From: Escherichia coli
Lineage (GTDB): Bacteria > Pseudomonadota > Gammaproteobacteria > Enterobacterales > Enterobacteriaceae
Assembly: GCF_013315695.1 (NCBI RefSeq)
Contig: NZ_CP054353.1
Length of the DNA stretch: 64,000 nt
Reading direction: 5' to 3' (one strand)
Shown here: in pieces, positions 1 to 64,000 of the stretch
Position numbering within the stretch: position 1 is the stretch's first letter
Layout: every line of letters begins with the position of its first letter
Notes under the pieces: model-generated
The model's input: the letters and a program-made list of their open reading frames with translations, nothing else
What the model was told of the DNA's origin: nothing
The model's database searches: none
Position numbers and translations under genes: made by a program

Positions 1-267
1 GACTGGGAATCATCGGCAACCTGTATCTCTGCAGGATTATGCATAGGGATGGTGCCAACACATTTCGCCAAACCGTGGCTTAATGAGGATAAGTGGGTAG
101 CACTAGAACTGGAAAACCCCTTCCCGGATTCGGCATGTTGTCTGACATGGCAGCAAAATGATATGTCGCCTGCGTTAACCTGGTTGCTTGAGTATCTCGG
201 CGATAGTGAGACGCTGAATAAGGAGTGGCTGCGGGAGCCGGAAGAGACTCCCGCAACGGGTGATTAA
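1..267 (+). CDS. ydhB: LysR-family transcriptional regulator, C-terminal part (5' end lies outside window)
   Basis: Open frame from position 1 to stop at 265-267 (ORF track 49..267 is the in-frame tail); convergent with purR as in K-12 ydhB(punR)-purR; identity by synteny, not by recognised motif. Confidence 0.6.
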
Positions 268-1289
268 CGACGATAGTCGCGGAACGGGCCGTCAGCCACG
301 GAGCGGCGTTCAATCAACCGCGGATGCACTTCAATGGATTGCGGTTCTTCGCGTTTATTGACGATACGATCCAACAGCATGTTGAACGCCGTTTCGCCCA
401 GCGAATCTTTTGGCTGATGGATCGTGGTCAGCGCCGGCGTAAAATAGCGGGCGTTGCGCACGTTATCATAACCGATCAGCGAAACATCCTGCGGCACGCG
501 CAGACCCATTTCATCAGCAGCACAAAGTGCGCCCATTGCCATGATATCGCCACCACAGAAGACGGCAGTAGGGCGATGCGGTTGCGACAGTATTTGCTGC
601 ATGGCGCGATAACCGGATTCAGGTTCAAAATCACCCTGTACAATCCAGCTTTCCGGCACCTTGATCATCGCTTCTTCCATCGCCTTCATAAAACCGGCAA
701 GGCGGCCTGCGCCAGTGTTACGTTCCAGCGGGCCGGGGATAACGCCGATTTCGCGGTGACCGCGTTCTATCAGATAACGCCCGGCCATGTAACCGCCTTC
801 GAACGCGTTATCAATGACCGCATCGGTGAAGTCAGCTTTTGCTTCACCCCAGTCCATCACCACCATTGGGATATGGCGATACTCTTCCAGCATCGCCAGC
901 AATGGCTCTGGGTACTCAGAACACATCACCAGCAGACCATCGACGCGTTTTTGCGCCATCATCGACAGATAAGCCCGCTGTTTCTCAAGATTGTTCCACG
1001 CATTGCCCAGAATCAGGGTGTAACCTTTCTGGAAGCAATTTTTTTCAACCGCTTCAATGATCTCGGCAAAATAGGCCGCTTCGCTGCTGGTCGCCAGCAA
1101 ACCGATAGACTTAGTGTGGTTAACCTTCAGACTACGTGCCACCGCGCTAGGGGAGTAGTGTAATTCTTTGATCGCTGCCCACACGGCGTTGCGCGTTTCT
1201 TCAGCGACGAAACGTGTTTTGTTGATCACGTGTGACACAGTTGTAGTGGAAACGTTTGCTCGTTTCGCTACATCTTTTATTGTTGCCAT
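264..1289 (-). CDS. purR: Purine repressor PurR (LacI family)
   Basis: 341-aa ORF; N-terminal [27 protein letters not shown] and full-length match to remembered PurR; expected length. Confidence 0.95.
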
Positions 1290-1333
1290 TCCATTTCACT
1301 CCAGACCCTAACTTCAGCTCCTGCAAAATCGCA

Positions 1334-1349
1334 AGGTAAACGTTTGCCT
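1334..1349 (-). promoter_or_regulatory. Candidate PurR operator (pur box) in purR 5' leader
   Basis: aggtaaacgtttgcct contains the palindromic core AAACGTTT of the PurR box, 45-60 nt upstream of the purR start codon; purR is known to be autoregulated via leader operators. Confidence 0.45.
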
Positions 1350-1587
1350 TTACACACTTTACGCACAACAAAAGTGTTGCGGTACGCCGGAAAAACGACA
1401 CGGAGCGTCAGGAAGGGGTCAATGGCCAGTACGCAAATAGTGTAAGCGTGGAATTTTGGCCGATCTTGACGAAAAGGGGAAGTGGTAAAAACACTTATCA
1501 TTATAAATGACGGGAGATTTTTTCATCATAGTGTGTAAAAATGCGTAATATCACTTTTTGTGTGGTAATAAAAAAGGAGAAAACTTG

Positions 1588-1677
1588 ATGAGCACCGACC
1601 TTAAATTTTCACTGGTAACAACGATTATCGTCCTCGGTTTGATCGTGGCCGTGGGTTTGACTGCCGCGCTGCACTGA
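1588..1677 (+). CDS. ynhF: Small membrane protein YnhF (29 aa)
   Basis: ATG at 1588 preceded by aaaaaggaga SD; translation MSTDLKFSLVTTIIVLGLIVAVGLTAALH (single TM helix) matches remembered YnhF; below the 60-aa ORF-track cutoff so found by reading the sequence. Confidence 0.8.
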   Translation: MSTDLKFSLVTTIIVLGLIVAVGLTAALH

Positions 1678-1842
1678 TTTCCTCTCGAGGGAGCGCGTTC
1701 TCCCTCGCATCTCCTTCCTGTTTGTTAGCAAAATGGCAAAAGTGTTTTCTCTTTTTGTTATTTTCATTTTTTTGTGATTGCTGTCATGCTTTCGCCACTT
1801 TAATGAATATCGCGTAATGACGCGAAGAGGTGGAGATAAGGC

Positions 1843-3012
1843 ATGAAAATTAACTATCCGTTGCTGGCGCTGGCGATTGGCGCGTTTGGTATCGGGACAA
1901 CGGAGTTCTCGCCAATGGGCTTGTTGCCCGTCATTGCGCGCGGTGTGGATGTCTCGATTCCCGCTGCCGGAATGTTAATCAGTGCCTATGCAGTTGGCGT
2001 AATGGTGGGCGCGCCGCTGATGACGCTTCTACTTTCTCATCGTGCCCGCCGCAGTGCGTTGATTTTCCTGATGGCGATTTTCACGCTCGGCAACGTACTT
2101 TCCGCCATCGCGCCGGATTATATGACCCTGATGCTTTCTCGCATTTTGACCAGCCTGAATCACGGAGCATTTTTTGGTTTGGGTTCAGTCGTGGCCGCAA
2201 GCGTGGTGCCAAAACATAAACAGGCCAGCGCAGTTGCCACTATGTTTATGGGGTTAACCCTGGCAAATATCGGTGGCGTGCCGGCGGCGACCTGGTTGGG
2301 TGAAACTATCGGCTGGCGGATGTCATTTCTGGCAACGGCGGGGCTGGGAGTGATTTCAATGGTAAGTCTGTTCTTCTCATTACCTAAAGGTGGTGCAGGG
2401 GCACGACCTGAAGTGAAAAAAGAGCTGGCGGTATTAATGCGTCCGCAGGTGCTGTCTGCATTGCTGACGACGGTACTGGGAGCTGGTGCAATGTTTACCC
2501 TCTACACCTATATCTCTCCGGTACTGCAAAGTATTACCCACGCAACACCGGTGTTCGTCACAGCAATGCTGGTGCTGATTGGTGTCGGATTCTCTATCGG
2601 TAACTATCTCGGCGGCAAACTGGCAGATCGTTCAGTTAACGGCACGTTGAAAGGCTTTTTGTTGCTGCTGATGGTGATTATGCTGGCAATCCCGTTCCTG
2701 GCCCGCAATGAGTTCGGCGCAGCTATTAGCATGGTGGTGTGGGGCGCTGCAACCTTTGCGGTCGTACCGCCGTTACAGATGCGCGTGATGCGTGTCGCCA
2801 GTGAAGCGCCAGGTCTGTCTTCATCAGTCAATATTGGTGCCTTTAATCTTGGAAATGCGCTGGGAGCAGCTGCTGGTGGTGCGGTAATTTCCGCTGGGCT
2901 GGGATACAGCTTTGTGCCGGTGATGGGGGCGATTGTCGCGGGACTGGCATTATTGCTGGTGTTTATGTCAGCCAGAAAACAACCTGAAACAGTTTGCGTT
3001 GCCAACAGCTAA
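1843..3012 (+). CDS. ydhP: MFS transporter YdhP
   Basis: 389-aa ORF, 12-TM-like hydrophobic profile, position between purR and sodB as in K-12. Confidence 0.9.
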   Translation: MKINYPLLALAIGAFGIGTTEFSPMGLLPVIARGVDVSIPAAGMLISAYAVGVMVGAPLMTLLLSHRARRSALIFLMAIFTLGNVLSAIAPDYMTLMLSRILTSLNHGAFFGLGSVVAASVVPKHKQASAVATMFMGLTLANIGGVPAATWLGETIGWRMSFLATAGLGVISMVSLFFSLPKGGAGARPEVKKELAVLMRPQVLSALLTTVLGAGAMFTLYTYISPVLQSITHATPVFVTAMLVLIGVGFSIGNYLGGKLADRSVNGTLKGFLLLLMVIMLAIPFLARNEFGAAISMVVWGAATFAVVPPLQMRVMRVASEAPGLSSSVNIGAFNLGNALGAAAGGAVISAGLGYSFVPVMGAIVAGLALLLVFMSARKQPETVCVANS

Positions 3013-3046
3013 TTAAACAAAAACGCAGAAGGATAACCTTCTGCGT
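3013..3046. terminator. Hairpin terminator between ydhP and sodB (T-run on minus strand)
   Basis: acgcagaagg-ataa-ccttctgcgt stem-loop at 3023..3046 flanked by aaacaaaa (a U-run when read on the minus strand). Confidence 0.5.
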
Positions 3047-3075
3047 TACAGTTGCTGGCAACGTGCGATTTATCT

Positions 3076-3150
3076 TGCCGGATGCGGTGTTAACGACTCA
3101 TCCGTGTTGGCATGGTAAGCGAAGCGCATCAGGCAATGCTGCATTTGCCA
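3076..3150. repeat. REP-like palindromic units
   Basis: gccggatgcggtg... and ...gcgcatcaggca resemble degenerate REP/BIME half-sites in the ydhP-sodB spacer. Confidence 0.3.
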
Positions 3151-3157
3151 TCAGTTA

Positions 3158-3739
3158 TTATGCAGCGAGATTTTTCGCTACAAATTCCCAGTTCACCAGT
3201 GCCCAGAAGTGCTCCAGATAGCCAGGACGTGCATTGCGATAGTCGATGTAATAAGCGTGTTCCCAGACATCAACGGTCAGCAGCGGAGTTGCATCGGTGG
3301 TCAGTGGAGTACCCGCGTTAGAGGTTGAAACGATAGCCAGCTTGCCATCGCTGTTTTTCACCAGCCAGGTCCAGCCAGAACCAAAGTTTTTGATCGCTGC
3401 ATCAGTAAACTGAGCTTTGAAATCGGCAAAGCAGCCAAAAGATGCGGCGATAGCTTCAGCGACTTTTCCAGTCGGTTCGCCACCCGCGTTCGGTGCCAGG
3501 CAGTTCCAGTAGAAAGTATGGTTCCAGACCTGAGCTGCGTTGTTGAATACGCCACCTTCAGAGCTGCGAATAATCTCTTCCAGTGATTTACCTTCAAACG
3601 CGGTACCTTTAATCAGGTTGTTCAGGTTAGTCACATAAGTCTGATGATGCTTGCCGTAGTGATACTCGATGGTTTCCGCAGAAATGTGCGGTGCCAGAGC
3701 ATCTTTAGCATATGGTAGTGCAGGTAATTCGAATGACAT
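3158..3739 (-). CDS. sodB: Fe superoxide dismutase SodB
   Basis: 193-aa [39 protein letters not shown]..., classic Fe/Mn-SOD sequence. Confidence 0.97.
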
Positions 3740-3827
3740 TGCTACTCTCCTTTATTATTAATTTGCATACGTACAATAGCCTTATTGTGCGTATGGATAG
3801 GGTAGCAAATTAAAAGGTGAGACAAAA

Positions 3828-3862
3828 GATGAACTTACCCTGTTGCCGTAACAACAGGGTAA
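3828..3862 (-). terminator. Rho-independent terminator of mepH
   Basis: ttaccctgttg-ccgtaa-caacagggtaa hairpin immediately after the mepH stop, followed on the minus strand by cttttgt. Confidence 0.55.
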
Positions 3863-3866
3863 AGTT

Positions 3867-4694
3867 TTAGCGAAGTGTTTTTGGGGTCATTACCCGGCGA
3901 GCGCCAACATAGTGGCGCTGCCAGTAGTCTTCACTGAGAGAAGTGATTTGAATTTCCTGACCCGTACGCGGTGACTGAATAAATTTGCCGTTGCCGACAT
4001 ATACGCCGACATGATCGGCTGTACCGCGTCCCTGAGTACGGAAAAAGACCAGGTCGCCGTTTTTCAGTTCACTACGTTCGATTGGCGCTGCATCACGCAG
4101 GTGATACATTTCATTCGCCGTACGCGGAATACGAATTTTCACCAAATCTTTATAAGCGTAATAAACCAGGCCGCTGCAATCAAAACCGGTACGCGGTGAG
4201 CTGCCGCCCCAACGATATGGCTTACCAATTTGCTGCATCAGTTTATTCATTGCCACTTTCGTGGCTTTTTGCACCTTCGCTTTGTGCGCGTCGGCAAGGG
4301 TTCCTGACGCGGCATTTTTGACTTTCACACAATGCGATTTATAGCCCTTACGTTTGGTACACTTTTCGGTAAAGTTGGCTGAGGCCGTTTTATTGACGGC
4401 GTGTTTGCTGCGAGTTTTGGCGTTTTTAGAAGCGGTAATGGAAGATTTTTTAACGGAAGAAGCGGTTTTGCTTTTGATCGTACTTTTACTGGCGGCTTTT
4501 TTCGCTGTTTTCTGGCTGGCTTTCTGGGTCTTTTTGGTGGTTGCCGTGCTTTTCTTTTTATCTGCTTTTTTGGTGATATGAGTAGTAGCAGAACTCTCCC
4601 TGGCTTGCTTTGAAGCATGGGCCATAGGCGTTAAAGGCAGGGTGGTAAAAAGTAAAGCACAGAGCGTGATCGAAATACGGTTTATCCGCGCCAC
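3867..4694 (-). CDS. mepH: NlpC/P60 peptidoglycan DD-endopeptidase MepH (YdhO) with Lys/Ser/Thr-rich linker
   Basis: 275-aa ORF; signal peptide, long low-complexity K/S/T/A linker, C-terminal NlpC/P60 domain (...RWGGSSPRTGFDCSGLVYYAY...HVGVYVGNGKFIQSP...). Confidence 0.9.
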   Translation of the reverse strand: MARINRISITLCALLFTTLPLTPMAHASKQARESSATTHITKKADKKKSTATTKKTQKASQKTAKKAASKSTIKSKTASSVKKSSITASKNAKTRSKHAVNKTASANFTEKCTKRKGYKSHCVKVKNAASGTLADAHKAKVQKATKVAMNKLMQQIGKPYRWGGSSPRTGFDCSGLVYYAYKDLVKIRIPRTANEMYHLRDAAPIERSELKNGDLVFFRTQGRGTADHVGVYVGNGKFIQSPRTGQEIQITSLSEDYWQRHYVGARRVMTPKTLR

Positions 4695-5028
4695 TGAGCG
4701 TCCCTCTGTTAAGGCAGGTCTATCATGCCTGCGTCTGATTTACAAAACTTGATGATTCTAATGCATAGAAGAAGAGAAAGTTAATAGCTTTTATTGTTAA
4801 AAAATACGTTTCGTCGGCGAGCGCAAAAAAATGCAGCAGTGAAAGCTAAAAATGGTTATAAACACGCCAGTTTGCCGTGCATAAGGGAAGAAACGAATAT
4901 TTGAAATGCAACAAATAGAACAAAGGGATAAAATAGCAAAAGCGTGATGAAAATGTTATTTTCCGATGCCGCACTGACCCGCTACAATGTCAGATTACTG
5001 CCGTAAAGAAGTTTGAGGAAGCAAGACA

Positions 5029-5376
5029 ATGAGCACCACTATCGAAAAAATCCAACGCCAGATTGCTGAAAACCCGATCCTGCTGTACATGAAAGGTTCA
5101 CCGAAACTGCCGAGCTGCGGTTTCTCTGCCCAGGCAGTCCAGGCGCTTGCCGCATGTGGCGAACGTTTTGCCTATGTTGATATCCTGCAGAATCCGGACA
5201 TTCGTGCGGAACTGCCGAAATATGCTAACTGGCCGACTTTCCCGCAACTGTGGGTTGACGGCGAGCTGGTCGGCGGTTGTGATATCGTGATCGAAATGTA
5301 TCAGCGTGGCGAACTGCAGCAGCTGATCAAAGAAACTGCCGCTAAATACAAGTCTGAAGAGCCGGACGCGGAATAA
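5029..5376 (+). CDS. grxD: Monothiol glutaredoxin Grx4 (GrxD)
   Basis: 115-aa ORF with CGFS active-site motif (KGSPKLPSCGFSAQAV). Confidence 0.95.
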   Translation: MSTTIEKIQRQIAENPILLYMKGSPKLPSCGFSAQAVQALAACGERFAYVDILQNPDIRAELPKYANWPTFPQLWVDGELVGGCDIVIEMYQRGELQQLIKETAAKYKSEEPDAE

Positions 5377-5390
5377 TCCGTCCTGCAATA

Positions 5391-5418
5391 CTGACGGATG
5401 CGAACGGGCATCCGTCAG
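5391..5418. terminator. Bidirectional hairpin terminator between convergent grxD and lhr
   Basis: ctgacggatgc-gaacgg-gcatccgtcag, 11-bp perfect stem, followed by ttctttatc. Confidence 0.6.
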
Positions 5419-5426
5419 TTCTTTAT

Positions 5427-8400
5427 CTATTCCCAATCCAGCCCTTGTGGCGAACTTGAAAATCCCGCCTCACGCAGCAGCGTAAACATCGGCGTTGGTC
5501 GGACTGGTAGATCATTCACTTCTGTCAGCGTAAAGCGCAGCCGTGGTTCGCGACGCAGTGCGGTAGTCAGCGCATGGAAAACCTCTGGGGCGAGTAATTC
5601 CTCTTTTTCCTGCCAGACCAGCATTTTTTTGCCACCTTGCGCCAGATAAAGTAACAATTTGCCGCCAGAAACGACCACCAGCGCACCCGCCCGACGCGTT
5701 GGAACCAGCGTTGCCGGATGTGCAGGCCAGGGCAGAAGACTTCCCCACACATTAGCCGGATCGTTGGCGGAGAGCGCCACTGGTGTATAGTGGCGCGTTT
5801 GCGCGGTTTGTGTCGCCAGGTCACGCAATCGGTCAATAGTCAGACGTTCAGCGAATTGCGCGCCACCCAGACCTTCTACAAAACGACCCCGCATAATTCG
5901 CCCGGAGTCTTCCATACTTCGACAAAGCGTTTGCATCGATGGAAAACCGCCAGGGATATTTTCGGCTATCACCGCCTGACGACTGATGATGCCGTAGCGG
6001 TCGAGCATATTTTCCGCCAGCGCCAGCATCCTTTCGGTATCGTTTAGTGGCTCCACCTGCAATAACGACCAGCGTCCGGCCAGCTTTGGTGTGTTGTAAG
6101 ATACCCGCGGCGAGACGGGTTGCGCATAGACAGGACGCCCACGACGAGCCCGGTGACTGCGGCGAGTTGAGGTGCGTGCGTTGGAACTGCTGCGGGTGAG
6201 GGCGCGTAACGGTGCCCAAATATCGCTGGTGATGACGCCTTGCCAGACCAGCGCCCATAACGCCTCTTGCAGTGCCGAGGGATCAACCGATTCGCCGATT
6301 TTATCGCGTATCCGTTGGCTGATTTGTTGTGCAAACCAGGCTCCTCCGTCAGCCAGAACAGCGACTATCGCTTGCTGCAGCGCCGAACGATTCGCCTGAT
6401 CCGCTTCGGCGGGAGTGAACGATTCTGCGGCATATTCCTGTAGATGCAGTGCCACCAGGCCGTCATCTTCACCCAGCTTTTTTTGTCCCGACCAGATAAC
6501 CGCTCCGGTTGCCAGTAATTCATCGAGCATTTCTGGCGAATAGTCGCGTACGCGGGCAGGCAGGATCTGGCTTTCCCAGAGTGAGGCGGGTAAACCGACT
6601 CCTGCAAGCTGTTCGATCACCCGCATCACGCCATCCACGCCCTCATAAACGCCTGGCGATGTTGAGGCAAAGAGTGCCGGGCTACCATCGGTGGCGGGTA
6701 ATACGCCCTGACGTTCCAGCAGCAATCGCGCATAGGTCGTGGCCGCAACGGGACGTGTCGCTTCTCTGGCGGCTTGCAGCGAGCGCAAACGCAGACGACG
6801 AAATACTTCATCGCTCACCCAGATGTCTTGTTGCAGATTCATCACCAGACCCTGTTCGCGCAGTTGCTGAAGTTGCTCTTCGACAATGGCAATACCGAGA
6901 CTAAACTCATGAGCCAGTTGTTCAGCCGTGACCAGAGCATGAGCCCGGAGATAGCGCAGAAAGAGGTCGCGAAGCGGGTAACTGACTCGGTGCAAATAAA
7001 TCTCTGGCAGTGACTCTGGTAGTCGTACGCCGAGGGCATCGCGCAGCCTGGCGGCATCATCCATACAGGCAAGACGCTCCTGCCCGCTAATCATCGTCGG
7101 GAAGATTCGTTTTACTGCAAGAAGATTTTCCAGATACGACGCAATCTCTTCACTGCTGCCTGTATGCCGTTGCGCCAGGTCTTCAACGGTCATTGGCCCC
7201 AGTTCGCGCAGCAGGTCGAACAATCCTTCTTCACCTTTCGCTCTTCTGCCAGGAGCCAGTCGTTGCAACTCTTCTTCCACCTGGCGAATGACCTGCGGGT
7301 CGAGTAATTCCCCCGGTTCGACCTGTCCGAGTAGATTGCGCAGTAACTCGCTGTCCAGCGACAGTACGGATGCCCGGCGCTCTGCCAGCGGGGCGTCGCT
7401 CTGGTACATAAATTCCGCGACATAGCCGAACAATAAACTGGCGGCGAAAGGCGAGGGCGTAGTGGTCGTTACATCGGATATTTGAATTTCGCCACCGTTC
7501 AGGCGACGCATCAAACGTTCCAGCGCGGGAAGATCATAAACATCTTGCAGACATTCGCGTAGGGTTTCGAGAATGACCGGAAAATCCGGATATCCCTGAG
7601 CGATTTCCAGCAACTGACTGGCGCGCAGTCGTTGTTGCCAGAGCGGGGTGCGATGGCCCGGCGTGCGGCCCGGCATTAATAATGCCCGCGCGGCGCATTC
7701 GCGAAAACGGGCGGCGAAAAGTGCCGAGCTGCCTACCGCCTCGCGGACAATTTGCAGCAACTTTTCTGGTTCAAACAAAAAAATCGCGGCATCAGGCAAT
7801 TTACCATCGGTGTCAGGAATGCGCGCAACAATGCCGTCATCACTGGCAACCACAGACGCGTCAGCGCCCCATAGTGCATGTATTCGCCCGGCAATCGCCA
7901 GCGCCCAGGGTTCATGCACCCGTCTTCCATAGGGAGAGTGCAAAATAATACGCCAGTCACCAATTTCATCACGGCACCGTTCGAGGACAAGATGACGACT
8001 ACCTGGAACGATACCCGTCGCGTTGCGCTGCTCGTCAATCAACCCCTGAATATTGGCGATCGTATTTTCTTCTGCCAACCACGGGGGAATAGTCCCGGAA
8101 AAGAACGCGCCATCCGCCAGTAAATGGAGAAAATCGCCGATCATCTCGCCTAATTCTGCCGGACGTCCGTTACCTTCACCACGCCAGAAGGGAAGGCGGG
8201 CAGAACGACCTGGAGCAGGAGTCACAATCACCTGATCGCGGGTGATTTGCTGGATCCGCCATGAGGTTGCGCCAAGAGTGATAATATCGTTCACCCGTGA
8301 CTCATATACCATCTCCTCATCCAGTTCACCCACCCGCCGCGAACCGGCCTGTTCTTCACCTTCGGGTAATAACACGCTATACATGCCACGATCCGGAATG

Positions 8401-10043
8401 GTGCCGCCGCTGGTAACCGCCAACAATTGAGCGCCAGGTCGGGCGGTCAATATCCCGGTCTCCCTGTTCCAGACCAGTTTGGGGCGAAAAGCAGAAAAAT
8501 CGCCAGAGGGATAGCGCCCGGAAAGCATATCCAGCGTGGCGTCAAAAACACGTCCTGGCAGATCTTTCCACGGTGCGGCACGGCGTACGCGGGAGTACCA
8601 TTCGTCTACCTGTAATGCATCCATCGCCGCGGCGGCAACGGTTTGCTGCGCAAGGACGTCGAGTGGATTATGCGGTGGTGTCAGGTTTTCCAGCCTGCCT
8701 GCGAACATACACTCTACAATGACTGCGGAATCGACTAAGTCACGCCGGGTTCGGGGGAAAAAAAGCCCTTTAGATACACCGCCAACCTGATGTCCGGCAC
8801 GTCCAATGCGTTGTAACCCACTGGCAACAGAAAGCGGCGTTGCCACCTGAATCACCAGATCCACCGCGCCCATATCAATCCCTAGTTCGAGACTGGAGGT
8901 TGCGACCACGCAGCGTAATTCACCCGATTTCAGCGCCTGTTCGGTGATTGCTCGTTGTTCTTTAGAGACGGAGCCGTGGTGTGAGCGGGCAATAAAAATG
9001 TCGCTACTTTGTACACGGTTAGAGGTTGCGCCGGAGGTCGACTCGAAATGGGCCGCATCAACGGCGATAGACGGGGAACGCTGTAAGCGAGCGGCGTAAA
9101 GCTCATTTAATCGTGCCGTCAGTTTTTCCGCCAGCCCGCGCGAATTAGTAAAGATAATGGTCGAGCGATGGCGCAACACTTCATCAAGGATACCCGTTTC
9201 AATATATGGCCAGATGGAGCCTTCCCGGCCGGCATGGCTGTCTTCGCCGGTGCCGCTGGCGACTGATGAGACATCATCCATATTGGCGACCGGTACGACA
9301 ATCCGTATCTGCGGATGGCGCATTGCGGGCGGGTTGACTACCGTAACCGGGCGATCGCCACCAAGAAATGCTGCCACATCGCTCGCTGAGCGCACAGTGG
9401 CAGAAAGGCCAATTCGCTGTGCTGAGGTGTGGAGCAGCGCATCGAGCCGCTCCAGACTTAACGCCAGATGCGCACCACGTTTACTGCCTGCTACCGCGTG
9501 GACTTCATCAATAATTACCGTTTCGACGCCGCGTAGCGTTTCGCGCGCGCGGGAGGTCAGCATCAGATAGAGTGATTCGGGTGTGGTGATCAGAATATCC
9601 GGCGGATTACGGGTGAGTTTGCTGCGTTCCTGTGCAGGCGTATCGCCAGTACGGATCCCCACGCGAAGATTGACTTCCGTTTCGCCGCGCCGCCGCCGTT
9701 CATCGGCAATACCCTGTAACGGGATCTGCAAGTTGCGCTGAACGTCGGTGCCCAGAGCTTTGATCGGTGAAATATAGAGAATGCGTGAGGTTTTACGCTT
9801 ATGCGCCTCGCGGGTATCTTCGCCGCCTTCGCGGAAGAGCTGATCGAGGGCGTAGAGAAATGCTGCCAGCGTTTTCCCGGAGCCAGTCGGTGCAATCACC
9901 AGCGCATGTTCGCCTCGCGCCGCCACATGCCAGGTTTGCGACTGGACAGCGGTCGGCTGTTTAAAGGCGCGAAGAAACCAGTCGCGGGTCGCCGGTGAAA
10001 ACACGTCCGGCAGGGGCGAGGAAGGGTTTAGATTATCTGCCAT
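5427..10043 (-). CDS. lhr: Large ATP-dependent helicase Lhr
   Basis: 1538-aa ORF; Walker A APTGSGKT, DEVH box (IIDEVHAV), characteristic length and position downstream of rnt. Confidence 0.95.
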   Translation of the reverse strand: MADNLNPSSPLPDVFSPATRDWFLRAFKQPTAVQSQTWHVAARGEHALVIAPTGSGKTLAAFLYALDQLFREGGEDTREAHKRKTSRILYISPIKALGTDVQRNLQIPLQGIADERRRRGETEVNLRVGIRTGDTPAQERSKLTRNPPDILITTPESLYLMLTSRARETLRGVETVIIDEVHAVAGSKRGAHLALSLERLDALLHTSAQRIGLSATVRSASDVAAFLGGDRPVTVVNPPAMRHPQIRIVVPVANMDDVSSVASGTGEDSHAGREGSIWPYIETGILDEVLRHRSTIIFTNSRGLAEKLTARLNELYAARLQRSPSIAVDAAHFESTSGATSNRVQSSDIFIARSHHGSVSKEQRAITEQALKSGELRCVVATSSLELGIDMGAVDLVIQVATPLSVASGLQRIGRAGHQVGGVSKGLFFPRTRRDLVDSAVIVECMFAGRLENLTPPHNPLDVLAQQTVAAAAMDALQVDEWYSRVRRAAPWKDLPGRVFDATLDMLSGRYPSGDFSAFRPKLVWNRETGILTARPGAQLLAVTSGGTIPDRGMYSVLLPEGEEQAGSRRVGELDEEMVYESRVNDIITLGATSWRIQQITRDQVIVTPAPGRSARLPFWRGEGNGRPAELGEMIGDFLHLLADGAFFSGTIPPWLAEENTIANIQGLIDEQRNATGIVPGSRHLVLERCRDEIGDWRIILHSPYGRRVHEPWALAIAGRIHALWGADASVVASDDGIVARIPDTDGKLPDAAIFLFEPEKLLQIVREAVGSSALFAARFRECAARALLMPGRTPGHRTPLWQQRLRASQLLEIAQGYPDFPVILETLRECLQDVYDLPALERLMRRLNGGEIQISDVTTTTPSPFAASLLFGYVAEFMYQSDAPLAERRASVLSLDSELLRNLLGQVEPGELLDPQVIRQVEEELQRLAPGRRAKGEEGLFDLLRELGPMTVEDLAQRHTGSSEEIASYLENLLAVKRIFPTMISGQERLACMDDAARLRDALGVRLPESLPEIYLHRVSYPLRDLFLRYLRAHALVTAEQLAHEFSLGIAIVEEQLQQLREQGLVMNLQQDIWVSDEVFRRLRLRSLQAAREATRPVAATTYARLLLERQGVLPATDGSPALFASTSPGVYEGVDGVMRVIEQLAGVGLPASLWESQILPARVRDYSPEMLDELLATGAVIWSGQKKLGEDDGLVALHLQEYAAESFTPAEADQANRSALQQAIVAVLADGGAWFAQQISQRIRDKIGESVDPSALQEALWALVWQGVITSDIWAPLRALTRSSSNARTSTRRSHRARRGRPVYAQPVSPRVSYNTPKLAGRWSLLQVEPLNDTERMLALAENMLDRYGIISRQAVIAENIPGGFPSMQTLCRSMEDSGRIMRGRFVEGLGGAQFAERLTIDRLRDLATQTAQTRHYTPVALSANDPANVWGSLLPWPAHPATLVPTRRAGALVVVSGGKLLLYLAQGGKKMLVWQEKEELLAPEVFHALTTALRREPRLRFTLTEVNDLPVRPTPMFTLLREAGFSSSPQGLDWE

Positions 10044-10135
10044 TAACGCTATTCCCCGTGAATATCATGCATGATGCGTGGAATAGCCTCACTATAGATG
10101 CCTGAATCATTGCATGTCATCAGGCATCGACTCGA

Positions 10136-10783
10136 TTACACCTCTTCGGCGGCAGGTAGCGGCCAGCCTCCCAGACGTTTCCAGCGGTTGACGATTTCAC
10201 AAAACAGCACAGCAGTGCGTTCGGTGTCGTACAACGCGGAGTGCGCCTGGGTGCTGTCGAAGTCCATGCCAGCGGTCTGGCAAGCCTTTGACAATACGGT
10301 TTGTCCGAGTGCCAGCCCGGCCAGTGCAGCAGTGTCAAAAGTGGCGAAAGGGTGGAACGGGTTACGTTTCAGTGAGGCGCGTTCTGCGGCGGCCATCATA
10401 AAGCTGTGATCGAAATTGGCGTTGTGCGCCACCATAATGGCGCGGTTACAGCCGCTCGCTTTAATGCCTTTACGTACAACTTTAAAAATTTCGTGCAGCG
10501 CCTCGTATTCGCTGACCGCGCCGCGATCGGGATCGTTCGGGTCAATACCGTTGAAGGCGAGGGCCTCTGGCTGCAAATTTGCGCCGACAAATGGTTCGAC
10601 GTGGAAATGTAATGTGGTGTCCGGCATCAGCCAGCCTTGTTCATCCATTTTCAGGGTGATGGCGGCAATCTCAAGCAGCGCATCGGTTTTGGCGTTAAAT
10701 CCGGCTGTTTCAACATCGATCACAACAGGATAAAAACCACGAAAACGGTCGCACAGACCGGTAAGTTGAGCGTTATCGGACAT
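10136..10783 (-). CDS. rnt: Ribonuclease T
   Basis: 215-aa ORF, DEDD exonuclease motifs ([10 protein letters not shown]...), nemRA-gloA-rnt-lhr order. Confidence 0.95.
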
Positions 10784-10885
10784 CTGATTCTCTTAATACG
10801 GATAAATTGCAGCGCGCATTATGACAAATATTACTTGTCGATGCAGTAAAGATGCGGGCGCGAGGAGTTCACGCCCGGCAGGAGA

Positions 10886-11293
10886 TTAGTTGCCCAGACC
10901 GCGACCGGCGTCTTTCTCTTCGATTAACTCAATTTTGTAACCGTCCGGATCTTCCACAAACGCGATAACCGTAGTACCGCCTTTTACCGGACCCGCTTCA
11001 CGGGTCACGTTACCCCCGTTTTGACGGATTTTTTCGCACGCTTCAGCGGCGTTATCAACGCTAAGCGCGATGTGACCATAAGCAGTGCCGAGTTCGTATT
11101 TATCCACGCCCCAGTTGTAGGTCAGTTCAATCACCGCTTCTTCGGTTTCCGGGCCGTAGCCAACAAACGCCAGTGAGTATTTGTATTCCGGGTTTTCGCT
11201 GGTACGCAGCAGTTTCATGCCCAGTACTTTGGTATAAAAATCGATGGAGCGTTGCAGATCGCCAACGCGCAGCATGGTATGAAGAAGACGCAT
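10886..11293 (-). CDS. gloA: Glyoxalase I
   Basis: 135-aa [29 protein letters not shown]... Confidence 0.95.
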
Positions 11294-11373
11294 CTTTATA
11301 TCCTCAAAATGGCTAACAGATTCAAAATGTTGTTTTAGTATAGCGGCGGCTTTGCGCCGCTCGCAATGTTGGA

Positions 11374-12471
11374 TTACAGCGTCGGGTAATCAGTGTAGCC
11401 TTCCGCGCCGCCACCGTAAAAACTTTCGGCACGCTGTGGGTTAAGCTCAGCTTTGCGTTGCAAGCGGGCGACCAGATCCGGGTTCGCAATCCAGTCACGA
11501 CCAAATGCCACCGCATCAATTAACCCTTTGCCGATCAGCGTTTCGGCTTTTTCTACCGTGTATGCACCTGCGCCGATAATCGGACCGTGGAAACGGGCGC
11601 GTACTTTTTCGCGGAACGCATCAGTATACGGCTCACCCCCCGCCCAATCTGGTTCTGACATATGCAGATAAGCAATGCCGCGTTTACCCAGTTGTTCAAT
11701 CAGATACAGTGCATCGGCTTCTTCATTCGGGCCGTTATCTGTGTTCTGGAAAGTACCGATTGGCGAAACGCGAATGCCAATGCGATCGGCACCCCATTCT
11801 TCAATCCCTGCATCGACCACTTCCAGCACCAGACGTGCGCGATTTTCCACGCTGCCGCCGTACTGATCGGTACGATGGTTTGAAGAAGGAGAAAGGAACT
11901 GATGCAGCAAATAACCATGAGCAGAGTGGAGCTCTACCAGATCAAAACCGGCTTCACGCGCGTTAGAAATGGCCTGACGGAAATCATTGACGATACCCGG
12001 AATCTCTTCCAGTTCAAGCGCACGCGGCATGGATGTTTCAACACGGATCGCCTGACCATTTTCATCGCGCAGAGAAGTACGTGTTCCCGCGCTAAGTGCG
12101 GAAGGCGCTACCGGTGACTGACCGCCAGGTTGCAGGCTGGCGTGAGAAATGCGTCCGGTGTGCCACAGCTGTACGGCCATATGACCATTTTCAGCATGAA
12201 CGCCAGCGGTAATTTTTTTCCATGCGGCAATTTGTTCCGGACTATGGATGCCAGGTGCACCAGCATACCCTTTTGCCTGGGCAGAAATTTGCGTGGCTTC
12301 GCTAATAATCAAACCGGCACTGGCACGTTGGCGATAGTATTCCGCCATCAACGGGGTAGGGATGTCACCCGGTTCAATACTGCGAAGACGCGTCAGCGGT
12401 GCCATAAAAATACGGTTTGCCGCCGTGATCGCGCCCACTTTCAGTGGGGAATACAGTTTTTCAGATGACAT
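11374..12471 (-). CDS. nemA: N-ethylmaleimide reductase (Old Yellow Enzyme family)
   Basis: 365-aa ORF with OYE-family sequence; preceded by nemR. Confidence 0.95.
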
Positions 12472-12507
12472 AAAGGCTCCCGGTCGTCTGGTGATAAAAA
12501 ATGCCTG

Positions 12508-13107
12508 CTAAACGGCAGGCGTCGCAATAATGGTTTTTACATGTGCCAGCGCGTTTTCCAGTGGCTCGTAATTGCGCGAAATTTTGGCCTGCAGATTCGC
12601 ACCCAGCCACAGTGCGTAAAGCACTTGTGCCTGTTGCAGCGGTTCGCCACAAAAGGTTAAACAATGGCTATCACGGCCATTTTCCAGCGCCTGCGAGAGC
12701 AGGGCGATCACGCCGCGAGCGCCTTTATCCATCGCGCTACGCATATCTTCTGACAGATCGCACACTTCGGCAGAGAGTTTTACTGTCAGGCAACCACTGA
12801 TGGTTCCATGTTGGCAAAACTGGTTCAGTGTTTGCTGGTAATAAGCCAGTATGCGGTCGCGGTAGTTACCTTCGCCGGATTGCAGCAACTCAGTCAGTCG
12901 CTGGTGATATGCGGCGTAATGGCGCTCAAGCATGGCAACGCCAAACGCTTCTTTAGAGCGAAAGTAGTGATAGAAGGACCCTTTCGGCACTTCAGCAGTT
13001 TTTAGGAGTTCGCTTAGCCCCATCCCGGTGAATCCACGTTGCAGGCAAAGTTGCTCGCCCGTCGCCAGGAGATGTTCGCGAGTATCATGTTCGGTGTGTT
13101 TGTTCAT
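12508..13107 (-). CDS. nemR: TetR-family repressor NemR
   Basis: 199-aa ORF with N-terminal TetR HTH; upstream of nemA. Confidence 0.92.
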   Translation of the reverse strand: MNKHTEHDTREHLLATGEQLCLQRGFTGMGLSELLKTAEVPKGSFYHYFRSKEAFGVAMLERHYAAYHQRLTELLQSGEGNYRDRILAYYQQTLNQFCQHGTISGCLTVKLSAEVCDLSEDMRSAMDKGARGVIALLSQALENGRDSHCLTFCGEPLQQAQVLYALWLGANLQAKISRNYEPLENALAHVKTIIATPAV

Positions 13108-13121
13108 GCGTTGGAGTGTAG

Positions 13122-13137
13122 TAGACCAGTCGGTCTA
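13122..13137. promoter_or_regulatory. NemR box (operator) in nemR promoter
   Basis: tagaccagtcggtcta = TAGACC-N4-GGTCTA inverted repeat 15 bp upstream of the nemR start; matches the remembered NemR box. Confidence 0.6.
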
Positions 13138-13209
13138 GTGCAAGCAAAGTTGCTACTTTGGGCATTAACAGCTTCAATAGTGGTAATAATCTTATCTGAG
13201 GAGGGCGAA

Positions 13210-13449
13210 GTGGCGGAGCAATTAGAGTTCTTTCCCGTCCAGAGCCCGTGCCGGGGAATTTGCCAGTCTGACGAACGCGGATTTTGTCGCGGCTGCTTTC
13301 GCAGTCGGGATGAGCGTTTTAACTGGAATAAAATGAGCGATGGCGAAAAACAAGAGGTACTGCGCCTTTGTCGGCAGCGATTAATGCGCAAATTACGTGC
13401 AAATAAGCCGGCGTCATCAGATGAACCGGAGCAACCATCACTCTTTTGA
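13210..13449 (+). CDS. ydhL: DUF1289 Cys-rich small protein YdhL
   Basis: GTG start at 13210, in frame with ORF 13039..13449; 79-aa product VAEQLEFFPVQSPCRGICQSDERGFCRGCFRSRDE... with CxxxC...CxxC pattern. Confidence 0.8.
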   Translation: MAEQLEFFPVQSPCRGICQSDERGFCRGCFRSRDERFNWNKMSDGEKQEVLRLCRQRLMRKLRANKPASSDEPEQPSLF

Positions 13450-13497
13450 GCCTAATCTTGCGTATACTCCTCTCATATCTGATAAGAGGAAGCGATT

Positions 13498-14394
13498 ATG
13501 GTTCAGCGTATTACTATTGCGCCGCAAGGCCCGGAGTTTTCCCGTTTTGTGATGGGCTACTGGCGATTGATGGACTGGAATATGTCCGCCCGCCAGCTGG
13601 TCAGTTTTATTGAAGAGCATCTGGATCTCGGCGTGACCACCGTGGACCATGCTGATATTTATGGTGGCTATCAGTGCGAAGCGGCGTTTGGCGAGGCGCT
13701 GAAACTGGCACCTCACCTGCGTGAACGGATGGAAATCGTCAGTAAATGCGGTATCGCGACGACCGCGCGTGAAGAAAACGTCATTGGTCATTACATCACT
13801 GACCGCGATCACATCATTAAGAGCGCCGAACAGTCGCTAATTAATCTCGCGACCGATCATCTGGATCTGCTGTTAATCCACCGACCAGACCCGTTAATGG
13901 ATGCCGATGAAGTGGCGGACGCGTTTAAACATCTGCATCAGAGCGGCAAAGTGCGCCATTTTGGCGTATCCAACTTCACGCCCGCGCAATTTGCCCTGTT
14001 GCAATCACGCCTGCCGTTTACCCTTGCCACTAATCAGGTGGAAATATCCCCGGTGCATCAGCCGTTACTGCTGGATGGCACGCTCGACCAACTGCAACAA
14101 CTGCGTGTTCGTCCGATGGCGTGGTCCTGCCTTGGTGGTGGTCGTCTGTTTAATGATGATTATTTCCAGCCGCTGCGTGATGAACTGGCTGTGGTGGCGG
14201 AGGAGTTAAACGCGGGCTCGATTGAACAGGTGGTTTACGCCTGGGTATTACGTTTACCGTCGCAGCCGCTGCCAATTATCGGCTCAGGTAAAATTGAGCG
14301 CGTACGGGCAGCTGTCGAAGCTGAAACACTGAAAATGACCCGTCAACAATGGTTCCGTATCCGTAAAGCGGCATTGGGTTACGACGTACCGTAA
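13498..14394 (+). CDS. ydhF: Aldo-keto reductase family oxidoreductase YdhF
   Basis: 298-aa ORF; AKR-type sequence; position between ydhL and sodC. Confidence 0.9.
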   Translation: MVQRITIAPQGPEFSRFVMGYWRLMDWNMSARQLVSFIEEHLDLGVTTVDHADIYGGYQCEAAFGEALKLAPHLRERMEIVSKCGIATTAREENVIGHYITDRDHIIKSAEQSLINLATDHLDLLLIHRPDPLMDADEVADAFKHLHQSGKVRHFGVSNFTPAQFALLQSRLPFTLATNQVEISPVHQPLLLDGTLDQLQQLRVRPMAWSCLGGGRLFNDDYFQPLRDELAVVAEELNAGSIEQVVYAWVLRLPSQPLPIIGSGKIERVRAAVEAETLKMTRQQWFRIRKAALGYDVP

Positions 14395-14474
14395 GCACTT
14401 TTAGGAATAGCCGCCGTTCAAAAATGTGTCACTGGTTTACACTTATTCAGGAATGCACAATGAACGGAGGTCCT

Positions 14475-14996
14475 ATGAAACGTTTTAGTCTGGCCATTCT
14501 GGCGCTGGTTGTTGCGACCGGCGCACAAGCTGCCAGTGAAAAAGTCGAGATGAACCTCGTCACGTCGCAAGGGGTTGGGCAGTCAATTGGTAGCGTCACC
14601 ATTACTGAAACCGATAAAGGTCTGGAGTTTTCGCCCGACCTGAAAGCATTACCCCCCGGTGAACATGGCTTCCATATTCATGCCAAAGGAAGCTGCCAGC
14701 CAGCCACCAAAGATGGCAAAGCCAGCGCCGCGGAATCCGCAGGCGGGCATCTTGATCCACAAAATACCGGTAAACATGAAGGGCCAGAAGGTGCCGGGCA
14801 TTTAGGCGATCTGCCTGCACTGGTCGTCAATAATGACGGCAAAGCTACCGATGCCGTCATCGCGCCTCGTCTGAAATCACTGGATGAAGTCAAAGACAAA
14901 GCACTGATGGTCCACGTTGGCGGCGATAATATGTCCGATCAACCTAAACCGCTGGGCGGTGGCGGTGAACGCTATGCCTGTGGTGTAATTAAGTAA
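14475..14996 (+). CDS. sodC: Periplasmic Cu,Zn superoxide dismutase SodC
   Basis: ATG at 14475 after ggagg SD; signal peptide MKRFSLAILALVVATGAQA, Cu/Zn-SOD His-rich motifs (GFHIHAKGSC...), 173 aa. Confidence 0.93.
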   Translation: MKRFSLAILALVVATGAQAASEKVEMNLVTSQGVGQSIGSVTITETDKGLEFSPDLKALPPGEHGFHIHAKGSCQPATKDGKASAAESAGGHLDPQNTGKHEGPEGAGHLGDLPALVVNNDGKATDAVIAPRLKSLDEVKDKALMVHVGGDNMSDQPKPLGGGGERYACGVIK

Positions 14997-17009
14997 TTAA
15001 GAGGCCAGCGTACCTTGCGGCGGTGCTTGCTCAAGTTGCGAAAGCGAGCAGTACAGCCGCCAGACAATTGCCGCCAGCTCACGGGCGGCAGGTTGATGAT
15101 GACGGGCAAGGCTGTCGCAAATTCGCTGTAATTCTTCAAGTGTGGCCGCCAGTGATTTTTGCTGAACGCCACGCTCACTCATCACTCCGCGCAACAGTGA
15201 AATACAGTTATCCCGTACTCGCGATAACGGATCGGAACGCGATTCCCAGTCGCGCAATTGCCAGACAACATGAGAACAGTTCAGCAGCACTACACCCCAG
15301 CGTAATAACCAACGGCGAGCCATCGCATCCTGGCTGTTACTCAACTGACTGACGTGATGATAAGTGAGCGATTCAAATTCGCTTTCACTCAGTGATGGAT
15401 GGCGGCTTAGTTGATCGACAAAATCCCGGCGCAGCGCGCGAATATGACGGCGACTTTTACGAGCATCCGATCCTGGACGCAGAATGGCGAACGCTAACCA
15501 CGCCAGCGCAACGCCAACGATTTTTGCCAGATTATCGTTAAGAAAATCAGCAAAATCATACACCGGGGGATTAGTGACAGCGATAAACGAACCCATAAAA
15601 ACAATCAGTTGCCCCCACAGTGCGGCAAATTTGGGCATCTGCAATTTAAGAAGCTGCATCGTCGCCAGCAGTGGAAAGAGAAACAGTAAAAATTGCCACA
15701 GATCGCTAATCTGGACCATCAGGCCAAATTTGACCACAAAGCTGAATAGCGAAAGTAACACCAGCGTACGCATCAGCAGTGACAACGACTTAAACGGTGC
15801 TGCGACGGCGGAGTAGAGTACGCAGCTAATTGCTGCCAGCGTTAATGCATTGGCACCGGCATCCCATTGCGAAGCAATACTCCATGCGCCAATCATCATC
15901 AACGTACAAAATGTACGCAGCCCGCTCCACATAGCTTCGGCGTTATCGGTATGACGAGCCAGGCCGGATGTCCGTGGGAGTCTGGTATGATCATCTACAC
16001 CGCTTTGCAGATGATGTAATTCCTGACTACTTTGCAGATAAAGGCGGCAAAAATAACGTAGTCGCTGCCAGAAGGCGATGTGCCGGTAGTCGGCGACGTT
16101 GGTCGGGCGTAGTGGGGCGATAATACGTGCGACGGTGTAAACATCTGTTTGCGAACTGGCGAGCGCCGTCAGCAGCTGTTCGAGAATTTCTCGTGTGGCA
16201 CCTGGCGGTGAGGGCCAGTTGAGCAACATACGTCGCAGGCTGGAGATGACACTGGTCATACGTAATTGCTGGTGGAGCAGCGCATTAAGGCGTGCGTTTT
16301 GCTGGCGAAAACGATAGTGGCTCCAGAAAGCCTGGATACGGAGCAAATTCATGGTCAGTATCTGCCCAATCACCCCCTCATGTGCTGCACGAATGGCATC
16401 GGTTGTTTCAGGCTGCCAGAGTAAACTGGCATGTTCCAGCAATCGGGCGTGCATGTTTTTCAATGCGGTTAAAAGGGCTGTAGCATCGGAACTGCTCGGC
16501 AGGATCATCATCATCATGCCGCCGCACAAAATACCGACAATCACCTCGCAAACGCGCGCCTGAGCGATATCCCACAGCTGGCTGGCCTCAGTAATATTAA
16601 CCATCGGAAAGGCGATGATGGCAGCCGTGTAGCCCGCCAGTTGAAATGCATACGCGACATTATTCGTGAAGTGCGCACAGGCCCAGGTACAAAAGCCAAG
16701 CCACGCCGCCATGCTCAAAAGAAAAAACCACGGCTCATTAAGTGTATGTCCGGCAAGAAGCAGTGCCGCAATGGCTCCGAGCAAACTGCCAGCGATGCGT
16801 CCGAGGCTTTTGCTGATGACACCGCCAACGGTGGGAAAGCTAACCACCGCAGCCGAGGTCATCGCCCAATAGGGTTCATCCAGATTCAAATAATAGGCAA
16901 CCGTCAGCGCCAGACACATGGCAATAGTATTGCGTAACGCATAACGCCATTGCGCCAGCGTGGCCCTGAACCAGGGCAAATTGCGCAAGGACCATGACGA
17001 TGTGTTCAT
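14997..17009 (-). CDS. ydhK: FUSC-family (aromatic acid exporter-like) inner membrane protein YdhK
   Basis: 670-aa ORF; stop abuts the sodC stop; overlaps ydhJ by 1 nt. Confidence 0.9.
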
Positions 17010-17866
17010 TATTGACCTACGGCAATGCTACAGGTGGTGCCCGACACCAGCGTAACATCGCCTGGGACTTTATCCAGCGCAAAGCGGACGGGAACGCGTT
17101 GGGCGAGTCGAACCCAGGGGACGTTAGGTTTCACATCCGGAATAAGGCTTGAGTCACTTTCAACGCTCTGATCATAAATCGCCCGACCGATACTGGAAAC
17201 GTGACCCTGTAACGTTTTGTTGTCACTATAGAGGGTAATTTGTGCTGGTGCACCTTCGCGGATATGGCGCAACTTGGTTTCTTCAAAATAACCAATGACG
17301 TAAAACGAGTGGCTGTCGACAAGGGCAAACAGCGGTTTCCCGGTGTCAGCGTAATCGCCGATGCGGGTAGTGAGGTTAGTCACCCATCCACTCACCGGGG
17401 CGCGAATTTCCGTTTGCGCCAGTTGCCATTGTGCCTGTTTCAGCGTCGCCTGTGCGGCATCAACACTGGCCTGCATCGCTTTAACATTGAGGTTAGCGGT
17501 ATCGAGTTCTTCGGCAGAAATAAAATTTTGTGAGAGATGACGACGACGATTCGCTTCGTTATTGGCTTTTGCGAGGTCAGATTGCGCTTTCGCCAGCTGA
17601 GCCTGTGCGTTCAGCTCGGCGATCTGAAAGGGCGTTTTATCGATCGTGAGCAGAAGATCCCCCGCGTTAACCAGTTGGTTGTCTTTTATATTCAACTCAA
17701 CAATACGTCCCGACACCTGAGGGGTGATAGAAACCTGTTCTGCGCGTATTTTCCCGTCGCGTGTCCACGGAGATTGCATGTAATAATTCCACAGCCACCA
17801 TCCGGCAAGAACCGCAACTACCGCTACAATGATTGTTGAGAAATACTTAATTGTTTTAATTGACAT
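17009..17866 (-). CDS. ydhJ: HlyD-family membrane fusion protein YdhJ
   Basis: Start chosen at MSIKTIKYF (ATG 17864-17866), 2 nt after the ydhI stop; ORF track extends 14 codons further upstream. Confidence 0.85.
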
Positions 17867-17868
17867 AG

Positions 17869-18105
17869 TTACCACGCAATCAGTATTGCCAGGGCAAGGC
17901 AAACGCAAATCGCAAACAGCGATAAATCCATTAACAAGGGATGCCAGATGTCACCGGCGTAGATCCAGCCACGAAGCAGGCGGTGTACGACAAGCCAGAT
18001 GACGAATCCAAACGCGAAGGCTTTGAAAAACGGAGGAAAGTAGACGGACGCACCGAACACCAGATCTTGTAAGGGCAATCCTGTTGCATTGAGCATAAAC
18101 TTCAC
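17869..18105 (-). CDS. ydhI: DUF1656 small membrane protein YdhI
   Basis: 78-aa hydrophobic ORF, first gene of ydhIJK, divergent from slyA. Confidence 0.85.
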
Positions 18106-18277
18106 AAAGTAGATTCCTTTACGACCGAATATATTGCGTTAGATTAATAAATATTCTTTAAGTGCGAAAAATTTACGCGCAATTTCTGAAAAATATGTCT
18201 GACGGTAACCAAATGCAGCAATACATTTGTTTTAGCAATACAATTGCTGCACACTATTCTAAAAGCCGCATAATATC

Positions 18278-18289
18278 TTAGCAAGCTAA
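18278..18289. promoter_or_regulatory. SlyA consensus binding site in slyA/ydhI divergent promoter
   Basis: Perfect 12-bp palindrome TTAGCAAGCTAA 11 bp upstream of the slyA start; matches the remembered SlyA box. Confidence 0.6.
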
Positions 18290-18299
18290 TTATAAGGAG

Positions 18300-18740
18300 A
18301 TGAAATTGGAATCGCCACTAGGTTCTGATCTGGCACGGTTGGTGCGCATATGGCGTGCTCTGATAGACCATCGCCTGAAACCGCTGGAGTTAACACAAAC
18401 CCATTGGGTTACGTTACACAATATCCATCAGTTACCTCCAGACCAGTCGCAAATTCAACTGGCAAAAGCGATTGGCATCGAGCAGCCATCACTGGTCCGT
18501 ACTCTGGACCAACTGGAAGAAAAAGGGTTAATTTCGCGTCAAACTTGTGCCAGCGATCGTCGGGCTAAACGTATTAAACTGACGGAAAAGGCAGAGCCAC
18601 TGATCAGCGAAATGGAAGCTGTTATTAACAAAACCCGCGCGGAAATTTTACATGGCATCTCCGCAGAGGAACTGGAACAACTGATTACGCTCATCGCAAA
18701 ACTTGAGCATAATATCATTGAGTTACAGGCCAAAGGGTGA
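18300..18740 (+). CDS. slyA: MarR-family regulator SlyA
   Basis: 146-aa [45 protein letters not shown]... Confidence 0.95.
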
Positions 18741-18750
18741 AATGAAGGGG

Positions 18751-18778
18751 GCGTGTGGTCAGTAACCTGACCACACGC
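18751..18778. terminator. Bidirectional hairpin between convergent slyA and slyB
   Basis: gcgtgtggtcag-taac-ctgaccacacgc, 12-bp perfect stem. Confidence 0.6.
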
Positions 18779-18786
18779 AAACTTAT

Positions 18787-19254
18787 TTAGCGCGGAGAAA
18801 CGGTCACCTGACTGCCATTGCTGGCCAGTACGACACGTTGGCCCGGAGAGAAACGAGTGTTGCCTTGTTTCTGTACCACCATGATGGTATTACCATCGTC
18901 TTTACGAATTTCCAGCTCGACACCCTGCGTTTTGTTCATTGCACTCTGTACGCCCTGACCAGCTACGCCACCTGCAACAGCGCCTGCTGCAGTAGCCAGA
19001 GAACGCCCGGTTCCGCCACCAACAGTATTTCCCAGGAAACCACCAAGAACAGCACCGCCAATTGCACCGATAACGTTGGAATCATCACCGCCCTGAATTT
19101 GTACCGGACGTACGTTAACGATGGTGCCATAGCTGACATTCTGTACTTGTTTCGCTTCAGAAGCGGTATAAACATCCCCTGACAGGGTGTCGTTATTAAC
19201 ACAACCGACAAGAGACAGACCTACCATTGAAACAACCAATACGCGTTTAATCAT
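18787..19254 (-). CDS. slyB: Outer membrane lipoprotein SlyB
   Basis: 155-aa ORF, lipobox LVGC, Gly-rich region. Confidence 0.93.
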   Translation of the reverse strand: MIKRVLVVSMVGLSLVGCVNNDTLSGDVYTASEAKQVQNVSYGTIVNVRPVQIQGGDDSNVIGAIGGAVLGGFLGNTVGGGTGRSLATAAGAVAGGVAGQGVQSAMNKTQGVELEIRKDDGNTIMVVQKQGNTRFSPGQRVVLASNGSQVTVSPR

Positions 19255-19527
19255 TGAAAAATCTCCTGTTCACCATGAAACGCCACGCAAGCATCCCTCA
19301 TGGTCAAAGTATATGGCATATGTGAATCCATGGTTACATATTCTACCAAATATGAGCAAATCATAATGAAAGTAGGATCAACCAATTATAAACAAAACAT
19401 TCATGATGATTATTGATTTGAAGATAATGTTTTACTACCAACGGTAAAAATCGGTCATTCCGCATGGTATTCACGAAAAGTTTATGTTTGAGTGGTGCGC
19501 AAACGTCAGATTGAAAAAGGATGAACT

Positions 19528-20637
19528 ATGAAATCGGGCCGCTTTATTGGCGTTATGTCAGGCACCAGCCTTGATGGTGTTGATGTTGTGTTGGCGACAA
19601 TTGATGAACGCCGGGTCGCACAGCTGGCAAGTTTGAGCTGGCCGATCCCGGTGTCTCTGAAACAGGCTGTACTGGATATTTGCCAGGGCCAGCAGCTTAC
19701 ACTTTCGCAGTTTGGACAGCTTGATACTCAACTCGGGCGACTTTTTGCTGATGCGGTCAATGCCTTGCTTAAGGAACAGAACCTGCAGGCGAGAGATATC
19801 GTTGCGATCGGCTGTCACGGTCAAACCGTCTGGCATGAACCGACGGGCGTGGCACCACACACTTTACAGATTGGCGATAACAATCAAATTGTGGCGCGCA
19901 CCGGAATTACGGTTGTCGGTGATTTTCGCCGTCGCGATATTGCCTTGGGAGGACAAGGCGCACCGCTGGTACCTGCGTTCCATCATGCGCTGCTGGCTCA
20001 CCCAACCGAGCGACGAATGGTGCTCAATATTGGTGGCATTGCCAATCTGTCACTGCTCATTCCTGGGCAGCCGGTAGGGGGCTACGATACCGGCCCTGGT
20101 AACATGCTGATGGATGCCTGGATCTGGCGTCAGGCAGGTAAACCTTACGATAAAGATGCCGAGTGGGCACGGGCGGGTAAAGTCATTCTCCCACTGCTGC
20201 AAAATATGCTCAGCGACCCATATTTCTCGCAACCTGCACCGAAAAGTACCGGACGCGAATACTTTAACTACGGCTGGCTGGAGCGCCATTTGCGCCATTT
20301 TCCGGGTGTTGATCCCCGAGATGTACAGGCGACACTGGCAGAACTCACCGCCGTGACCATTTCTGAACAAGTTTTGTTGAGCGGTGGCTGCGAACGATTG
20401 ATGGTATGTGGTGGAGGAAGTCGTAATCCGCTACTCATGGCGCGTCTGGCGGCATTACTGCCAGGCACAGAAGTCACCACCACCGATGCCGTTGGCATTA
20501 GTGGCGATGACATGGAAGCATTGGCTTTCGCCTGGCTTGCCTGGCGAACGCTGGCGGGATTACCAGGAAATCTGCCTTCCGTCACTGGCGCAAGCCAGGA
20601 GACGGTACTGGGGGCTATTTTCCCCGCTAACCTGTGA
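19528..20637 (+). CDS. anmK: Anhydro-N-acetylmuramic acid kinase
   Basis: 369-aa [26 protein letters not shown]... Confidence 0.93.
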
Positions 20638-20734
20638 TATCAGAGTTAACTGAATTTTTCTTACCGCGTCTGCCGTTACACTTGGAACGTTAGGGAGGGC
20701 GTATTGCCCTCCAGACCAGGAAAGTCTTCGGGAT

Positions 20735-21064
20735 ATGTCTATGAAAAAACTGTTACTGATCTGTTTGCCGGTCCTTCTCACCGGCTGTAGCGTGTTCAAT
20801 CAACTGGTTGAGCGCATGCAAACCGATACGCTGGAATACCAGTGTGATGAAAAACCGTTGACGGTCAAACTGAATAATCCGCGCCAGGAAGTCAGTTTTG
20901 TTTATGATAATCAACTATTGCATCTCAAACAGGGCATTTCTGCGTCTGGTGCACGTTACACCGACGGGATCTATGTTTTCTGGTCGAAAGGCGAGGAAGC
21001 GACTGTCTATAAACGCGACCGCATCGTCTTGAATAACTGTCAGTTACAAAATCCACAGCGTTGA
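20735..21064 (+). CDS. mliC: Membrane-bound lysozyme inhibitor of C-type lysozyme
   Basis: 109-aa ORF with lipobox LTGC. Confidence 0.9.
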
Positions 21065-21122
21065 GATTTTTCCAGGGGCGGCGCACAATAGCGTCACCCA
21101 CTGACAATCCGTAAAGAAAACC

Positions 21123-21779
21123 ATGTCTGATAACGACGAATTGCAGCAAATCGCGCATCTGCGCCGTGAATACACCAAAGGCGGGTTACGCCGCCGCGAT
21201 CTTCCCGCCGATCCATTAACCCTTTTTGAACGCTGGCTCTCTCAGGCTTGTGACGCCAAACTGGCGGACCCTACCGCGATGGTGGTCGCTACCGTGGATG
21301 AACATGGTCAGCCTTATCAGCGCATCGTTTTACTCAAACATTACGACGAAAAAGGCATGGTGTTTTACACCAACCTCGGCAGCCGTAAAGCACATCAAAT
21401 CGAAAATAATCCGCGCGTTAGCCTGCTGTTCCCGTGGCATACCCTTGAGCGCCAGGTGATGGTGATCGGTAAAGCGGAACGACTTTCGACTCTCGAAGTG
21501 ATGAAATATTTTCATAGTCGCCCACGTGATAGCCAGATTGGTGCATGGGTTTCGAAGCAGTCCAGTCGCATTTCTGCCCGCGGTATCCTTGAAAGTAAAT
21601 TCCTGGAGCTGAAGCAGAAGTTTCAACAGGGCGAAGTGCCATTGCCGAGTTTTTGGGGCGGTTTTCGCGTCAGCCTTGAACAGATTGAGTTCTGGCAGGG
21701 CGGTGAGCATCGCCTGCATGACCGCTTTTTGTACCAGCGTGAAAATGATGCGTGGAAGATTGATCGTCTTGCCCCCTGA
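21123..21779 (+). CDS. pdxH: Pyridoxine/pyridoxamine 5'-phosphate oxidase
   Basis: 218-aa ORF; pdxH-tyrS-pdxY arrangement. Confidence 0.95.
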
Positions 21780-21907
21780 AAAGATGCAAAAATCTTGCTT
21801 TAATCGCTGGTACTCCTGATTCTGGCACTTTATTCTATGTCTCTTTCGCATCTGGCGAAAAGTCGTGTACCGGCAAAGGTGCAGTCGTTATATACATGGA
21901 GATTTTG

Positions 21908-23182
21908 ATGGCAAGCAGTAACTTGATTAAACAATTGCAAGAGCGGGGGCTGGTAGCCCAGGTGACGGACGAGGAAGCGTTAGCAGAGCGACTGGCGCAA
22001 GGCCCGATCGCGCTCTATTGCGGCTTCGATCCTACCGCTGACAGCTTGCATTTGGGGCATCTTGTTCCATTGTTATGCCTGAAACGCTTCCAGCAGGCGG
22101 GCCACAAGCCGGTTGCGCTGGTAGGCGGCGCGACGGGTCTGATTGGCGACCCGAGCTTCAAAGCTGCTGAGCGTAAGCTGAACACCGAAGAAACTGTTCA
22201 GGAATGGGTGGACAAAATCCGCAAGCAGGTTGCCCCGTTCCTCGATTTCGACTGTGGAGAAAACTCTGCTATCGCGGCGAACAACTATGACTGGTTCGGC
22301 AATATGAATGTGCTGACCTTCCTGCGCGATATTGGCAAACACTTCTCCGTTAACCAGATGATCAACAAAGAAGCGGTTAAGCAGCGTCTCAACCGTGAAG
22401 ATCAGGGGATTTCGTTCACTGAGTTTTCCTACAACCTGTTGCAGGGTTATGACTTCGCCTGTCTGAACAAACAGTACGGTGTGGTGCTGCAAATTGGTGG
22501 TTCTGACCAGTGGGGTAACATCACTTCTGGTATCGACCTGACCCGTCGTCTGCATCAGAATCAGGTGTTTGGCTTGACCGTTCCGCTGATCACCAAAGCA
22601 GACGGCACCAAATTTGGTAAAACTGAAGGCGGCGCAGTCTGGTTGGATCCGAAGAAAACCAGCCCGTACAAATTCTACCAGTTCTGGATTAACACTGCGG
22701 ATGCCGACGTTTACCGCTTCCTGAAGTTCTTCACCTTTATGAGCATTGAAGAGATCAACGCCCTGGAAGAAGAAGATAAAAACAGCGGTAAAGCACCGCG
22801 CGCCCAGTATGTACTGGCGGAGCAGGTGAGTCGTCTGGTTCACGGTGAAGAAGGTTTACAGGCGGCAAAACGTATTACCGAATGCCTGTTCAGCGGTTCC
22901 TGGAGTGCGCTGAGTGAAGCGGACTTCGAACAGCTGGCGCAGGACGGCGTACCGATGGTTGAGATGGAAAAAGGCGCAGACCTGATGCAGGCGCTGGTCG
23001 ATTCTGAACTGCAACCATCTCGTGGTCAGGCGCGTAAAACTATCGCCTCCAATGCCATCACCATTAACGGTGAAAAACAATCCGATCCTGAATACTTCTT
23101 TAAAGAAGAAGATCGTCTGTTTGGTCGTTTTACCTTACTGCGTCGCGGCAAAAAGAATTACTGTCTGATTTGCTGGAAATAA
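21908..23182 (+). CDS. tyrS: Tyrosyl-tRNA synthetase
   Basis: Start at [15 protein letters not shown] (ATG 21908); HLGH (HIGH-class) and KFGKT (KMSKS-class) motifs present. Confidence 0.95.
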
Positions 23183-23197
23183 TGCATTAAGTGGAAA

Positions 23198-23230
23198 GGG
23201 GGAGTGAGAAATCACTCCCCCTGGTTTTTA
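23198..23230 (+). terminator. Rho-independent terminator after tyrS
   Basis: gggggagtga-gaaa-tcactccccc followed by tggttttta. Confidence 0.7.
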
Positions 23231-23240
23231 TACAGGGAAC

Positions 23241-24104
23241 ATGATGAAAAATATTCTCGCTATCCAGTCTCACGTTGTTTATGGTCATGCGGGTAACAGT
23301 GCGGCAGAGTTTCCGATGCGCCGCCTGGGCGCGAACGTCTGGCCGCTGAACACCGTTCAATTTTCTAATCACACCCAATACGGCAAATGGACCGGCTGCG
23401 TGATGCCGCCCAGCCATTTAACCGAAATAGTGCAAGGCATTGCCGCCATTGATAAATTACACACCTGTGATGCCGTATTAAGTGGCTATCTGGGATCGGC
23501 GGAGCAGGGTGAACATATCCTCGGTATCGTCCGTCAGGTGAAAGCCGCGAATCCGCAGGCGAAATATTTTTGCGATCCGGTAATGGGTCATCCGGAAAAA
23601 GGCTGTATCGTTGCACCGGGTGTCGCAGAGTTTCATGTGCGTCACGGTTTGCCTGCCAGCGATATCATTGCGCCGAATCTGGTTGAGCTGGAGATACTCT
23701 GTGAGCATCCGGTAAATAACGTCGAAGAAGCGGTTCTGGCAGCGCGTGAACTCATTGCGCAAGGGCCACAAATTGTGTTGGTTAAACACCTGGCGCGGGC
23801 TGGCTACAGCCGTGACCGTTTTGAAATGCTGCTGGTTACCGCCGATGAAGCCTGGCATATCAGCCGTCCGCTGGTGGATTTTGGTATGCGCCAGCCGGTA
23901 GGTGTTGGTGATGTGACGAGCGGTTTACTGCTGGTGAAACTGCTTCAGGGGGCAACGCTGCAGGAGGCCCTGGAACATGTGACCGCTGCAGTATACGAAA
24001 TCATGGTGACCACCAAAGCAATGCAGGAATATGAGTTGCAAGTGGTTGCTGCTCAGGATCGTATTGCCAAACCAGAACATTATTTCAGCGCAACAAAGCT
24101 CTGA
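23241..24104 (+). CDS. pdxY: Pyridoxal kinase PdxY
   Basis: 287-aa [33 protein letters not shown]... Confidence 0.95.
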
Positions 24105-24116
24105 AATATCTCATTT

Positions 24117-24140
24117 CGGCCCACAACGACCTGTGGGCCG
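24117..24140. terminator. Bidirectional hairpin between convergent pdxY and gstA
   Basis: cggcccaca-acgacc-tgtgggccg. Confidence 0.55.
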
Positions 24141-24147
24141 ATGGCTA

Positions 24148-24753
24148 TTACTTTAAGCCTTCCGCTGACAGCGCGTCTTGTACTTCCGGACGTTCAGCCA
24201 TACGTTGCATAAATGCCGCAATGTGCTCTAACCCTTCCAGATTCAGTTTCACCGCGTATGCCCAGCGCAGAACCGTAAACAGATAGGCATCAGCAATTGT
24301 AAATCGTTGCCCGCAGATCCAGTGCTCATCCTTCAGAGCATCGTTCACATATTGCAGCTTCTTCTCCAGCTGCGCGCGAACTGTTGGTTTGTACTCTTCC
24401 GGTGTATCAGGGCGAAACAGAGGTGTGAAGCCTTTATGCAGCTCGGTGGCGATGTAATTCAGCCATTCGATGGTTTTATAGCGGGAAATACTGTTTACCG
24501 GTGCCAGCAACTGGCGGTCGGGGACGCTGTCGGCAAGATACTGCATAATTGCTACGCCTTCCGTCAGCAAAGTACCATCGTCCAGCTGCAATGCAGGCAC
24601 CTGTCCCTTAGGGTTAACGGCAAAGTAATCGTCACCGTTTTCGAGACGTTTTTTCATTAAATCCACACTGACGAGCGTAAAATCCTTTCCGCTCTCACGC
24701 AGGGTGATATGGGAAGCGAGAGAGCAGGCACCCGGTTTGTAGAACAATTTCAT
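24148..24753 (-). CDS. gstA: Glutathione S-transferase GstA
   Basis: 201-aa [30 protein letters not shown]... Confidence 0.95.
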
Positions 24754-24802
24754 CGGTAACTCCTTTTGTCTGTGGTTTAAAGTATGGTAGTGCGTTGCTG
24801 AA

Positions 24803-24837
24803 CAAAAAAAAAGCCGCTAACGAAAAGTTAGCGGCTT
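24803..24837 (-). terminator. Rho-independent terminator of dtpA
   Basis: aagccgctaac-gaaaa-gttagcggctt hairpin with A9 run on plus (U-run on minus) immediately downstream of the dtpA stop. Confidence 0.7.
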
Positions 24838-24858
24838 GTAAAAGAGTTTCCCTGAATT

Positions 24859-26361
24859 TTACGCTACAGCAGCTTTCGCCGCTTTGTCTGCAGCGTCATC
24901 CTGCGTCATGCGGTGCAGTTTCGGCGCGGTCAGCAGCATCAGTACTGCAATAACGGCAGTAGCGACACCAATCTGCAAGAATACGCGACCATAGACTTCC
25001 AGTGACATCAGCGGATCGGTAACGTTATCCGGCACAGCCATCATACCCGCAACATAACCACCAATCAGGTTTGCACCGGCAGTGGTCAGGAACCAGCTAC
25101 CCATAATGAAGCCCATCAGACGCTGCGGAACGAGTTGTGCGACCATTGCCAGACCCAGACCAGAGATCATCAGTTCCCCGATACTCTGCAGGCCATAGCT
25201 CGCGACCAGCCAGCTTACAGACACGATACCAGCGTCAGACGCGAATTTCGCACCCAGCGGCAGAATCAGGAACGCACCAGAACACATCACCATGCCGATT
25301 GCAAACTTGGTTGGCATCGGCAGGGTATCGCCCATCTTGTTATAAATAGCGGCCAGAATCGGACTACCGATGATGATCCAGAACGGGTTCAGTGCCTGAT
25401 ACTGCTCAGGTTCTACGGCCAGACCCAGAATGGAGTGCTCAACGTTACGAATCGCAAAGAAGTTCAGTGACGTTGGCATCTGGCTGTACAGCACGAAGAA
25501 GATAATGGCTTCGAGCATCAGGATGAAGGCAACGATCATTTTACGACGCGCAGCACCTTTCATCGCGAAGGCTTCTTTACCGAAGATAACCACAATACCG
25601 AAGGCAACAACGCCCAGCGCCATACGCGCAGCTTCCTGATTGTGCAGCAGCCAGGTGGCGATAGCGATCAGTGCCACAACACCAATAATGGTCAGCAGCA
25701 GGTTACGGTAGTTGATAGGCTCGAAGTCTGGTTTTGAACCGTACTGTTTAACCCAGCGTTGGCAGAAGGCGAAGTTAACGATAGTGATCAGCAGGCCTAC
25801 AACGCTCAACGCAAACGCAACACTCCAGCCGTATTTCGCGGCCAGCCACGGGGTGGCGATCATAGAGAAGAAAGAGCCGATGTTGACGGACATGTAGTAC
25901 ATGGTGAATGCACCGTCCAGACGCGGGTCGTTTTTCTCATAGCATGTAGAAAGCAGAGAAGACGGGTTAGCTTTAAACAGGCCGTTACCGACCGCAATAG
26001 CCGCCATACCCATATAAACGATACCGGCGTCGTGACCAGACCAGGCAACCAGAGCATAACCAATCGCCAGCACAATAGCGCCAAGCATAATTACGCGTTT
26101 AGTACCCAGTACCTTGTCACCTAACCAGCCGCCGATAGCGACCAGACCATAAACCAGGGCACTAAAGGAAGAGAAAAGGGTGATTGAATCCGCTTCAGAC
26201 ATACCCAGTTGTTTAACCAGGTAAACAGCCATAATTCCTTGTAGGCCGTAATAACCAAAACGTTCCCATAACTCAATCGAGAAGATGAGATAGAACGCCT
26301 TCGGTTGTTTGAAAGCGTTCAAACTGACGCTTTCAGTTGGTTTTTGGTTTGCAGTGGACAC
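24859..26361 (-). CDS. dtpA: Proton-dependent di/tripeptide permease DtpA (TppB)
   Basis: 500-aa ORF, POT-family sequence; OmpR-regulated promoter region lies 26362-26970. Confidence 0.95.
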
Positions 26362-26970
26362 TTTTACCTCTTTTTTTACATCCCATATTAACGGGGGTGC
26401 TTTCTCGCGTTATGCCTAAAAACATACGCGCAATTGTTATAGTGGGAGGGGAAACGGCAGGTAATGTTCACTATCTTGCACTTTCAGACAAGTCCTTTGT
26501 AATAATCTGTTACATATAACTGAGGCGGGGAATTCAACCATTCCGGGAAATGTTATCCAGCGTTAAATTTTTCAAAAAACGTAACGGCAGATTTTTTCAC
26601 TACCCTGAGAGGGGGATGATGGCTTAACGGCGATATGTTCTGCTATTTAGCGTTTTTCCTAGTGAGATAGTCCAGTTTCTGAAAAATAGCCAGTGTAATG
26701 TTTTGTAGGTCAATATTTGTTGCGTGTGTAAATTTAAATGATTTTAACCTAGTTCTTGCAATGTTTTTACATTGCCACAGCATCGTGATCTTGATCACGA
26801 ATGAATAGAAAATTTCGCTATTAAAAAAACAATTAACCTGCATTTTTGGTTATCCACAAACGGATTACCTGATGATAACGCTAAGCAATGGCATCATTGA
26901 CGTTAAAAAGATGTTTTAAAAGAGGATAAAGAAAGGTTATGAATGGGGTAATCGGTGTTACCCCTTTTCT

Positions 26971-27606
26971 TCAGATGTCAACTTTCTCTTTGTATTCACA
27001 AAGATCTTCAATAATACAAGAGCCACAGCGGGGCTTGCGGGCAATGCAGGTATATCGCCCGTGGAGGATCAACCAATGGTGGCAGTCGACTTTAAACTCT
27101 GCCGGAACCACTTTCAGTAGCTTTTCTTCTACCTGTTCGACGTTTTTCCCCGGCGCAAATTGAGTACGATTACAAACGCGGAAAATGTGCGTGTCGACAG
27201 CAATAGTCGGCCAGCCGAATGCAGTGTTTAATACGACGTTGGCTGTTTTACGACCTACACCAGGCAGGGCTTCAAGCGCAGCACGATCTTCCGGAACCTC
27301 GCCATTATGCTGTTCCAGTAAGATACGGCAGGTTTTGATGATATTTTCTGCTTTGCTGTTATAAAGCCCAATGGTTTTGATATAGGTTTTCACCCCTTCG
27401 ACGCCCAGTTCAAGCATCGCTGCAGGTGTATTAGCCACCGGGTAGAGTTTCGCCGTCGCCTTATTAACACTGACATCGGTCGCCTGAGCGGAAAGCAGTA
27501 CGGCAATCAGCAATTCAAAAGGCGAACTGAAATTAAGCTCGGTGGTGGGATGAGGATTGTTCTCACGCAGGCGAGTGAGGATCTCCAGGCGTTTTGCTTT
27601 GTTCAT
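26971..27606 (-). CDS. nth: Endonuclease III
   Basis: 211-aa ORF; HhH motif and C-terminal CxxxxxxCxxCxxxxxC 4Fe-4S cluster; last gene after rsxE. Confidence 0.95.
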   Translation of the reverse strand: MNKAKRLEILTRLRENNPHPTTELNFSSPFELLIAVLLSAQATDVSVNKATAKLYPVANTPAAMLELGVEGVKTYIKTIGLYNSKAENIIKTCRILLEQHNGEVPEDRAALEALPGVGRKTANVVLNTAFGWPTIAVDTHIFRVCNRTQFAPGKNVEQVEEKLLKVVPAEFKVDCHHWLILHGRYTCIARKPRCGSCIIEDLCEYKEKVDI

Positions 27607-28301
27607 CAGACATTCCCTGTTTCACCGTTTGGCAATGCACGTTCGGCAGCTGCTTCAGTACGGCGCTTTTTCATTCTTTCATCAATCAGGTATTTCCCTG
27701 CCAGCATCAGTCCCAGGCCAATAAATGCACCTGGTGGCAGCATCGCCAGCAGGAAAGGGGAGTCGGTGTGGAAAATTTCCACGAGTAATACTTTTGCCCA
27801 GCTACCTAACAGCGCATCTGCACCGTCAAACAACGTGCCATTGCCGATAATTTCGCGTAGTGAACCCAGCACGAACATGGCGCAGGTTGCGCCCATACCA
27901 ATTGAAAAGCCGTCCAGTGCCGAAAGCGCCGGACCTTTTTTGGCGGCGAAGGCTTCAGCGCGGCCCACAACGATACAGTTAGTGACAATCAGCGGAATAA
28001 AAATCCCTAATGATTGATACAGGCCAAAGGCGTAGGCGTTGATCAGCATCTGTACAGCGCTGACCACCGAGGCGATGATCATCACGTAAATGGGAATGCG
28101 GATCTCGGCTGGCGTCCAGTGACGCAGCGTCGAAATGGTCAAGTTGGTCAGCGTCAGTACCAGCGTAGTCGCAAGTCCTAAACCCAGAGCGTTAGTGGCA
28201 GTGGACGTGACCGCCAATAGCGGACAGAGGCCGAGCAGCTGGACCAGCGCAGAGTTGTTTTTCCACAACCCCTGAACAATAACGTCTTTAATTTCGCTCA
28301 C
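27606..28301 (-). CDS. rsxE: Rsx (Rnf-like) electron transport complex subunit E
   Basis: 231-aa membrane ORF; rsxABCDGE-nth order. Confidence 0.93.
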
Positions 28302-28304
28302 GCT

Positions 28305-28925
28305 TTATTCTCCACAGGCAGGAAGTTGAGAAAGTTGTGACGGTAACGTCTGAGCGTACAATCCGGCGCGTTTTACCGCATTAACCACCGCGCGGGGAGT
28401 AATCGTCGCGCCGGTGAACTGGTCGAAATCACCACCATCTTTCTTCACCGCCCAGTGCGCATCATCCGCACCACTGATTTTTTTACCCGCAAAATGGGTG
28501 ATCCAGTCAGAAAGGCGCAGTTCGATTTTATCGCCAAGCCCTGGCGTTTCGTGGTGCTCTGTCACGCGCGTGCCAAGTACCGTGCCGTTAAAATCGGCTC
28601 CCACCAGCAGCTGAATCGCACCGGAATAGCCATCTGGCGCGGTTGTTTCCAGAACGGCGGCTACCGGTTTGTCATCCTGTTTGGCGATGTAAACCCGATG
28701 CTCACCTTTACCTAACTCTGGCGCAGTGACCAGATAGCAACTCTGTGCCAGCGCATTGTTATAGCGTTCGGCTGGCAGCACCTGATCAAATAACGCCTTT
28801 TGTTGCAGACTGGCCTGTTCAGCAATCGTCGTTTTGGTCATCTGGTTGATGGCCGCAGTTAACCCTGTTGAACCCGCTGCAAATAGTGCCAGTGTAATGC
28901 CGTGTTTTCGGATAGTTTTCAGCAT
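28305..28925 (-). CDS. rsxG: Rsx complex subunit G
   Basis: 206-aa ORF. Confidence 0.92.
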
Positions 28926-28928
28926 GGT

Positions 28929-29987
28929 TTACCCTTTGCGATGGCCGTAGACGCGCGGACGCGTGTAGTAATCGATCAGAGGAACCGTGATGTTCGCCAG
29001 CAGGACGGCAAAAGCCACGCCGTCAGGATAGCCGCCGAAACTGCGGATCAACCAGACTAATAAGCCCGCCAGCGCGCCGAAAATAAGACGACCACGATTG
29101 GTCGTAGAAGCGGTAACCGGGTCAGTCAAAATAAAGAATGCGCCGAGCATGGTCGCTCCAGACAGCAGATGAATTTGCGGTGCTGCCAGTGTTTCTGGTG
29201 AGAACAACCAGCCCAACGTTGCGCATAACGCCAGCGTTACTAAGAAGCTGAGGGGAATATGCCAGCGAATCGCTTTCTGCCACAGCAACCATACGCCGCC
29301 AGCCAGCCAGGCGAGATTTACCCATTGCCAACCAACGCCCGCCAGCATACCGCTGTAGATCGGATATTGCATAATCTGTTCAACCGAATGACCGGCACGG
29401 ACAGAGGTTTTAAATGTATCCAGCGGTGTCGCCTGACTAATGCCATCAATACCTAAGCGTAGCGTGTTCATATCACCACCACTGGTGATATGTCCGCTGA
29501 AAATAACCTGTATGGCGTCGATAAAACCAGGGATGTTGACCGCAATTTCATGTGGCGGTAACCAGCTGGTCATCTGCACCGGGAAGGAGATCAGTAAGAC
29601 CACATAACCAATCATTGCCGGATTAAACGGGTTTTGCCCCAGACCGCCATACAATTGTTTAGCGATGATCACCGCAAACACCGTACCTAGCACGACCATC
29701 CACCATGGCGCGAGGGGGGGAATACTTACCGCCAGCAATAAGCCTGTCAGAAATGCTGAGTTATCTTTCAACGTTGCGGCTACCGACTGCTTGCGTAGTT
29801 TGAGTACGAGAGCTTCGGCTAACAGAGCACTGACCGACGCCAACAGGATCTGAACGAGAGTACCCCAACCAAAAAACCACAGTTGCGCTGCGATTCCTGG
29901 CACGGCTGCGAGCAACACCAACAGCATAATGCGCGATGTCTGGCGCTGGTTATGGGTATAAGGGGAGCTAGCTATTCTGAATACCAT
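28929..29987 (-). CDS. rsxD: Rsx complex subunit D
   Basis: 352-aa polytopic membrane ORF. Confidence 0.93.
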
Positions 29988-32684
<2,697 letters not shown>

Positions 32685-32685
<1 letters not shown>

Positions 32686-33266
32686 TACAACTTCACCAAA
32701 CCACTAAAGCCCATAAAGGCCAGAGACATAAGACCTGCGGTAATTAACGCAATGGCATTACCGCGAAAAGGTGCCGGGACATCAGCCACAGCAAGGCGTT
32801 CGCGGATGGCGGCGAAGAGCACCATCACCAGCGAGAAACCGACTGCGGCGGAAAAACCGTACAGCGCTGACTGCAAGAAATTGTGCCCGAGATTGATATT
32901 CAGCAACGCCACGCCGAGCACGGCACAGTTGGTGGTGATAAGCGGCAAAAAAATCCCCAGCAGACGGTAAAGTACCGGGCTGGTTTTGCGCACCACCATC
33001 TCGGTGAACTGCACAACCACAGCAATCACCAGAATAAACGCCAGGGTGCGCAGGTAAATCAGATTAAGCGGGATCAAAATCCACGTATCGATAAGCCAGG
33101 CGCAAATAGACGCCAGCGTCATCACAAACGTTGTAGCCAGCCCCATGCCCATCGCGGTTTCCAGCTTTTTGGAAACCCCCATAAACGGACAGAGACCGAG
33201 AAACTTGACCAGTACAAAGTTATTGACCAGTACAGTTCCGACAAACAGTAACAGGTAGTCAGTCAT
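32685..33266 (-). CDS. rsxA: Rsx complex subunit A
   Basis: 193-aa membrane ORF. Confidence 0.93.
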
Positions 33267-33342
33267 TTTTCGGCCTGAAATAAAAAAGCCGCCTATTATC
33301 CGTTAATCCAGAGCAGGCGACAACAGGTTAACTGTAAGGTTA

Positions 33343-33783
33343 TTACGGATTCACAAACGTCGCTTTCACCCGCGACGAGCGTTTAAAATAGGGGACGATC
33401 AATGCGGTTGCCAACAAAGTAAACAGCAACTGGCGAACGGCTATGCCATCTTCTACGGGTGAAAAAGCGAACGCTTTTACTGCCAGCAATACGGAAATAA
33501 GCAGCCAGATAATATAGTGTTTAGGAACACAACGCCGACGTTTAAAGAAAGCGATGGTCAACCACAGTGTGTAATACCACATGGCGATAGCGGTAATAAA
33601 AGAAACGCCCCATAAGATTTGTGTCGTCAGTGCTTGTCCGCCGAGCGTTTGAAATGTTTGCGGAGAAGATAACGCAGCGGTATACAGCAACAACGCCAGC
33701 GTCGTACTTAACAGAGCGACTAAAAGCCAGGCCAATGGGCCAAGCAACCAGCCTCCAATACGTTGTGGCGTTGTGGTGGTCAT
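33343..33783 (-). CDS. ydgK: Inner membrane protein YdgK
   Basis: Start chosen at MTTTTPQRIGGWLLG (ATG 33781-33783); ORF track extends 8 codons further. Confidence 0.8.
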   Translation of the reverse strand: MTTTTPQRIGGWLLGPLAWLLVALLSTTLALLLYTAALSSPQTFQTLGGQALTTQILWGVSFITAIAMWYYTLWLTIAFFKRRRCVPKHYIIWLLISVLLAVKAFAFSPVEDGIAVRQLLFTLLATALIVPYFKRSSRVKATFVNP

Positions 33784-33868
33784 AGGTTCTCCAGAATAGC
33801 GGCGCAAACAGGCAAATCTAATTTTAGGGGCGTTATTATAAGGCTTTTATAACCGATCGCTACTTTCT

Positions 33869-34084
33869 TTATTGGACATAGTGCCAGACGGACTTCGGTA
33901 CCTGGCCGAGGTCAAACAAACGCCCGCCAGAAACCAGCTCTGCGCGACGGTGATCGGCAGCACGATACATATTGATCAGTTCCTGATCATCCGTCAGAGT
34001 GTAATTAAGATGGTCGTAGAGTTTTTCCAGACTTTCGAGTGAACTGATTTTGCGAAATTTTAATAAGTAGTCCTGAACAGTCAT
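33869..34084 (-). CDS. cnu: Hha-family nucleoid-associated protein Cnu (YdgT)
   Basis: 71-aa [53 protein letters not shown]... Confidence 0.92.
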
Positions 34085-34356
34085 AAAAGGTCCATAAAAT
34101 AATTAATACCAAAGGAGTAGGTATTATTAGTGATGATAAAATTTCACCAAAAGTGAACGCGTGTGTTATTACAATAATAAGAATGCGCTGATGGCAAATA
34201 TTCAGAGATGAAAAACTGCTCTGAAAAGAGTAACGCGCTTTACTATCCCTGACAATCACCAACAACATCGAACAAGATAATAAATTCCTGGTTTAATATC
34301 CGACAAGTGAAAACATGCACCCGGACGGGCAGCATGTCGCTCTACAAGCGCAGAGC

Positions 34357-34482
34357 TTACTTGTGTTGAACCGTAGTACTCTGTTCAGGTGGCTGATAGT
34401 TGTCAATGTGACTCGCCACGCCAAGAAGAATGACTGAAACGACAAGAACGATCCAACCTGTTAATTCAATAAGACGATTCAT
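34357..34482 (-). CDS. blr: Small membrane protein Blr (41 aa)
   Basis: Internal start MNRLIELTGWIVLVVSVILLGVASHIDNYQPPEQSTTVQHK within ORF 34357..34557; matches remembered Blr. Confidence 0.7.
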   Translation of the reverse strand: MNRLIELTGWIVLVVSVILLGVASHIDNYQPPEQSTTVQHK

Positions 34483-34724
34483 TACAGCCCACATCTCTGT
34501 TGATTGATCCATTAACTTCAGGGGGTAAATGTTACTTAGCAATAATAGCTCCAGCAAGATTTTTACTGAGGTTTTTGCGATATTTAGCTTTTGTCGTTGG
34601 AAAATTCGCTATTTTTTTGACTTAAGTTAAACAACATCCCTTATTGCTGGCAGGTTATTAAACTGTTGAGCGAGGGTAAAGGATAGTGTCAAATAGCCAT
34701 TATACTTCAATGAGAGGCAATGAC

Positions 34725-35765
34725 ATGAGCGACAACATCCGTGTTGGGTTGATTGGGTATGGTTATGCGAGCAAAACCTTCCATGCGCCACTGATTGCGG
34801 GCACGCCCGGGCTGGAACTGGCGGTAATCTCCAGCAGTGATGAAACAAAAGTAAAAGCCGACTGGCCAACGGTTACGGTTGTCTCTGAGCCGAAGCATCT
34901 GTTTAACGATCCCAACATAGACCTGATTGTCATTCCTACACCCAACGATACCCATTTCCCGTTAGCCAAAGCGGCGCTTGAGGCGGGTAAACATGTGGTC
35001 GTTGATAAACCCTTTACCGTGACACTGTCACAAGCGCGCGAGCTGGAAGCGCTGGCAAAAAGCCTGGGGCGTGTGCTGTCTGTATTCCATAACCGTCGCT
35101 GGGATAGCGATTTCCTGACGCTAAAAGGTTTGCTCGCGGAAGGCGTACTGGGTGAAGTTGCTTACTTTGAGTCTCATTTTGACCGCTTCCGTCCGCAGGT
35201 GCGCGATCGTTGGCGTGAACAGGGCGGTCCTGGCAGCGGTATCTGGTACGATTTAGCACCGCATCTTCTTGATCAGGCCATTACGCTATTTGGTTTACCG
35301 GTCAGCATGACGGTTGATTTGGCACAGTTACGGCCCGGAGCGCAGTCGACTGATTATTTCCACGCCATCTTGTCCTATCCGCAGCGGCGAGTCATTTTAC
35401 ACGGCACCATGCTGGCAGCCGCTGAGTCAGCACGTTATATCGTGCATGGATCCCGAGGCAGTTATGTGAAATATGGCCTCGATCCACAGGAAGAACGTCT
35501 GAAAAATGGCGAGCGTCTGCCGCAGGAAGACTGGGGCTACGATATGCGTGATGGCGTACTTACCCGCGTGGAAGGTGAGGAACGTGTCGAAGAAACGCTG
35601 TTGACGGTGCCGGGGAATTATCCGGCTTACTATGCGGCTATTCGTGATGCGTTAAATGGCGATGGTGAAAATCCGGTTCCGGCAAGTCAGGCAATCCAGG
35701 TAATGGAGTTGATTGAGCTGGGCATCGAATCCGCCAAACATCGCGCGACGCTGTGCCTTGCGTGA
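34725..35765 (+). CDS. ydgJ: Gfo/Idh/MocA-family oxidoreductase YdgJ
   Basis: Start at MSDNIRVGLIGYGYASKTFHAP (Rossmann GxGxxG-like); 346 aa. Confidence 0.88.
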   Translation: MSDNIRVGLIGYGYASKTFHAPLIAGTPGLELAVISSSDETKVKADWPTVTVVSEPKHLFNDPNIDLIVIPTPNDTHFPLAKAALEAGKHVVVDKPFTVTLSQARELEALAKSLGRVLSVFHNRRWDSDFLTLKGLLAEGVLGEVAYFESHFDRFRPQVRDRWREQGGPGSGIWYDLAPHLLDQAITLFGLPVSMTVDLAQLRPGAQSTDYFHAILSYPQRRVILHGTMLAAAESARYIVHGSRGSYVKYGLDPQEERLKNGERLPQEDWGYDMRDGVLTRVEGEERVEETLLTVPGNYPAYYAAIRDALNGDGENPVPASQAIQVMELIELGIESAKHRATLCLA

Positions 35766-35769
35766 AAAG

Positions 35770-35799
35770 AGGATGGTGCAATTAGCACCATCCATTTTT
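35770..35799 (+). terminator. Rho-independent terminator after ydgJ
   Basis: ggatggtgc-aatta-gcaccatcc followed by atttttg. Confidence 0.65.
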
Positions 35800-35800
35800 G

Positions 35801-36802
35801 TTACTTCGCGGCTACTTTTTCTCGCAGTGCGCGTTTTTCCTCTGCGCTGAGGAAAGCCATTTCCAGACCATTAATCTGCGCCTGGCGGATTTGCTCGCGG
35901 GATAACCCAGCAGCCGGCGCGGCAACGGTATATTCGTGAATGATATCCACTCCCTGTACGCCGGGATCGTCAGTGTTAATGCTGGCACGAATGCCATGCT
36001 CAAGGAACGTTTTCAGCGGATGTGCCGCCAGCTCTGCCACGGTGCTGGTCTGAATATTGGAGGTCAGACAGGATTCAATACCAATTTGCTGCTCGGCGAG
36101 AAAATCCATCAGCGCCCGATCTTCAATGGCTTTTACGCCATGTCCAATACGTTCCGCCCCCAGTTCACGAATCGCCTGCCAGATGCTTTCCGGCCCGGCA
36201 GCTTCGCCTGCATGGACGGTAATATGCCAGCCCGCATCACGCGCGCGGTTGAACTGAGAAAGGAACAGACTTCCCGGGAAACCAAGTTCATCACCGGCTA
36301 AATCAAGTGCGGTAATCTGGTCACGGTGGGCTAAAAAGGCCTCCAGCTCTTGCTGACAGGCGGCTTCACCGAAGGTCCGGCTCATAATGCCGATAAGCTT
36401 CGCCTGCACACCAAAGGTGCGGCAACCTTCACGTACGCCATCGATCACCGCTTCGACAACACCCGCTACAGGCAGCTGATGTGCCATTGCCATGTAGCCC
36501 GGTGAAAAACGCAGCTCGACATAGTGCAGGCCGTTACGGGCTGCATCTTCAATGTTTTCAAATGCCACGCGGCGGCAAGCATCAAGAGAGGCGAGAACTT
36601 TAACGCCCCAGTCAAGTTTAGTCAGAAAGCTCACCAGATCGGGTTCGTTGGCAATGACCTGAACGTGGGGAATCAGTGTTTCCAGGGATTGTGCAGGAAG
36701 CGAGATATTATACTGGCGGCCAAGTTCAAGAATGGTCTGGGGACGAATGTTGCCATCAAGGTGGCGATGGATATCAGTTAATGGCAGGGTGGTATCAATC
36801 AT
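35801..36802 (-). CDS. add: Adenosine deaminase
   Basis: 333-aa [31 protein letters not shown]... Confidence 0.95.
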
Positions 36803-36854
36803 GGTCGCACTCTTTTTCTGGATATAAAAGTGCGCACCATTATAAAAACAAAGC

Positions 36855-36900
36855 AGGGTAAAAATCCACGATTGCGCAACGATTTTTTACGTTGCGCAAT
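36855..36900 (-). terminator. Rho-independent terminator of malY
   Basis: attgcgcaacg-atttttta-cgttgcgcaat, 11-bp perfect stem, directly after the malY stop, followed on the minus strand by a T-run. Confidence 0.6.
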
Positions 36901-36905
36901 TGGGG

Positions 36906-38078
36906 TTAACGAACAGCGCGGATGGCGTTAATTAATCCAGCCACACCTTTTTCCAGTTTCGAACGCGGGCACCCGGCATTGAGTCGGACAAAACCACGAC
37001 CTTCTTCACCGTAGGTATATCCCGGCATGATCGCGACCTTCTCTTGCTCGATAAGCGCTTTTTGCAACGCGTTGTCGTCAATATTCAACGGACGTAGATC
37101 AATCCAGGCCAGATAAGTGGATTGCGGGATCTGCCAGTTGAGTTCAGGGAACGCGGCGTTCATTTTATCTGCGATATATGTCAGGTTATCTTTCAGATAG
37201 ACGCGTAAGGCATCCAGCCACGGCGCGCCTTGCTGATAGGCGGCGATATGGGCAGTTAACGCCAGTACTGAAGGGGAAGAAAGGCCATCACGTCCTTTCA
37301 GTGTCGATAAATAGGCATCACGGCTGCTGCTATTTTCTATAATCCCGTAAGCACCGGTCAGGGCGGGAATATTGAAACTTTTCGATCCCGACGTTAGCAA
37401 TGCCCAGTCTCCGCGCGCCACATTACTCCAGGGAATATGCGGCTGCTCGCCCCAAACCATATCCATATGGATTTCATCGGAAATAACCCGCACACCATGA
37501 CGCTCGCACAGGTCAGCCATGATCTCCAGTTCATCGCACGTCCACACTTTCCCGGTAGGATTCTGTGGGCTACACAGGAGCATAATTTTACATTCTGGTT
37601 TCGCCAGCACGGCTTCCAGCTTGCCCATATCGCAAAACCAGCCGTCAGCCTGCTTCTCTAAAGCAACGGGCATTACTGTGCGCTGGTTACCTTCAATGGC
37701 CTTGTAAAATGCGTCATAGGCGGGTGTGTGGATCACCACGCCTTCACCTGTTTCAGACCACTGACGAATCAGTTCTGAAACCATATAGATAACAGAAGGG
37801 CCATACACCACCGACTGAGGATCGATGGCGGTGTAATGCTGGGTGGAAAACCAGTGGGCAATAGCCGCGAGAAACTCATCGTTTTTCCAGCGGCTGTAGC
37901 CAAACACGCCGTGCATCAGACGCTGATTCAGCGCCTCGATAATGCAGGGGGCAGTGGCAAAATCCATGTCTGAAATCGTGAACGGTAACAGGTCAGCAGT
38001 GCCGAAACGGTCGGCGACATAATCCCACTGCGTACACCATGTGCCATGACGATCCACGACCTTTGAAAAATCGAACAT
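36906..38078 (-). CDS. malY: PLP-dependent cystathionine beta-lyase / MalT-inhibitor MalY
   Basis: 390-aa ORF, aminotransferase class I/II fold; downstream of malX. Confidence 0.95.
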   Translation of the reverse strand: MFDFSKVVDRHGTWCTQWDYVADRFGTADLLPFTISDMDFATAPCIIEALNQRLMHGVFGYSRWKNDEFLAAIAHWFSTQHYTAIDPQSVVYGPSVIYMVSELIRQWSETGEGVVIHTPAYDAFYKAIEGNQRTVMPVALEKQADGWFCDMGKLEAVLAKPECKIMLLCSPQNPTGKVWTCDELEIMADLCERHGVRVISDEIHMDMVWGEQPHIPWSNVARGDWALLTSGSKSFNIPALTGAYGIIENSSSRDAYLSTLKGRDGLSSPSVLALTAHIAAYQQGAPWLDALRVYLKDNLTYIADKMNAAFPELNWQIPQSTYLAWIDLRPLNIDDNALQKALIEQEKVAIMPGYTYGEEGRGFVRLNAGCPRSKLEKGVAGLINAIRAVR

Positions 38079-38087
38079 ATCTTATCC

Positions 38088-40883
<2,796 letters not shown>

Positions 40884-40994
40884 TCCTCTCTTTATCTGCT
40901 ATACCTGGTAGTGTCCTTTCCTCAAGGTTAATGATAAAAAATGTGGCACACAGGCGGTGCCTTTTATTTTTACTGAAGTTCACAGGAGGTTTAT

Positions 40995-41762
40995 GTGTTT
41001 AATTCTGACAACCTGAGACTCGACGGAAAATGCGCCATCATCACAGGTGCGGGTGCAGGTATTGGTAAAGAAATTGCCATTACATTCGCGACAGCTGGCG
41101 CATCTGTGGTGGTCAGTGATATTAATGCCGATGCAGCTAATCATGTTGTAGACGAAATTCAACAACTGGGTGGTCAGGCATTTGCCTGCCGCTGCGATAT
41201 TACTTCCGAACAGGAACTCTCTGCACTGGCAGACTTTGCCGTCAGTAAGCTGGGTAAAGTTGATATCCTGGTTAACAACGCCGGTGGCGGTGGGCCTAAA
41301 CCGTTTGATATGCCAATGGCAGATTTTTGTCGCGCTTATGAACTGAATGTGTTTTCTTTTTTCCATCTGTCACAACTTGTTGCGCCAGAAATGGAAAAAA
41401 ATGGCGGTGGCGTTATTCTGACCATTACTTCTATGGCGGCAGAAAATAAAAATATAAACATGACCTCCTATGCCTCATCTAAAGCTGCGGCCAGTCATCT
41501 GGTCAGAAATATGGCGTTTGACCTGGGTGAAAAAAATATTCGGGTGAATGGCATTGCGCCGGGGGCAATATTAACCGATGCCCTGAAATCCGTTATTACA
41601 CCAGAAATTGAACAAAAAATGTTACAACACACGCCGATCAGACGTCTGGGCCAACCGCAAGATATTGCTAACGCGGCGCTGTTCCTTTGCTCGCCTGCAG
41701 CCAGCTGGGTAAGCGGACAAATTCTCACGGTCTCCGGTGGTGGGGTACAGGAGCTCAATTAA
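40995..41762 (+). CDS. hdhA: 7-alpha-hydroxysteroid dehydrogenase (SDR family)
   Basis: 255-aa ORF; TGAGAGIG cofactor motif, YxxxK catalytic motif (YASSKAAASHL). Confidence 0.93.
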   Translation: MFNSDNLRLDGKCAIITGAGAGIGKEIAITFATAGASVVVSDINADAANHVVDEIQQLGGQAFACRCDITSEQELSALADFAVSKLGKVDILVNNAGGGGPKPFDMPMADFCRAYELNVFSFFHLSQLVAPEMEKNGGGVILTITSMAAENKNINMTSYASSKAAASHLVRNMAFDLGEKNIRVNGIAPGAILTDALKSVITPEIEQKMLQHTPIRRLGQPQDIANAALFLCSPAASWVSGQILTVSGGGVQELN

Positions 41763-41855
41763 TACACTAACGGACCGGTAAACAGCCGTATGTGTTGTTT
41801 ACCGGGATAAACTCATCAACGTCTCAGCTAAATAACTGGCAGCCAAATTACGGCT

Positions 41856-41869
41856 ATTGGTTAACCAAT
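41856..41869. promoter_or_regulatory. Palindrome ATTGGTTAACCAAT upstream of uidR (candidate operator)
   Basis: Perfect 14-bp palindrome; a near-identical copy lies upstream of uidA (42903..42916). Confidence 0.4.
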
Positions 41870-41982
41870 TTCCGAGTGAAAAGTATACGAATAGAGTGTG
41901 CCTTCGCACTATTCAACAGCAATGATAGGCGCTCACCTGACAACGCGGTAAACTAGTTATTCACGCTAACTATAATGGTTTT

Positions 41983-42573
41983 ATGATGGATAACATGCAG
42001 ACTGAAGCACAACCGACACGGACCCGGATCCTCAATGCTGCCAGAGAGATTTTTTCAGAAAATGGATTTCACAGTGCCTCGATGAAAGCCATCTGTAAAT
42101 CTTGCGCCATTAGTCCCGGGACGCTCTATCACCATTTCATCTCCAAAGAAGCCCTGATTCAGGCGATTATCTTACAGGACCAGGAGAGGGCACTGGCCCG
42201 TTTCCGGGAACCGATTGAAGGGATTCATTTCGTTGACTATATGGTCGAGTCTATTGTCTCTCTCACCCATGAAGCCTTTGGGCAACGGGCGCTGGTGGTC
42301 GAAATTATGGCGGAAGGGATGCGCAACCCACAGGTCGCCGCCATGCTTAAAAATAAGCATATGACGATCACGGAATTTGTTGCCCAGCGGATGCGTGATG
42401 CCCAGCAAAAAGGCGAGATAAGCCCAGATATCAACACGGCAATGACTTCACGTTTACTGCTGGATCTGACCTACGGTGTACTGGCCGATATCGAAGCGGA
42501 AGATCTGGCGCGTGAAGCGTCGTTTGCTCAGGGATTACGCGCGATGATTGGCGGTATATTAACCGCATCCTGA
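41983..42573 (+). CDS. uidR: TetR-family repressor of the gus operon UidR
   Basis: 196-aa ORF with TetR HTH. Confidence 0.93.
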   Translation: MMDNMQTEAQPTRTRILNAAREIFSENGFHSASMKAICKSCAISPGTLYHHFISKEALIQAIILQDQERALARFREPIEGIHFVDYMVESIVSLTHEAFGQRALVVEIMAEGMRNPQVAAMLKNKHMTITEFVAQRMRDAQQKGEISPDINTAMTSRLLLDLTYGVLADIEAEDLAREASFAQGLRAMIGGILTAS

Positions 42574-42886
42574 TCCTCTCTCTCTTTCCGCGGGCTGGTG
42601 ACAACTGAGCCCGCGTTTCATATCGTAATTTCTCTGTGCAAAAATCATCCTCCCCGGGATCGGAGAATCCCACCTAAATATTCATCATAGCAATATATCA
42701 TGAGGGTTTATCGTTCCCAATATGTTCGAACGAACGTTCGATTGCTTATTTTGCGGCTTCTGTCAACGCTGTTTTAAAGATTAATGCGATCAATATCACG
42801 CTGTGGGTATTGCAGTTTTTGGTTTTTTGATCGCGGTGTCAGTTCTTTTTATTTCCATTTCTCTTCCGTGGGTTTCTCACAGATAA

Positions 42887-42916
42887 CTGTGTGCAACACA
42901 GAATTGGTTAACTAAT
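42887..42916. promoter_or_regulatory. Palindrome cluster in uidA promoter (candidate operator region)
   Basis: ctgtgt-gca-acacag inverted repeat followed directly by attggttaactaat; a separate cgaacgttcg palindrome sits at 42731..42740. Confidence 0.4.
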
Positions 42917-42962
42917 CAGATTAAAGGTTGACCAGTATTTTTATTTTAATGAGGAGTCCCTT

Positions 42963-45838
<2,876 letters not shown>

Positions 45839-45853
45839 GGTAATGACTCCAAC

Positions 45854-46357
45854 TTATTGATAGTGTTTTATGTTCAGATAATGCCCGATGACTTTGTCAT
45901 GCAGCTCCACCGATTTTGAGAACGACAGCGACTTCCGTCCCAGCCGTGCCAGGTGCTGCCTCAGATTCAGGTTATGCCGCTCAATTCGCTGCGTATATCG
46001 CTTGCTGATTACGTGCAGCTTTCCCTTCAGGCGGGATTCATACAGCGGCCAGCCATCCGTCATCCATATCACCACGTCAAAGGGTGACAGCAGGCTCATA
46101 AGACGCCCCAGCGTCGCCATAGTGCGTTCACCGAATACGTGCGCAACAACCGTCTTCCGGAGCCTGTCATACGCGTAAAACAGCCAGCGCTGGCGCGATT
46201 TAGCCCCGACATAGCCCCACTGTTCGTCCATTTCCGCGCAGACGATGACGTCACTGCCCGGCTGTATGCGCGAGGTTACCGACTGCGGCCTGAGTTTTTT
46301 AAGTGACGTAAAATCGTGTTGAGGCCAACGCCCATAATGCGGGCTGTTGCCCGGCAT
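45854..46357 (-). CDS. insB: IS1 transposase InsB
   Basis: 167-aa [61 protein letters not shown]... Confidence 0.95.
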
Positions 46358-46551
46358 CCAACGCCATTCATGGCCATATCAATGATTTTCTGGTGCGTAC
46401 CGGGTTGAGAAGCGGTGTAAGTGAACTGCAGTTGCCATGTTTTACGGCAGTGAGAGCAGAGATAGCGCTGATGTCCGGCGGTGCTTTTGCCGTTACGCAC
46501 CACCCCGTCAGTAGCTGAACAGGAGGGACAGCTGATAGAAACAGAAGCCAC
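46276..46551 (-). CDS. insA: IS1 InsA
   Basis: 91-aa [46 protein letters not shown]... Confidence 0.95.
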
Positions 46552-46606
46552 TGGAGCACCTCAAAAACACCATCATACACTAAATCAGTAAGTTGGCAGC
46601 ATCACC

Positions 46607-47310
46607 TTCGTGATGAAGGGGTGTATAACAGCCAGACGGGAAAATACGATAAACATCGCGCACGTTCTTTTTTAGCCGCCAGTTGGCATGATGATACCAG
46701 TCGCTATTCTCTGGGGGCATCGGTACAGAAAGATGTTTCCAATCAGTTACAAAGTATTCTCGAGAAAAGCATACCGCTCGACCCGAATTATACGTTGAAA
46801 GGGGAGTTGCTCGGCTTTTACGCGCAACTTGAAGGTTTAAGTCGTAATACCAGCCAGCCCAATGAAACGGCGTTAGTTAGTGGACAATTGACCTGGAATG
46901 CGCCGTGGGGAAGCGTATTTGGCAGTGGTGGTTATTTGCGCCATGCAATGAATGGTGCCGTGGTGGATACCGACATTGGCTATCCCTTTTCATTAAGTCT
47001 TGATCGTAACCGTGAAGGAATGCAGTCCTGGCAATTGGGCGTCAACTATCGTTTAACTCCGCAATTTACGCTGACATTTGCACCGATTGTGACCCGCGGC
47101 TATGAATCCAGTAAACGAGATGTGCGGATTGAAGGCGCGGGTATCTTAGGGGGTATGAACTATCGGGTCAGCGAAGGGCCGTTACAAGGGATGAATTTCT
47201 TTCTTGCTGCCGATAAAGGGCGGGAAAAGCGCGATGGCAGTGCGCTGGGCGATCGCCTGAATTACTGGGATGTGAAAATGAGTATTCAGTATGACTTTAT
47301 GCTGAAGTAA
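46607..47310 (+). pseudogene. uidC: Outer-membrane glucuronide porin uidC, 5'-truncated (C-terminal ~230 codons remain)
   Basis: 229-aa ORF starts immediately after IS1; beta-strand-rich sequence ending ...YDFMLK; position between uidB and ydgA. Confidence 0.7.
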
Positions 47311-47319
47311 GAAAAAAAT

Positions 47320-47346
47320 GCCGGAGAGAAAAATCTCCGGCGTTTT
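47320..47346. terminator. Bidirectional hairpin between convergent uidC and ydgA
   Basis: gccggagag-aaaaa-tctccggc followed by gtttt, preceded by A-run. Confidence 0.6.
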
Positions 47347-47355
47347 GGCTGTGAA

Positions 47356-48864
47356 TTACTGCTGCGGAATAGCGGGTACAGCCGGAACGTTTAATGCCGG
47401 CATCGCAAACATCCCAACAAAATCTTCCAGTGGCATTTTCTGCCCGTTTAACGTGATCTGACCGTTAGCATATTGCAGGCTGGTGGTGATGGTATTGTCC
47501 TGCAAGGTGGTCAGGCGGAACATCTGCCCCATTGCTGACGCACCTTCAACTTGCTGTTTCGCCAGTTTTTTTGCTTGATCTTCCTGATAACCTTCCAGCT
47601 TCGCTACCTGAGTCATAAACTCAGTTGCCATATCCACCGGAATGGTCAGTTTCGCATCCAGAGATTTAACCGAGCGGTCTACTTCCTGCGCCAGCGTTTG
47701 CGGCGCTTCTTTAGTCGTTGCCGGATCTTTCAGGAACAGCGACAGATTCAGCGCACTTTCACCCTGACTGTTTTTCCAGCTTAGCGGCGCGATAGTAATC
47801 ACCGGATCGCCTTTCAACATCAGCGGCAGGGCGCTAAAGAAGGCTTCCGTCACTTTCTCCTGATAAAGTTCGGGATTGTTGGCAATTTCTGGCTGTGCCA
47901 GCAGCGCCTGAGTTTGCGCGTTATATTGCTGGCTAAACTGATGCCAGGCTTCACCATCAATCTGGCCGACTTTTAAAGTCAGCTTGCCGCTGCCTAGATC
48001 CTGATTCTGTACCTTCAGGCTGTTTAGCGAGTAATCCAGTTGGCTATTGATCGTTTTACCGTCATTGACCAGATCCGATTTACCGCTGATCTCCATGCCT
48101 TCCAGCAGTGCCAGTTCTTTGCCTTCCACTGAAATGGTCATTTTTTCCAGTGACAGTTTTTGGTTTCCTACGCGCTCACCAAAACTTGCCAGCGTGCTGG
48201 AACCGTCGGTTTTCAGATTATTAAAGGTCAACTGCACTTTCTGGTTGTATTCGTTAACTGCGTCTATCCGACCACTTTGCGCCTCCCCGGAAAGGGAGAT
48301 AGCTTTGCCGTCTCTGTCCGCATTTAACTGGAACTCGCCGCCGCTAAAGGCGACTTTTTCATCCTTTTGCTCGTAATTCAGTGGCTTGAGCGAAATATCG
48401 GAACTGGAATCTCCGCTGTAACCAATGCGGGAGTTAATCTCAAAAGGCGTTTCACCTTTTGCCATATCAAACAGTGGCTTGCTAACTTCGTTATTAACCA
48501 GCGTGGTTTGAATTGATGCCATCGACGGGAGCAGGTTCAGTTTTTTTAGCTGGGCAAGGGGGAAGGGACCATGATCAACCGATTCGTTGAAGATGACGCT
48601 CTGACCGCTTTTAATCCACGGATTTTCTTTCCCGGCAATGGGTTTCACCAACAGTTGCAATTGGCTGCTGAATACGCCGCGATGATAGTTTTGATAACTC
48701 ACTTCCAGGTTGGATTCAGGAGCGGTCAGTTTGAGTTGCGCGTTCGCCTGCGCGACCATCTCTTCGAGATGGGTTTCAATCTTCTTGCCTGTATACCATG
48801 CGCCGCCTGTCCAGACTACGCCTAGCGCAACAATGACGCCTACCGCTACCAGCGATTTATTCAT
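47356..48864 (-). CDS. ydgA: DUF945 family protein YdgA
   Basis: 502-aa ORF with N-terminal signal/anchor; synteny. Confidence 0.88.
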   Translation of the reverse strand: MNKSLVAVGVIVALGVVWTGGAWYTGKKIETHLEEMVAQANAQLKLTAPESNLEVSYQNYHRGVFSSQLQLLVKPIAGKENPWIKSGQSVIFNESVDHGPFPLAQLKKLNLLPSMASIQTTLVNNEVSKPLFDMAKGETPFEINSRIGYSGDSSSDISLKPLNYEQKDEKVAFSGGEFQLNADRDGKAISLSGEAQSGRIDAVNEYNQKVQLTFNNLKTDGSSTLASFGERVGNQKLSLEKMTISVEGKELALLEGMEISGKSDLVNDGKTINSQLDYSLNSLKVQNQDLGSGKLTLKVGQIDGEAWHQFSQQYNAQTQALLAQPEIANNPELYQEKVTEAFFSALPLMLKGDPVITIAPLSWKNSQGESALNLSLFLKDPATTKEAPQTLAQEVDRSVKSLDAKLTIPVDMATEFMTQVAKLEGYQEDQAKKLAKQQVEGASAMGQMFRLTTLQDNTITTSLQYANGQITLNGQKMPLEDFVGMFAMPALNVPAVPAIPQQ

Positions 48865-48964
48865 AATGATTATCCATAAAATGAAATCAGGCGGACTGGC
48901 CGCCTGAAGGTGTTATAAGCCTTTAATAAGCTTAGCAAGAGATGTTAATTTTTTCAGTAAGCTC

Positions 48965-50140
48965 TTACAGCTTGTTGTAAACACGCGCTAAACGGCCGTG
49001 GCCTTTGACAGTCACCGGTGATTCGTTGGCGGCAATAAACGCTGATTCACCCGGTTTAAGCTGTAACTGCTGAGAACCTTTCCACAGCGTTGCATCGCCT
49101 TCGACGCAGAACAAAATGGCGGCACTCTGCTGGCTGATGGTGGTTTCTTTATCACTAAGGTCATGCAGCGAGAAGGCAAAATCATCCACAGGAATCGGGA
49201 AGTCCAGTTCTGCACCTTGTTTCACCGGCTGGGTCAACAACTGGTTAGCCGGTTTGGCTTCGAACTTCACATTGGCAACCAGTTCCGGAATATCAATATA
49301 TTTAGGCGTCAGACCCGCACGCAGCACGTTATCGGAGTTCGCCATCACTTCCAGCGCCACGCCTTGCAGGTAAGCGTGCGGCGTTTCAGCGAACAGGAAC
49401 ATCGCTTCGCCAGGATTCAATTTCACCACATTCAGCAACAGCGGGGAGAACAGACCGCTGTCATCCGGGTAAAATTCAGAAATTAAACGAATCGTTTGCC
49501 ACGGTTCACCCTGCTGACTGTCGAGCGCCGATTTTAAAATCGCCAGCGCGCGGGATTTTTCTTCACCCTGCATATTCAACAGGCTGGCGAACAGTTCGCT
49601 TAAACGTTCGGCATCAGGCTGTTGTAAAAAGTGAGCAATCGCCGGATGTGCACCTGCGACCGGCTGGAGCAGGGAGACAATCTCGGAAAACTCACGAAAC
49701 GCGTTCATCGCAAGGAAAGGCGTCAGCGCAAAAACCAGCTCCGGCTTGTGGTTAGGATCTTTATAGTTACGCTCGGCGGCATCCATCGGAATACCTGCGG
49801 CATTTTCTTTGGCAAAACCGATTTCAGAATTGCGTTTGTTTGGATGAACCTGAATGGAGAGCGGCTGTGCTGCGCATAATACTTTGAACAGGAAAGGCAG
49901 TTCGCCAAAGCGTTTGGCAACGGCCTCTCCGAGCAGAGTCGATTTATCACTCTCAATCACATCACGCAGTGAAACGATATCTCCGGCGGCATTCTGCACT
50001 CGTGAACTGCTTTTCGGATGTGCGCCCATCCACAGCTCGGCCATCGGCTGGCTGGACGGATTTTCCATACCATAAAGTTCAGTCAACGCCGTTTTGCTGC
50101 CCCAGGCATAGTTTTGCACTGAGTTAATGAGTTTTTGCAT
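48965..50140 (-). CDS. manA: Mannose-6-phosphate isomerase
   Basis: Start at MQKLINSVQNYAWGSKTALTELYG (ATG 50138-50140), 391 aa. Confidence 0.95.
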   Translation of the reverse strand: MQKLINSVQNYAWGSKTALTELYGMENPSSQPMAELWMGAHPKSSSRVQNAAGDIVSLRDVIESDKSTLLGEAVAKRFGELPFLFKVLCAAQPLSIQVHPNKRNSEIGFAKENAAGIPMDAAERNYKDPNHKPELVFALTPFLAMNAFREFSEIVSLLQPVAGAHPAIAHFLQQPDAERLSELFASLLNMQGEEKSRALAILKSALDSQQGEPWQTIRLISEFYPDDSGLFSPLLLNVVKLNPGEAMFLFAETPHAYLQGVALEVMANSDNVLRAGLTPKYIDIPELVANVKFEAKPANQLLTQPVKQGAELDFPIPVDDFAFSLHDLSDKETTISQQSAAILFCVEGDATLWKGSQQLQLKPGESAFIAANESPVTVKGHGRLARVYNKL

Positions 50141-50338
50141 GATCAATCCCTGTTTTAATGTGGAAATTAATCCCGCTATTAAAGCAAGAATCCTACGGGA
50201 AGTAACCTGGAGCCGCAAAAAGTCGTACTAGTCTCAGTTTTTGTTAAAAAAGTGTGTAGGATATTGTTATTCGCTTTTAACAGGGCAACGGAACACCCGC
50301 CCAGAGCATAACCAAACCAGGCAGTAAGTGAGAGAACA

Positions 50339-51985
50339 ATGTCAAACAAACCCTTTCATTATCAGGCTCCTTTTCCACTCAAAAAAGATGATACTGAGTA
50401 TTACCTGCTAACCAGCGAACACGTTAGCGTATCTGAATTTGAAGGGCAGGAGATTTTGAAAGTCGCACCCGAAGCGTTAACTTTGTTGGCGCGTCAGGCG
50501 TTTCATGATGCGTCATTTATGCTGCGTCCGGCTCACCAACAACAGGTGGCCGACATTCTGCGTGACCCGGAAGCCAGCGAAAATGATAAATATGTGGCGC
50601 TGCAATTCCTGCGCAACTCCGACATCGCGGCGAAAGGCGTTCTGCCAACCTGTCAGGATACCGGCACCGCGATTATTGTTGGTAAAAAAGGGCAGCGTGT
50701 ATGGACCGGTGGCGGTGATGAAGCGGCGCTGGCACGCGGTGTCTATAACACTTATATCGAAGATAATCTGCGCTACTCGCAAAACGCGCCGCTGGATATG
50801 TATAAAGAGGTGAATACCGGCACCAATCTACCAGCGCAGATCGATCTTTATGCCGTTGATGGCGACGAGTACAAATTCCTCTGTATCGCCAAAGGTGGCG
50901 GTTCGGCAAACAAGACGTATCTCTATCAGGAAACCAAAGCGTTACTAACGCCGGGGAAACTGAAAAATTACCTGGTTGAGAAGATGCGCACGCTGGGTAC
51001 GGCGGCCTGTCCTCCGTATCATATTGCGTTCGTTATTGGTGGAACTTCTGCAGAAACGAACCTTAAAACGGTGAAACTGGCTTCCGCTAAATACTATGAT
51101 GAACTGCCAACGGAAGGGAATGAGCACGGACAGGCGTTCCGCGATGTGGAACTGGAAAAAGAATTGCTGATCGAAGCGCAAAATCTTGGTCTGGGTGCGC
51201 AGTTTGGCGGTAAATACTTCGCTCACGACATCCGCGTGATTCGCCTGCCACGTCACGGCGCATCCTGCCCGGTCGGTATGGGCGTCTCCTGTTCTGCTGA
51301 CCGTAATATCAAAGCAAAGATCAACCGTCAGGGGATTTGGATCGAAAAACTGGAACATAATCCAGGCAAATATATCCCGGAAGAGCTGCGCAAAGCGGGA
51401 GAAGGCGAAGCGGTGCGCGTTGACCTTAACCGTCCGATGAAAGAGATCCTCGCACAGTTGTCGCAGTATCCCGTTTCTACACGCTTATCGCTGAATGGCA
51501 CGATTATCGTTGGTCGTGATATTGCTCACGCCAAACTGAAAGAGCGGATGGATAACGGTGAAGGGCTGCCGCAGTACATTAAAGATCATCCGATTTACTA
51601 CGCGGGTCCGGCCAAAACGCCGGAAGGTTATGCTTCCGGTTCTCTTGGCCCAACGACCGCCGGCCGGATGGATTCTTATGTCGATCAACTGCAAGCGCAG
51701 GGCGGAAGTATGATCATGCTGGCGAAAGGCAACCGCAGCCAGCAGGTGACGGATGCCTGTAAAAAACACGGCGGCTTCTACCTTGGCAGTATCGGTGGTC
51801 CGGCCGCTGTATTGGCGCAGGGTAGTATTAAGAGCCTGGAATGTGTTGAATATCCGGAACTGGGAATGGAAGCCATCTGGAAAATTGAAGTGGAAGATTT
51901 CCCGGCATTTATCCTTGTGGATGATAAAGGAAATGACTTCTTCCAGCAGATACAACTCACACAGTGCACCCGCTGTGTGAAATAA
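50339..51985 (+). CDS. fumA: Class I fumarate hydratase FumA
   Basis: 548-aa [32 protein letters not shown]...; could in principle be the paralogue fumB but flanking manA indicates fumA. Confidence 0.92.
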
Positions 51986-52004
51986 ACAGAGCCGCCCTTC
52001 GGGG

Positions 52005-53430
52005 TAATGCCGATCAGTTAAGGATCAGTTGACCGATCCAGTGGCTGTGTAAGAATCCGGAAACGCTCACTTGTTTCCGGATTTTTTTATGCACATTGGA
52101 CAGGCTCTTGATCTGGTATCCCGTTACGATTCTCTGCGTAACCCACTGACTTCTCTGGGGGATTACCTCGACCCCGAACTCATCTCTCGTTGCCTTGCCG
52201 AATCAGGTACTGTAACGCTACGCAAGCGCCGTCTTCCCCTCGAAATGATGGTCTGGTGTATTGTTGGCATGGCGCTTGAGCGTAAAGAACCTCTTCACCA
52301 GATTGTGAATCGCCTGGACATCATGCTGCCGGGCAATCGCCCCTTCGTTGCCCCCAGTGCCGTTATTCAGGCCCGCCAGCGCCTGGGAAGTGAGGCTGTC
52401 CGCCGCGTGTTCACGAAAACAGCGCAGCTCTGGCATAACGCCACGCCGCATCCGCACTGGTGCGGCCTGACCCTGCTGGCCATCGATGGTGTGTTCTGGC
52501 GCACACCGGATACACCAGAGAACGATGCAGCCTTCCCCCGCCAGACACATGCCGGGAACCCGGCGCTCTACCCGCAGGTCAAAATGGTCTGCCAGATGGA
52601 ACTGACCAGCCATCTGCTGACGGCTGCAGCCTTCGGCACGATGAAGAACAGCGAAAATGAGCTTGCTGAGCAACTTATAGAACAAACCGGCGATAACACT
52701 CTGACGTTAATGGATAAAGGTTATTACTCACTGGGACTGTTAAATGCCTGGAGCCTGGCGGGAGAACACCGCCACTGGATGATACCTCTCAGAAAGGGAG
52801 CGCAATATGAAGAGATCAGAAAACTGGGTAAAGGCGATCATCTGGTGAAGCTGAAAACCAGCCCGCAGGCACGAAAAAAGTGGCCGGGACTGGGAAATGA
52901 AGTGACAGCCCGCCTGCTGACCGTGACGCGCAAAGGAAAAGTCTGCCATCTGCTGACGTCGATGACGGACGCCATGCGCTTCCCCGGAGGAGAAATGGCG
53001 GATCTGTACAGTCATCGCTGGGAAATCGAACTGGGATACAGGGAGATAAAACAGACGATGCAACTGAGCAGGCTGACGCTGAGAAGTAAAAAACCGGAGC
53101 TTGTGGAGCAAGAGCTGTGGGGTGTCTTACTGGCTTATAATCTGGTGAGATATCAGATGATTAAAATGGCGGAACATCTGAAAGGTTACTGGCCGAATCA
53201 ACTGAGTTTCTCAGAATCATGCGGAATGGTGATGAGAATGCTGATGACATTGCAGGGCGCTTCACCGGGACGTATACCGGAGCTGATGCGCGATCTTGCA
53301 AGTATGGGACAACTTGTGAAATTACCGACAAGAAGGGAAAGGGCCTTCCCGAGAGTGGTAAAGGAGAGGCCCTGGAAATACCCCACAGCCCCGAAAAAGA
53401 GCCAGTCAGTTGCTTAACTGACTGGCATTA
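52005..53430 (+). mobile_element. IS4 copy 1 (1426 bp), no target-site duplication
   Basis: 18-bp imperfect terminal inverted repeats TAATGCCGATCAGTTAAGG / CCTTAACTGACTGGCATTA; flanks ccgcccttcgggg vs gtccccagggaga differ. Confidence 0.93.
52089..53417 (+). CDS. insG: IS4 transposase (DDE, IS4 family)
   Basis: [66 protein letters not shown]...; identical to the ORF in copy 2. Confidence 0.93.
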
Positions 53431-54230
53431 GTCCCCAGGGAGACGTTTTCTCCCGTAGCCAGTATTTTTCCATTACGCATCAGAGAGACACCCACGCCCG
53501 ATGCTTTTGTTGCATCTGGTGCTGTGTTAGCAAACACATGTCTGGCACTGTCAGTGGTAGCACCCGAAAGATAAAATGAGAGTTTTTGTTCACTTGAGCA
53601 ATATACGCCAAGGGGTATTTCTGCGCTTCCAGGAAAGTCCGGGAGATTCACGGTGACATTACGACTATCAACGGTGCAACCGCCTGTTGGCATAACAACA
53701 CTGTTATTTGAAATAATATTCCACGTAAAATTACGCGGATTTCCGCTTCCTAACGTGGCAATTTTATACATATGAATACGGGCAATAACTTCCCCTGCTT
53801 TTATGACAACTCCACCGGCCGCTCCGACTGGGGTAATATAGAGTTTTAACGGTAATGGCATCGGTGTCTTATCACCAATATCTAATACATTAGTATTTGT
53901 CGTCAACGGGAAGGGGTAGGTCACATTATTCCAGTACAGTGATCCTTTATATGACTGTAGGGAGCCTGCGAAAGCTGATCCTTGTACCAGGTTTATATGA
54001 TCAGTGTCGTACCAGCCGCCGTAATCATTCCAGCAACTTATATGCTGAGACAAGTCTACAACCAGATTCTGGCCCGGTTGTATTACAGGGTCGAGATTAA
54101 CATAAACAGAGGTTGTACCTGCTCCAATACTTGACCCGCCATCGACATTACAACTGAAGGCAAAAACTTTGCCTGCCATTAATAGAAGATAAATACCGAA
54201 CAGAAGCTTCATACTTATTGTTTTACCCAT
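53431..54230 (-). pseudogene. ydeQ: FimH-like fimbrial tip adhesin (ydeQ-like), C-terminus truncated by IS4
   Basis: 274-aa ORF aligns to FimH-type adhesins (GQNLVVDLS...VMPTGGCTV...VNLPDFPGS...) but stops 7 codons inside IS4 copy 1, missing roughly the last 35 residues. Confidence 0.7.
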
Positions 54231-54289
54231 GATATATCCTAAGGTTAAAAAATTGATTTAAAAAGGAGGCTAAGAAAATCGAATCGACG

Positions 54290-54793
54290 TTATTGCCAGG
54301 TGTAGATCACATTGATTAGCGCCTCGATCGTTCCCTGGCTTGCGTTTCCATTCACCGTGATAGCTCTTGCCTTAAGTGGAAACTGTGCATTACGAGTGAT
54401 CTCATCAACAATAACCGTTTTGCTATCGCCATTTTTTAACGTCGCATCCTGGTCATCCCTTAGCTCTATCTGAATATTTTCGGCTGTACCTTCATTTTTG
54501 TAATACCCCGTATTGTCAGTTGAACCTGTCACGATTGCCGTCACTGCACTTGTTTCAACCGGACAATCGGTTAATGACAAAGTAATATTGTGCCAGCCAG
54601 ATGCAGAACCAGGTTGTTGCAGATTGCGTGTATAAAGATCCCCGAGATTAACGTTAGCTTCTTTGGTTTGAATAGTGCATGGTTTAGCGCCTACCCGACC
54701 ATTAACAGTGATAGTGACATCGGCGGCCTGGAGAGTTGCTGTGAATAATGTGCAAAACGTAGCTAACAGGAACCTCTTGTGAAGTCTTTTCAT
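54290..54793 (-). CDS. ydeR: Fimbrial minor subunit (ydeR-like), 167 aa
   Basis: Signal peptide plus type 1 pilin-like sequence ending ...YTWQ; length matches remembered YdeR. Confidence 0.7.
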   Translation of the reverse strand: MKRLHKRFLLATFCTLFTATLQAADVTITVNGRVGAKPCTIQTKEANVNLGDLYTRNLQQPGSASGWHNITLSLTDCPVETSAVTAIVTGSTDNTGYYKNEGTAENIQIELRDDQDATLKNGDSKTVIVDEITRNAQFPLKARAITVNGNASQGTIEALINVIYTWQ

Positions 54794-54805
54794 ATCTGAC
54801 TCTGA

Positions 54806-55336
54806 TTATTGAAATTCAAGGGTAAAGGTTGCCGAAGCGCTCACCAGTCCAGGATTGACGGACTTCTGAGTTGACTTCAAACGAGCGGAGTAAGGCAAAA
54901 TATTGTTCTGTTCTGGTACCAATGGGATCCACTGCATCTCGGCATGAAGGTCATTCAATTTCACCGGACGCATATTTCCGTCCAGTATTTCTATACCCAA
55001 ACCGGAGGCCGTATTGCTTCCTTCATCCAGTTTCAACAGAGTATTATTTTCTGCATCCTCAATACCGTTAAATGCAACCCGAACTCCCGTTGTCCCTTTG
55101 CTGCATTCACTTAATGTAATCTGAAAAGGGACGGCTGGACTTGTGCTACCGGTCGTTGGAAATTGTCTGGCACTGTTTTTTTGGAGATCTACGGTAAAAT
55201 TAAGCGAATCCGATGAGACTGTGCAGCCATAATCGAGAACGCGCCCGCTAATTTTAATAACGCTATCTGCGGATAAAGCAGAATAGGTGGTTAACCCCAG
55301 ACATAAACCGAGGAAAATAACGTTATTGTATTTCAT
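54806..55336 (-). CDS. ydeS: Fimbrial subunit (ydeS-like), 176 aa
   Basis: Signal peptide plus pilin fold ending ...TFTLEFQ; length matches remembered YdeS. Confidence 0.7.
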   Translation of the reverse strand: MKYNNVIFLGLCLGLTTYSALSADSVIKISGRVLDYGCTVSSDSLNFTVDLQKNSARQFPTTGSTSPAVPFQITLSECSKGTTGVRVAFNGIEDAENNTLLKLDEGSNTASGLGIEILDGNMRPVKLNDLHAEMQWIPLVPEQNNILPYSARLKSTQKSVNPGLVSASATFTLEFQ

Positions 55337-55349
55337 AATCTATTGTTCC

Positions 55350-56149
55350 TTAGCGACAGATTGCTGTCTGCTGGTTCAGCAAGGTTCCAGGAGAGACTGC
55401 AGGAAGCTTGTAATCGACAATACAGTTTGAGTTTTTATCATTGCCCCATGAAACCTGTAATTTCCCTGACTGCGGAAGTCCAGTCAGATAAACCTGACCA
55501 TTTTCCGCGACAATGCTGCCATTTTTATTCTCTCCGTGAGTGACAATTGCACCGAATGGAACGCTTTTATTACCGTACTTCAACGTCATTAATACTTTCC
55601 CGCCGATTTGTGCATTAAATGTTGCTCTGGCAATAGCACCGTGAGTTGGGATGACAGTGACTACGGTTTCATCCAGTTCAACATTATCTGCAAGGGAATT
55701 CGCGTTAAGAGCGACACGATTTTCTCTATATTCTGTCGCAAATGGTAATATGGCATAGCCACGCCAGTCGGTATGAATTCCGGTCTGGTTCTCTATTTTG
55801 ACATTATCAGCGCCAGGAGCCTTAACCAGAACCATTGTGTCGCCCAGCGGCTGTCCAAAGGTGATGCCATCAGCATGAGCAATAATCCCACCACTCATTC
55901 CGTAATAAATCTGGCTGCTGTCACCACTCCGACTGTAACCGACATTCGTATTACCGTAAGCTCCACGATAATTAAGAGAACTGTAACCATTGGTGCCAGA
56001 CGATGTATTACCCCCTTGGGTGTTACCGACCTGAACGCTATAATTCAGGTTATTATCCGGCAGCAGAGTGCCATAAACCCCTGATAGGTTGGTCATGCCG
56101 CCTTTCAAATCGTTTGACATACTGTAACTGGCGTTTGAATTACGAAATG
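55350..56149 (-). pseudogene. ydeT: Fimbrial usher C-terminal fragment (ydeT-like), interrupted upstream by IS2
   Basis: ORF 55350..56177 resembles FimD-family usher C-terminal domains; ORF start lies inside IS2. Confidence 0.7.
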
Positions 56150-56240
56150 TAGACTGGCCCCCTGAATCTCCAGACAACCAGTATCACTTATTTAAGTGAT
56201 AGTCTTAATACTAGTTTTTAGACTAGTCATTGGAGAGCAG

Positions 56241-56606
56241 ATGATTGATGTCTTAGGACCGGAGAAACGCAGACGGCGTACCACACAGGAAAAGATCGCA
56301 ATTGTTCAGCAGAGCTTTGAACCGGGGATGACGGTCTCCCTCGTTGCCCGGCAACATGGTGTAGCAGCCAGCCAGTTATTTCTCTGGCGTAAGCAATACC
56401 AGGAAGGAAGTCTTACTGCTGTCGCCGCCGGAGAACAGGTTGTTCCTGCCTCTGAACTTGCTGCCGCCATGAAGCAGATTAAAGAACTCCAGCGCCTGCT
56501 CGGCAAGAAAACGATGGAAAATGAACTCCTCAAAGAAGCCGTTGAATATGGACGGGCAAAAAAGTGGATAGCGCACGCGCCCTTATTGCCCGGGGATGGG
56601 GAGTAA
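56241..56606 (+). CDS. insC: IS2 InsC (OrfA)
   Basis: [56 protein letters not shown]... Confidence 0.93.
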
Positions 56607-57469
56607 GCTTAGTCAGCCGTTGTCTCCGGGTGTCGCGTGCGCAGTTGCACGTCATTCTCAGACGAACCGATGACTGGATGGATGGCCGCCGCAGTCGTCA
56701 CACTGATGATACGGATGTGCTTCTCCGTATACACCATGTTATCGGAGAGCTGCCCACGTATGGTTATCGTCGGGTATGGGCGCTGCTTCGCAGACAGGCA
56801 GAACTTGATGGTATGCCTGCGATCAATGCCAAACGTGTTTACCGGATCATGCGCCAGAATGCGCTGTTGCTTGAGCGAAAACCTGCTGTACCGCCATCGA
56901 AACGGGCACATACAGGCAGAGTGGCCGTGAAAGAAAGCAATCAGCGATGGTGCTCTGACGGGTTCGAGTTCTGCTGTGATAACGGAGAGAGACTGCGTGT
57001 CACGTTCGCGCTGGACTGCAGTGATCGTGAGGCACTGCACTGGGCGGTCACTACCGGCGGCTTCAACAGTGAAACAGTACAGGACGTCATGCTGGGAGCG
57101 GTGGAACGCCGCTTCGGCAACGATCTTCCGTCGTCTCCAGTGGAGTGGCTGACGGATAATGGTTCATGCTACCGGGCTAATGAAACACGCCAGTTCGCCC
57201 GGATGTTGGGACTTGAACCGAAGAACACGGCGGTGCGGAGTCCGGAGAGTAACGGAATAGCAGAGAGCTTCGTGAAAACGATAAAGCGTGACTACATCAG
57301 TATCATGCCCAAACCAGACGGGTTAACGGCAGCAAAGAACCTTGCAGAGGCGTTCGAGCATTATAACGAATGGCATCCGCATAGTGCGCTGGGTTATCGC
57401 TCGCCACGGGAATATCTGCGGCAGCGGGCTTGTAATGGGTTAAGTGATAACAGATGTCTGGAAATATAG
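56564..57469 (+). CDS. insD: IS2 transposase InsD (OrfB, expressed by -1 frameshift from insC)
   Basis: 301-aa ORF overlapping the insC 3' end in the -1 frame; DDE integrase-type sequence. Confidence 0.93.
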
Positions 57470-57480
57470 GGGCAAATCCA

Positions 57481-58125
57481 AAATGCCGACTGACTGTCTG
57501 TGCGCATCCAATGACTAAAGGGAACATTAAGCGTAAAAGCGAGTAAATGATCCCGATCGTTTTGCCATATATTATTGGAATAGCTGTAATTCAGCGAAGT
57601 CGTAATATCACTAAACGGCACATTTAATCCAAATGATATTTGCTGGTCGCTGCGTGACGTGTTCCAGTAACTTTGGCGACTGGCACTGAAAAATGTCGTA
57701 CCGTAATTTCCAAGCTGCTGAGAGATGCTTATTTGTTCCTGACCACGCTTACTGTAGAACAGATTAAAATAATCAATAAATTGTGTCTGCTCATTGCTGT
57801 CTCCGGTAGGAGGCTTGACGGTGTAACCACTCATTCGACTGTAGGCACTGTCGGATAAGTTATAAAAACCTTGCGTAGAATAGCGATATCCTGCGACCTG
57901 GATATTGGTTCCCGTCTGGTAGAAGGATTTGCTGTAGACGGATTTAATCGATTGCCCGCTGTGACGGGTGCCATCTGCAAGTGTCGTATTGGCCTGCGTG
58001 ATATCGAAAGAAAAGGCACCAAAAAGTCCTAAATCTTTACCAATACCAAGGTTGAAGGCCTGATAATCTTCTGCAATTTGCATTCCGCCATAAGGCGTCC
58101 AGTTTCCTTCCAGTCCATGCATCAA
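57481..58125 (-). pseudogene. ydeT: Fimbrial usher internal fragment (ydeT-like); N-terminal part of the usher absent
   Basis: ORF 57394..58125 is usher-like until it runs into IS2; together with 55350..56149 about 480 codons, roughly half of a full usher; upstream is AT-rich non-coding. Confidence 0.65.
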
Positions 58126-58506
58126 GTCATTCTGTTATTGCTTATAAAACAAGAATCATTCTTGATGGGATATTGCCCTGAGAATATAGTTTCCAGGGTT
58201 ATTACATTTCACGAAGAACGATAATATCTTTAAATTACAAGGACACCTAATCACAACAAGTTTATTGCAGCACTTGTTGTAGAGAGTATTTGCAAAGACA
58301 TTTTATGTCGCTAAATAACATGACGATTTCATTATGCATGTTATTTATAAACCGTGACTAAACAGAATATTATTGCGAACAAGGGAAGTGTCAGGAAAGG
58401 TCAAGAGCGACCAATGGTTTATATGGCTATAAATCATTAGCTATAGTTAATGTTTGCCTGGTGTAACTAACACGGAATTGCTCTAAACAGATAAGTGCAG
58501 GGTTTA

Positions 58507-58761
58507 TTAAAGCTGACCGACAGACTTTCTTAACCTGGTAATATCTCTCTTAGGTGACTCTCCAAACATCCGCGAATATTCCCGACTGAAATGGGATAAG
58601 CTTTCGTAACCGACAACATAGGCTGCAGTGGTGACATCGTAATGTTCATTCAGCATCAGTCGCCTGGCTTCATTGAGGCGTAGCCATTTCTGATACCGGA
58701 GTGGACTCATTCCCGCAAGCTGTATGAAGTGTTGATGGAAAGAGGGGGTGTTCATTTGCAC
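58507..58761 (-). pseudogene. yneL: AraC-family regulator C-terminal HTH fragment (yneL-like)
   Basis: 84-aa ORF with AraC-type second HTH (...YVVGYESLSHFSREYSRMFGESPKR...); no intact N-terminal domain upstream. Confidence 0.6.
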
Positions 58762-59150
58762 GCGGTTTGCCAGCCTGACTCTTCAACGCAGGGAAGATGC
58801 GGCAAACGGCAAACCTGCATACCAGCCAGCCTATATCCGGTATGCACAGGCCAATCATGAAAGAGGAGAGGCTTTATGTTCTGGAACCCTGAAGTAATAA
58901 CGACGACCGGAAAATCGCTTCGCATCACTCAAATCACATTTAACATAATATACATTATGCGCACCAACATAAACCAAGGAAGAATCCAGTCGTTGGCGGT
59001 CATGATTGTCGTGCTCATTAATAACGACCAAACCCCATATTAACTGCCGCATCAAAAACGCCATGATCCGCGCGATGCCTGGGCCTCCATCTGATTCATG
59101 AAAGTGACAACGGTCTGGCATAACGGCTGGCTAACCACTCCGGTGCATAC

Positions 59151-61119
59151 TTAAAGGTGTGCGCGCCGTTGGCTAACTTCGTTAAGTTCGCCGGTCACGT
59201 TTTTTAGCGTTAACAGACCGTCACTAGCAATATTTCCTCTGCCTAACCCCTGCGTATTGTCGAGGCTGACTTCCGCATTTGGGCTAATGCTGGTTAACGC
59301 ATTGTAGCGTGCATTAAGCCCCTCGATAGCCAGTGTTCCCCCTGTAACATTCAGGTTTCCGCCACCTGTCAGTTCGCCCTGACTGATCCCACCTTTATTC
59401 ACCGTCAGCGAACCTTCTTTGAACAAAACAGTCGAACCCATCAGCCCGGTGAATGTCTCCACCGTCTGGGCCGATCCATTAAGATCGACGATGGCCGCGT
59501 TGCTGATGTTCAGTTCCCGGGTGTTGCCCAGCGCGCCATCCGCATCGGTACGTAATGTCCCCATCTGAACATAGGTTGCCCCCTGATAGTCGTTCTGACC
59601 GTTGGAAAGCGAAACCTGTCGCACCGTATTGATTGCCAGATCCCCTTCACCACCGATTTTTGCCGACATATCGGCCGTTGCGCCATAGGCTCCGCCATGT
59701 TCGGCTAACGTCAGCTTTTGCCCTCCATGGATGTTCAGCGCTTTCAGCCCATAGTTAACGTACAAACCATCACCTGGTGCGGTCGTGAGGCGGAATCCAT
59801 AATCACCCTCGGCGACCACCGTTCCGTTTTGCGCAATGTGTAACGTTTTGTCCGCTTCCACCTCGTCGCCCTGTAAATCACGTAACGTTAATGAGCCACC
59901 CGACCCAATAACCGTTTGCGCCTTCACCAGTTGAACGCCGACATGGCTATCATCGTGTTCCAGCAAATTGAGCGTCGTCAGAGGGTTATTCGCCATGGGA
60001 TCATTCCACGGTTTAGGCACGTCGATAAGCACGTCGCCCGTCCCGTTTACCTGATAGTTACGGCCTTTCCAGGTGTAGTCACCCGCGCCGACAACCAGCG
60101 TATCGACGCTGATATATCCCTCTGCAAGCGTCGCAGCAGGAATATCCGTATCGAAAATGAGCGTACCGCCATTCATGGCCAGTCCACCAATGGATTGCTC
60201 TCCCACTTTTACCGATGTGGTATTTTCACTGTCAGACTGCAACATCGCGTGAGTAAGCGCAGCGGTGTTGTCGCGTTCCAGAGTGAAGGTACTGTCTTTC
60301 AGTTGGGCAACACCGGCGAATTCAGTCCCTGTTGCATGGGTAAAGCCAAATATCTTGTCGGAGGATGACAGCTGCACTCGCATCAAGCCATCGCCTTTGA
60401 GCGCATTGGTCAGCGTGTAATCTCCTGCGCTGTTCGTTGATGCGAGAATGTCGAGCGTACCGGGGCTTGCAATGGTGACTTCACTCGAACCCATGCCTGT
60501 TACCCCATCTGCCGTATGTGACGCAATAGTCAGGAGGCCGTCATTGACCAGCGTTTTACCGCTATAAGTATTCCCTGCATTGAACACCGTATGGCCTGCA
60601 TCATGCATCACTTTTCCGTCTTTATCGTCACCCGTAATCAGCATATCGACCTGGTAGCCGGCATCACTGTTATTGGTATGATTAAAGACAAAAACGCCTT
60701 CGCCAAGACCAAACTCCACTTTCGTCGCATTGGTAATAAACCCGGCATCTGCCGCCACCTCACCGTGAGCAGCACCAATGTTTAGCGTTCCTACAGCAGG
60801 CTCAAAAACACCTAAGTAAACTTCTCCACCTTCGACATTCAGCGTGCCGTTATTCGTCAGGGTTAACGTACCTGTGCCAGTCGTCCCTACGTTCATATTG
60901 AATGTTTCAAGAAGAGAGTTCTGCCCATCCACCCGCACGTCGCCCTTACTTTTGTCATTCAGAGCTATCTGTGTATCACGCGCTTTAACTATACCTCCGG
61001 TGGTAATATTCAGTTCACCCGTACCTAATACACCGACCTGTAGCAATTGGGCGTTAGTAGATGACGTTTTTAAATTCCAGAGACTATCCGTTGAAATATT
61101 AACTATCCCCTTACCGGAG
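59151..61119 (-). pseudogene. AIDA-I-like autotransporter adhesin passenger domain, C-proximal part (no beta-barrel translocator follows)
   Basis: ORF 59151..61046 (631 aa), Gly/Thr/Asn-rich beta-helix-type repeats (TGTGTLTLTNNGTLNVEGG...); ends ...EVSQRRAHL without a barrel domain. Confidence 0.7.
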
Positions 61120-62545
61120 TAATGCCGATCAGTTAAGGATCAGTTGACCGATCCAGTGGCTGTGTAAGAATCCGGAAACGCTCACTTGTTTCCGGATTTT
61201 TTTATGCACATTGGACAGGCTCTTGATCTGGTATCCCGTTACGATTCTCTGCGTAACCCACTGACTTCTCTGGGGGATTACCTCGACCCCGAACTCATCT
61301 CTCGTTGCCTTGCCGAATCAGGTACTGTAACGCTACGCAAGCGCCGTCTTCCCCTCGAAATGATGGTCTGGTGTATTGTTGGCATGGCGCTTGAGCGTAA
61401 AGAACCTCTTCACCAGATTGTGAATCGCCTGGACATCATGCTGCCGGGCAATCGCCCCTTCGTTGCCCCCAGTGCCGTTATTCAGGCCCGCCAGCGCCTG
61501 GGAAGTGAGGCTGTCCGCCGCGTGTTCACGAAAACAGCGCAGCTCTGGCATAACGCCACGCCGCATCCGCACTGGTGCGGCCTGACCCTGCTGGCCATCG
61601 ATGGTGTGTTCTGGCGCACACCGGATACACCAGAGAACGATGCAGCCTTCCCCCGCCAGACACATGCCGGGAACCCGGCGCTCTACCCGCAGGTCAAAAT
61701 GGTCTGCCAGATGGAACTGACCAGCCATCTGCTGACGGCTGCAGCCTTCGGCACGATGAAGAACAGCGAAAATGAGCTTGCTGAGCAACTTATAGAACAA
61801 ACCGGCGATAACACTCTGACGTTAATGGATAAAGGTTATTACTCACTGGGACTGTTAAATGCCTGGAGCCTGGCGGGAGAACACCGCCACTGGATGATAC
61901 CTCTCAGAAAGGGAGCGCAATATGAAGAGATCAGAAAACTGGGTAAAGGCGATCATCTGGTGAAGCTGAAAACCAGCCCGCAGGCACGAAAAAAGTGGCC
62001 GGGACTGGGAAATGAAGTGACAGCCCGCCTGCTGACCGTGACGCGCAAAGGAAAAGTCTGCCATCTGCTGACGTCGATGACGGACGCCATGCGCTTCCCC
62101 GGAGGAGAAATGGCGGATCTGTACAGTCATCGCTGGGAAATCGAACTGGGATACAGGGAGATAAAACAGACGATGCAACTGAGCAGGCTGACGCTGAGAA
62201 GTAAAAAACCGGAGCTTGTGGAGCAAGAGCTGTGGGGTGTCTTACTGGCTTATAATCTGGTGAGATATCAGATGATTAAAATGGCGGAACATCTGAAAGG
62301 TTACTGGCCGAATCAACTGAGTTTCTCAGAATCATGCGGAATGGTGATGAGAATGCTGATGACATTGCAGGGCGCTTCACCGGGACGTATACCGGAGCTG
62401 ATGCGCGATCTTGCAAGTATGGGACAACTTGTGAAATTACCGACAAGAAGGGAAAGGGCCTTCCCGAGAGTGGTAAAGGAGAGGCCCTGGAAATACCCCA
62501 CAGCCCCGAAAAAGAGCCAGTCAGTTGCTTAACTGACTGGCATTA
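61120..62545 (+). mobile_element. IS4 copy 2 (1426 bp) with perfect 13-bp target-site duplication
   Basis: Same terminal repeats as copy 1; ccccttaccggag at 61107..61119 and 62546..62558. Confidence 0.95.
61204..62532 (+). CDS. insG: IS4 transposase
   Basis: Translation identical to copy 1. Confidence 0.93.
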
Positions 62546-64000
62546 CCCCTTACCGGAGGCATTTCCTCCGATAAATCCATAGCCCGTTGAATTAAGGGTG
62601 GCACCATTACTGACATTTACGATGCCGCTACCAAAATTACCGACATTGATACCTACAGTATCGAACGATGATGTCGCATCCATCAGGTTCAGTGTGCCGA
62701 TACCGCTTGCTTTATCGCCCAAAAAAGTAATATTTTGCGATACGAACTTACCGCCATCGCTGATATTGAGGTTTCCGACGCCCGCTACACCAATGGTGGT
62801 ATAGACATTCTTATTGACCTCCCATATCCCCCCCGTGGTGATGCTAACCTTCCCGACGCCGGTTTCTCCATAACCGAGTGAACTTCCTCCGTTGCTGACA
62901 ACAAGCCCCTCATTACTGATATTCATTTCGCCGTGGCCGTCATAACCAAGATTAGTTCCGAGATTAGTGATAACGGAGTTCTTATCCTTAACAGTAATGT
63001 TGCCTGTGCCTGTTTCTTTCATCCCCGCAGTGATAATTCCCGAATCTACTTTGCCTTCACTAGAGACATTAAGTTCACCGTCGCCAGCATCACCGATATA
63101 GATATAGCGGAAAGCTTCGCCCGTTCCGAGGAAATTCCAATGCCCTTTATCGGTCACGTTGACGACACCGTGGGAACCGTCCTGAACGCCCACCAATGAA
63201 TATTCTTTGTTATTAATCAGTCCATTATTGGAAATATTGACTTTGCCATTACCGAAATATCCATTATAGAGTCTGCGTACCGTGATGACAGAGTCTTGAT
63301 CCTGCACATTCAGGGTTCCGATACCGGTGGCATTGCCTCCGATAATCGTATTTTCAGCCGTAATTAGCCCACCCTCGCGAATAGTCGCTTCCCCAGTTCC
63401 TTGATTACCAATTTGAAATTCAATTGAGGAATCGTTATTTTTTATTAGCCACTCACCGCCCTTTTCAACGACAACCTTACCATTACTGTTCGCTTGATAT
63501 CCTACAGTGGCGACTATTGAACTCGTGACGTAACCCTTATCCGTAATATTTAATGAGCCCGTACCGTAACTCCCTATTTCGAATAATTCGGTCGTCAGAA
63601 CCGAGTCCTCTCCCTCAACATTAACCGTCCCGACGCCTCCTGTCGAAGAACCTATCCTTAAATATCCTCCGTCAACGTGACCCTTCTGTTTAATATTCAG
63701 CGTCCCCGTTCCGGATTGACCCACATTTAAAGGCCTTGCATTATTTCCGCTATCATACAATCGCCAGGTGCCACCCAAAACATTAACGGTGCCCTCCGAG
63801 TCCTCATTACCACCAATGACGCTGGTAGTAATAGTGGTTAAGGAGGCATTACCGCCAGCCAAAATATTAAGCACTCCAGTGCCATACCACCCAACCAGGT
63901 AGGCATCGTAAGCAACATCAGTATTAATATTGGTAATCTGACCATTATCAACTTCCAGACTCGCACCAGACGCTGAACCGCTTAGTGCCAGCAAAACACC
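62546..64000 (-). pseudogene. AIDA-I-like autotransporter passenger domain, N-proximal part (continues beyond window end)
   Basis: ORF 62543..63994 (483 aa) with repetitive G/N/T-rich motifs (GTGTLNIKQKGHVDGG..., GTGEATIREGG...); stop lies 3 nt inside IS4 copy 2. Confidence 0.7.

What the first reader, a model, noticed from the sequence alone, without database searches (positions are those of the whole stretch)
58507..59150. Only about 390 bp separate the yneL-like fragment from the autotransporter: no hipBA and no autotransporter beta-barrel
As I recall the K-12 map, the hipBA toxin-antitoxin pair and the autotransporter translocator (ydeU) lie between yneL and the passenger (ydeK). Here the passenger ORF ends at 59151 with passenger-type sequence and no barrel, and neither HipA (about 440 aa) nor HipB can fit. 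Either this lineage never acquired hipBA and lost the barrel, or a deletion removed both; with no translocator the passenger could not be surface-displayed.
Basis: inference. Interest (0 to 1): 0.45.

Follow-up and report, generated by a model that had tools for sequence, protein, structure and literature searches.

The report
Deletion scar replacing hipBA and autotransporter barrel
This short stretch of an E. coli chromosome is the dead remnant left after three deletions destroyed the hipBA toxin-antitoxin pair and cut off the membrane-anchor end of the neighbouring autotransporter gene, which is ordinary gene decay in a locus that varies widely between strains.

Summary
The window is E. coli. 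Positions 56150-64000 are 99.99% identical to strain MSB1_4I.

The 389-bp gap is real. No intact hipA, no hipB and no autotransporter beta-barrel occur anywhere in the window.

The gap is not free of hipA. Positions 59047-59099 are hipA codons 267-283, and 59100-59185 are hipA codons 16-44, at 96-100% identity. The lineage therefore once had hipBA.

Three deletions made the scar:
- Two removed internal parts of hipA.
- One of 2,416 bp removed the hipA 5' end, hipB, the intergenic region and autotransporter residues 1178-1806, which include the autochaperone and the barrel.

Strain MS 21-1 carries the same two hipA deletions but keeps an intact hipB. The toxin gene was therefore destroyed first and the antitoxin lost later.

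The passenger gene is also split by IS4. Its last 10 codons and its stop codon are out-of-frame hipA sequence.

Among 5,426 complete genomes, only 2 share the final junction. However, about 16% lack most of hipBA and about 29% lack most of the barrel segment. Strain I4 has an independent deletion of the same kind.

Verdict: a real but ordinary pseudogene scar of low interest.

The parts
58507..58773 (-). yneL-like pseudogene: the C-terminal helix-turn-helix fragment of an AraC-family regulator, with the N-terminal domain missing.
   Evidence: The 84-aa ORF matches Pfam HTH_18 at E=1.6e-20. It aligns to the K-12 yneL region. The identical MSB1_4I sequence is annotated as a partial helix-turn-helix pseudogene.
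58774..59040 (.). Native yneL-hipA spacer, ending 1-2 bp before the position of the hipA stop codon. It includes a strongly divergent patch that runs from 58702 to 58940.
   Evidence: blastn places 58252-59040 on K-12 1590079-1590852, and hipA begins at 1590854. Identity per 50 nt is given. There is no Rfam match and no terminator-like site.
59041..59046 (.). Junction J1: a short filler of about 6-9 nt (TAACTGCCG spans it) with no clear template. It replaces about 472 bp of the hipA 3' end.
   Evidence: Junction sequences were compared with K-12, MS 119-7 and MS10860.
59047..59099 (-). hipA relic 1, codons about 267-283 (ESDGGPGIARIMAFLM).
   Evidence: blastn gives 96.2% identity over 53 bp to K-12 1591325-1591377. 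tblastn matches HipA residues 267-283 at 94%.
59100..59184 (-). hipA relic 2, codons 16-44 (LTKLANGAHTFKYAPEWLASRYARPLSLS). Junction J2 lies at 59099/59100 and removed about 668 bp of mid-hipA.
   Evidence: blastn gives 98.8% identity over 86 bp to K-12 1592046-1592131 and 100% to MS 119-7. tblastn matches HipA residues 14-44 at E=5e-13. MSB1_4I annotates it only as a partial 'hypothetical protein'.
59185..59185 (.). Junction J3: a 2,416-bp deletion that removed the hipA 5' 45 bp, hipB, the hipB-autotransporter intergenic region and 1,897 bp of the autotransporter 3' end. The exact overlap is 1 nt, next to a shared TCGCC pentamer. The fusion is out of frame.
   Evidence: The two sides correspond to MS 119-7 reference positions 8247 and 10664.
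59185..61119 (-). Middle fragment of the autotransporter passenger, residues about 531-1177 of the 1806-aa ECSE_1600/yneO-family protein. It has no signal peptide, autochaperone or barrel.
   Evidence: NCBIfam NF011422 positions 555-1177. tblastn with the intact protein matches residues 531-1182 at 97%. Domain map of the intact protein: autochaperone AC_1 at 1332-1438 and beta-barrel PF03797 at 1525-1784.
61120..62545 (+). IS4 insertion (1,426 bp) that splits the autotransporter. It has a 13-bp target duplication, CCCCTTACCGGAG.
62546..64000 (-). N-terminal autotransporter fragment, residues about 50-534. It continues past the window end to the ESPR signal peptide.
   Evidence: tblastn matches residues 50-534 at 97%. 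MSB1_4I annotates it as an 'ESPR-type extended signal peptide-containing protein'.
57481..58126 (-). Context: an internal fragment of the F9 fimbrial usher (ydeT-like). IS2 (56150-57480) bounds it on one side. On the other side is a 2.9-kb deletion that removed the usher N-terminus, the chaperone and the major subunit.

Best explanation
The interval is a non-functional deletion scar in an E. coli lineage that once carried the standard yneL-hipA-hipB-autotransporter arrangement.

The steps were:
- First, two illegitimate internal deletions (J1, about 472 bp; J2, about 668 bp) reduced hipA to two relics of 53 and 131 bp. This killed the kinase toxin and left hipB as an orphan antitoxin.
- Later, a third deletion of 2,416 bp (J3) removed the first 45 bp of hipA, all of hipB with its promoter and operators, and the last 1,897 bp of the adjacent type Va autotransporter. 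That segment encoded residues 1178-1806: a PATR repeat, the autochaperone and the beta-barrel translocator.
- IS4 insertion also split the remaining passenger. Its timing relative to J3 is unknown.

Nothing here is expected to function. There is no HipA kinase and no HipB repressor. The passenger fragments can be neither exported nor displayed.

Shown directly: the homologies, the breakpoints, the intermediate allele and the population frequencies. Inferred: the order of events (by parsimony) and the lack of function.
For: - K-12 map.
- Colinear blastn of the window against K-12 and against the intact reference MS 119-7, giving the four homology blocks and three gaps.
- tblastn finds HipA residues 14-44 and 267-283 only, and no HipB or barrel in 64 kb.
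- Domain map of the intact 1806-aa protein, and the window ORF ending at model position 1177.
- MS 21-1 matches window 58187-59185 at 99.9% without gaps. It therefore has the same J1 and J2, and then continues into the hipA 5' end and an intact hipB.
- The exact J3 junction is present in two independent complete assemblies, MSB1_4I from Australia and AF3 from the UK. It is not an assembly artefact.
- Junction sequences show only 1-6 nt of microhomology or a filler.
- Decay of chromosomal toxin-antitoxin systems in E. coli is documented in the literature (PMC2654758).
Against: - The order 'toxin first' rests on parsimony from one intermediate allele seen in three genomes. No phylogeny was built. 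Recombination could have moved the J1/J2 allele between lineages.
- Only the window was available, not the source genome. A second hipBA copy or a displaced barrel elsewhere cannot be formally excluded. However, MSB1_4I and AF3 each show only one place matching the hipA relics.
- Lack of expression or function of the chimeric ORFs was not tested.
Confidence: 0.9

Rival explanations
1. The lineage never acquired hipBA. The short spacer would then be the ancestral state, with only the barrel lost.
For: Some E. coli have entirely different content after yneL. ETEC4068 has an oxidoreductase cluster there instead of hipBA and the autotransporter. In addition, 181 of 5,426 genomes show no hipBA match at all.
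Against: Two hipA segments lie in the spacer at 96-100% identity, in the correct order and orientation. A close relative, MS 21-1, has the same relics plus hipB.
Confidence: 0.01
2. One single deletion removed hipA, hipB and the barrel together.
For: Such single events do occur. Strain I4 has one 2.6-kb deletion running from near the hipA 3' end into the autotransporter. O157 strains lack hipB together with the hipA 5' end.
Against: The window has three separate breakpoints with retained hipA blocks between them. J1 and J2 exist without J3 in MS 21-1 and two other genomes.
Confidence: 0.05
3. The scar encodes something new and functional, such as the chimeric 88-aa ORF (58855-59121), a truncated secreted passenger, or a small RNA.
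For: An 88-aa ORF with an ATG start spans both hipA relics and part of the yneL-hipA spacer. The N-terminal autotransporter fragment, which carries the ESPR signal, is annotated as an intact CDS in MSB1_4I.
Against: The 88-aa ORF has no Pfam or NCBIfam match. There is no Rfam match at E<=1. No promoter-like or terminator-like sites lie in 58500-59300, because all promoter-like hits fall in the AT-rich fimbrial leader at 58162-58447. The allele is confined to 2 of 5,426 genomes.
Confidence: 0.03
4. It is an assembly or sequencing artefact that collapsed the region.
For: None specific.
Against: The identical 301-bp junction segment occurs in two independently assembled complete genomes from different countries. 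The junctions are clean.
Confidence: 0.01

Closest known systems
E. coli K-12 hipBA type II toxin-antitoxin locus (b1507/b1508)
   Same: It occupies the same chromosomal position, between yneL and the yneO autotransporter. The two retained segments are 96-99% identical to K-12 hipA.
   Different: Only codons 16-44 and 267-283 of 440 remain, and they are not in one reading frame. hipB and its promoter are gone entirely.
ECSE_1600-family AIDA-I-type autotransporter (K-12 pseudogene yneO = ydeK + ydeU)
   Same: Passenger residues about 50-1177 are 97% identical to the intact 1806-aa protein of strain MS 119-7.
   Different: Residues 1178-1806 are missing, including the autochaperone and the PF03797 barrel. 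IS4 splits the gene at about residue 531-534. K-12 yneO is also a pseudogene but keeps its barrel.
Documented decay of chromosomal toxin-antitoxin systems (ccdO157 and hok/sok in E. coli)
   Same: The decay is stepwise, by deletions and insertion sequences, and differs from strain to strain (PMC2654758). The toxin was inactivated while the antitoxin persisted, as in MS 21-1.
   Different: It involves a different toxin-antitoxin family. The final step here also removed part of a neighbouring gene.
Independent hipA-hipB-barrel deletion in E. coli strain I4 (NZ_CP195978.1)
   Same: It also lacks most of hipA, all of hipB and the autotransporter C-terminus including the barrel.
   Different: It is a single 2.6-kb deletion with different breakpoints (reference positions 7144-9760). 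It removed 331 C-terminal residues rather than 629.

Membership tests
HipBA type II toxin-antitoxin system | A full-length HipA Ser/Thr kinase of about 440 aa, with HipA N-terminal and C-terminal domains. | tested here: not met
   tblastn recovers only HipA residues 14-44 and 267-283. The ORF across the relics matches no Pfam or NCBIfam family.
HipBA type II toxin-antitoxin system | A HipB helix-turn-helix antitoxin gene directly upstream, in an operon with hipA. | tested here: not met
   No HipB match better than E=0.96 anywhere in the window. The corresponding reference positions 8248-10663 are deleted.
Type Va (classical, AIDA-I-type) autotransporter, ECSE_1600 family | A C-terminal 12-stranded beta-barrel translocator (Pfam PF03797). 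| tested here: not met
   The intact orthologue has PF03797 at residues 1525-1784. The window ORF ends at model position 1177 and has no PF03797 hit. tblastn with residues 1178-1806 finds nothing in the window.
Type Va (classical, AIDA-I-type) autotransporter, ECSE_1600 family | A single polypeptide joining the signal peptide, the passenger and the barrel. | tested here: not met
   IS4 at 61120-62545 separates residues 50-534 from residues 531-1177.
Type Va (classical, AIDA-I-type) autotransporter, ECSE_1600 family | Passenger sequence homologous to the family. | tested here: met
   NF011422 scores 1390 bits over positions 555-1177. This is below the whole-protein cutoff of 2335 because the ORF is a fragment. 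Protein identity is 97%.
AraC/XylS transcription regulator (yneL) | A C-terminal double helix-turn-helix DNA-binding domain. | tested here: met
   HTH_18 at E=1.6e-20, covering profile positions 6-76 of 80.
AraC/XylS transcription regulator (yneL) | An N-terminal sensing or dimerisation domain that makes a protein of about 250-300 aa. | tested here: not met
   The ORF is only 84 aa. In-frame stops lie upstream. It is annotated as lacking the N-terminus in every strain examined.

The most novel reading that the evidence does not exclude
The yneL-to-autotransporter interval may be a recurrent deletion hot-spot where hipBA and the neighbouring barrel are repeatedly lost together. Independent events are seen in this lineage and in strain I4, with many other alleles elsewhere. 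Such loss might be favoured by selection in lineages rich in insertion sequences and undergoing genome decay. The J1/J2 to J3 series would then offer a natural, ordered record of how a chromosomal toxin-antitoxin pair is dismantled, toxin first and antitoxin afterwards.
Probability: 0.1. Interest if true: 0.3.

Novelty: already known. Interest (0 to 1): 0.1.

Why it matters
It matters little beyond annotation.

- The RefSeq 'hypothetical protein' pseudogene at 59099-59185 in the identical MSB1_4I sequence is in fact a hipA relic.
- Strains of this lineage should lack HipA-dependent persistence and cannot display this autotransporter.
- The shared and unshared junctions in MSB1_4I, AF3 and MS 21-1 are convenient lineage markers. 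They also give a small natural example of toxin-before-antitoxin decay.

Tried and rejected
- An Rfam scan of 57900-59400 at E<=1 found nothing.
- The promoter and terminator scan found promoter-like sites only in the AT-rich fimbrial leader at 58162-58447. It found none in the scar and no terminators.
- Pfam and NCBIfam searches on the 88-aa chimeric ORF gave no hits.
- Literature searches for ydeK/ydeU/yneO and for natural hipBA deletions found no paper describing this allele. They returned only general statements: the region 5' of the F9 operon is variable while hipBA is usually conserved (PMC7232551), and chromosomal toxin-antitoxin systems decay (PMC2654758).
- I looked for clear direct repeats at the junctions. 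There is only 1-3 nt of exact microhomology at J3 and at the fimbrial deletion, a CCCCAT repeat plus filler at J1, and none at J2.
- A suspected shared target sequence between the two IS4 copies turned out to be only an approximate match.
- I could not test the source genome as a whole for a second hipBA copy or a relocated barrel.

Full report
**Identity of the window.** The sequence is Escherichia coli. Window 56150-64000 is 99.987% identical over 7,851 bp to strain MSB1_4I (NZ_LR898874.1, human rectal swab, Australia). Upstream of the IS2 element the two genomes are arranged differently. The window therefore comes from a close relative of MSB1_4I and not from that assembly.

**Check of the observation.** The ORF list shows an 84-aa ORF at 58507-58761 (-) and a 631-aa ORF at 59151-61046 (-), so 389 bp lie between them.
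- The 84-aa ORF is the C-terminal helix-turn-helix part of an AraC-family regulator (Pfam HTH_18, E=1.6e-20). It is colinear with the K-12 pseudogene yneL.
- The K-12 record confirms the recalled order: ydeT, yneL, hipA, hipB, yneO (the ydeU/ydeK autotransporter pseudogene), lsrK.
- tblastn with K-12 HipB, and with residues 1178-1806 of an intact orthologue of the autotransporter, finds nothing significant anywhere in the 64-kb window.

The gap contains hipA DNA. The blastn alignments against K-12 and against strain MS 119-7 (L008) give a colinear series. L008 has a complete F9 fimbrial operon, hipA (frameshifted), hipB and an intact 1806-aa autotransporter.

| Window | Matches | Identity |
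|---|---|---|
| 58252-59040 | yneL plus the native yneL-hipA spacer, ending one base before hipA | about 86% overall |
| 59047-59099 | K-12 1591325-1591377, inside hipA | 96.2% |
| 59100-59185 | K-12 1592046-1592131, inside hipA | 98.8% (100% to MS 119-7) |
| 59185-61119 | K-12 1594563-1596497, inside yneO | 97.2% |

At the protein level the two relics are HipA residues 267-283 and 14-44. That result is obtained, and it rules out the alternative that hipBA was never acquired.

The passenger ORF also does not end in passenger sequence. Autotransporter homology stops at 59185. The last 10 codons and the stop (NEVSQRRAHL*) are the hipA relic read in another frame.

**Anatomy of the scar.** Relative to the intact reference there are three deletions.
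- J1 (window 59040/59047) removed about 472 bp of the hipA 3' end and left a 6-9 nt filler.
- J2 (59099/59100) removed about 668 bp of mid-hipA, counted on K-12.
- J3 (at 59185) removed 2,416 bp. This comprises the first 45 bp of hipA, all of hipB, the intergenic region that holds the hipBA promoter, and the last 1,897 bp of the autotransporter.

The junctions show a filler at J1, no microhomology at J2, and a 1-nt overlap beside a shared TCGCC pentamer at J3. This points to illegitimate recombination and not to recombination between long repeats.

The intact autotransporter has these domains: ESPR signal peptide at 1-47, a PATR repeat at 1254-1281, the autochaperone AC_1 at 1332-1438 and the beta-barrel PF03797 at 1525-1784. 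The window ORF matches NCBIfam NF011422 (ECSE_1600 family autotransporter) only at positions 555-1177. Everything needed for translocation and folding of the passenger has therefore been lost.

The gene is also split by a 1,426-bp IS4 at 61120-62545, which has a 13-bp target duplication. The 631-aa ORF consequently has no signal peptide either.

**Order of events.** Strain MS 21-1 (human colon, USA) aligns to window 58187-59185 at 99.9% without gaps. It therefore carries exactly J1 and J2. It then continues into the remaining hipA 5' end and an intact, annotated hipB.

In the junction search, five complete genomes hold J1 and J2 in one piece. Only two of them, MSB1_4I and AF3 (blood culture, UK), also hold J3.

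Identical complex junctions are very unlikely to arise twice. The parsimonious history is as follows:
1. hipA was destroyed first.
2. hipB persisted as an orphan antitoxin.
3. J3 then removed hipB together with the barrel.

This is the order expected for a toxin-antitoxin pair, because losing the antitoxin first would be toxic. It also matches reported decay of other chromosomal toxin-antitoxin systems in E. coli (PMC2654758). The order is inferred, because no phylogeny was built.

MSB1_4I and AF3 each show a single place matching the relic-containing query. This argues against a second hipA copy of this type in those genomes.

**Population context.** K-12 hipBA (1,589 bp) is at least 80% covered in 4,564 of 5,426 complete E. 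coli genomes. It is partly present in about 680 and undetectable in 181. The 884-bp barrel segment is at least 80% covered in 3,869 genomes and gives no match in 1,218.

The locus holds many independent alleles:
- Strain I4 has a single 2.6-kb deletion from near the hipA 3' end through hipB into the autotransporter, removing its barrel.
- TUM9812 lacks the hipA 5' half.
- O157 strains lack hipB and the hipA 5' end.
- MS10860 has a hipA 3' fragment abutting yneE.
- ETEC4068 has an unrelated oxidoreductase cluster after yneL.
- MS 21-1 kept barrel fragments but lost most of the passenger.

A published comparison already notes that the region 5' of the F9 fimbrial operon next to hipBA is variable and that F9 is disrupted in many strains (PMC7232551). 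The exact allele here is rare, at 2 of 5,426 genomes. The kind of event is common.

**Function.** No RNA family matches the interval. No promoter-like or terminator-like sites lie in the scar itself. The chimeric 88-aa ORF across the relics matches no protein family.

The best-supported reading is a non-functional scar. The strain has no HipA kinase and no HipB. The passenger fragments cannot be exported, because the middle fragment has no signal peptide. They cannot be displayed, because there is no barrel and the barrel is required for type Va secretion according to established knowledge.

**Comparison and novelty.** The scar is the remnant of two well-known systems, K-12-type hipBA and an AIDA-I-type autotransporter of the ECSE_1600/yneO family. 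It fails the defining tests of both (see the membership table).

RefSeq already annotates these pieces as pseudogenes in the identical MSB1_4I sequence, although it labels the hipA relic only as 'hypothetical protein'. This is an already known kind of feature and is of low interest.

The only mildly interesting aspect is the natural series showing toxin-first dismantling, together with the recurrent joint loss of hipBA and the neighbouring barrel.

**Limits.** Only the 64-kb window was available, and the source genome was not. Expression and phenotype were not tested.

Noticed in passing
window 56150-57480 and 57481-58126: IS2 (1,331 bp, 5-bp target duplication AAATG) splits the F9 fimbrial usher (ydeT-like). 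A separate 2.9-kb deletion, with its junction at 58126/58127 and AAG microhomology, removed the usher N-terminus, the chaperone and the major subunit. AF3 and MS 21-1 carry different, non-nested deletions in the same operon, so decay is ongoing in this lineage.
   Followed up: partly
window 52005-53430: A second IS4 copy has no target-site duplication. It joins the fumarate hydratase-manA-ydgA-uid region directly to a truncated ydeQ. In K-12, as I recall the map (not checked here), these regions lie about 100 kb apart, so this looks like an IS4-associated rearrangement junction. MSB1_4I shares it but has an additional inversion bounded by IS2 copies relative to the window.
   Followed up: partly
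window about 42963-46606: IS1 (45839-46606) lies between a truncated uidB and a truncated uidC. uidA is annotated as frameshifted in the MSB1_4I sequence that matches this part of the window at 100%, and the largest uidA-frame ORF in the window is 466 aa. The strain is probably beta-glucuronidase-negative.
   Followed up: no
window 58702-58940: This patch at the 5' edge of the yneL fragment is strongly divergent. Identity to K-12 is 52-60% per 50 nt with many gaps at 58702-58839 and 80-88% at 58840-58938, against 92-100% in the flanks. Two haplotypes coexist in E. coli. The window's type is 98.4% identical to ETEC4068, where it is followed by an oxidoreductase cluster and not by hipBA.
   Followed up: partly
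L001 (MSB1_4I) 13075-15001, just beyond the window end: In the near-identical MSB1_4I, an IS1 lies between the autotransporter start and lsrK, and lsrK (autoinducer-2 kinase) is annotated as frameshifted. It is also frameshifted in AF3. This is a further sign of pseudogene accumulation around this locus.
   Followed up: no
L003 (MS 21-1) 7241-7507: MS 21-1 and two other genomes keep an intact hipB next to a destroyed hipA, so hipB is there an orphan antitoxin.
   Followed up: partly

What the first reader, a model, noticed from the sequence alone, without database searches (positions are those of the whole stretch)
58876..59043. Unannotated 55-codon ORF with a strong Shine-Dalgarno in the yneL/autotransporter spacer
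aagaggagaggcttt-ATG at 58876 opens a 55-aa frame (MFWNPEVITTTGKSLRITQITFNIIYIMRTNINQGRIQSLAVMIVVLINNDQTPY), which is below the ORF-track cutoff. It lies in a region that otherwise looks like pseudogene debris and overlaps an antisense 88-aa ORF; it could be a small protein or chance.
Basis: seen in the sequence. Interest (0 to 1): 0.2.

Follow-up and report, generated by a model that had tools for sequence, protein, structure and literature searches.

The report
Chance ORF lying over E. coli dif
The 55-codon frame is real but is almost certainly a chance reading frame across dif, the well-known 28-bp site where the XerC/XerD recombinases separate dimeric E. coli chromosomes, so it is ordinary and already explained.

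Summary
The ORF (58876-59043, +), its AGGAG 7 nt upstream and the antisense 88-aa ORF are all present as described. The frame is not conserved. The ATG is AAG in K-12- and O157-type strains, which also carry in-frame stops. Phylogroup-F-type strains have a +1 frameshift. ST131-type strains diverge after codon 23. The ORF DNA is at least 99.5% identical in only 5 of 5,426 complete E. coli genomes, and no listed genome annotates a gene there. Shuffled copies of the window give about 4 ATG-ORFs of at least 50 aa with an SD-like motif.

What is conserved is a DNA site. Positions 58938-58965 (- strand) match the experimentally defined E. coli dif site 28/28. They sit in the same yneL-hipA spacer as in MG1655. 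The cumulative G-C skew of the window peaks at 58769. ORF codons 22-30 (FNIIYIMRT) are simply dif read in the only open + frame. The same 28-mer is identical in at least 118 Enterobacterales species with unrelated flanks and no shared ORF. The 3' half of the ORF overlies the XerC-side flank, where K-12 has its Topo IV cleavage hot spot. Next to it lie hipA deletion scars, a yneL pseudogene and an IS-broken autotransporter.

Verdict: known feature, spurious ORF, low interest.

The parts
58938..58965 (-). dif, the 28-bp XerC/XerD chromosome-dimer resolution site (5'-GGTGCGCATAATGTATATTATGTTAAAT-3' on the - strand)
   Evidence: It matches 28/28, is the only match in the window at up to 3 mismatches, and none of 100 shuffles gave a match. 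The sequence is given as the experimentally confirmed E. coli dif in PMC3025954 and PMC3603311. It is present once in all 11 E. coli loci held at that point. It is invariant in the 9-strain alignment while both flanks vary.
58955..58965 (-). XerC-binding arm (GGTGCGCATAA on the - strand)
   Evidence: This follows from the position within the dif match. The assignment of this arm to XerC is from established knowledge (Blakely/Sherratt work, recalled from memory) and was not tested here.
58949..58954 (-). 6-bp central region (TGTATA), where strand exchange occurs
   Evidence: This follows from the position within the dif match. Its role is from established knowledge.
58938..58948 (-). XerD-binding arm (TTATGTTAAAT on the - strand)
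   Evidence: This follows from the position within the dif match. Its role is from established knowledge.
58966..59005 (.). XerC-side flank of dif. By homology with K-12 it should hold the XerC-dependent Topo IV cleavage hot spot, predicted near 58998 and 59003.
   Evidence: The window is identical to K-12 from +4 to +45 after dif. [quoted passage not shown] The first 30 bp or so of this flank are partly conserved across Enterobacterales. Cleavage in this strain is inferred, not shown.
58876..59043 (+). The 55-codon ORF of the finding, judged to be a chance frame. Codon 21 (third base) to codon 30 are dif. The stop codon lies in the hipA deletion scar.
   Evidence: There is no Pfam hit. No feature is annotated under any of the matches listed.
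58861..58871 (+). Purine-rich SD-like run AAGAGGAGAGG (AGGAG at 58864-58868)
   Evidence: The run GAAAGAGGAGA (58859-58869) is invariant in all nine aligned strains, including the six that have AAG instead of ATG, so it is not tied to a start codon.
58855..59121 (-). Antisense 88-aa ORF. It is a chimera of an out-of-frame hipA N-terminal remnant, in-frame HipA residues 267-283 (HESDGGPGIARIMAFLM, with H in place of Y267), and read-through across the spacer and dif.
   Evidence: There is no Pfam hit.
59047..59099 (-). hipA internal remnant (codons 267-283)
   Evidence: blastn gives 96% identity to K-12 hipA and tblastn gives 16/17 identical residues.
59100..59185 (-). hipA N-terminal remnant (about codons 14-44). 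PGAP calls it a 'hypothetical protein' pseudogene in the identical strain.
   Evidence: blastn gives 98.8% identity and tblastn gives 29/31 identical residues. The PGAP feature at L001 3800-3886 equals window 59099-59185.
58507..58773 (-). yneL-type AraC-family pseudogene (C-terminal HTH only)
   Evidence: Pfam HTH_18 at 1.6e-20. PGAP annotates it as a pseudogene missing its N-terminus. Homology to longer relatives ends at 58773.
59172..61118 (-). Autotransporter pseudogene (passenger fragment), fused to the hipA scar and cut by IS4 at its other end
   Evidence: PGAP annotation of the 100% identical strain MSB1_4I and the ORF list.

Best explanation
The stretch is the E. coli chromosome dimer resolution site dif together with its immediate flanks. 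The 55-codon ORF is a chance open frame laid over it.

Mechanism, from established knowledge of the Xer system and not tested here: XerC and XerD each bind one 11-bp arm of dif (58955-58965 and 58938-58948) around the 6-bp centre. When homologous recombination has joined the two sister chromosomes into a dimer, the FtsK translocase at the division septum is steered by KOPS motifs and brings the two dif copies together. FtsK activates XerD to make the first strand exchange, and XerC completes it, which yields monomers. XerC bound at dif also recruits Topo IV, which in K-12 cleaves about 33-38 bp beyond the XerC arm. dif also serves as the attachment site for Xer-exploiting mobile elements.

Shown here: the exact site, its synteny, its position at the GC-skew switch, its invariance against variable flanks, and foreign DNA joined at or beside dif in other strains.

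The ORF exists only because of three accidents. (i) Only one of the three + frames is free of stops through dif. (ii) A 1-nt indel plus a substitution created TTTATG from TTAAG in one lineage of left flanks. (iii) The hipA deletion scar supplies a TAA.
For: 1. dif matches 28/28, once in the window and in none of 100 shuffles. The sequence is confirmed as E. coli dif in two papers.
2. It is in the same position as in MG1655, in the yneL-hipA spacer at NC_000913.3 1590750-1590777, with no gene annotated there. The hipA locus is described as adjacent to dif in PMC5638614.
3. Cumulative G-C peaks at 58769. Skew is mostly positive to the left and -0.09 to -0.10 to the right. dif is known as the skew inversion point.
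4. In nine strains the 28 bp are invariant, while the bases immediately to the left are the most variable of the stretch.
5. Frame status: the window has 55 aa. 23AR0762 is frameshifted to 48 aa. MG1655, 2012C-4606 and 2013C_3678 have AAG and a TGA at codon 21. Strain 48, O157 and 2010C-3347 have AAG and a TAG at codon 38. A20 is replaced after dif by filamentous-prophage DNA. ST131-type strains stop at codon 32.
6. The ATG-type start region is present in 827 of 5,426 genomes. The whole ORF DNA is at least 99.5% identical in 5 genomes, and the next-best group has a 1-nt insertion.
7. The 112 database ORFs that hit the peptide have lengths from 31 to 97 aa and unrelated N- or C-termini joined at FNIIYIMRT. 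All that carry a name are called hypothetical or uncharacterised in E. coli.
8. At least 118 Enterobacterales species carry the identical 28-mer. The frame is open for a median of 13 codons before it and 17.5 after it.
9. About 4 ORFs with an SD-like motif are expected by chance per window.
10. There is no Pfam or Rfam hit, no terminator, and no promoter-like site within 400 nt upstream.
Against: The SD-like motif has near-ideal spacing, and in this strain the frame is intact, so translation cannot be excluded from sequence alone. Gene callers did-58-aa versions in some assemblies. The codon-position counts are underpowered and mixed. Third-position changes are 9 of 16 against O157-type strains but 6 of 16 against the 2012C-4606 type and 7 of 17 against MG1655. 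KOPS are too few in this window to show convergence: 3 on the + strand and 1 on the - strand to the left of dif, and none in the 5 kb to the right. Activity of dif in this particular strain was not and cannot be tested here.
Confidence: 0.93

Rival explanations
1. The ORF is a young, lineage-restricted small protein (55 aa, hydrophobic C-terminal half) translated from the SD-like site, with dif embedded in its coding sequence.
For: The frame is intact with AGGAG 7 nt before the ATG. ATG-type starts occur in 827 genomes. Versions of 57-58 aa were called by gene finders in some assemblies.
Against: The start is absent in about 85% of genomes. In-frame stops, frameshifts or replaced C-termini occur in every other lineage sampled. 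The exact ORF region is at least 99.5% identical in only 5 genomes. The stop codon comes from a deletion scar. No promoter-like site is nearby and no family hit was found. The ORF-plus-SD combination is expected by chance. No PGAP annotation appears in any listed row.
Confidence: 0.04
2. The functional unit is on the other strand: the 88-aa antisense ORF (58855-59121), or a longer decayed gene such as the missing N-terminus of the yneL AraC regulator, so the + ORF is the shadow of a real gene fragment.
For: The 88-aa ORF exists and contains 16/17 identical in-frame HipA residues. Some E. coli assemblies yield fused ORFs joining the - strand 58-aa frame to yneL (P0114-P0116).
Against: The HipA pieces lie outside the + ORF, at 59047 and beyond, and are two non-contiguous scraps in different frames. 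Real AraC homologues with N-terminal extensions (P0119, P0160, P0170) align only up to 58773 and give nothing significant between 58774 and 59046. No - strand ORF has a Pfam hit. Any such gene would have to read through dif, which is flanked by unrelated sequence in other genera.
Confidence: 0.02
3. The conserved DNA is a leftover of a mobile element (an IMEX or prophage attachment scar) rather than the host's active dif.
For: Foreign DNA is joined next to or within dif in other strains: a filamentous prophage in A20 and an island in ST131-type genomes. Genomes can carry up to 7 matching places.
Against: The window has a single perfect 28-mer, flanked on both sides by the same host sequence as in K-12 (yneL side and hipA side). 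It sits at the skew switch. No phage genes are adjacent in the window.
Confidence: 0.01

Closest known systems
dif of E. coli K-12 MG1655 (XerCD/FtsK chromosome dimer resolution site, yneL-hipA spacer)
   Same: The 28-bp sequence is identical. The left neighbour (yneL pseudogene) is the same. The right flank is the same for about 75 bp. It lies at the GC-skew inversion.
   Different: Here hipA is reduced to two scraps, and hipB and the autotransporter C-terminal part are deleted, so dif lies about 80 bp from a deletion scar. The left flank is about 90% identical and carries the indel that creates the ATG.
Topo IV cleavage hot spot at dif (Hojgaard 1999; El Sayyed 2016; Sutormin 2023)
   Same: The window is identical to K-12 from +4 to +45 beyond the XerC arm, which covers the mapped +33 and +38 positions.
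   Different: Cleavage was mapped only in K-12 derivatives. It is inferred here, not shown.
Attachment sites of Xer-exploiting mobile elements (IMEX, e.g. CTX-phi-type filamentous phages)
   Same: In strain A20 a prophage with Zot-like and secretin genes begins immediately after the same dif. Database ORFs show unrelated sequences joined at the dif-encoded peptide.
   Different: The window itself carries no integrated element at dif. It is the empty host site.
Plasmid dimer resolution sites cer and psi
   Same: They use the same recombinases and the same core architecture of two 11-bp arms and a centre (established knowledge).
   Different: cer and psi need about 180 bp of accessory sequence and PepA/ArgR or ArcA, and they are FtsK-independent. 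None of that was looked for or seen here. The site here is chromosomal and is an exact dif.
Validated E. coli small proteins found by ribosome profiling
   Same: Similar length (55 aa), an SD-like motif, and an intergenic location.
   Different: Validated small proteins keep their start codon and frame across E. coli strains. This frame does not. MG1655 has no ATG here and no gene annotated.

Membership tests
dif (XerC/XerD chromosomal dimer resolution site) | 28-bp sequence with two 11-bp recombinase arms around a 6-bp centre, matching the experimentally defined E. coli site | tested here: met
   28/28 at 58938-58965 on the - strand, with 0 matches in 100 shuffles. The reference sequence comes from PMC3025954 and PMC3603311.
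dif (XerC/XerD chromosomal dimer resolution site) | Location at the replication terminus, at the GC-skew inversion | tested here: met
   The cumulative G-C maximum is at 58769, 169 bp from dif. Skew changes sign across it.
dif (XerC/XerD chromosomal dimer resolution site) | Convergence of KOPS (GGGNAGGG) polarity on the site | tested here: inconclusive
   Only 4 KOPS are in the window. To the left of dif there are 3 on the + strand and 1 on the - strand, and there are none in the 5 kb to the right. This is consistent but too sparse to decide.
dif (XerC/XerD chromosomal dimer resolution site) | Orthologous position to the characterised K-12 site | tested here: met
   It lies in the yneL-hipA spacer, as in MG1655 at 1590750-1590777.
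dif (XerC/XerD chromosomal dimer resolution site) | Conserved as a DNA site independently of flanking genes | tested here: met
   It is invariant in 9 E. coli strains with variable flanks. It is identical in at least 118 Enterobacterales species with unrelated flanks.
dif (XerC/XerD chromosomal dimer resolution site) | Bound and recombined by XerC/XerD in an FtsK-dependent way; deletion gives a dimer-resolution defect | not testable with these tools
   This needs biochemistry or genetics. xerC, xerD and ftsK lie outside the window.
Protein-coding small gene | Open frame with a start codon and a ribosome-binding site | tested here: met
   ATG at 58876, AGGAG 7 nt upstream, 55 codons. About 4 such ORFs are expected by chance per window.
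Protein-coding small gene | Start codon and reading frame conserved in related genomes | tested here: not met
   K-12- and O157-type strains have AAG instead of ATG plus in-frame stops. 23AR0762 has a frameshift. ST131-type strains are truncated at codon 32. The ATG type occurs in 827 of 5,426 genomes. The whole ORF is at least 99.5% identical in 5 genomes.
Protein-coding small gene | Substitution pattern of purifying selection (excess of third-position or synonymous changes) | tested here: inconclusive
   There are 7-17 substitutions per comparison. Third-position share ranges from 6/16 to 9/16, and synonymous to nonsynonymous counts range from 6:10 to 9:7.
Protein-coding small gene | Similarity to a known protein family, or an annotated gene in reference genomes | tested here: not met
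   No Pfam hit at E up to 1. The only hits are E. coli hypothetical ORFs with variable ends. No feature is annotated in MG1655 or in any listed RefSeq genome.
Protein-coding small gene | Evidence of translation | not testable with these tools
   No expression data are available for a strain that carries the ATG. K-12 lacks it.

The most novel reading that the evidence does not exclude
The roughly 30 bp beyond the XerC arm (window 58966-58995, inside the ORF) may be a functional extension of dif that is conserved across the whole order at fixed spacing. The anchored consensus is AA.AT......AGGyNrAATCTG.CGTTT. It could be the platform on which XerC positions Topo IV for its atypical cleavage at +33 and +38. 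Such an extension would define an 'extended dif' that Xer-exploiting phages may also copy. I do not know whether this flank conservation has already been reported.
Probability: 0.3. Interest if true: 0.4.

Novelty: already known. Interest (0 to 1): 0.1.

Why it matters
For annotation, this ORF should not be called as a gene. The locus should instead carry a dif feature, which RefSeq/PGAP leaves unannotated in every genome listed here. Public protein collections hold more than 100 clusters of 'hypothetical proteins' that share only FNIIYIMRT, the translation of dif. These are gene-caller artefacts, and some are chimeric because foreign DNA is joined at dif. Recognising the site also places the window: it spans the replication terminus and skew switch of an IS-rich E. 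coli strain that has lost the dif-adjacent hipBA toxin-antitoxin locus. There is nothing new about the biology of dif itself. The only possibly new item is the partial conservation of the XerC-side flank.

Tried and rejected
- Pfam scan of the + ORF and four - strand ORFs: only the yneL HTH domain hit.
- Rfam at E up to 1 over 57500-60000: nothing.
- Promoter and terminator scan of 58400-59300: one weak promoter-like site 430 nt upstream, no more than in shuffles, and no terminator.
- Search for a Ter (Tus-binding) core in the window: none.
- KOPS and Chi counts: too sparse to be informative. Chi is 5 on the + strand and 2 on the - strand to the left of dif, and none to the right.
- Codon-position and synonymous/nonsynonymous counts: underpowered and mixed.
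- The hypothesis that the spacer is the decayed N-terminus of the AraC-type yneL gene: homologues with N-terminal extensions align only to 58773.
- The hypothesis that the ORF's opposite strand is a hipA fragment: the hipA scraps begin at 59047, just outside the ORF.
- A perfect or near-perfect dif in the ST131-type junction loci: none within 3 mismatches. Only the first 7 bases of the XerD arm remain at the junction.
- Three run_python calls failed because locus L002 was not exported to /data. The sequence was pasted in instead.

Full report
**Observation.** ATG at 58876 opens a 55-codon frame that ends with TAA at 59041-59043 and translates to MFWNPEVITTTGKSLRITQITFNIIYIMRTNINQGRIQSLAVMIVVLINNDQTPY. 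AGGAG lies at 58864-58868, 7 nt before the ATG. An 88-aa ORF runs antisense at 58855-59121. Such an ORF is not unusual. The window has 208 ATG-ORFs of at least 50 aa, 14 of them with an SD-like 5-mer at suitable spacing. Block-shuffled copies of the window give about 151 such ORFs, of which 4.1 +/- 2.1 have an SD-like 5-mer.

**Where we are.** The 1-kb stretch around the ORF is 100% identical to E. coli strain MSB1_4I and is found, in parts, in nearly all 5,426 complete E. coli genomes. PGAP annotates only pseudogenes around it in the identical strain:
- an IS2-interrupted fimbrial usher;
- an AraC-type HTH fragment (yneL type; Pfam HTH_18 at 1.6e-20);
- a short 'hypothetical' fragment;
- a truncated autotransporter that ends at an IS4.

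In K-12-like genomes the yneL fragment is followed by hipA, hipB and the full autotransporter. Aligning the window to K-12 gives this map:

| Window | Corresponds to |
|---|---|
| 58299-59040 | yneL plus the yneL-hipA spacer (86% identity with gaps) |
| 59047-59099 | hipA codons 267-283 |
| 59100-59185 | hipA codons about 14-44 |
| beyond 59185 | autotransporter passenger |

So hipB, most of hipA and the autotransporter's C-terminal part are deleted. The candidate ORF lies entirely in what is intergenic spacer downstream of hipA in K-12, and its stop codon falls in the deletion scar.

**What is really there.** Partial matches in other genomes broke at about 58938-58944, and some genomes had several matching places. 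That led me to recognise ATTTAACATAATATACATTATGCGCACC as the reverse complement of dif. A pattern search confirms a 28/28 match at 58938-58965 on the - strand. It is the only match in the window at up to 3 mismatches, and none of 100 shuffles gave a match. The reference sequence GGTGCGCATAATGTATATTATGTTAAAT is given as the experimentally confirmed E. coli dif in PMC3025954 and as the known dif in PMC3603311.

All 11 E. coli loci held at that point contain it once. In MG1655 it is at NC_000913.3 1590750-1590777, 76 bp downstream of hipA, with nothing annotated between yneL and hipA. PMC5638614 describes hipA as adjacent to dif, and dif as the point where GC skew, KOPS and Chi polarity invert.

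In the window the cumulative G-C count peaks at 58769. Skew is mostly positive to the left and -0.09 to -0.10 to the right. KOPS are too few to add much: 3 on the + strand and 1 on the - strand to the left of dif, none to the right.

In the ORF's frame, dif occupies the third base of codon 21 through codon 30 and reads FNIIYIMRT. The other two + frames have stops inside dif, so any + strand ORF crossing dif must use this frame.

**Is the frame conserved?** No. In a nine-strain alignment the 28 bp are invariant, while the bases just to the left of dif are the most variable of the stretch. Frame status by strain:

| Strain or type | State of the frame |
|---|---|
| Window | ATG, 55 aa |
| 23AR0762 | ATG, but a 1-nt insertion shifts the frame after codon 42 (48 aa) |
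| MG1655, 2012C-4606, 2013C_3678 | AAG instead of ATG, and TGA at codon 21 |
| Strain 48, O157:H7, 2010C-3347 | AAG, and TAG at codon 38 |
| A20 | ATG, but the sequence after dif is replaced by a filamentous prophage with Zot-like and secretin genes |
| ST131-type genomes | Left flank joined, 7 bases into the XerD arm, to an unrelated island; the frame stops at codon 32 |

A 42-nt probe across the SD-like motif and ATG finds the ATG-type left flank in 827 of 5,426 genomes. The whole ORF DNA is 100% identical in 3 genomes and 99.5% identical in 2. The next group (98.4-97.3% identity, including IAI39 and ST648 types) matches over 184 nt against the 183-nt query, which implies a 1-nt indel, as in 23AR0762. 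None of the rows listed carries an annotated feature under the match.

The peptide hits 112 predicted proteins in the 5.8-billion-sequence collection. Every one that carries a source name is a 'hypothetical' or 'uncharacterised' protein, and all but one of those names say E. coli. Their lengths run from 31 to 97 aa, and many have unrelated N- or C-termini joined at FNIIYIMRT. That is what recombination at a site produces, not a protein family.

Beyond E. coli, the exact 28-mer is present in at least 120 species-representative genomes across Enterobacterales. In 118 usable loci the dif frame is open for a median of 13 codons before the site and 17.5 codons after it, and the flanks are unrelated.

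Codon-position and synonymous/nonsynonymous counts are too small to be informative. There is no Pfam or Rfam hit, no terminator, and no nearby promoter-like site.

**Opposite strand.** The 88-aa antisense ORF is a chimera. It has seven residues from an out-of-frame hipA N-terminal scrap, then HESDGGPGIARIMAFLM, which matches in-frame HipA residues 267-283 at 16 of 17 positions, then read-through across the spacer and dif. The yneL fragment's homology to AraC-family relatives with longer N-termini ends sharply at 58773. Nothing significant aligns between 58774 and 59046. So inside the ORF the opposite strand is not a recognisable gene fragment. The first one is.

**Mechanism.** The following is established knowledge and was not tested here. 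XerC and XerD bind the two arms of dif. FtsK, oriented by KOPS, aligns the two dif copies of a chromosome dimer at the septum and activates XerD for the first strand exchange, and XerC completes the exchange.

XerC at dif also targets Topo IV. In K-12 the XerC box and the region downstream of it are essential for cleavage (PMC4865107). [quoted passage not shown] The window is identical to K-12 from +4 to +45 beyond the XerC arm. The homologous positions, about 58998 and 59003, fall in the 3' half of the ORF. This is inferred, not shown.

**Side observation.** I anchored 114 species loci on dif without gaps. Columns outside the 28-mer are conserved on the XerC side:
- +1 is A in 77% of loci;
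- +2 is A in 75%;
- +4 is a purine in 98%;
- +5 is T in 81%;
- there is a block at +12 to +29, with A at +18 in 84%.

On the XerD side only -5 (A in 89%) stands out. In 104 of these loci with 150 bp on each side, mean pairwise identity is 0.40 for +1 to +30, 0.29 for +31 to +60, and at background (0.25-0.26) beyond that. It is 0.32 for -30 to -1. The A20 prophage flank carries a similar motif.

This could reflect a functional extension of dif, such as a Topo IV platform, or flanks derived from mobile elements. I did not control for phylogeny, and I do not know whether this has been published.

**Verdict.** The real feature is dif, which is already known. Interest is low.

Noticed in passing
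window 58966-58995; loci L013-L132: The flank beyond the XerC arm of dif is partly conserved at fixed spacing across Enterobacterales. +1 and +2 are A, +4 is a purine in 98% of loci, +5 is T, and there is a block at +12 to +29 of roughly AGGyNrAATCTG.CGTTT. Mean pairwise identity is 0.40 against a background of 0.25. The XerD-side flank is barely conserved. The conserved flank lies between dif and the K-12 Topo IV cleavage sites at +33 and +38.
   Followed up: partly
window 59047-59185 (- strand): The hipBA toxin-antitoxin locus that sits next to dif in K-12 is reduced here to two hipA scraps (codons 267-283 and about 14-44). hipB and the autotransporter C-terminal part are gone. In K-12, degradation of hipBA after terminus breakage is reported to arrest growth (PMC5638614), so this strain lacks that link. 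About 142 genomes share at least 80% of the 1-kb arrangement.
   Followed up: partly
L003 3138-5667 (E. coli A20, NZ_CP028755.1): A filamentous-phage-like element with a zonular occludens toxin domain protein and a secretin N-terminal domain protein begins immediately after a perfect dif. This fits a Xer-exploiting prophage integrated at dif.
   Followed up: partly
L012 6001-12105; L133 and L134 (ST131-type and related genomes): The ATG-type left flank is joined to an island of redox and other enzyme genes after only the first 7 bases of the XerD arm (ATTTAAC). The island encodes carboxymuconolactone decarboxylase, quinol monooxygenase and, in L012, aldo/keto reductases among others. No dif within 3 mismatches lies nearby. 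The intact dif with the right flank is presumably at another of the matching places in these genomes (the FDAARGOS_1279 record behind L012 has 3).
   Followed up: partly
proteins P0001-P0112: Public protein collections contain more than 100 clusters of E. coli 'hypothetical proteins' whose only shared part is FNIIYIMRT, the translation of dif. Several are chimeras with unrelated termini, for example P0110, P0112, P0085 and P0090. They look like gene-caller artefacts across a recombination site.
   Followed up: partly
L059 (JARKOR010000214.1, MAG labelled Candidatus Nanosynbacter) and L054 (Pseudomonas sp. GD04091): Contigs assigned to non-enterobacterial taxa carry the exact enterobacterial dif. 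The 30 bases to the left of dif in L059 are identical to the K-12 left flank, and its right flank resembles the A20 prophage flank. L059 therefore looks like E. coli DNA mis-binned into a Saccharibacteria MAG.
   Followed up: no
window 56196-57469 and 61186-62532: An IS2-type element (IS3 family, two overlapping ORFs) interrupts the fimbrial usher gene, and an IS4 transposase gene interrupts the autotransporter. The terminus region of this strain is heavily IS-eroded.
   Followed up: no
NZ_CP026206.1 119039-119071 (E. coli ECONIH5 plasmid, hits H30/H70): A 191-kb plasmid carries a 33-nt stretch 100% identical to dif plus 5 flanking bases (window 58938-58970). It may be a plasmid-borne dif copy. 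The context was not examined.
   Followed up: no
window 1-64000: No Tus-binding Ter core (GNRNGTTGTAACKA) occurs anywhere in the window, although TerC is reported to lie within 20 kb of dif in E. coli (PMC3603311). The window extends only 5 kb to the right of dif, so TerC may lie beyond its end.
   Followed up: partly

Follow-up and report, generated by a model that had tools for sequence, protein, structure and literature searches.

The window, by which we mean the whole stretch of Escherichia coli DNA analysed here (64 kb; 64,000 nucleotides), ends in the remains of a large autotransporter gene on the minus strand, which is interrupted by a complete IS4 element that we call copy 2 (Table 1). 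The neighbours of this gene are those known for the ECSE_1600 autotransporter family (NF011422): lsrK flanks it at one end, and hipA, dif and the ydeQRS fimbrial genes lie beyond its other end. The canonical 28-mer by which dif was recognised is established knowledge, and cumulative GC skew reaches its maximum between 57 and 59 kb.

Two complete genomes, AF3 and MSB1_4I, are closely related to the window genome; no complete genome matches the window along its full length. Window positions 2701-52601 and 56150-64000 match MSB1_4I at 99.99% identity; in that genome the two matching parts lie 90 kb apart in opposite orientation, and the left side of the IS2 copy is bordered by prophage sequence. 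AF3 matches the right part of the window, lacks the hybrid junction formed at the other IS4 element of the window (copy 1), and has a usher/chaperone region that is 822 bp longer.

Table 1 Features of the IS4-interrupted autotransporter locus and its surroundings (window coordinates)
Feature	Position	Strand	Evidence or remark
IS4 copy 1, sequence and orientation as copy 2, no target duplication	52005..53430	+	Flank comparison with AF3
IS2, 1,331 bp, in fimbrial usher gene	56150..57480	+	5-bp duplication AAATG
dif, chromosome dimer resolution site	58938..58965	-	Exact match to canonical 28-mer
Deletion junction, autotransporter codon 1175 fused to hipA scrap	59151..59192	-	TCGCC microhomology
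3' fragment, autotransporter passenger region (gene nt 1590-3524)	59185..61119	-	Without promoter, without start codon
Left copy of 13-bp target-site duplication, CCCCTTACCGGAG	61107..61119		On minus strand, part of codons 530-534 (...ASGKG)
IS4 copy 2, complete, 1,426 bp	61120..62545	+	100% identity to annotated IS4
Left terminal inverted repeat, TAATGCCGATCAGTTAAG	61120..61137	+	Complementarity to right end 16/18
Hairpin and U-run in IS4 left end, just upstream of transposase ATG	61166..61201	+	RNA fold -24.4 kcal/mol, z = -4.7
IS4 transposase ORF, 442 aa from ATG	61204..62532	+	Pfam, NCBIfam, YREK motif
Inward-facing terminator-like hairpin in IS4 right end, 11-bp stem then UCUUUUU	62516..62541	-	z = -5.0
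Right terminal inverted repeat, CTTAACTGACTGGCATTA	62528..62545	+	16/18 match with left end
Right copy of 13-bp target-site duplication, CCCCTTACCGGAG	62546..62558		Perfect match, abuts IS4
5' fragment, ECSE_1600-family autotransporter gene (gene nt 148-1602)	62546..64000	-	GF131 alignment

Structure of IS4 copy 2

Copy 2 is an intact IS4, a DDE transposase element belonging to the IS4 subgroup of the IS4 family. It shows 0 mismatches against copy 1 and, over its full 1,426 bp, is 100% identical to elements that bear the annotation 'IS4-like element IS4 family transposase' in a large number of complete E. coli genomes. Elements of the subgroup measure 1400-1650 bp, have ends of the form -AATR--------WTW and generate direct repeats of 10-13 bp (PMC2266710, Table 1 for size). 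The length of copy 2 lies within this range (PMC2266710). Its terminal inverted repeats begin with TAATG, and the left end, TAATGCCGATCAGTTA, bears the subgroup signature: AATG occupies positions 2-5 and TTA positions 14-16.

The transposase is of the DDE type and is encoded by one single ORF, for which RefSeq gives a 448-aa product starting at a TTG at 61186. Profile searches revealed the Pfam domains Nterm_IS4 (PF13006, 3e-33) and DDE_Tnp_1 (PF01609, 9e-32) and a score of 304 bits against NCBIfam NF033592 (cutoff 115), whilst the YREK motif, of pattern Y(2)R(3)E(6)K, is found at residue 307. Since neither the ORF nor either end is damaged, and genomes of the AF3/MSB1_4I lineage carry IS4 at 18-19 places where the median is 1, it is plausible that copy 2 would be active in transposition. 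The IS4 of E. coli is the insG element of K-12. Compared with the E. coli IS4 recorded in ISfinder, copy 2 has the same length, ends, ORF, domains and duplication range, the sole difference being its location.

Each end of the element also contains a predicted RNA hairpin; a simple terminator scan caught the right-end hairpin alone, and the left-end hairpin was seen by explicit folding. The latter probably stops read-through from outside the element or occludes translation initiation. The right-end hairpin is situated directly 3' of the stop codon that closes the autotransporter 5' fragment, this stop being a TAA supplied by the final 3 bases of CTTAACTGACTGGCATTA read on the minus strand.

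Insertion site within the autotransporter gene

The preliminary description had placed a perfect 13-bp direct repeat, CCCCTTACCGGAG, on both sides of copy 2, and we recovered it exactly at 61107-61119 and 62546-62558. Its length falls inside the 10-13 bp published for the IS4 subgroup, and duplications at ten other distinct IS4 sites measured 11, 12 or 13 bp. These ten sites and the copy 2 target share a core that is C-rich at its start and G-rich at its end, between A/T-rich arms. To a target consensus of AAA-N20-TTT for IS4 the 11 sites examined show a loose fit only.

We compared the flanks with GF131, a reference that carries an intact 1,805-aa ECSE_1600-family autotransporter at a locus beside lsrK. 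Window positions 64000-62546 correspond to nt 148-1602 of the GF131 gene and positions 61119-59185 to nt 1590-3524, so that the flanks are contiguous and overlap by 13 nt; the overlap (gene nt 1590-1602, codons 530-534) is the duplication itself, which indicates a simple insertion. Strain 55989 displays the same overlap of the copy 2 flanks (L006, 14344-14356). The excised junction of 477 nt, which includes ...ATTAACTATCCCCTTACCGGAGGCATTTCC..., occupies a single uninterrupted place, the empty site, in at least 3,977 of the 5,426 complete E. coli genomes that made up the searched collection. The occupied site was found in 2 of the 5,426, AF3 and MSB1_4I, making the insertion a clean lineage-specific marker. 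Taken together, these comparisons make it practically certain that copy 2 is a simple IS4 insertion into the autotransporter gene with a 13-bp duplication, as had first been proposed, and nothing that we saw contradicts this.

We also considered that the 13-bp repeat could be a coincidence or an assembly artefact, such as an IS collapsed or misplaced in a repetitive passenger gene, given that autotransporter passenger genes contain internal repeats and that IS copies are well known to cause assembly errors. This is scarcely credible. The 13-mer CCCCTTACCGGAG has exactly 2 occurrences in the window, also when one mismatch is allowed, against 0.03 matches expected from shuffles, and the chance of a 13/13 flank match at fixed element ends is about 4^-13 (1.5e-8). 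Moreover, the junctions and the duplication are identical in AF3 and MSB1_4I, two complete assemblies that are independent of each other and originate from the UK and Australia, and in thousands of genomes with the empty site the two flanks join perfectly.

Domain searches of the GF131 protein revealed an ESPR signal peptide (PF13018, residues 1-47), an autochaperone (PF18883, 1332-1438) and a beta-barrel (PF03797, 1525-1783). The insertion site, at residues 530-534, lies between the signal peptide and the autochaperone plus barrel (1332-1783) and hence in the passenger domain, in agreement with the preliminary description. The start codon of the gene is 147 nt past the window end, leaving codons 1-49 outside; when the N-terminus was rebuilt from the MSB1_4I extension, its first 80 residues, ESPR included, equalled those of GF131. 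It had further been predicted that removing the element and one repeat copy would restore the frame, and in silico excision of 61120-62558 did give a continuous minus-strand ORF, aligned to GF131 residues 1-1175 without gaps at 99.6% identity. Against NF011422 (cutoff 2335), the rebuilt product of 1,185 aa reaches 2634.5 bits and covers model positions 1-1177 of 1806. As found, the 5' fragment encodes a 534-aa ESPR-plus-passenger product, and in MSB1_4I RefSeq calls a 534-aa 'ESPR-type extended signal peptide-containing protein' intact.

We propose that the ECSE_1600-family gene, on the minus strand beside lsrK, was hit at codons 530-534 by transposition of an intact IS4, in one insertion event in an ancestor that the window genome, AF3 and MSB1_4I recently had in common. 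By analogy with the family, the target would have been cut with a 13-bp stagger and the gaps repaired to yield the 13-bp duplication. The insertion splits the gene into a 5' piece, encoding a 534-aa signal-peptide-plus-passenger fragment that stops at the IS4-derived TAA with the terminator-like hairpin next, and a 3' piece that has neither promoter nor start codon. We observed the identity of the element, its duplication, the restored frame, the distribution of empty and occupied sites and the second lesion; we infer how the transposition proceeded chemically, what becomes of the truncated product and what the hairpins do.

A second lesion at the 3' end of the gene

Compared with the intact family as represented by GF131, the window gene is interrupted at codon 534, where IS4 splits it, and is also without residues 1176-1805. 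Homology ends at gene nt 3524 (codon 1175), and both the beta-barrel PF03797 and the autochaperone PF18883 are absent from the window copy. The junction at this point, which includes ...GGCTAACTTCGTTAAGTTCGCCGGTCACG..., adds 10 foreign codons followed by a stop at 59151-59153; the deletion takes out the autochaperone, the beta-barrel, hipB and most of hipA, and ends ~190 bp from dif. This microhomology deletion, from codon 1175 into hipA, inactivates the gene a second time. Beyond what the preliminary description had covered, this independent deletion makes the restored frame end early, 10 foreign residues after codon 1175. Excision of IS4 would repair the insertion site but not the gene, and the window copy is a pseudogene remnant that cannot work as an autotransporter.

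As a single piece, the deletion junction (window 58990-59390, 401 nt) was present in AF3 and MSB1_4I only among the 5,426 genomes, and this collection contained no genome with the deletion and without IS4, or with IS4 and without the deletion. A broader 1.4-kb query of the deletion had returned 151 genomes at ≥80% coverage, which the 401-nt query showed to be matches put together from separate stretches of DNA and not the same junction.

The order of the two lesions could also be such that IS4 landed in a gene already dead from the codon-1175 deletion, in which case the insertion would have been selectively neutral. We consider the chances of this to be evenly balanced. The autochaperone and barrel are lost through the deletion, the surroundings show heavy decay (IS2 in the usher gene, fimbrial deletions, hipA scraps), and the locus is often a pseudogene in other strains, with truncated copies in SMS-3-5 and CE10; however, both lesions are confined to the same 2 genomes, so the opposite order is equally compatible. 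The question bears on history alone and not on the nature of copy 2.

For annotation, the 534-aa 'intact' RefSeq protein of MSB1_4I is the 5' stump of the IS4-disrupted autotransporter, and the 3' stump of that autotransporter gene is the pseudogene named 'autotransporter barrel domain-containing lipoprotein'. In a literature search, yneO/ydeK turned up in passing mentions only. Beyond annotation the importance of copy 2 is small; the insertion is ordinary IS biology.

IS4 copies and rearrangement of the terminus

Copies 1 and 2 are identical, have the same orientation and are 9.1 kb apart, an arrangement that could point to a composite transposon in which both (52005-53430 and 61120-62545) moved as a unit with the 7.7 kb between them. 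Such an insertion would duplicate its target at the outer ends, and the outer flanks differ (...CCGCCCTTCGGGG left of copy 1 against CCCCTTACCGGAG... right of copy 2), which refutes this reading. Copy 2 has a duplication of its own, each flank of copy 1 derives from a different AF3 insertion, both of these insertions having their own duplication, and the DNA between the copies is not foreign: it is the autotransporter's native neighbourhood, collinear with strain 55989. On this flank analysis we rule the composite transposon out, its probability being negligible.

Whilst copy 2 is a simple insertion, copy 1 had been read as the mark of a rearrangement, and our comparison bears this out. No target duplication surrounds it, its left flank is the fumA terminator site of AF3 and its right flank the ydeQ site of AF3, revealing a recombinant of the fumA/fumC-site and ydeQ-site IS4 copies. 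Both parental insertions in AF3 have their own duplications and are mutually inverted in orientation; the predicted reciprocal junction is present in MSB1_4I, where both reciprocal hybrid junctions are found. This pattern fits IS-mediated inversion through homologous recombination of two IS copies in inverted orientation, which applies to copy 1 and not to copy 2, and from these junctions copy 1 is deduced to mark a ~129-kb inversion carrying dif. Copy 2 lies inside the inverted segment, yet both its native flanks are kept, and its intact duplication indicates that it, unlike copy 1, has not recombined with other copies. AF3 is not inverted, and MSB1_4I is inverted with a further IS2-associated rearrangement.

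We lean slightly towards a wider reading of the locus, in which the insertion would be one footprint of an IS4 burst and IS copies would serially reshuffle the terminus. The ~129 kb, with dif and tus in it, would have been inverted when the fumA-site copy recombined with the ydeQ-site copy, which would have moved dif by ~117 kb, and the window genome would be intermediate between AF3 and MSB1_4I. TerB and TerC presumably lie within the inverted segment, as placed by the K-12 map. Under the inversion reading, skew polarity remains convergent on dif after the ~117 kb displacement. In this IS4-rich lineage the intact copy 2 helps to reconstruct the order of rearrangements around dif and, if the wider reading is true, the three near-identical strains would constitute a natural series on the tolerable displacement of dif and the fork trap.

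Structure and insertion of IS4 copy 2

We removed 61120-62558 in silico, and translation across the junction yielded one continuous minus-strand frame. At least 3,977 of the 5,426 complete genomes contain a single unbroken match to a 477-nt query laid across this junction; the matched places are annotated 'ECSE_1600 family autotransporter', a locus flanked by lsrK on one side and by hipBA and the ydeQRS fimbrial genes on the other. The two parts of the gene are contiguous in strain GF131, whose intact gene spans 5,418 bp (1,805 aa), and their alignments overlap exactly by the 13 duplicated bases, nt 1590-1602 (codons 530-534); the same 13-nt overlap was found against strain 55989. With its N-terminus taken from the near-identical sequence of MSB1_4I, the reconstructed product comprises 1,185 aa, scores above the curated cutoff of NF011422 and, over residues 1-1175, shares 99.6% identity with GF131 without gaps. 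Given the positions of the GF131 domains (see table), residue 530 lies well within the passenger domain, between the signal peptide and the autochaperone and barrel. The preliminary description had proposed a simple insertion into the passenger domain, with a 13-bp duplication and a frame restorable by excision; this analysis bears it out throughout, including the coordinates and perfect identity of both repeat copies, and excision regained a continuous passenger ORF rather than a broken one.

The 1,426-bp element is bounded directly by the two copies of CCCCTTACCGGAG, and its ends, TAATGCCGATCAGTTAAG / CTTAACTGACTGGCATTA, are inverted repeats matching at 16 of 18 positions. A pattern search of the 64 kb, allowing one mismatch, revealed only these two copies of the 13-mer, where shuffles lead one to expect 0.03; the chance of a 13/13 flank match, once the element ends are fixed, is ~4^-13. 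At 100% identity, copy 2 matches elements that many complete E. coli genomes list as 'IS4-like element IS4 family transposase', and IS4 matches occur in 2,686 of the 5,426 genomes (median one place per genome, maximum 32). Its transposase carries the Pfam domains Nterm_IS4 and DDE_Tnp_1, scores 304 bits against NCBIfam NF033592 (cutoff 115), and displays the Y(2)R(3)E(6)K motif at residue 307. The IS4 subgroup is defined by a size of 1400-1650 bp, ends of the form -AATR--------WTW, YREK and direct repeats of 10-13 bp (PMC2266710), and copy 2 agrees in every one of these. Copy 2 is a known element, IS4, inserted by a known mechanism, and the event is an ordinary one. The hairpins at both ends are strong and point inward, and could shield the transposase gene from transcription arising outside.

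Ten further, distinct IS4 insertions in public genomes (L003, L007 and L008-L015) gave duplications of 11, 12 or 13 bp. At these ten sites, target cores tend to be C-rich at the start (CCCC, CTCC, CCGCCC) and G-rich at the end (GGAG, GGGG, GCAG), whilst the arms are A/T-rich and a T-run often follows within a few bases of the core. The copy 2 site, TTAACTAT[CCCCTTACCGGAG]GCATTTCC (core bracketed), agrees with this pattern, and the 11 sites together suggest that IS4 prefers a structured or bipartite target. One of the 11 is itself the fumA terminator hairpin.

Coordinates of features in the window and in comparison sequences
Feature	Sequence	Coordinates	Strand	Remarks
13-bp duplication	window	61107-61119 and 62546-62558
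IS4 copy 2	window	61120-62545	+
IS4 transposase ORF	window	ATG 61204 to 62532	+	sole ORF; 442 aa; RefSeq start TTG 61186
Left-end hairpin, then U-run	window	61166-61201	+	just upstream of ATG; z = -4.7
Right-end hairpin, then U-run	window	62541-62516	-	z = -5.0
5' part of gene	window	64000-62546	-	GF131 gene nt 148-1602
3' part of gene	window	61119-59185	-	GF131 gene nt 1590-3524
hipA scraps, remainder of hipA	window	59047-59099 and 59100-59192		versus strain 55989
ESPR signal peptide	GF131 product	1-47
Autochaperone	GF131 product	1332-1438
Beta-barrel	GF131 product	1525-1783
IS4 of copy 1	window	52005-53430
IS4 compared with copy 1	L003 (ydeQ site)	4364-5789
IS4 compared with copy 1	L007	4706-6131
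Reciprocal IS4 hybrid junctions	MSB1_4I	2541319-2544344 and 2673371-2676396
IS4 site 1	AF3			terminator hairpin between fumA (annotated fumB) and fumC; 13-bp duplication CCGCCCTTCGGGG
IS4 site 2	AF3			in ydeQ; 12-bp duplication GTCCCCAGGGAG

Fate of the autotransporter gene and its surroundings

IS4 (plus strand) and the gene (minus strand) face opposite ways. Reading of the 5' fragment continues through the duplication and ends at a TAA formed by the last three IS4 bases (62543-62545), giving a product of 534 aa with zero foreign residues, which RefSeq annotates in MSB1_4I as an intact 'ESPR-type extended signal peptide-containing protein'. The right-end hairpin lies directly downstream of this stop and would plausibly terminate the transcript; judging from type Va secretion, the 534-aa stump, lacking a barrel, could reach the periplasm at most. 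The 3' fragment has neither promoter nor start codon.

A second lesion affects the 3' end. Homology to the intact gene stops at 59185 (gene nt 3524), followed by 10 foreign codons in frame and a stop at 59151-59153. Compared to strain 55989, ~2.4 kb is missing: 1.9 kb from the 3' end of the autotransporter gene, hipB and the first part of hipA, with TCGCC microhomology at the junction. Since this deletion at codon 1175 is also present, IS4 excision repairs the site and not the gene. The locus is also truncated in SMS-3-5 and CE10; the gene is often a pseudogene, and the site hit within it is a typical target.

The occupied site, with identical duplication, was found in AF3 (blood culture, UK) and MSB1_4I (rectal swab, Australia), the same and only two of the 5,426 genomes that carry the deletion junction as a single piece. 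The presence of the occupied site in two independent assemblies excludes an assembly artefact, and places the event in an ancestor common to both. IS4 occupies 18-19 places in these two genomes, compared to the median of one. Over 2701-52601 and 56150-64000 the window and MSB1_4I agree at 99.99% identity, but are arranged differently.

Over 58121-59192 the locus is extensively decayed relative to strain 55989: it has lost the 5' end of the usher gene, the chaperone, fimA and hipB, with the remnant of an HTH pseudogene at ~58507-58761. A 1,331-bp IS2 (56150-57480) interrupts the fimbrial usher gene as a simple insertion, with duplication AAATG. In MSB1_4I a further rearrangement has occurred at this IS2, the DNA to its left being prophage sequence instead, and the window genome appears intermediate between AF3 and MSB1_4I. 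Elsewhere, at ~42963-47310 (annotation of the near-identical MSB1_4I mapped onto the window), uidA is frameshifted and an IS1 (~45854-46551) parts truncated uidB and uidC; the glucuronide operon appears inactivated. Diverged tandem repeats (~90% identity, offsets in multiples of 96 bp) occupy 30037-30458, in the region corresponding to rsxC.

IS4 copy 1 and inversion around dif

Copy 1 shares the sequence and orientation of copy 2 but lacks a duplication; it is preceded by ...CCGCCCTTCGGGG on the left and followed by GTCCCCAGGGAG... on the right. In AF3 these flanks belong to two separate IS4 insertions, each with its own duplication, in inverted orientation and separated by ~129 kb. If these two recombined, a pair of hybrid junctions would be expected. 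Of the pair, the fumA-IS4-ydeQ5' junction is present in both the window and MSB1_4I, whilst the reciprocal ydeP-ydeQ3'-IS4-fumC junction, built in silico, was found in MSB1_4I only, at 100% identity and coverage. As both reciprocal hybrids exist, copy 1 marks an inversion of ~129 kb, and the contrast drawn in the preliminary description stands: copy 1 records a rearrangement, copy 2 a simple insertion, here inside the inverted segment. We rejected a composite transposon of copies 1 and 2, as the pair is bounded by unlike outer flanks and encloses DNA native to this neighbourhood.

The inverted segment includes tus as well as dif. An exact match to the canonical 28-mer of E. coli dif lies on the minus strand at 58938-58965, some 190 bp away from where the autotransporter remnant is cut short, and the 57-59 kb bin that contains it is also where cumulative GC skew reaches its peak. 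The inversion would move dif by ~117 kb with skew polarity still convergent on it, since dif lies within the inverted segment. What mild interest there is lies in the rearrangement around dif that IS4 has driven at the level of the lineage.
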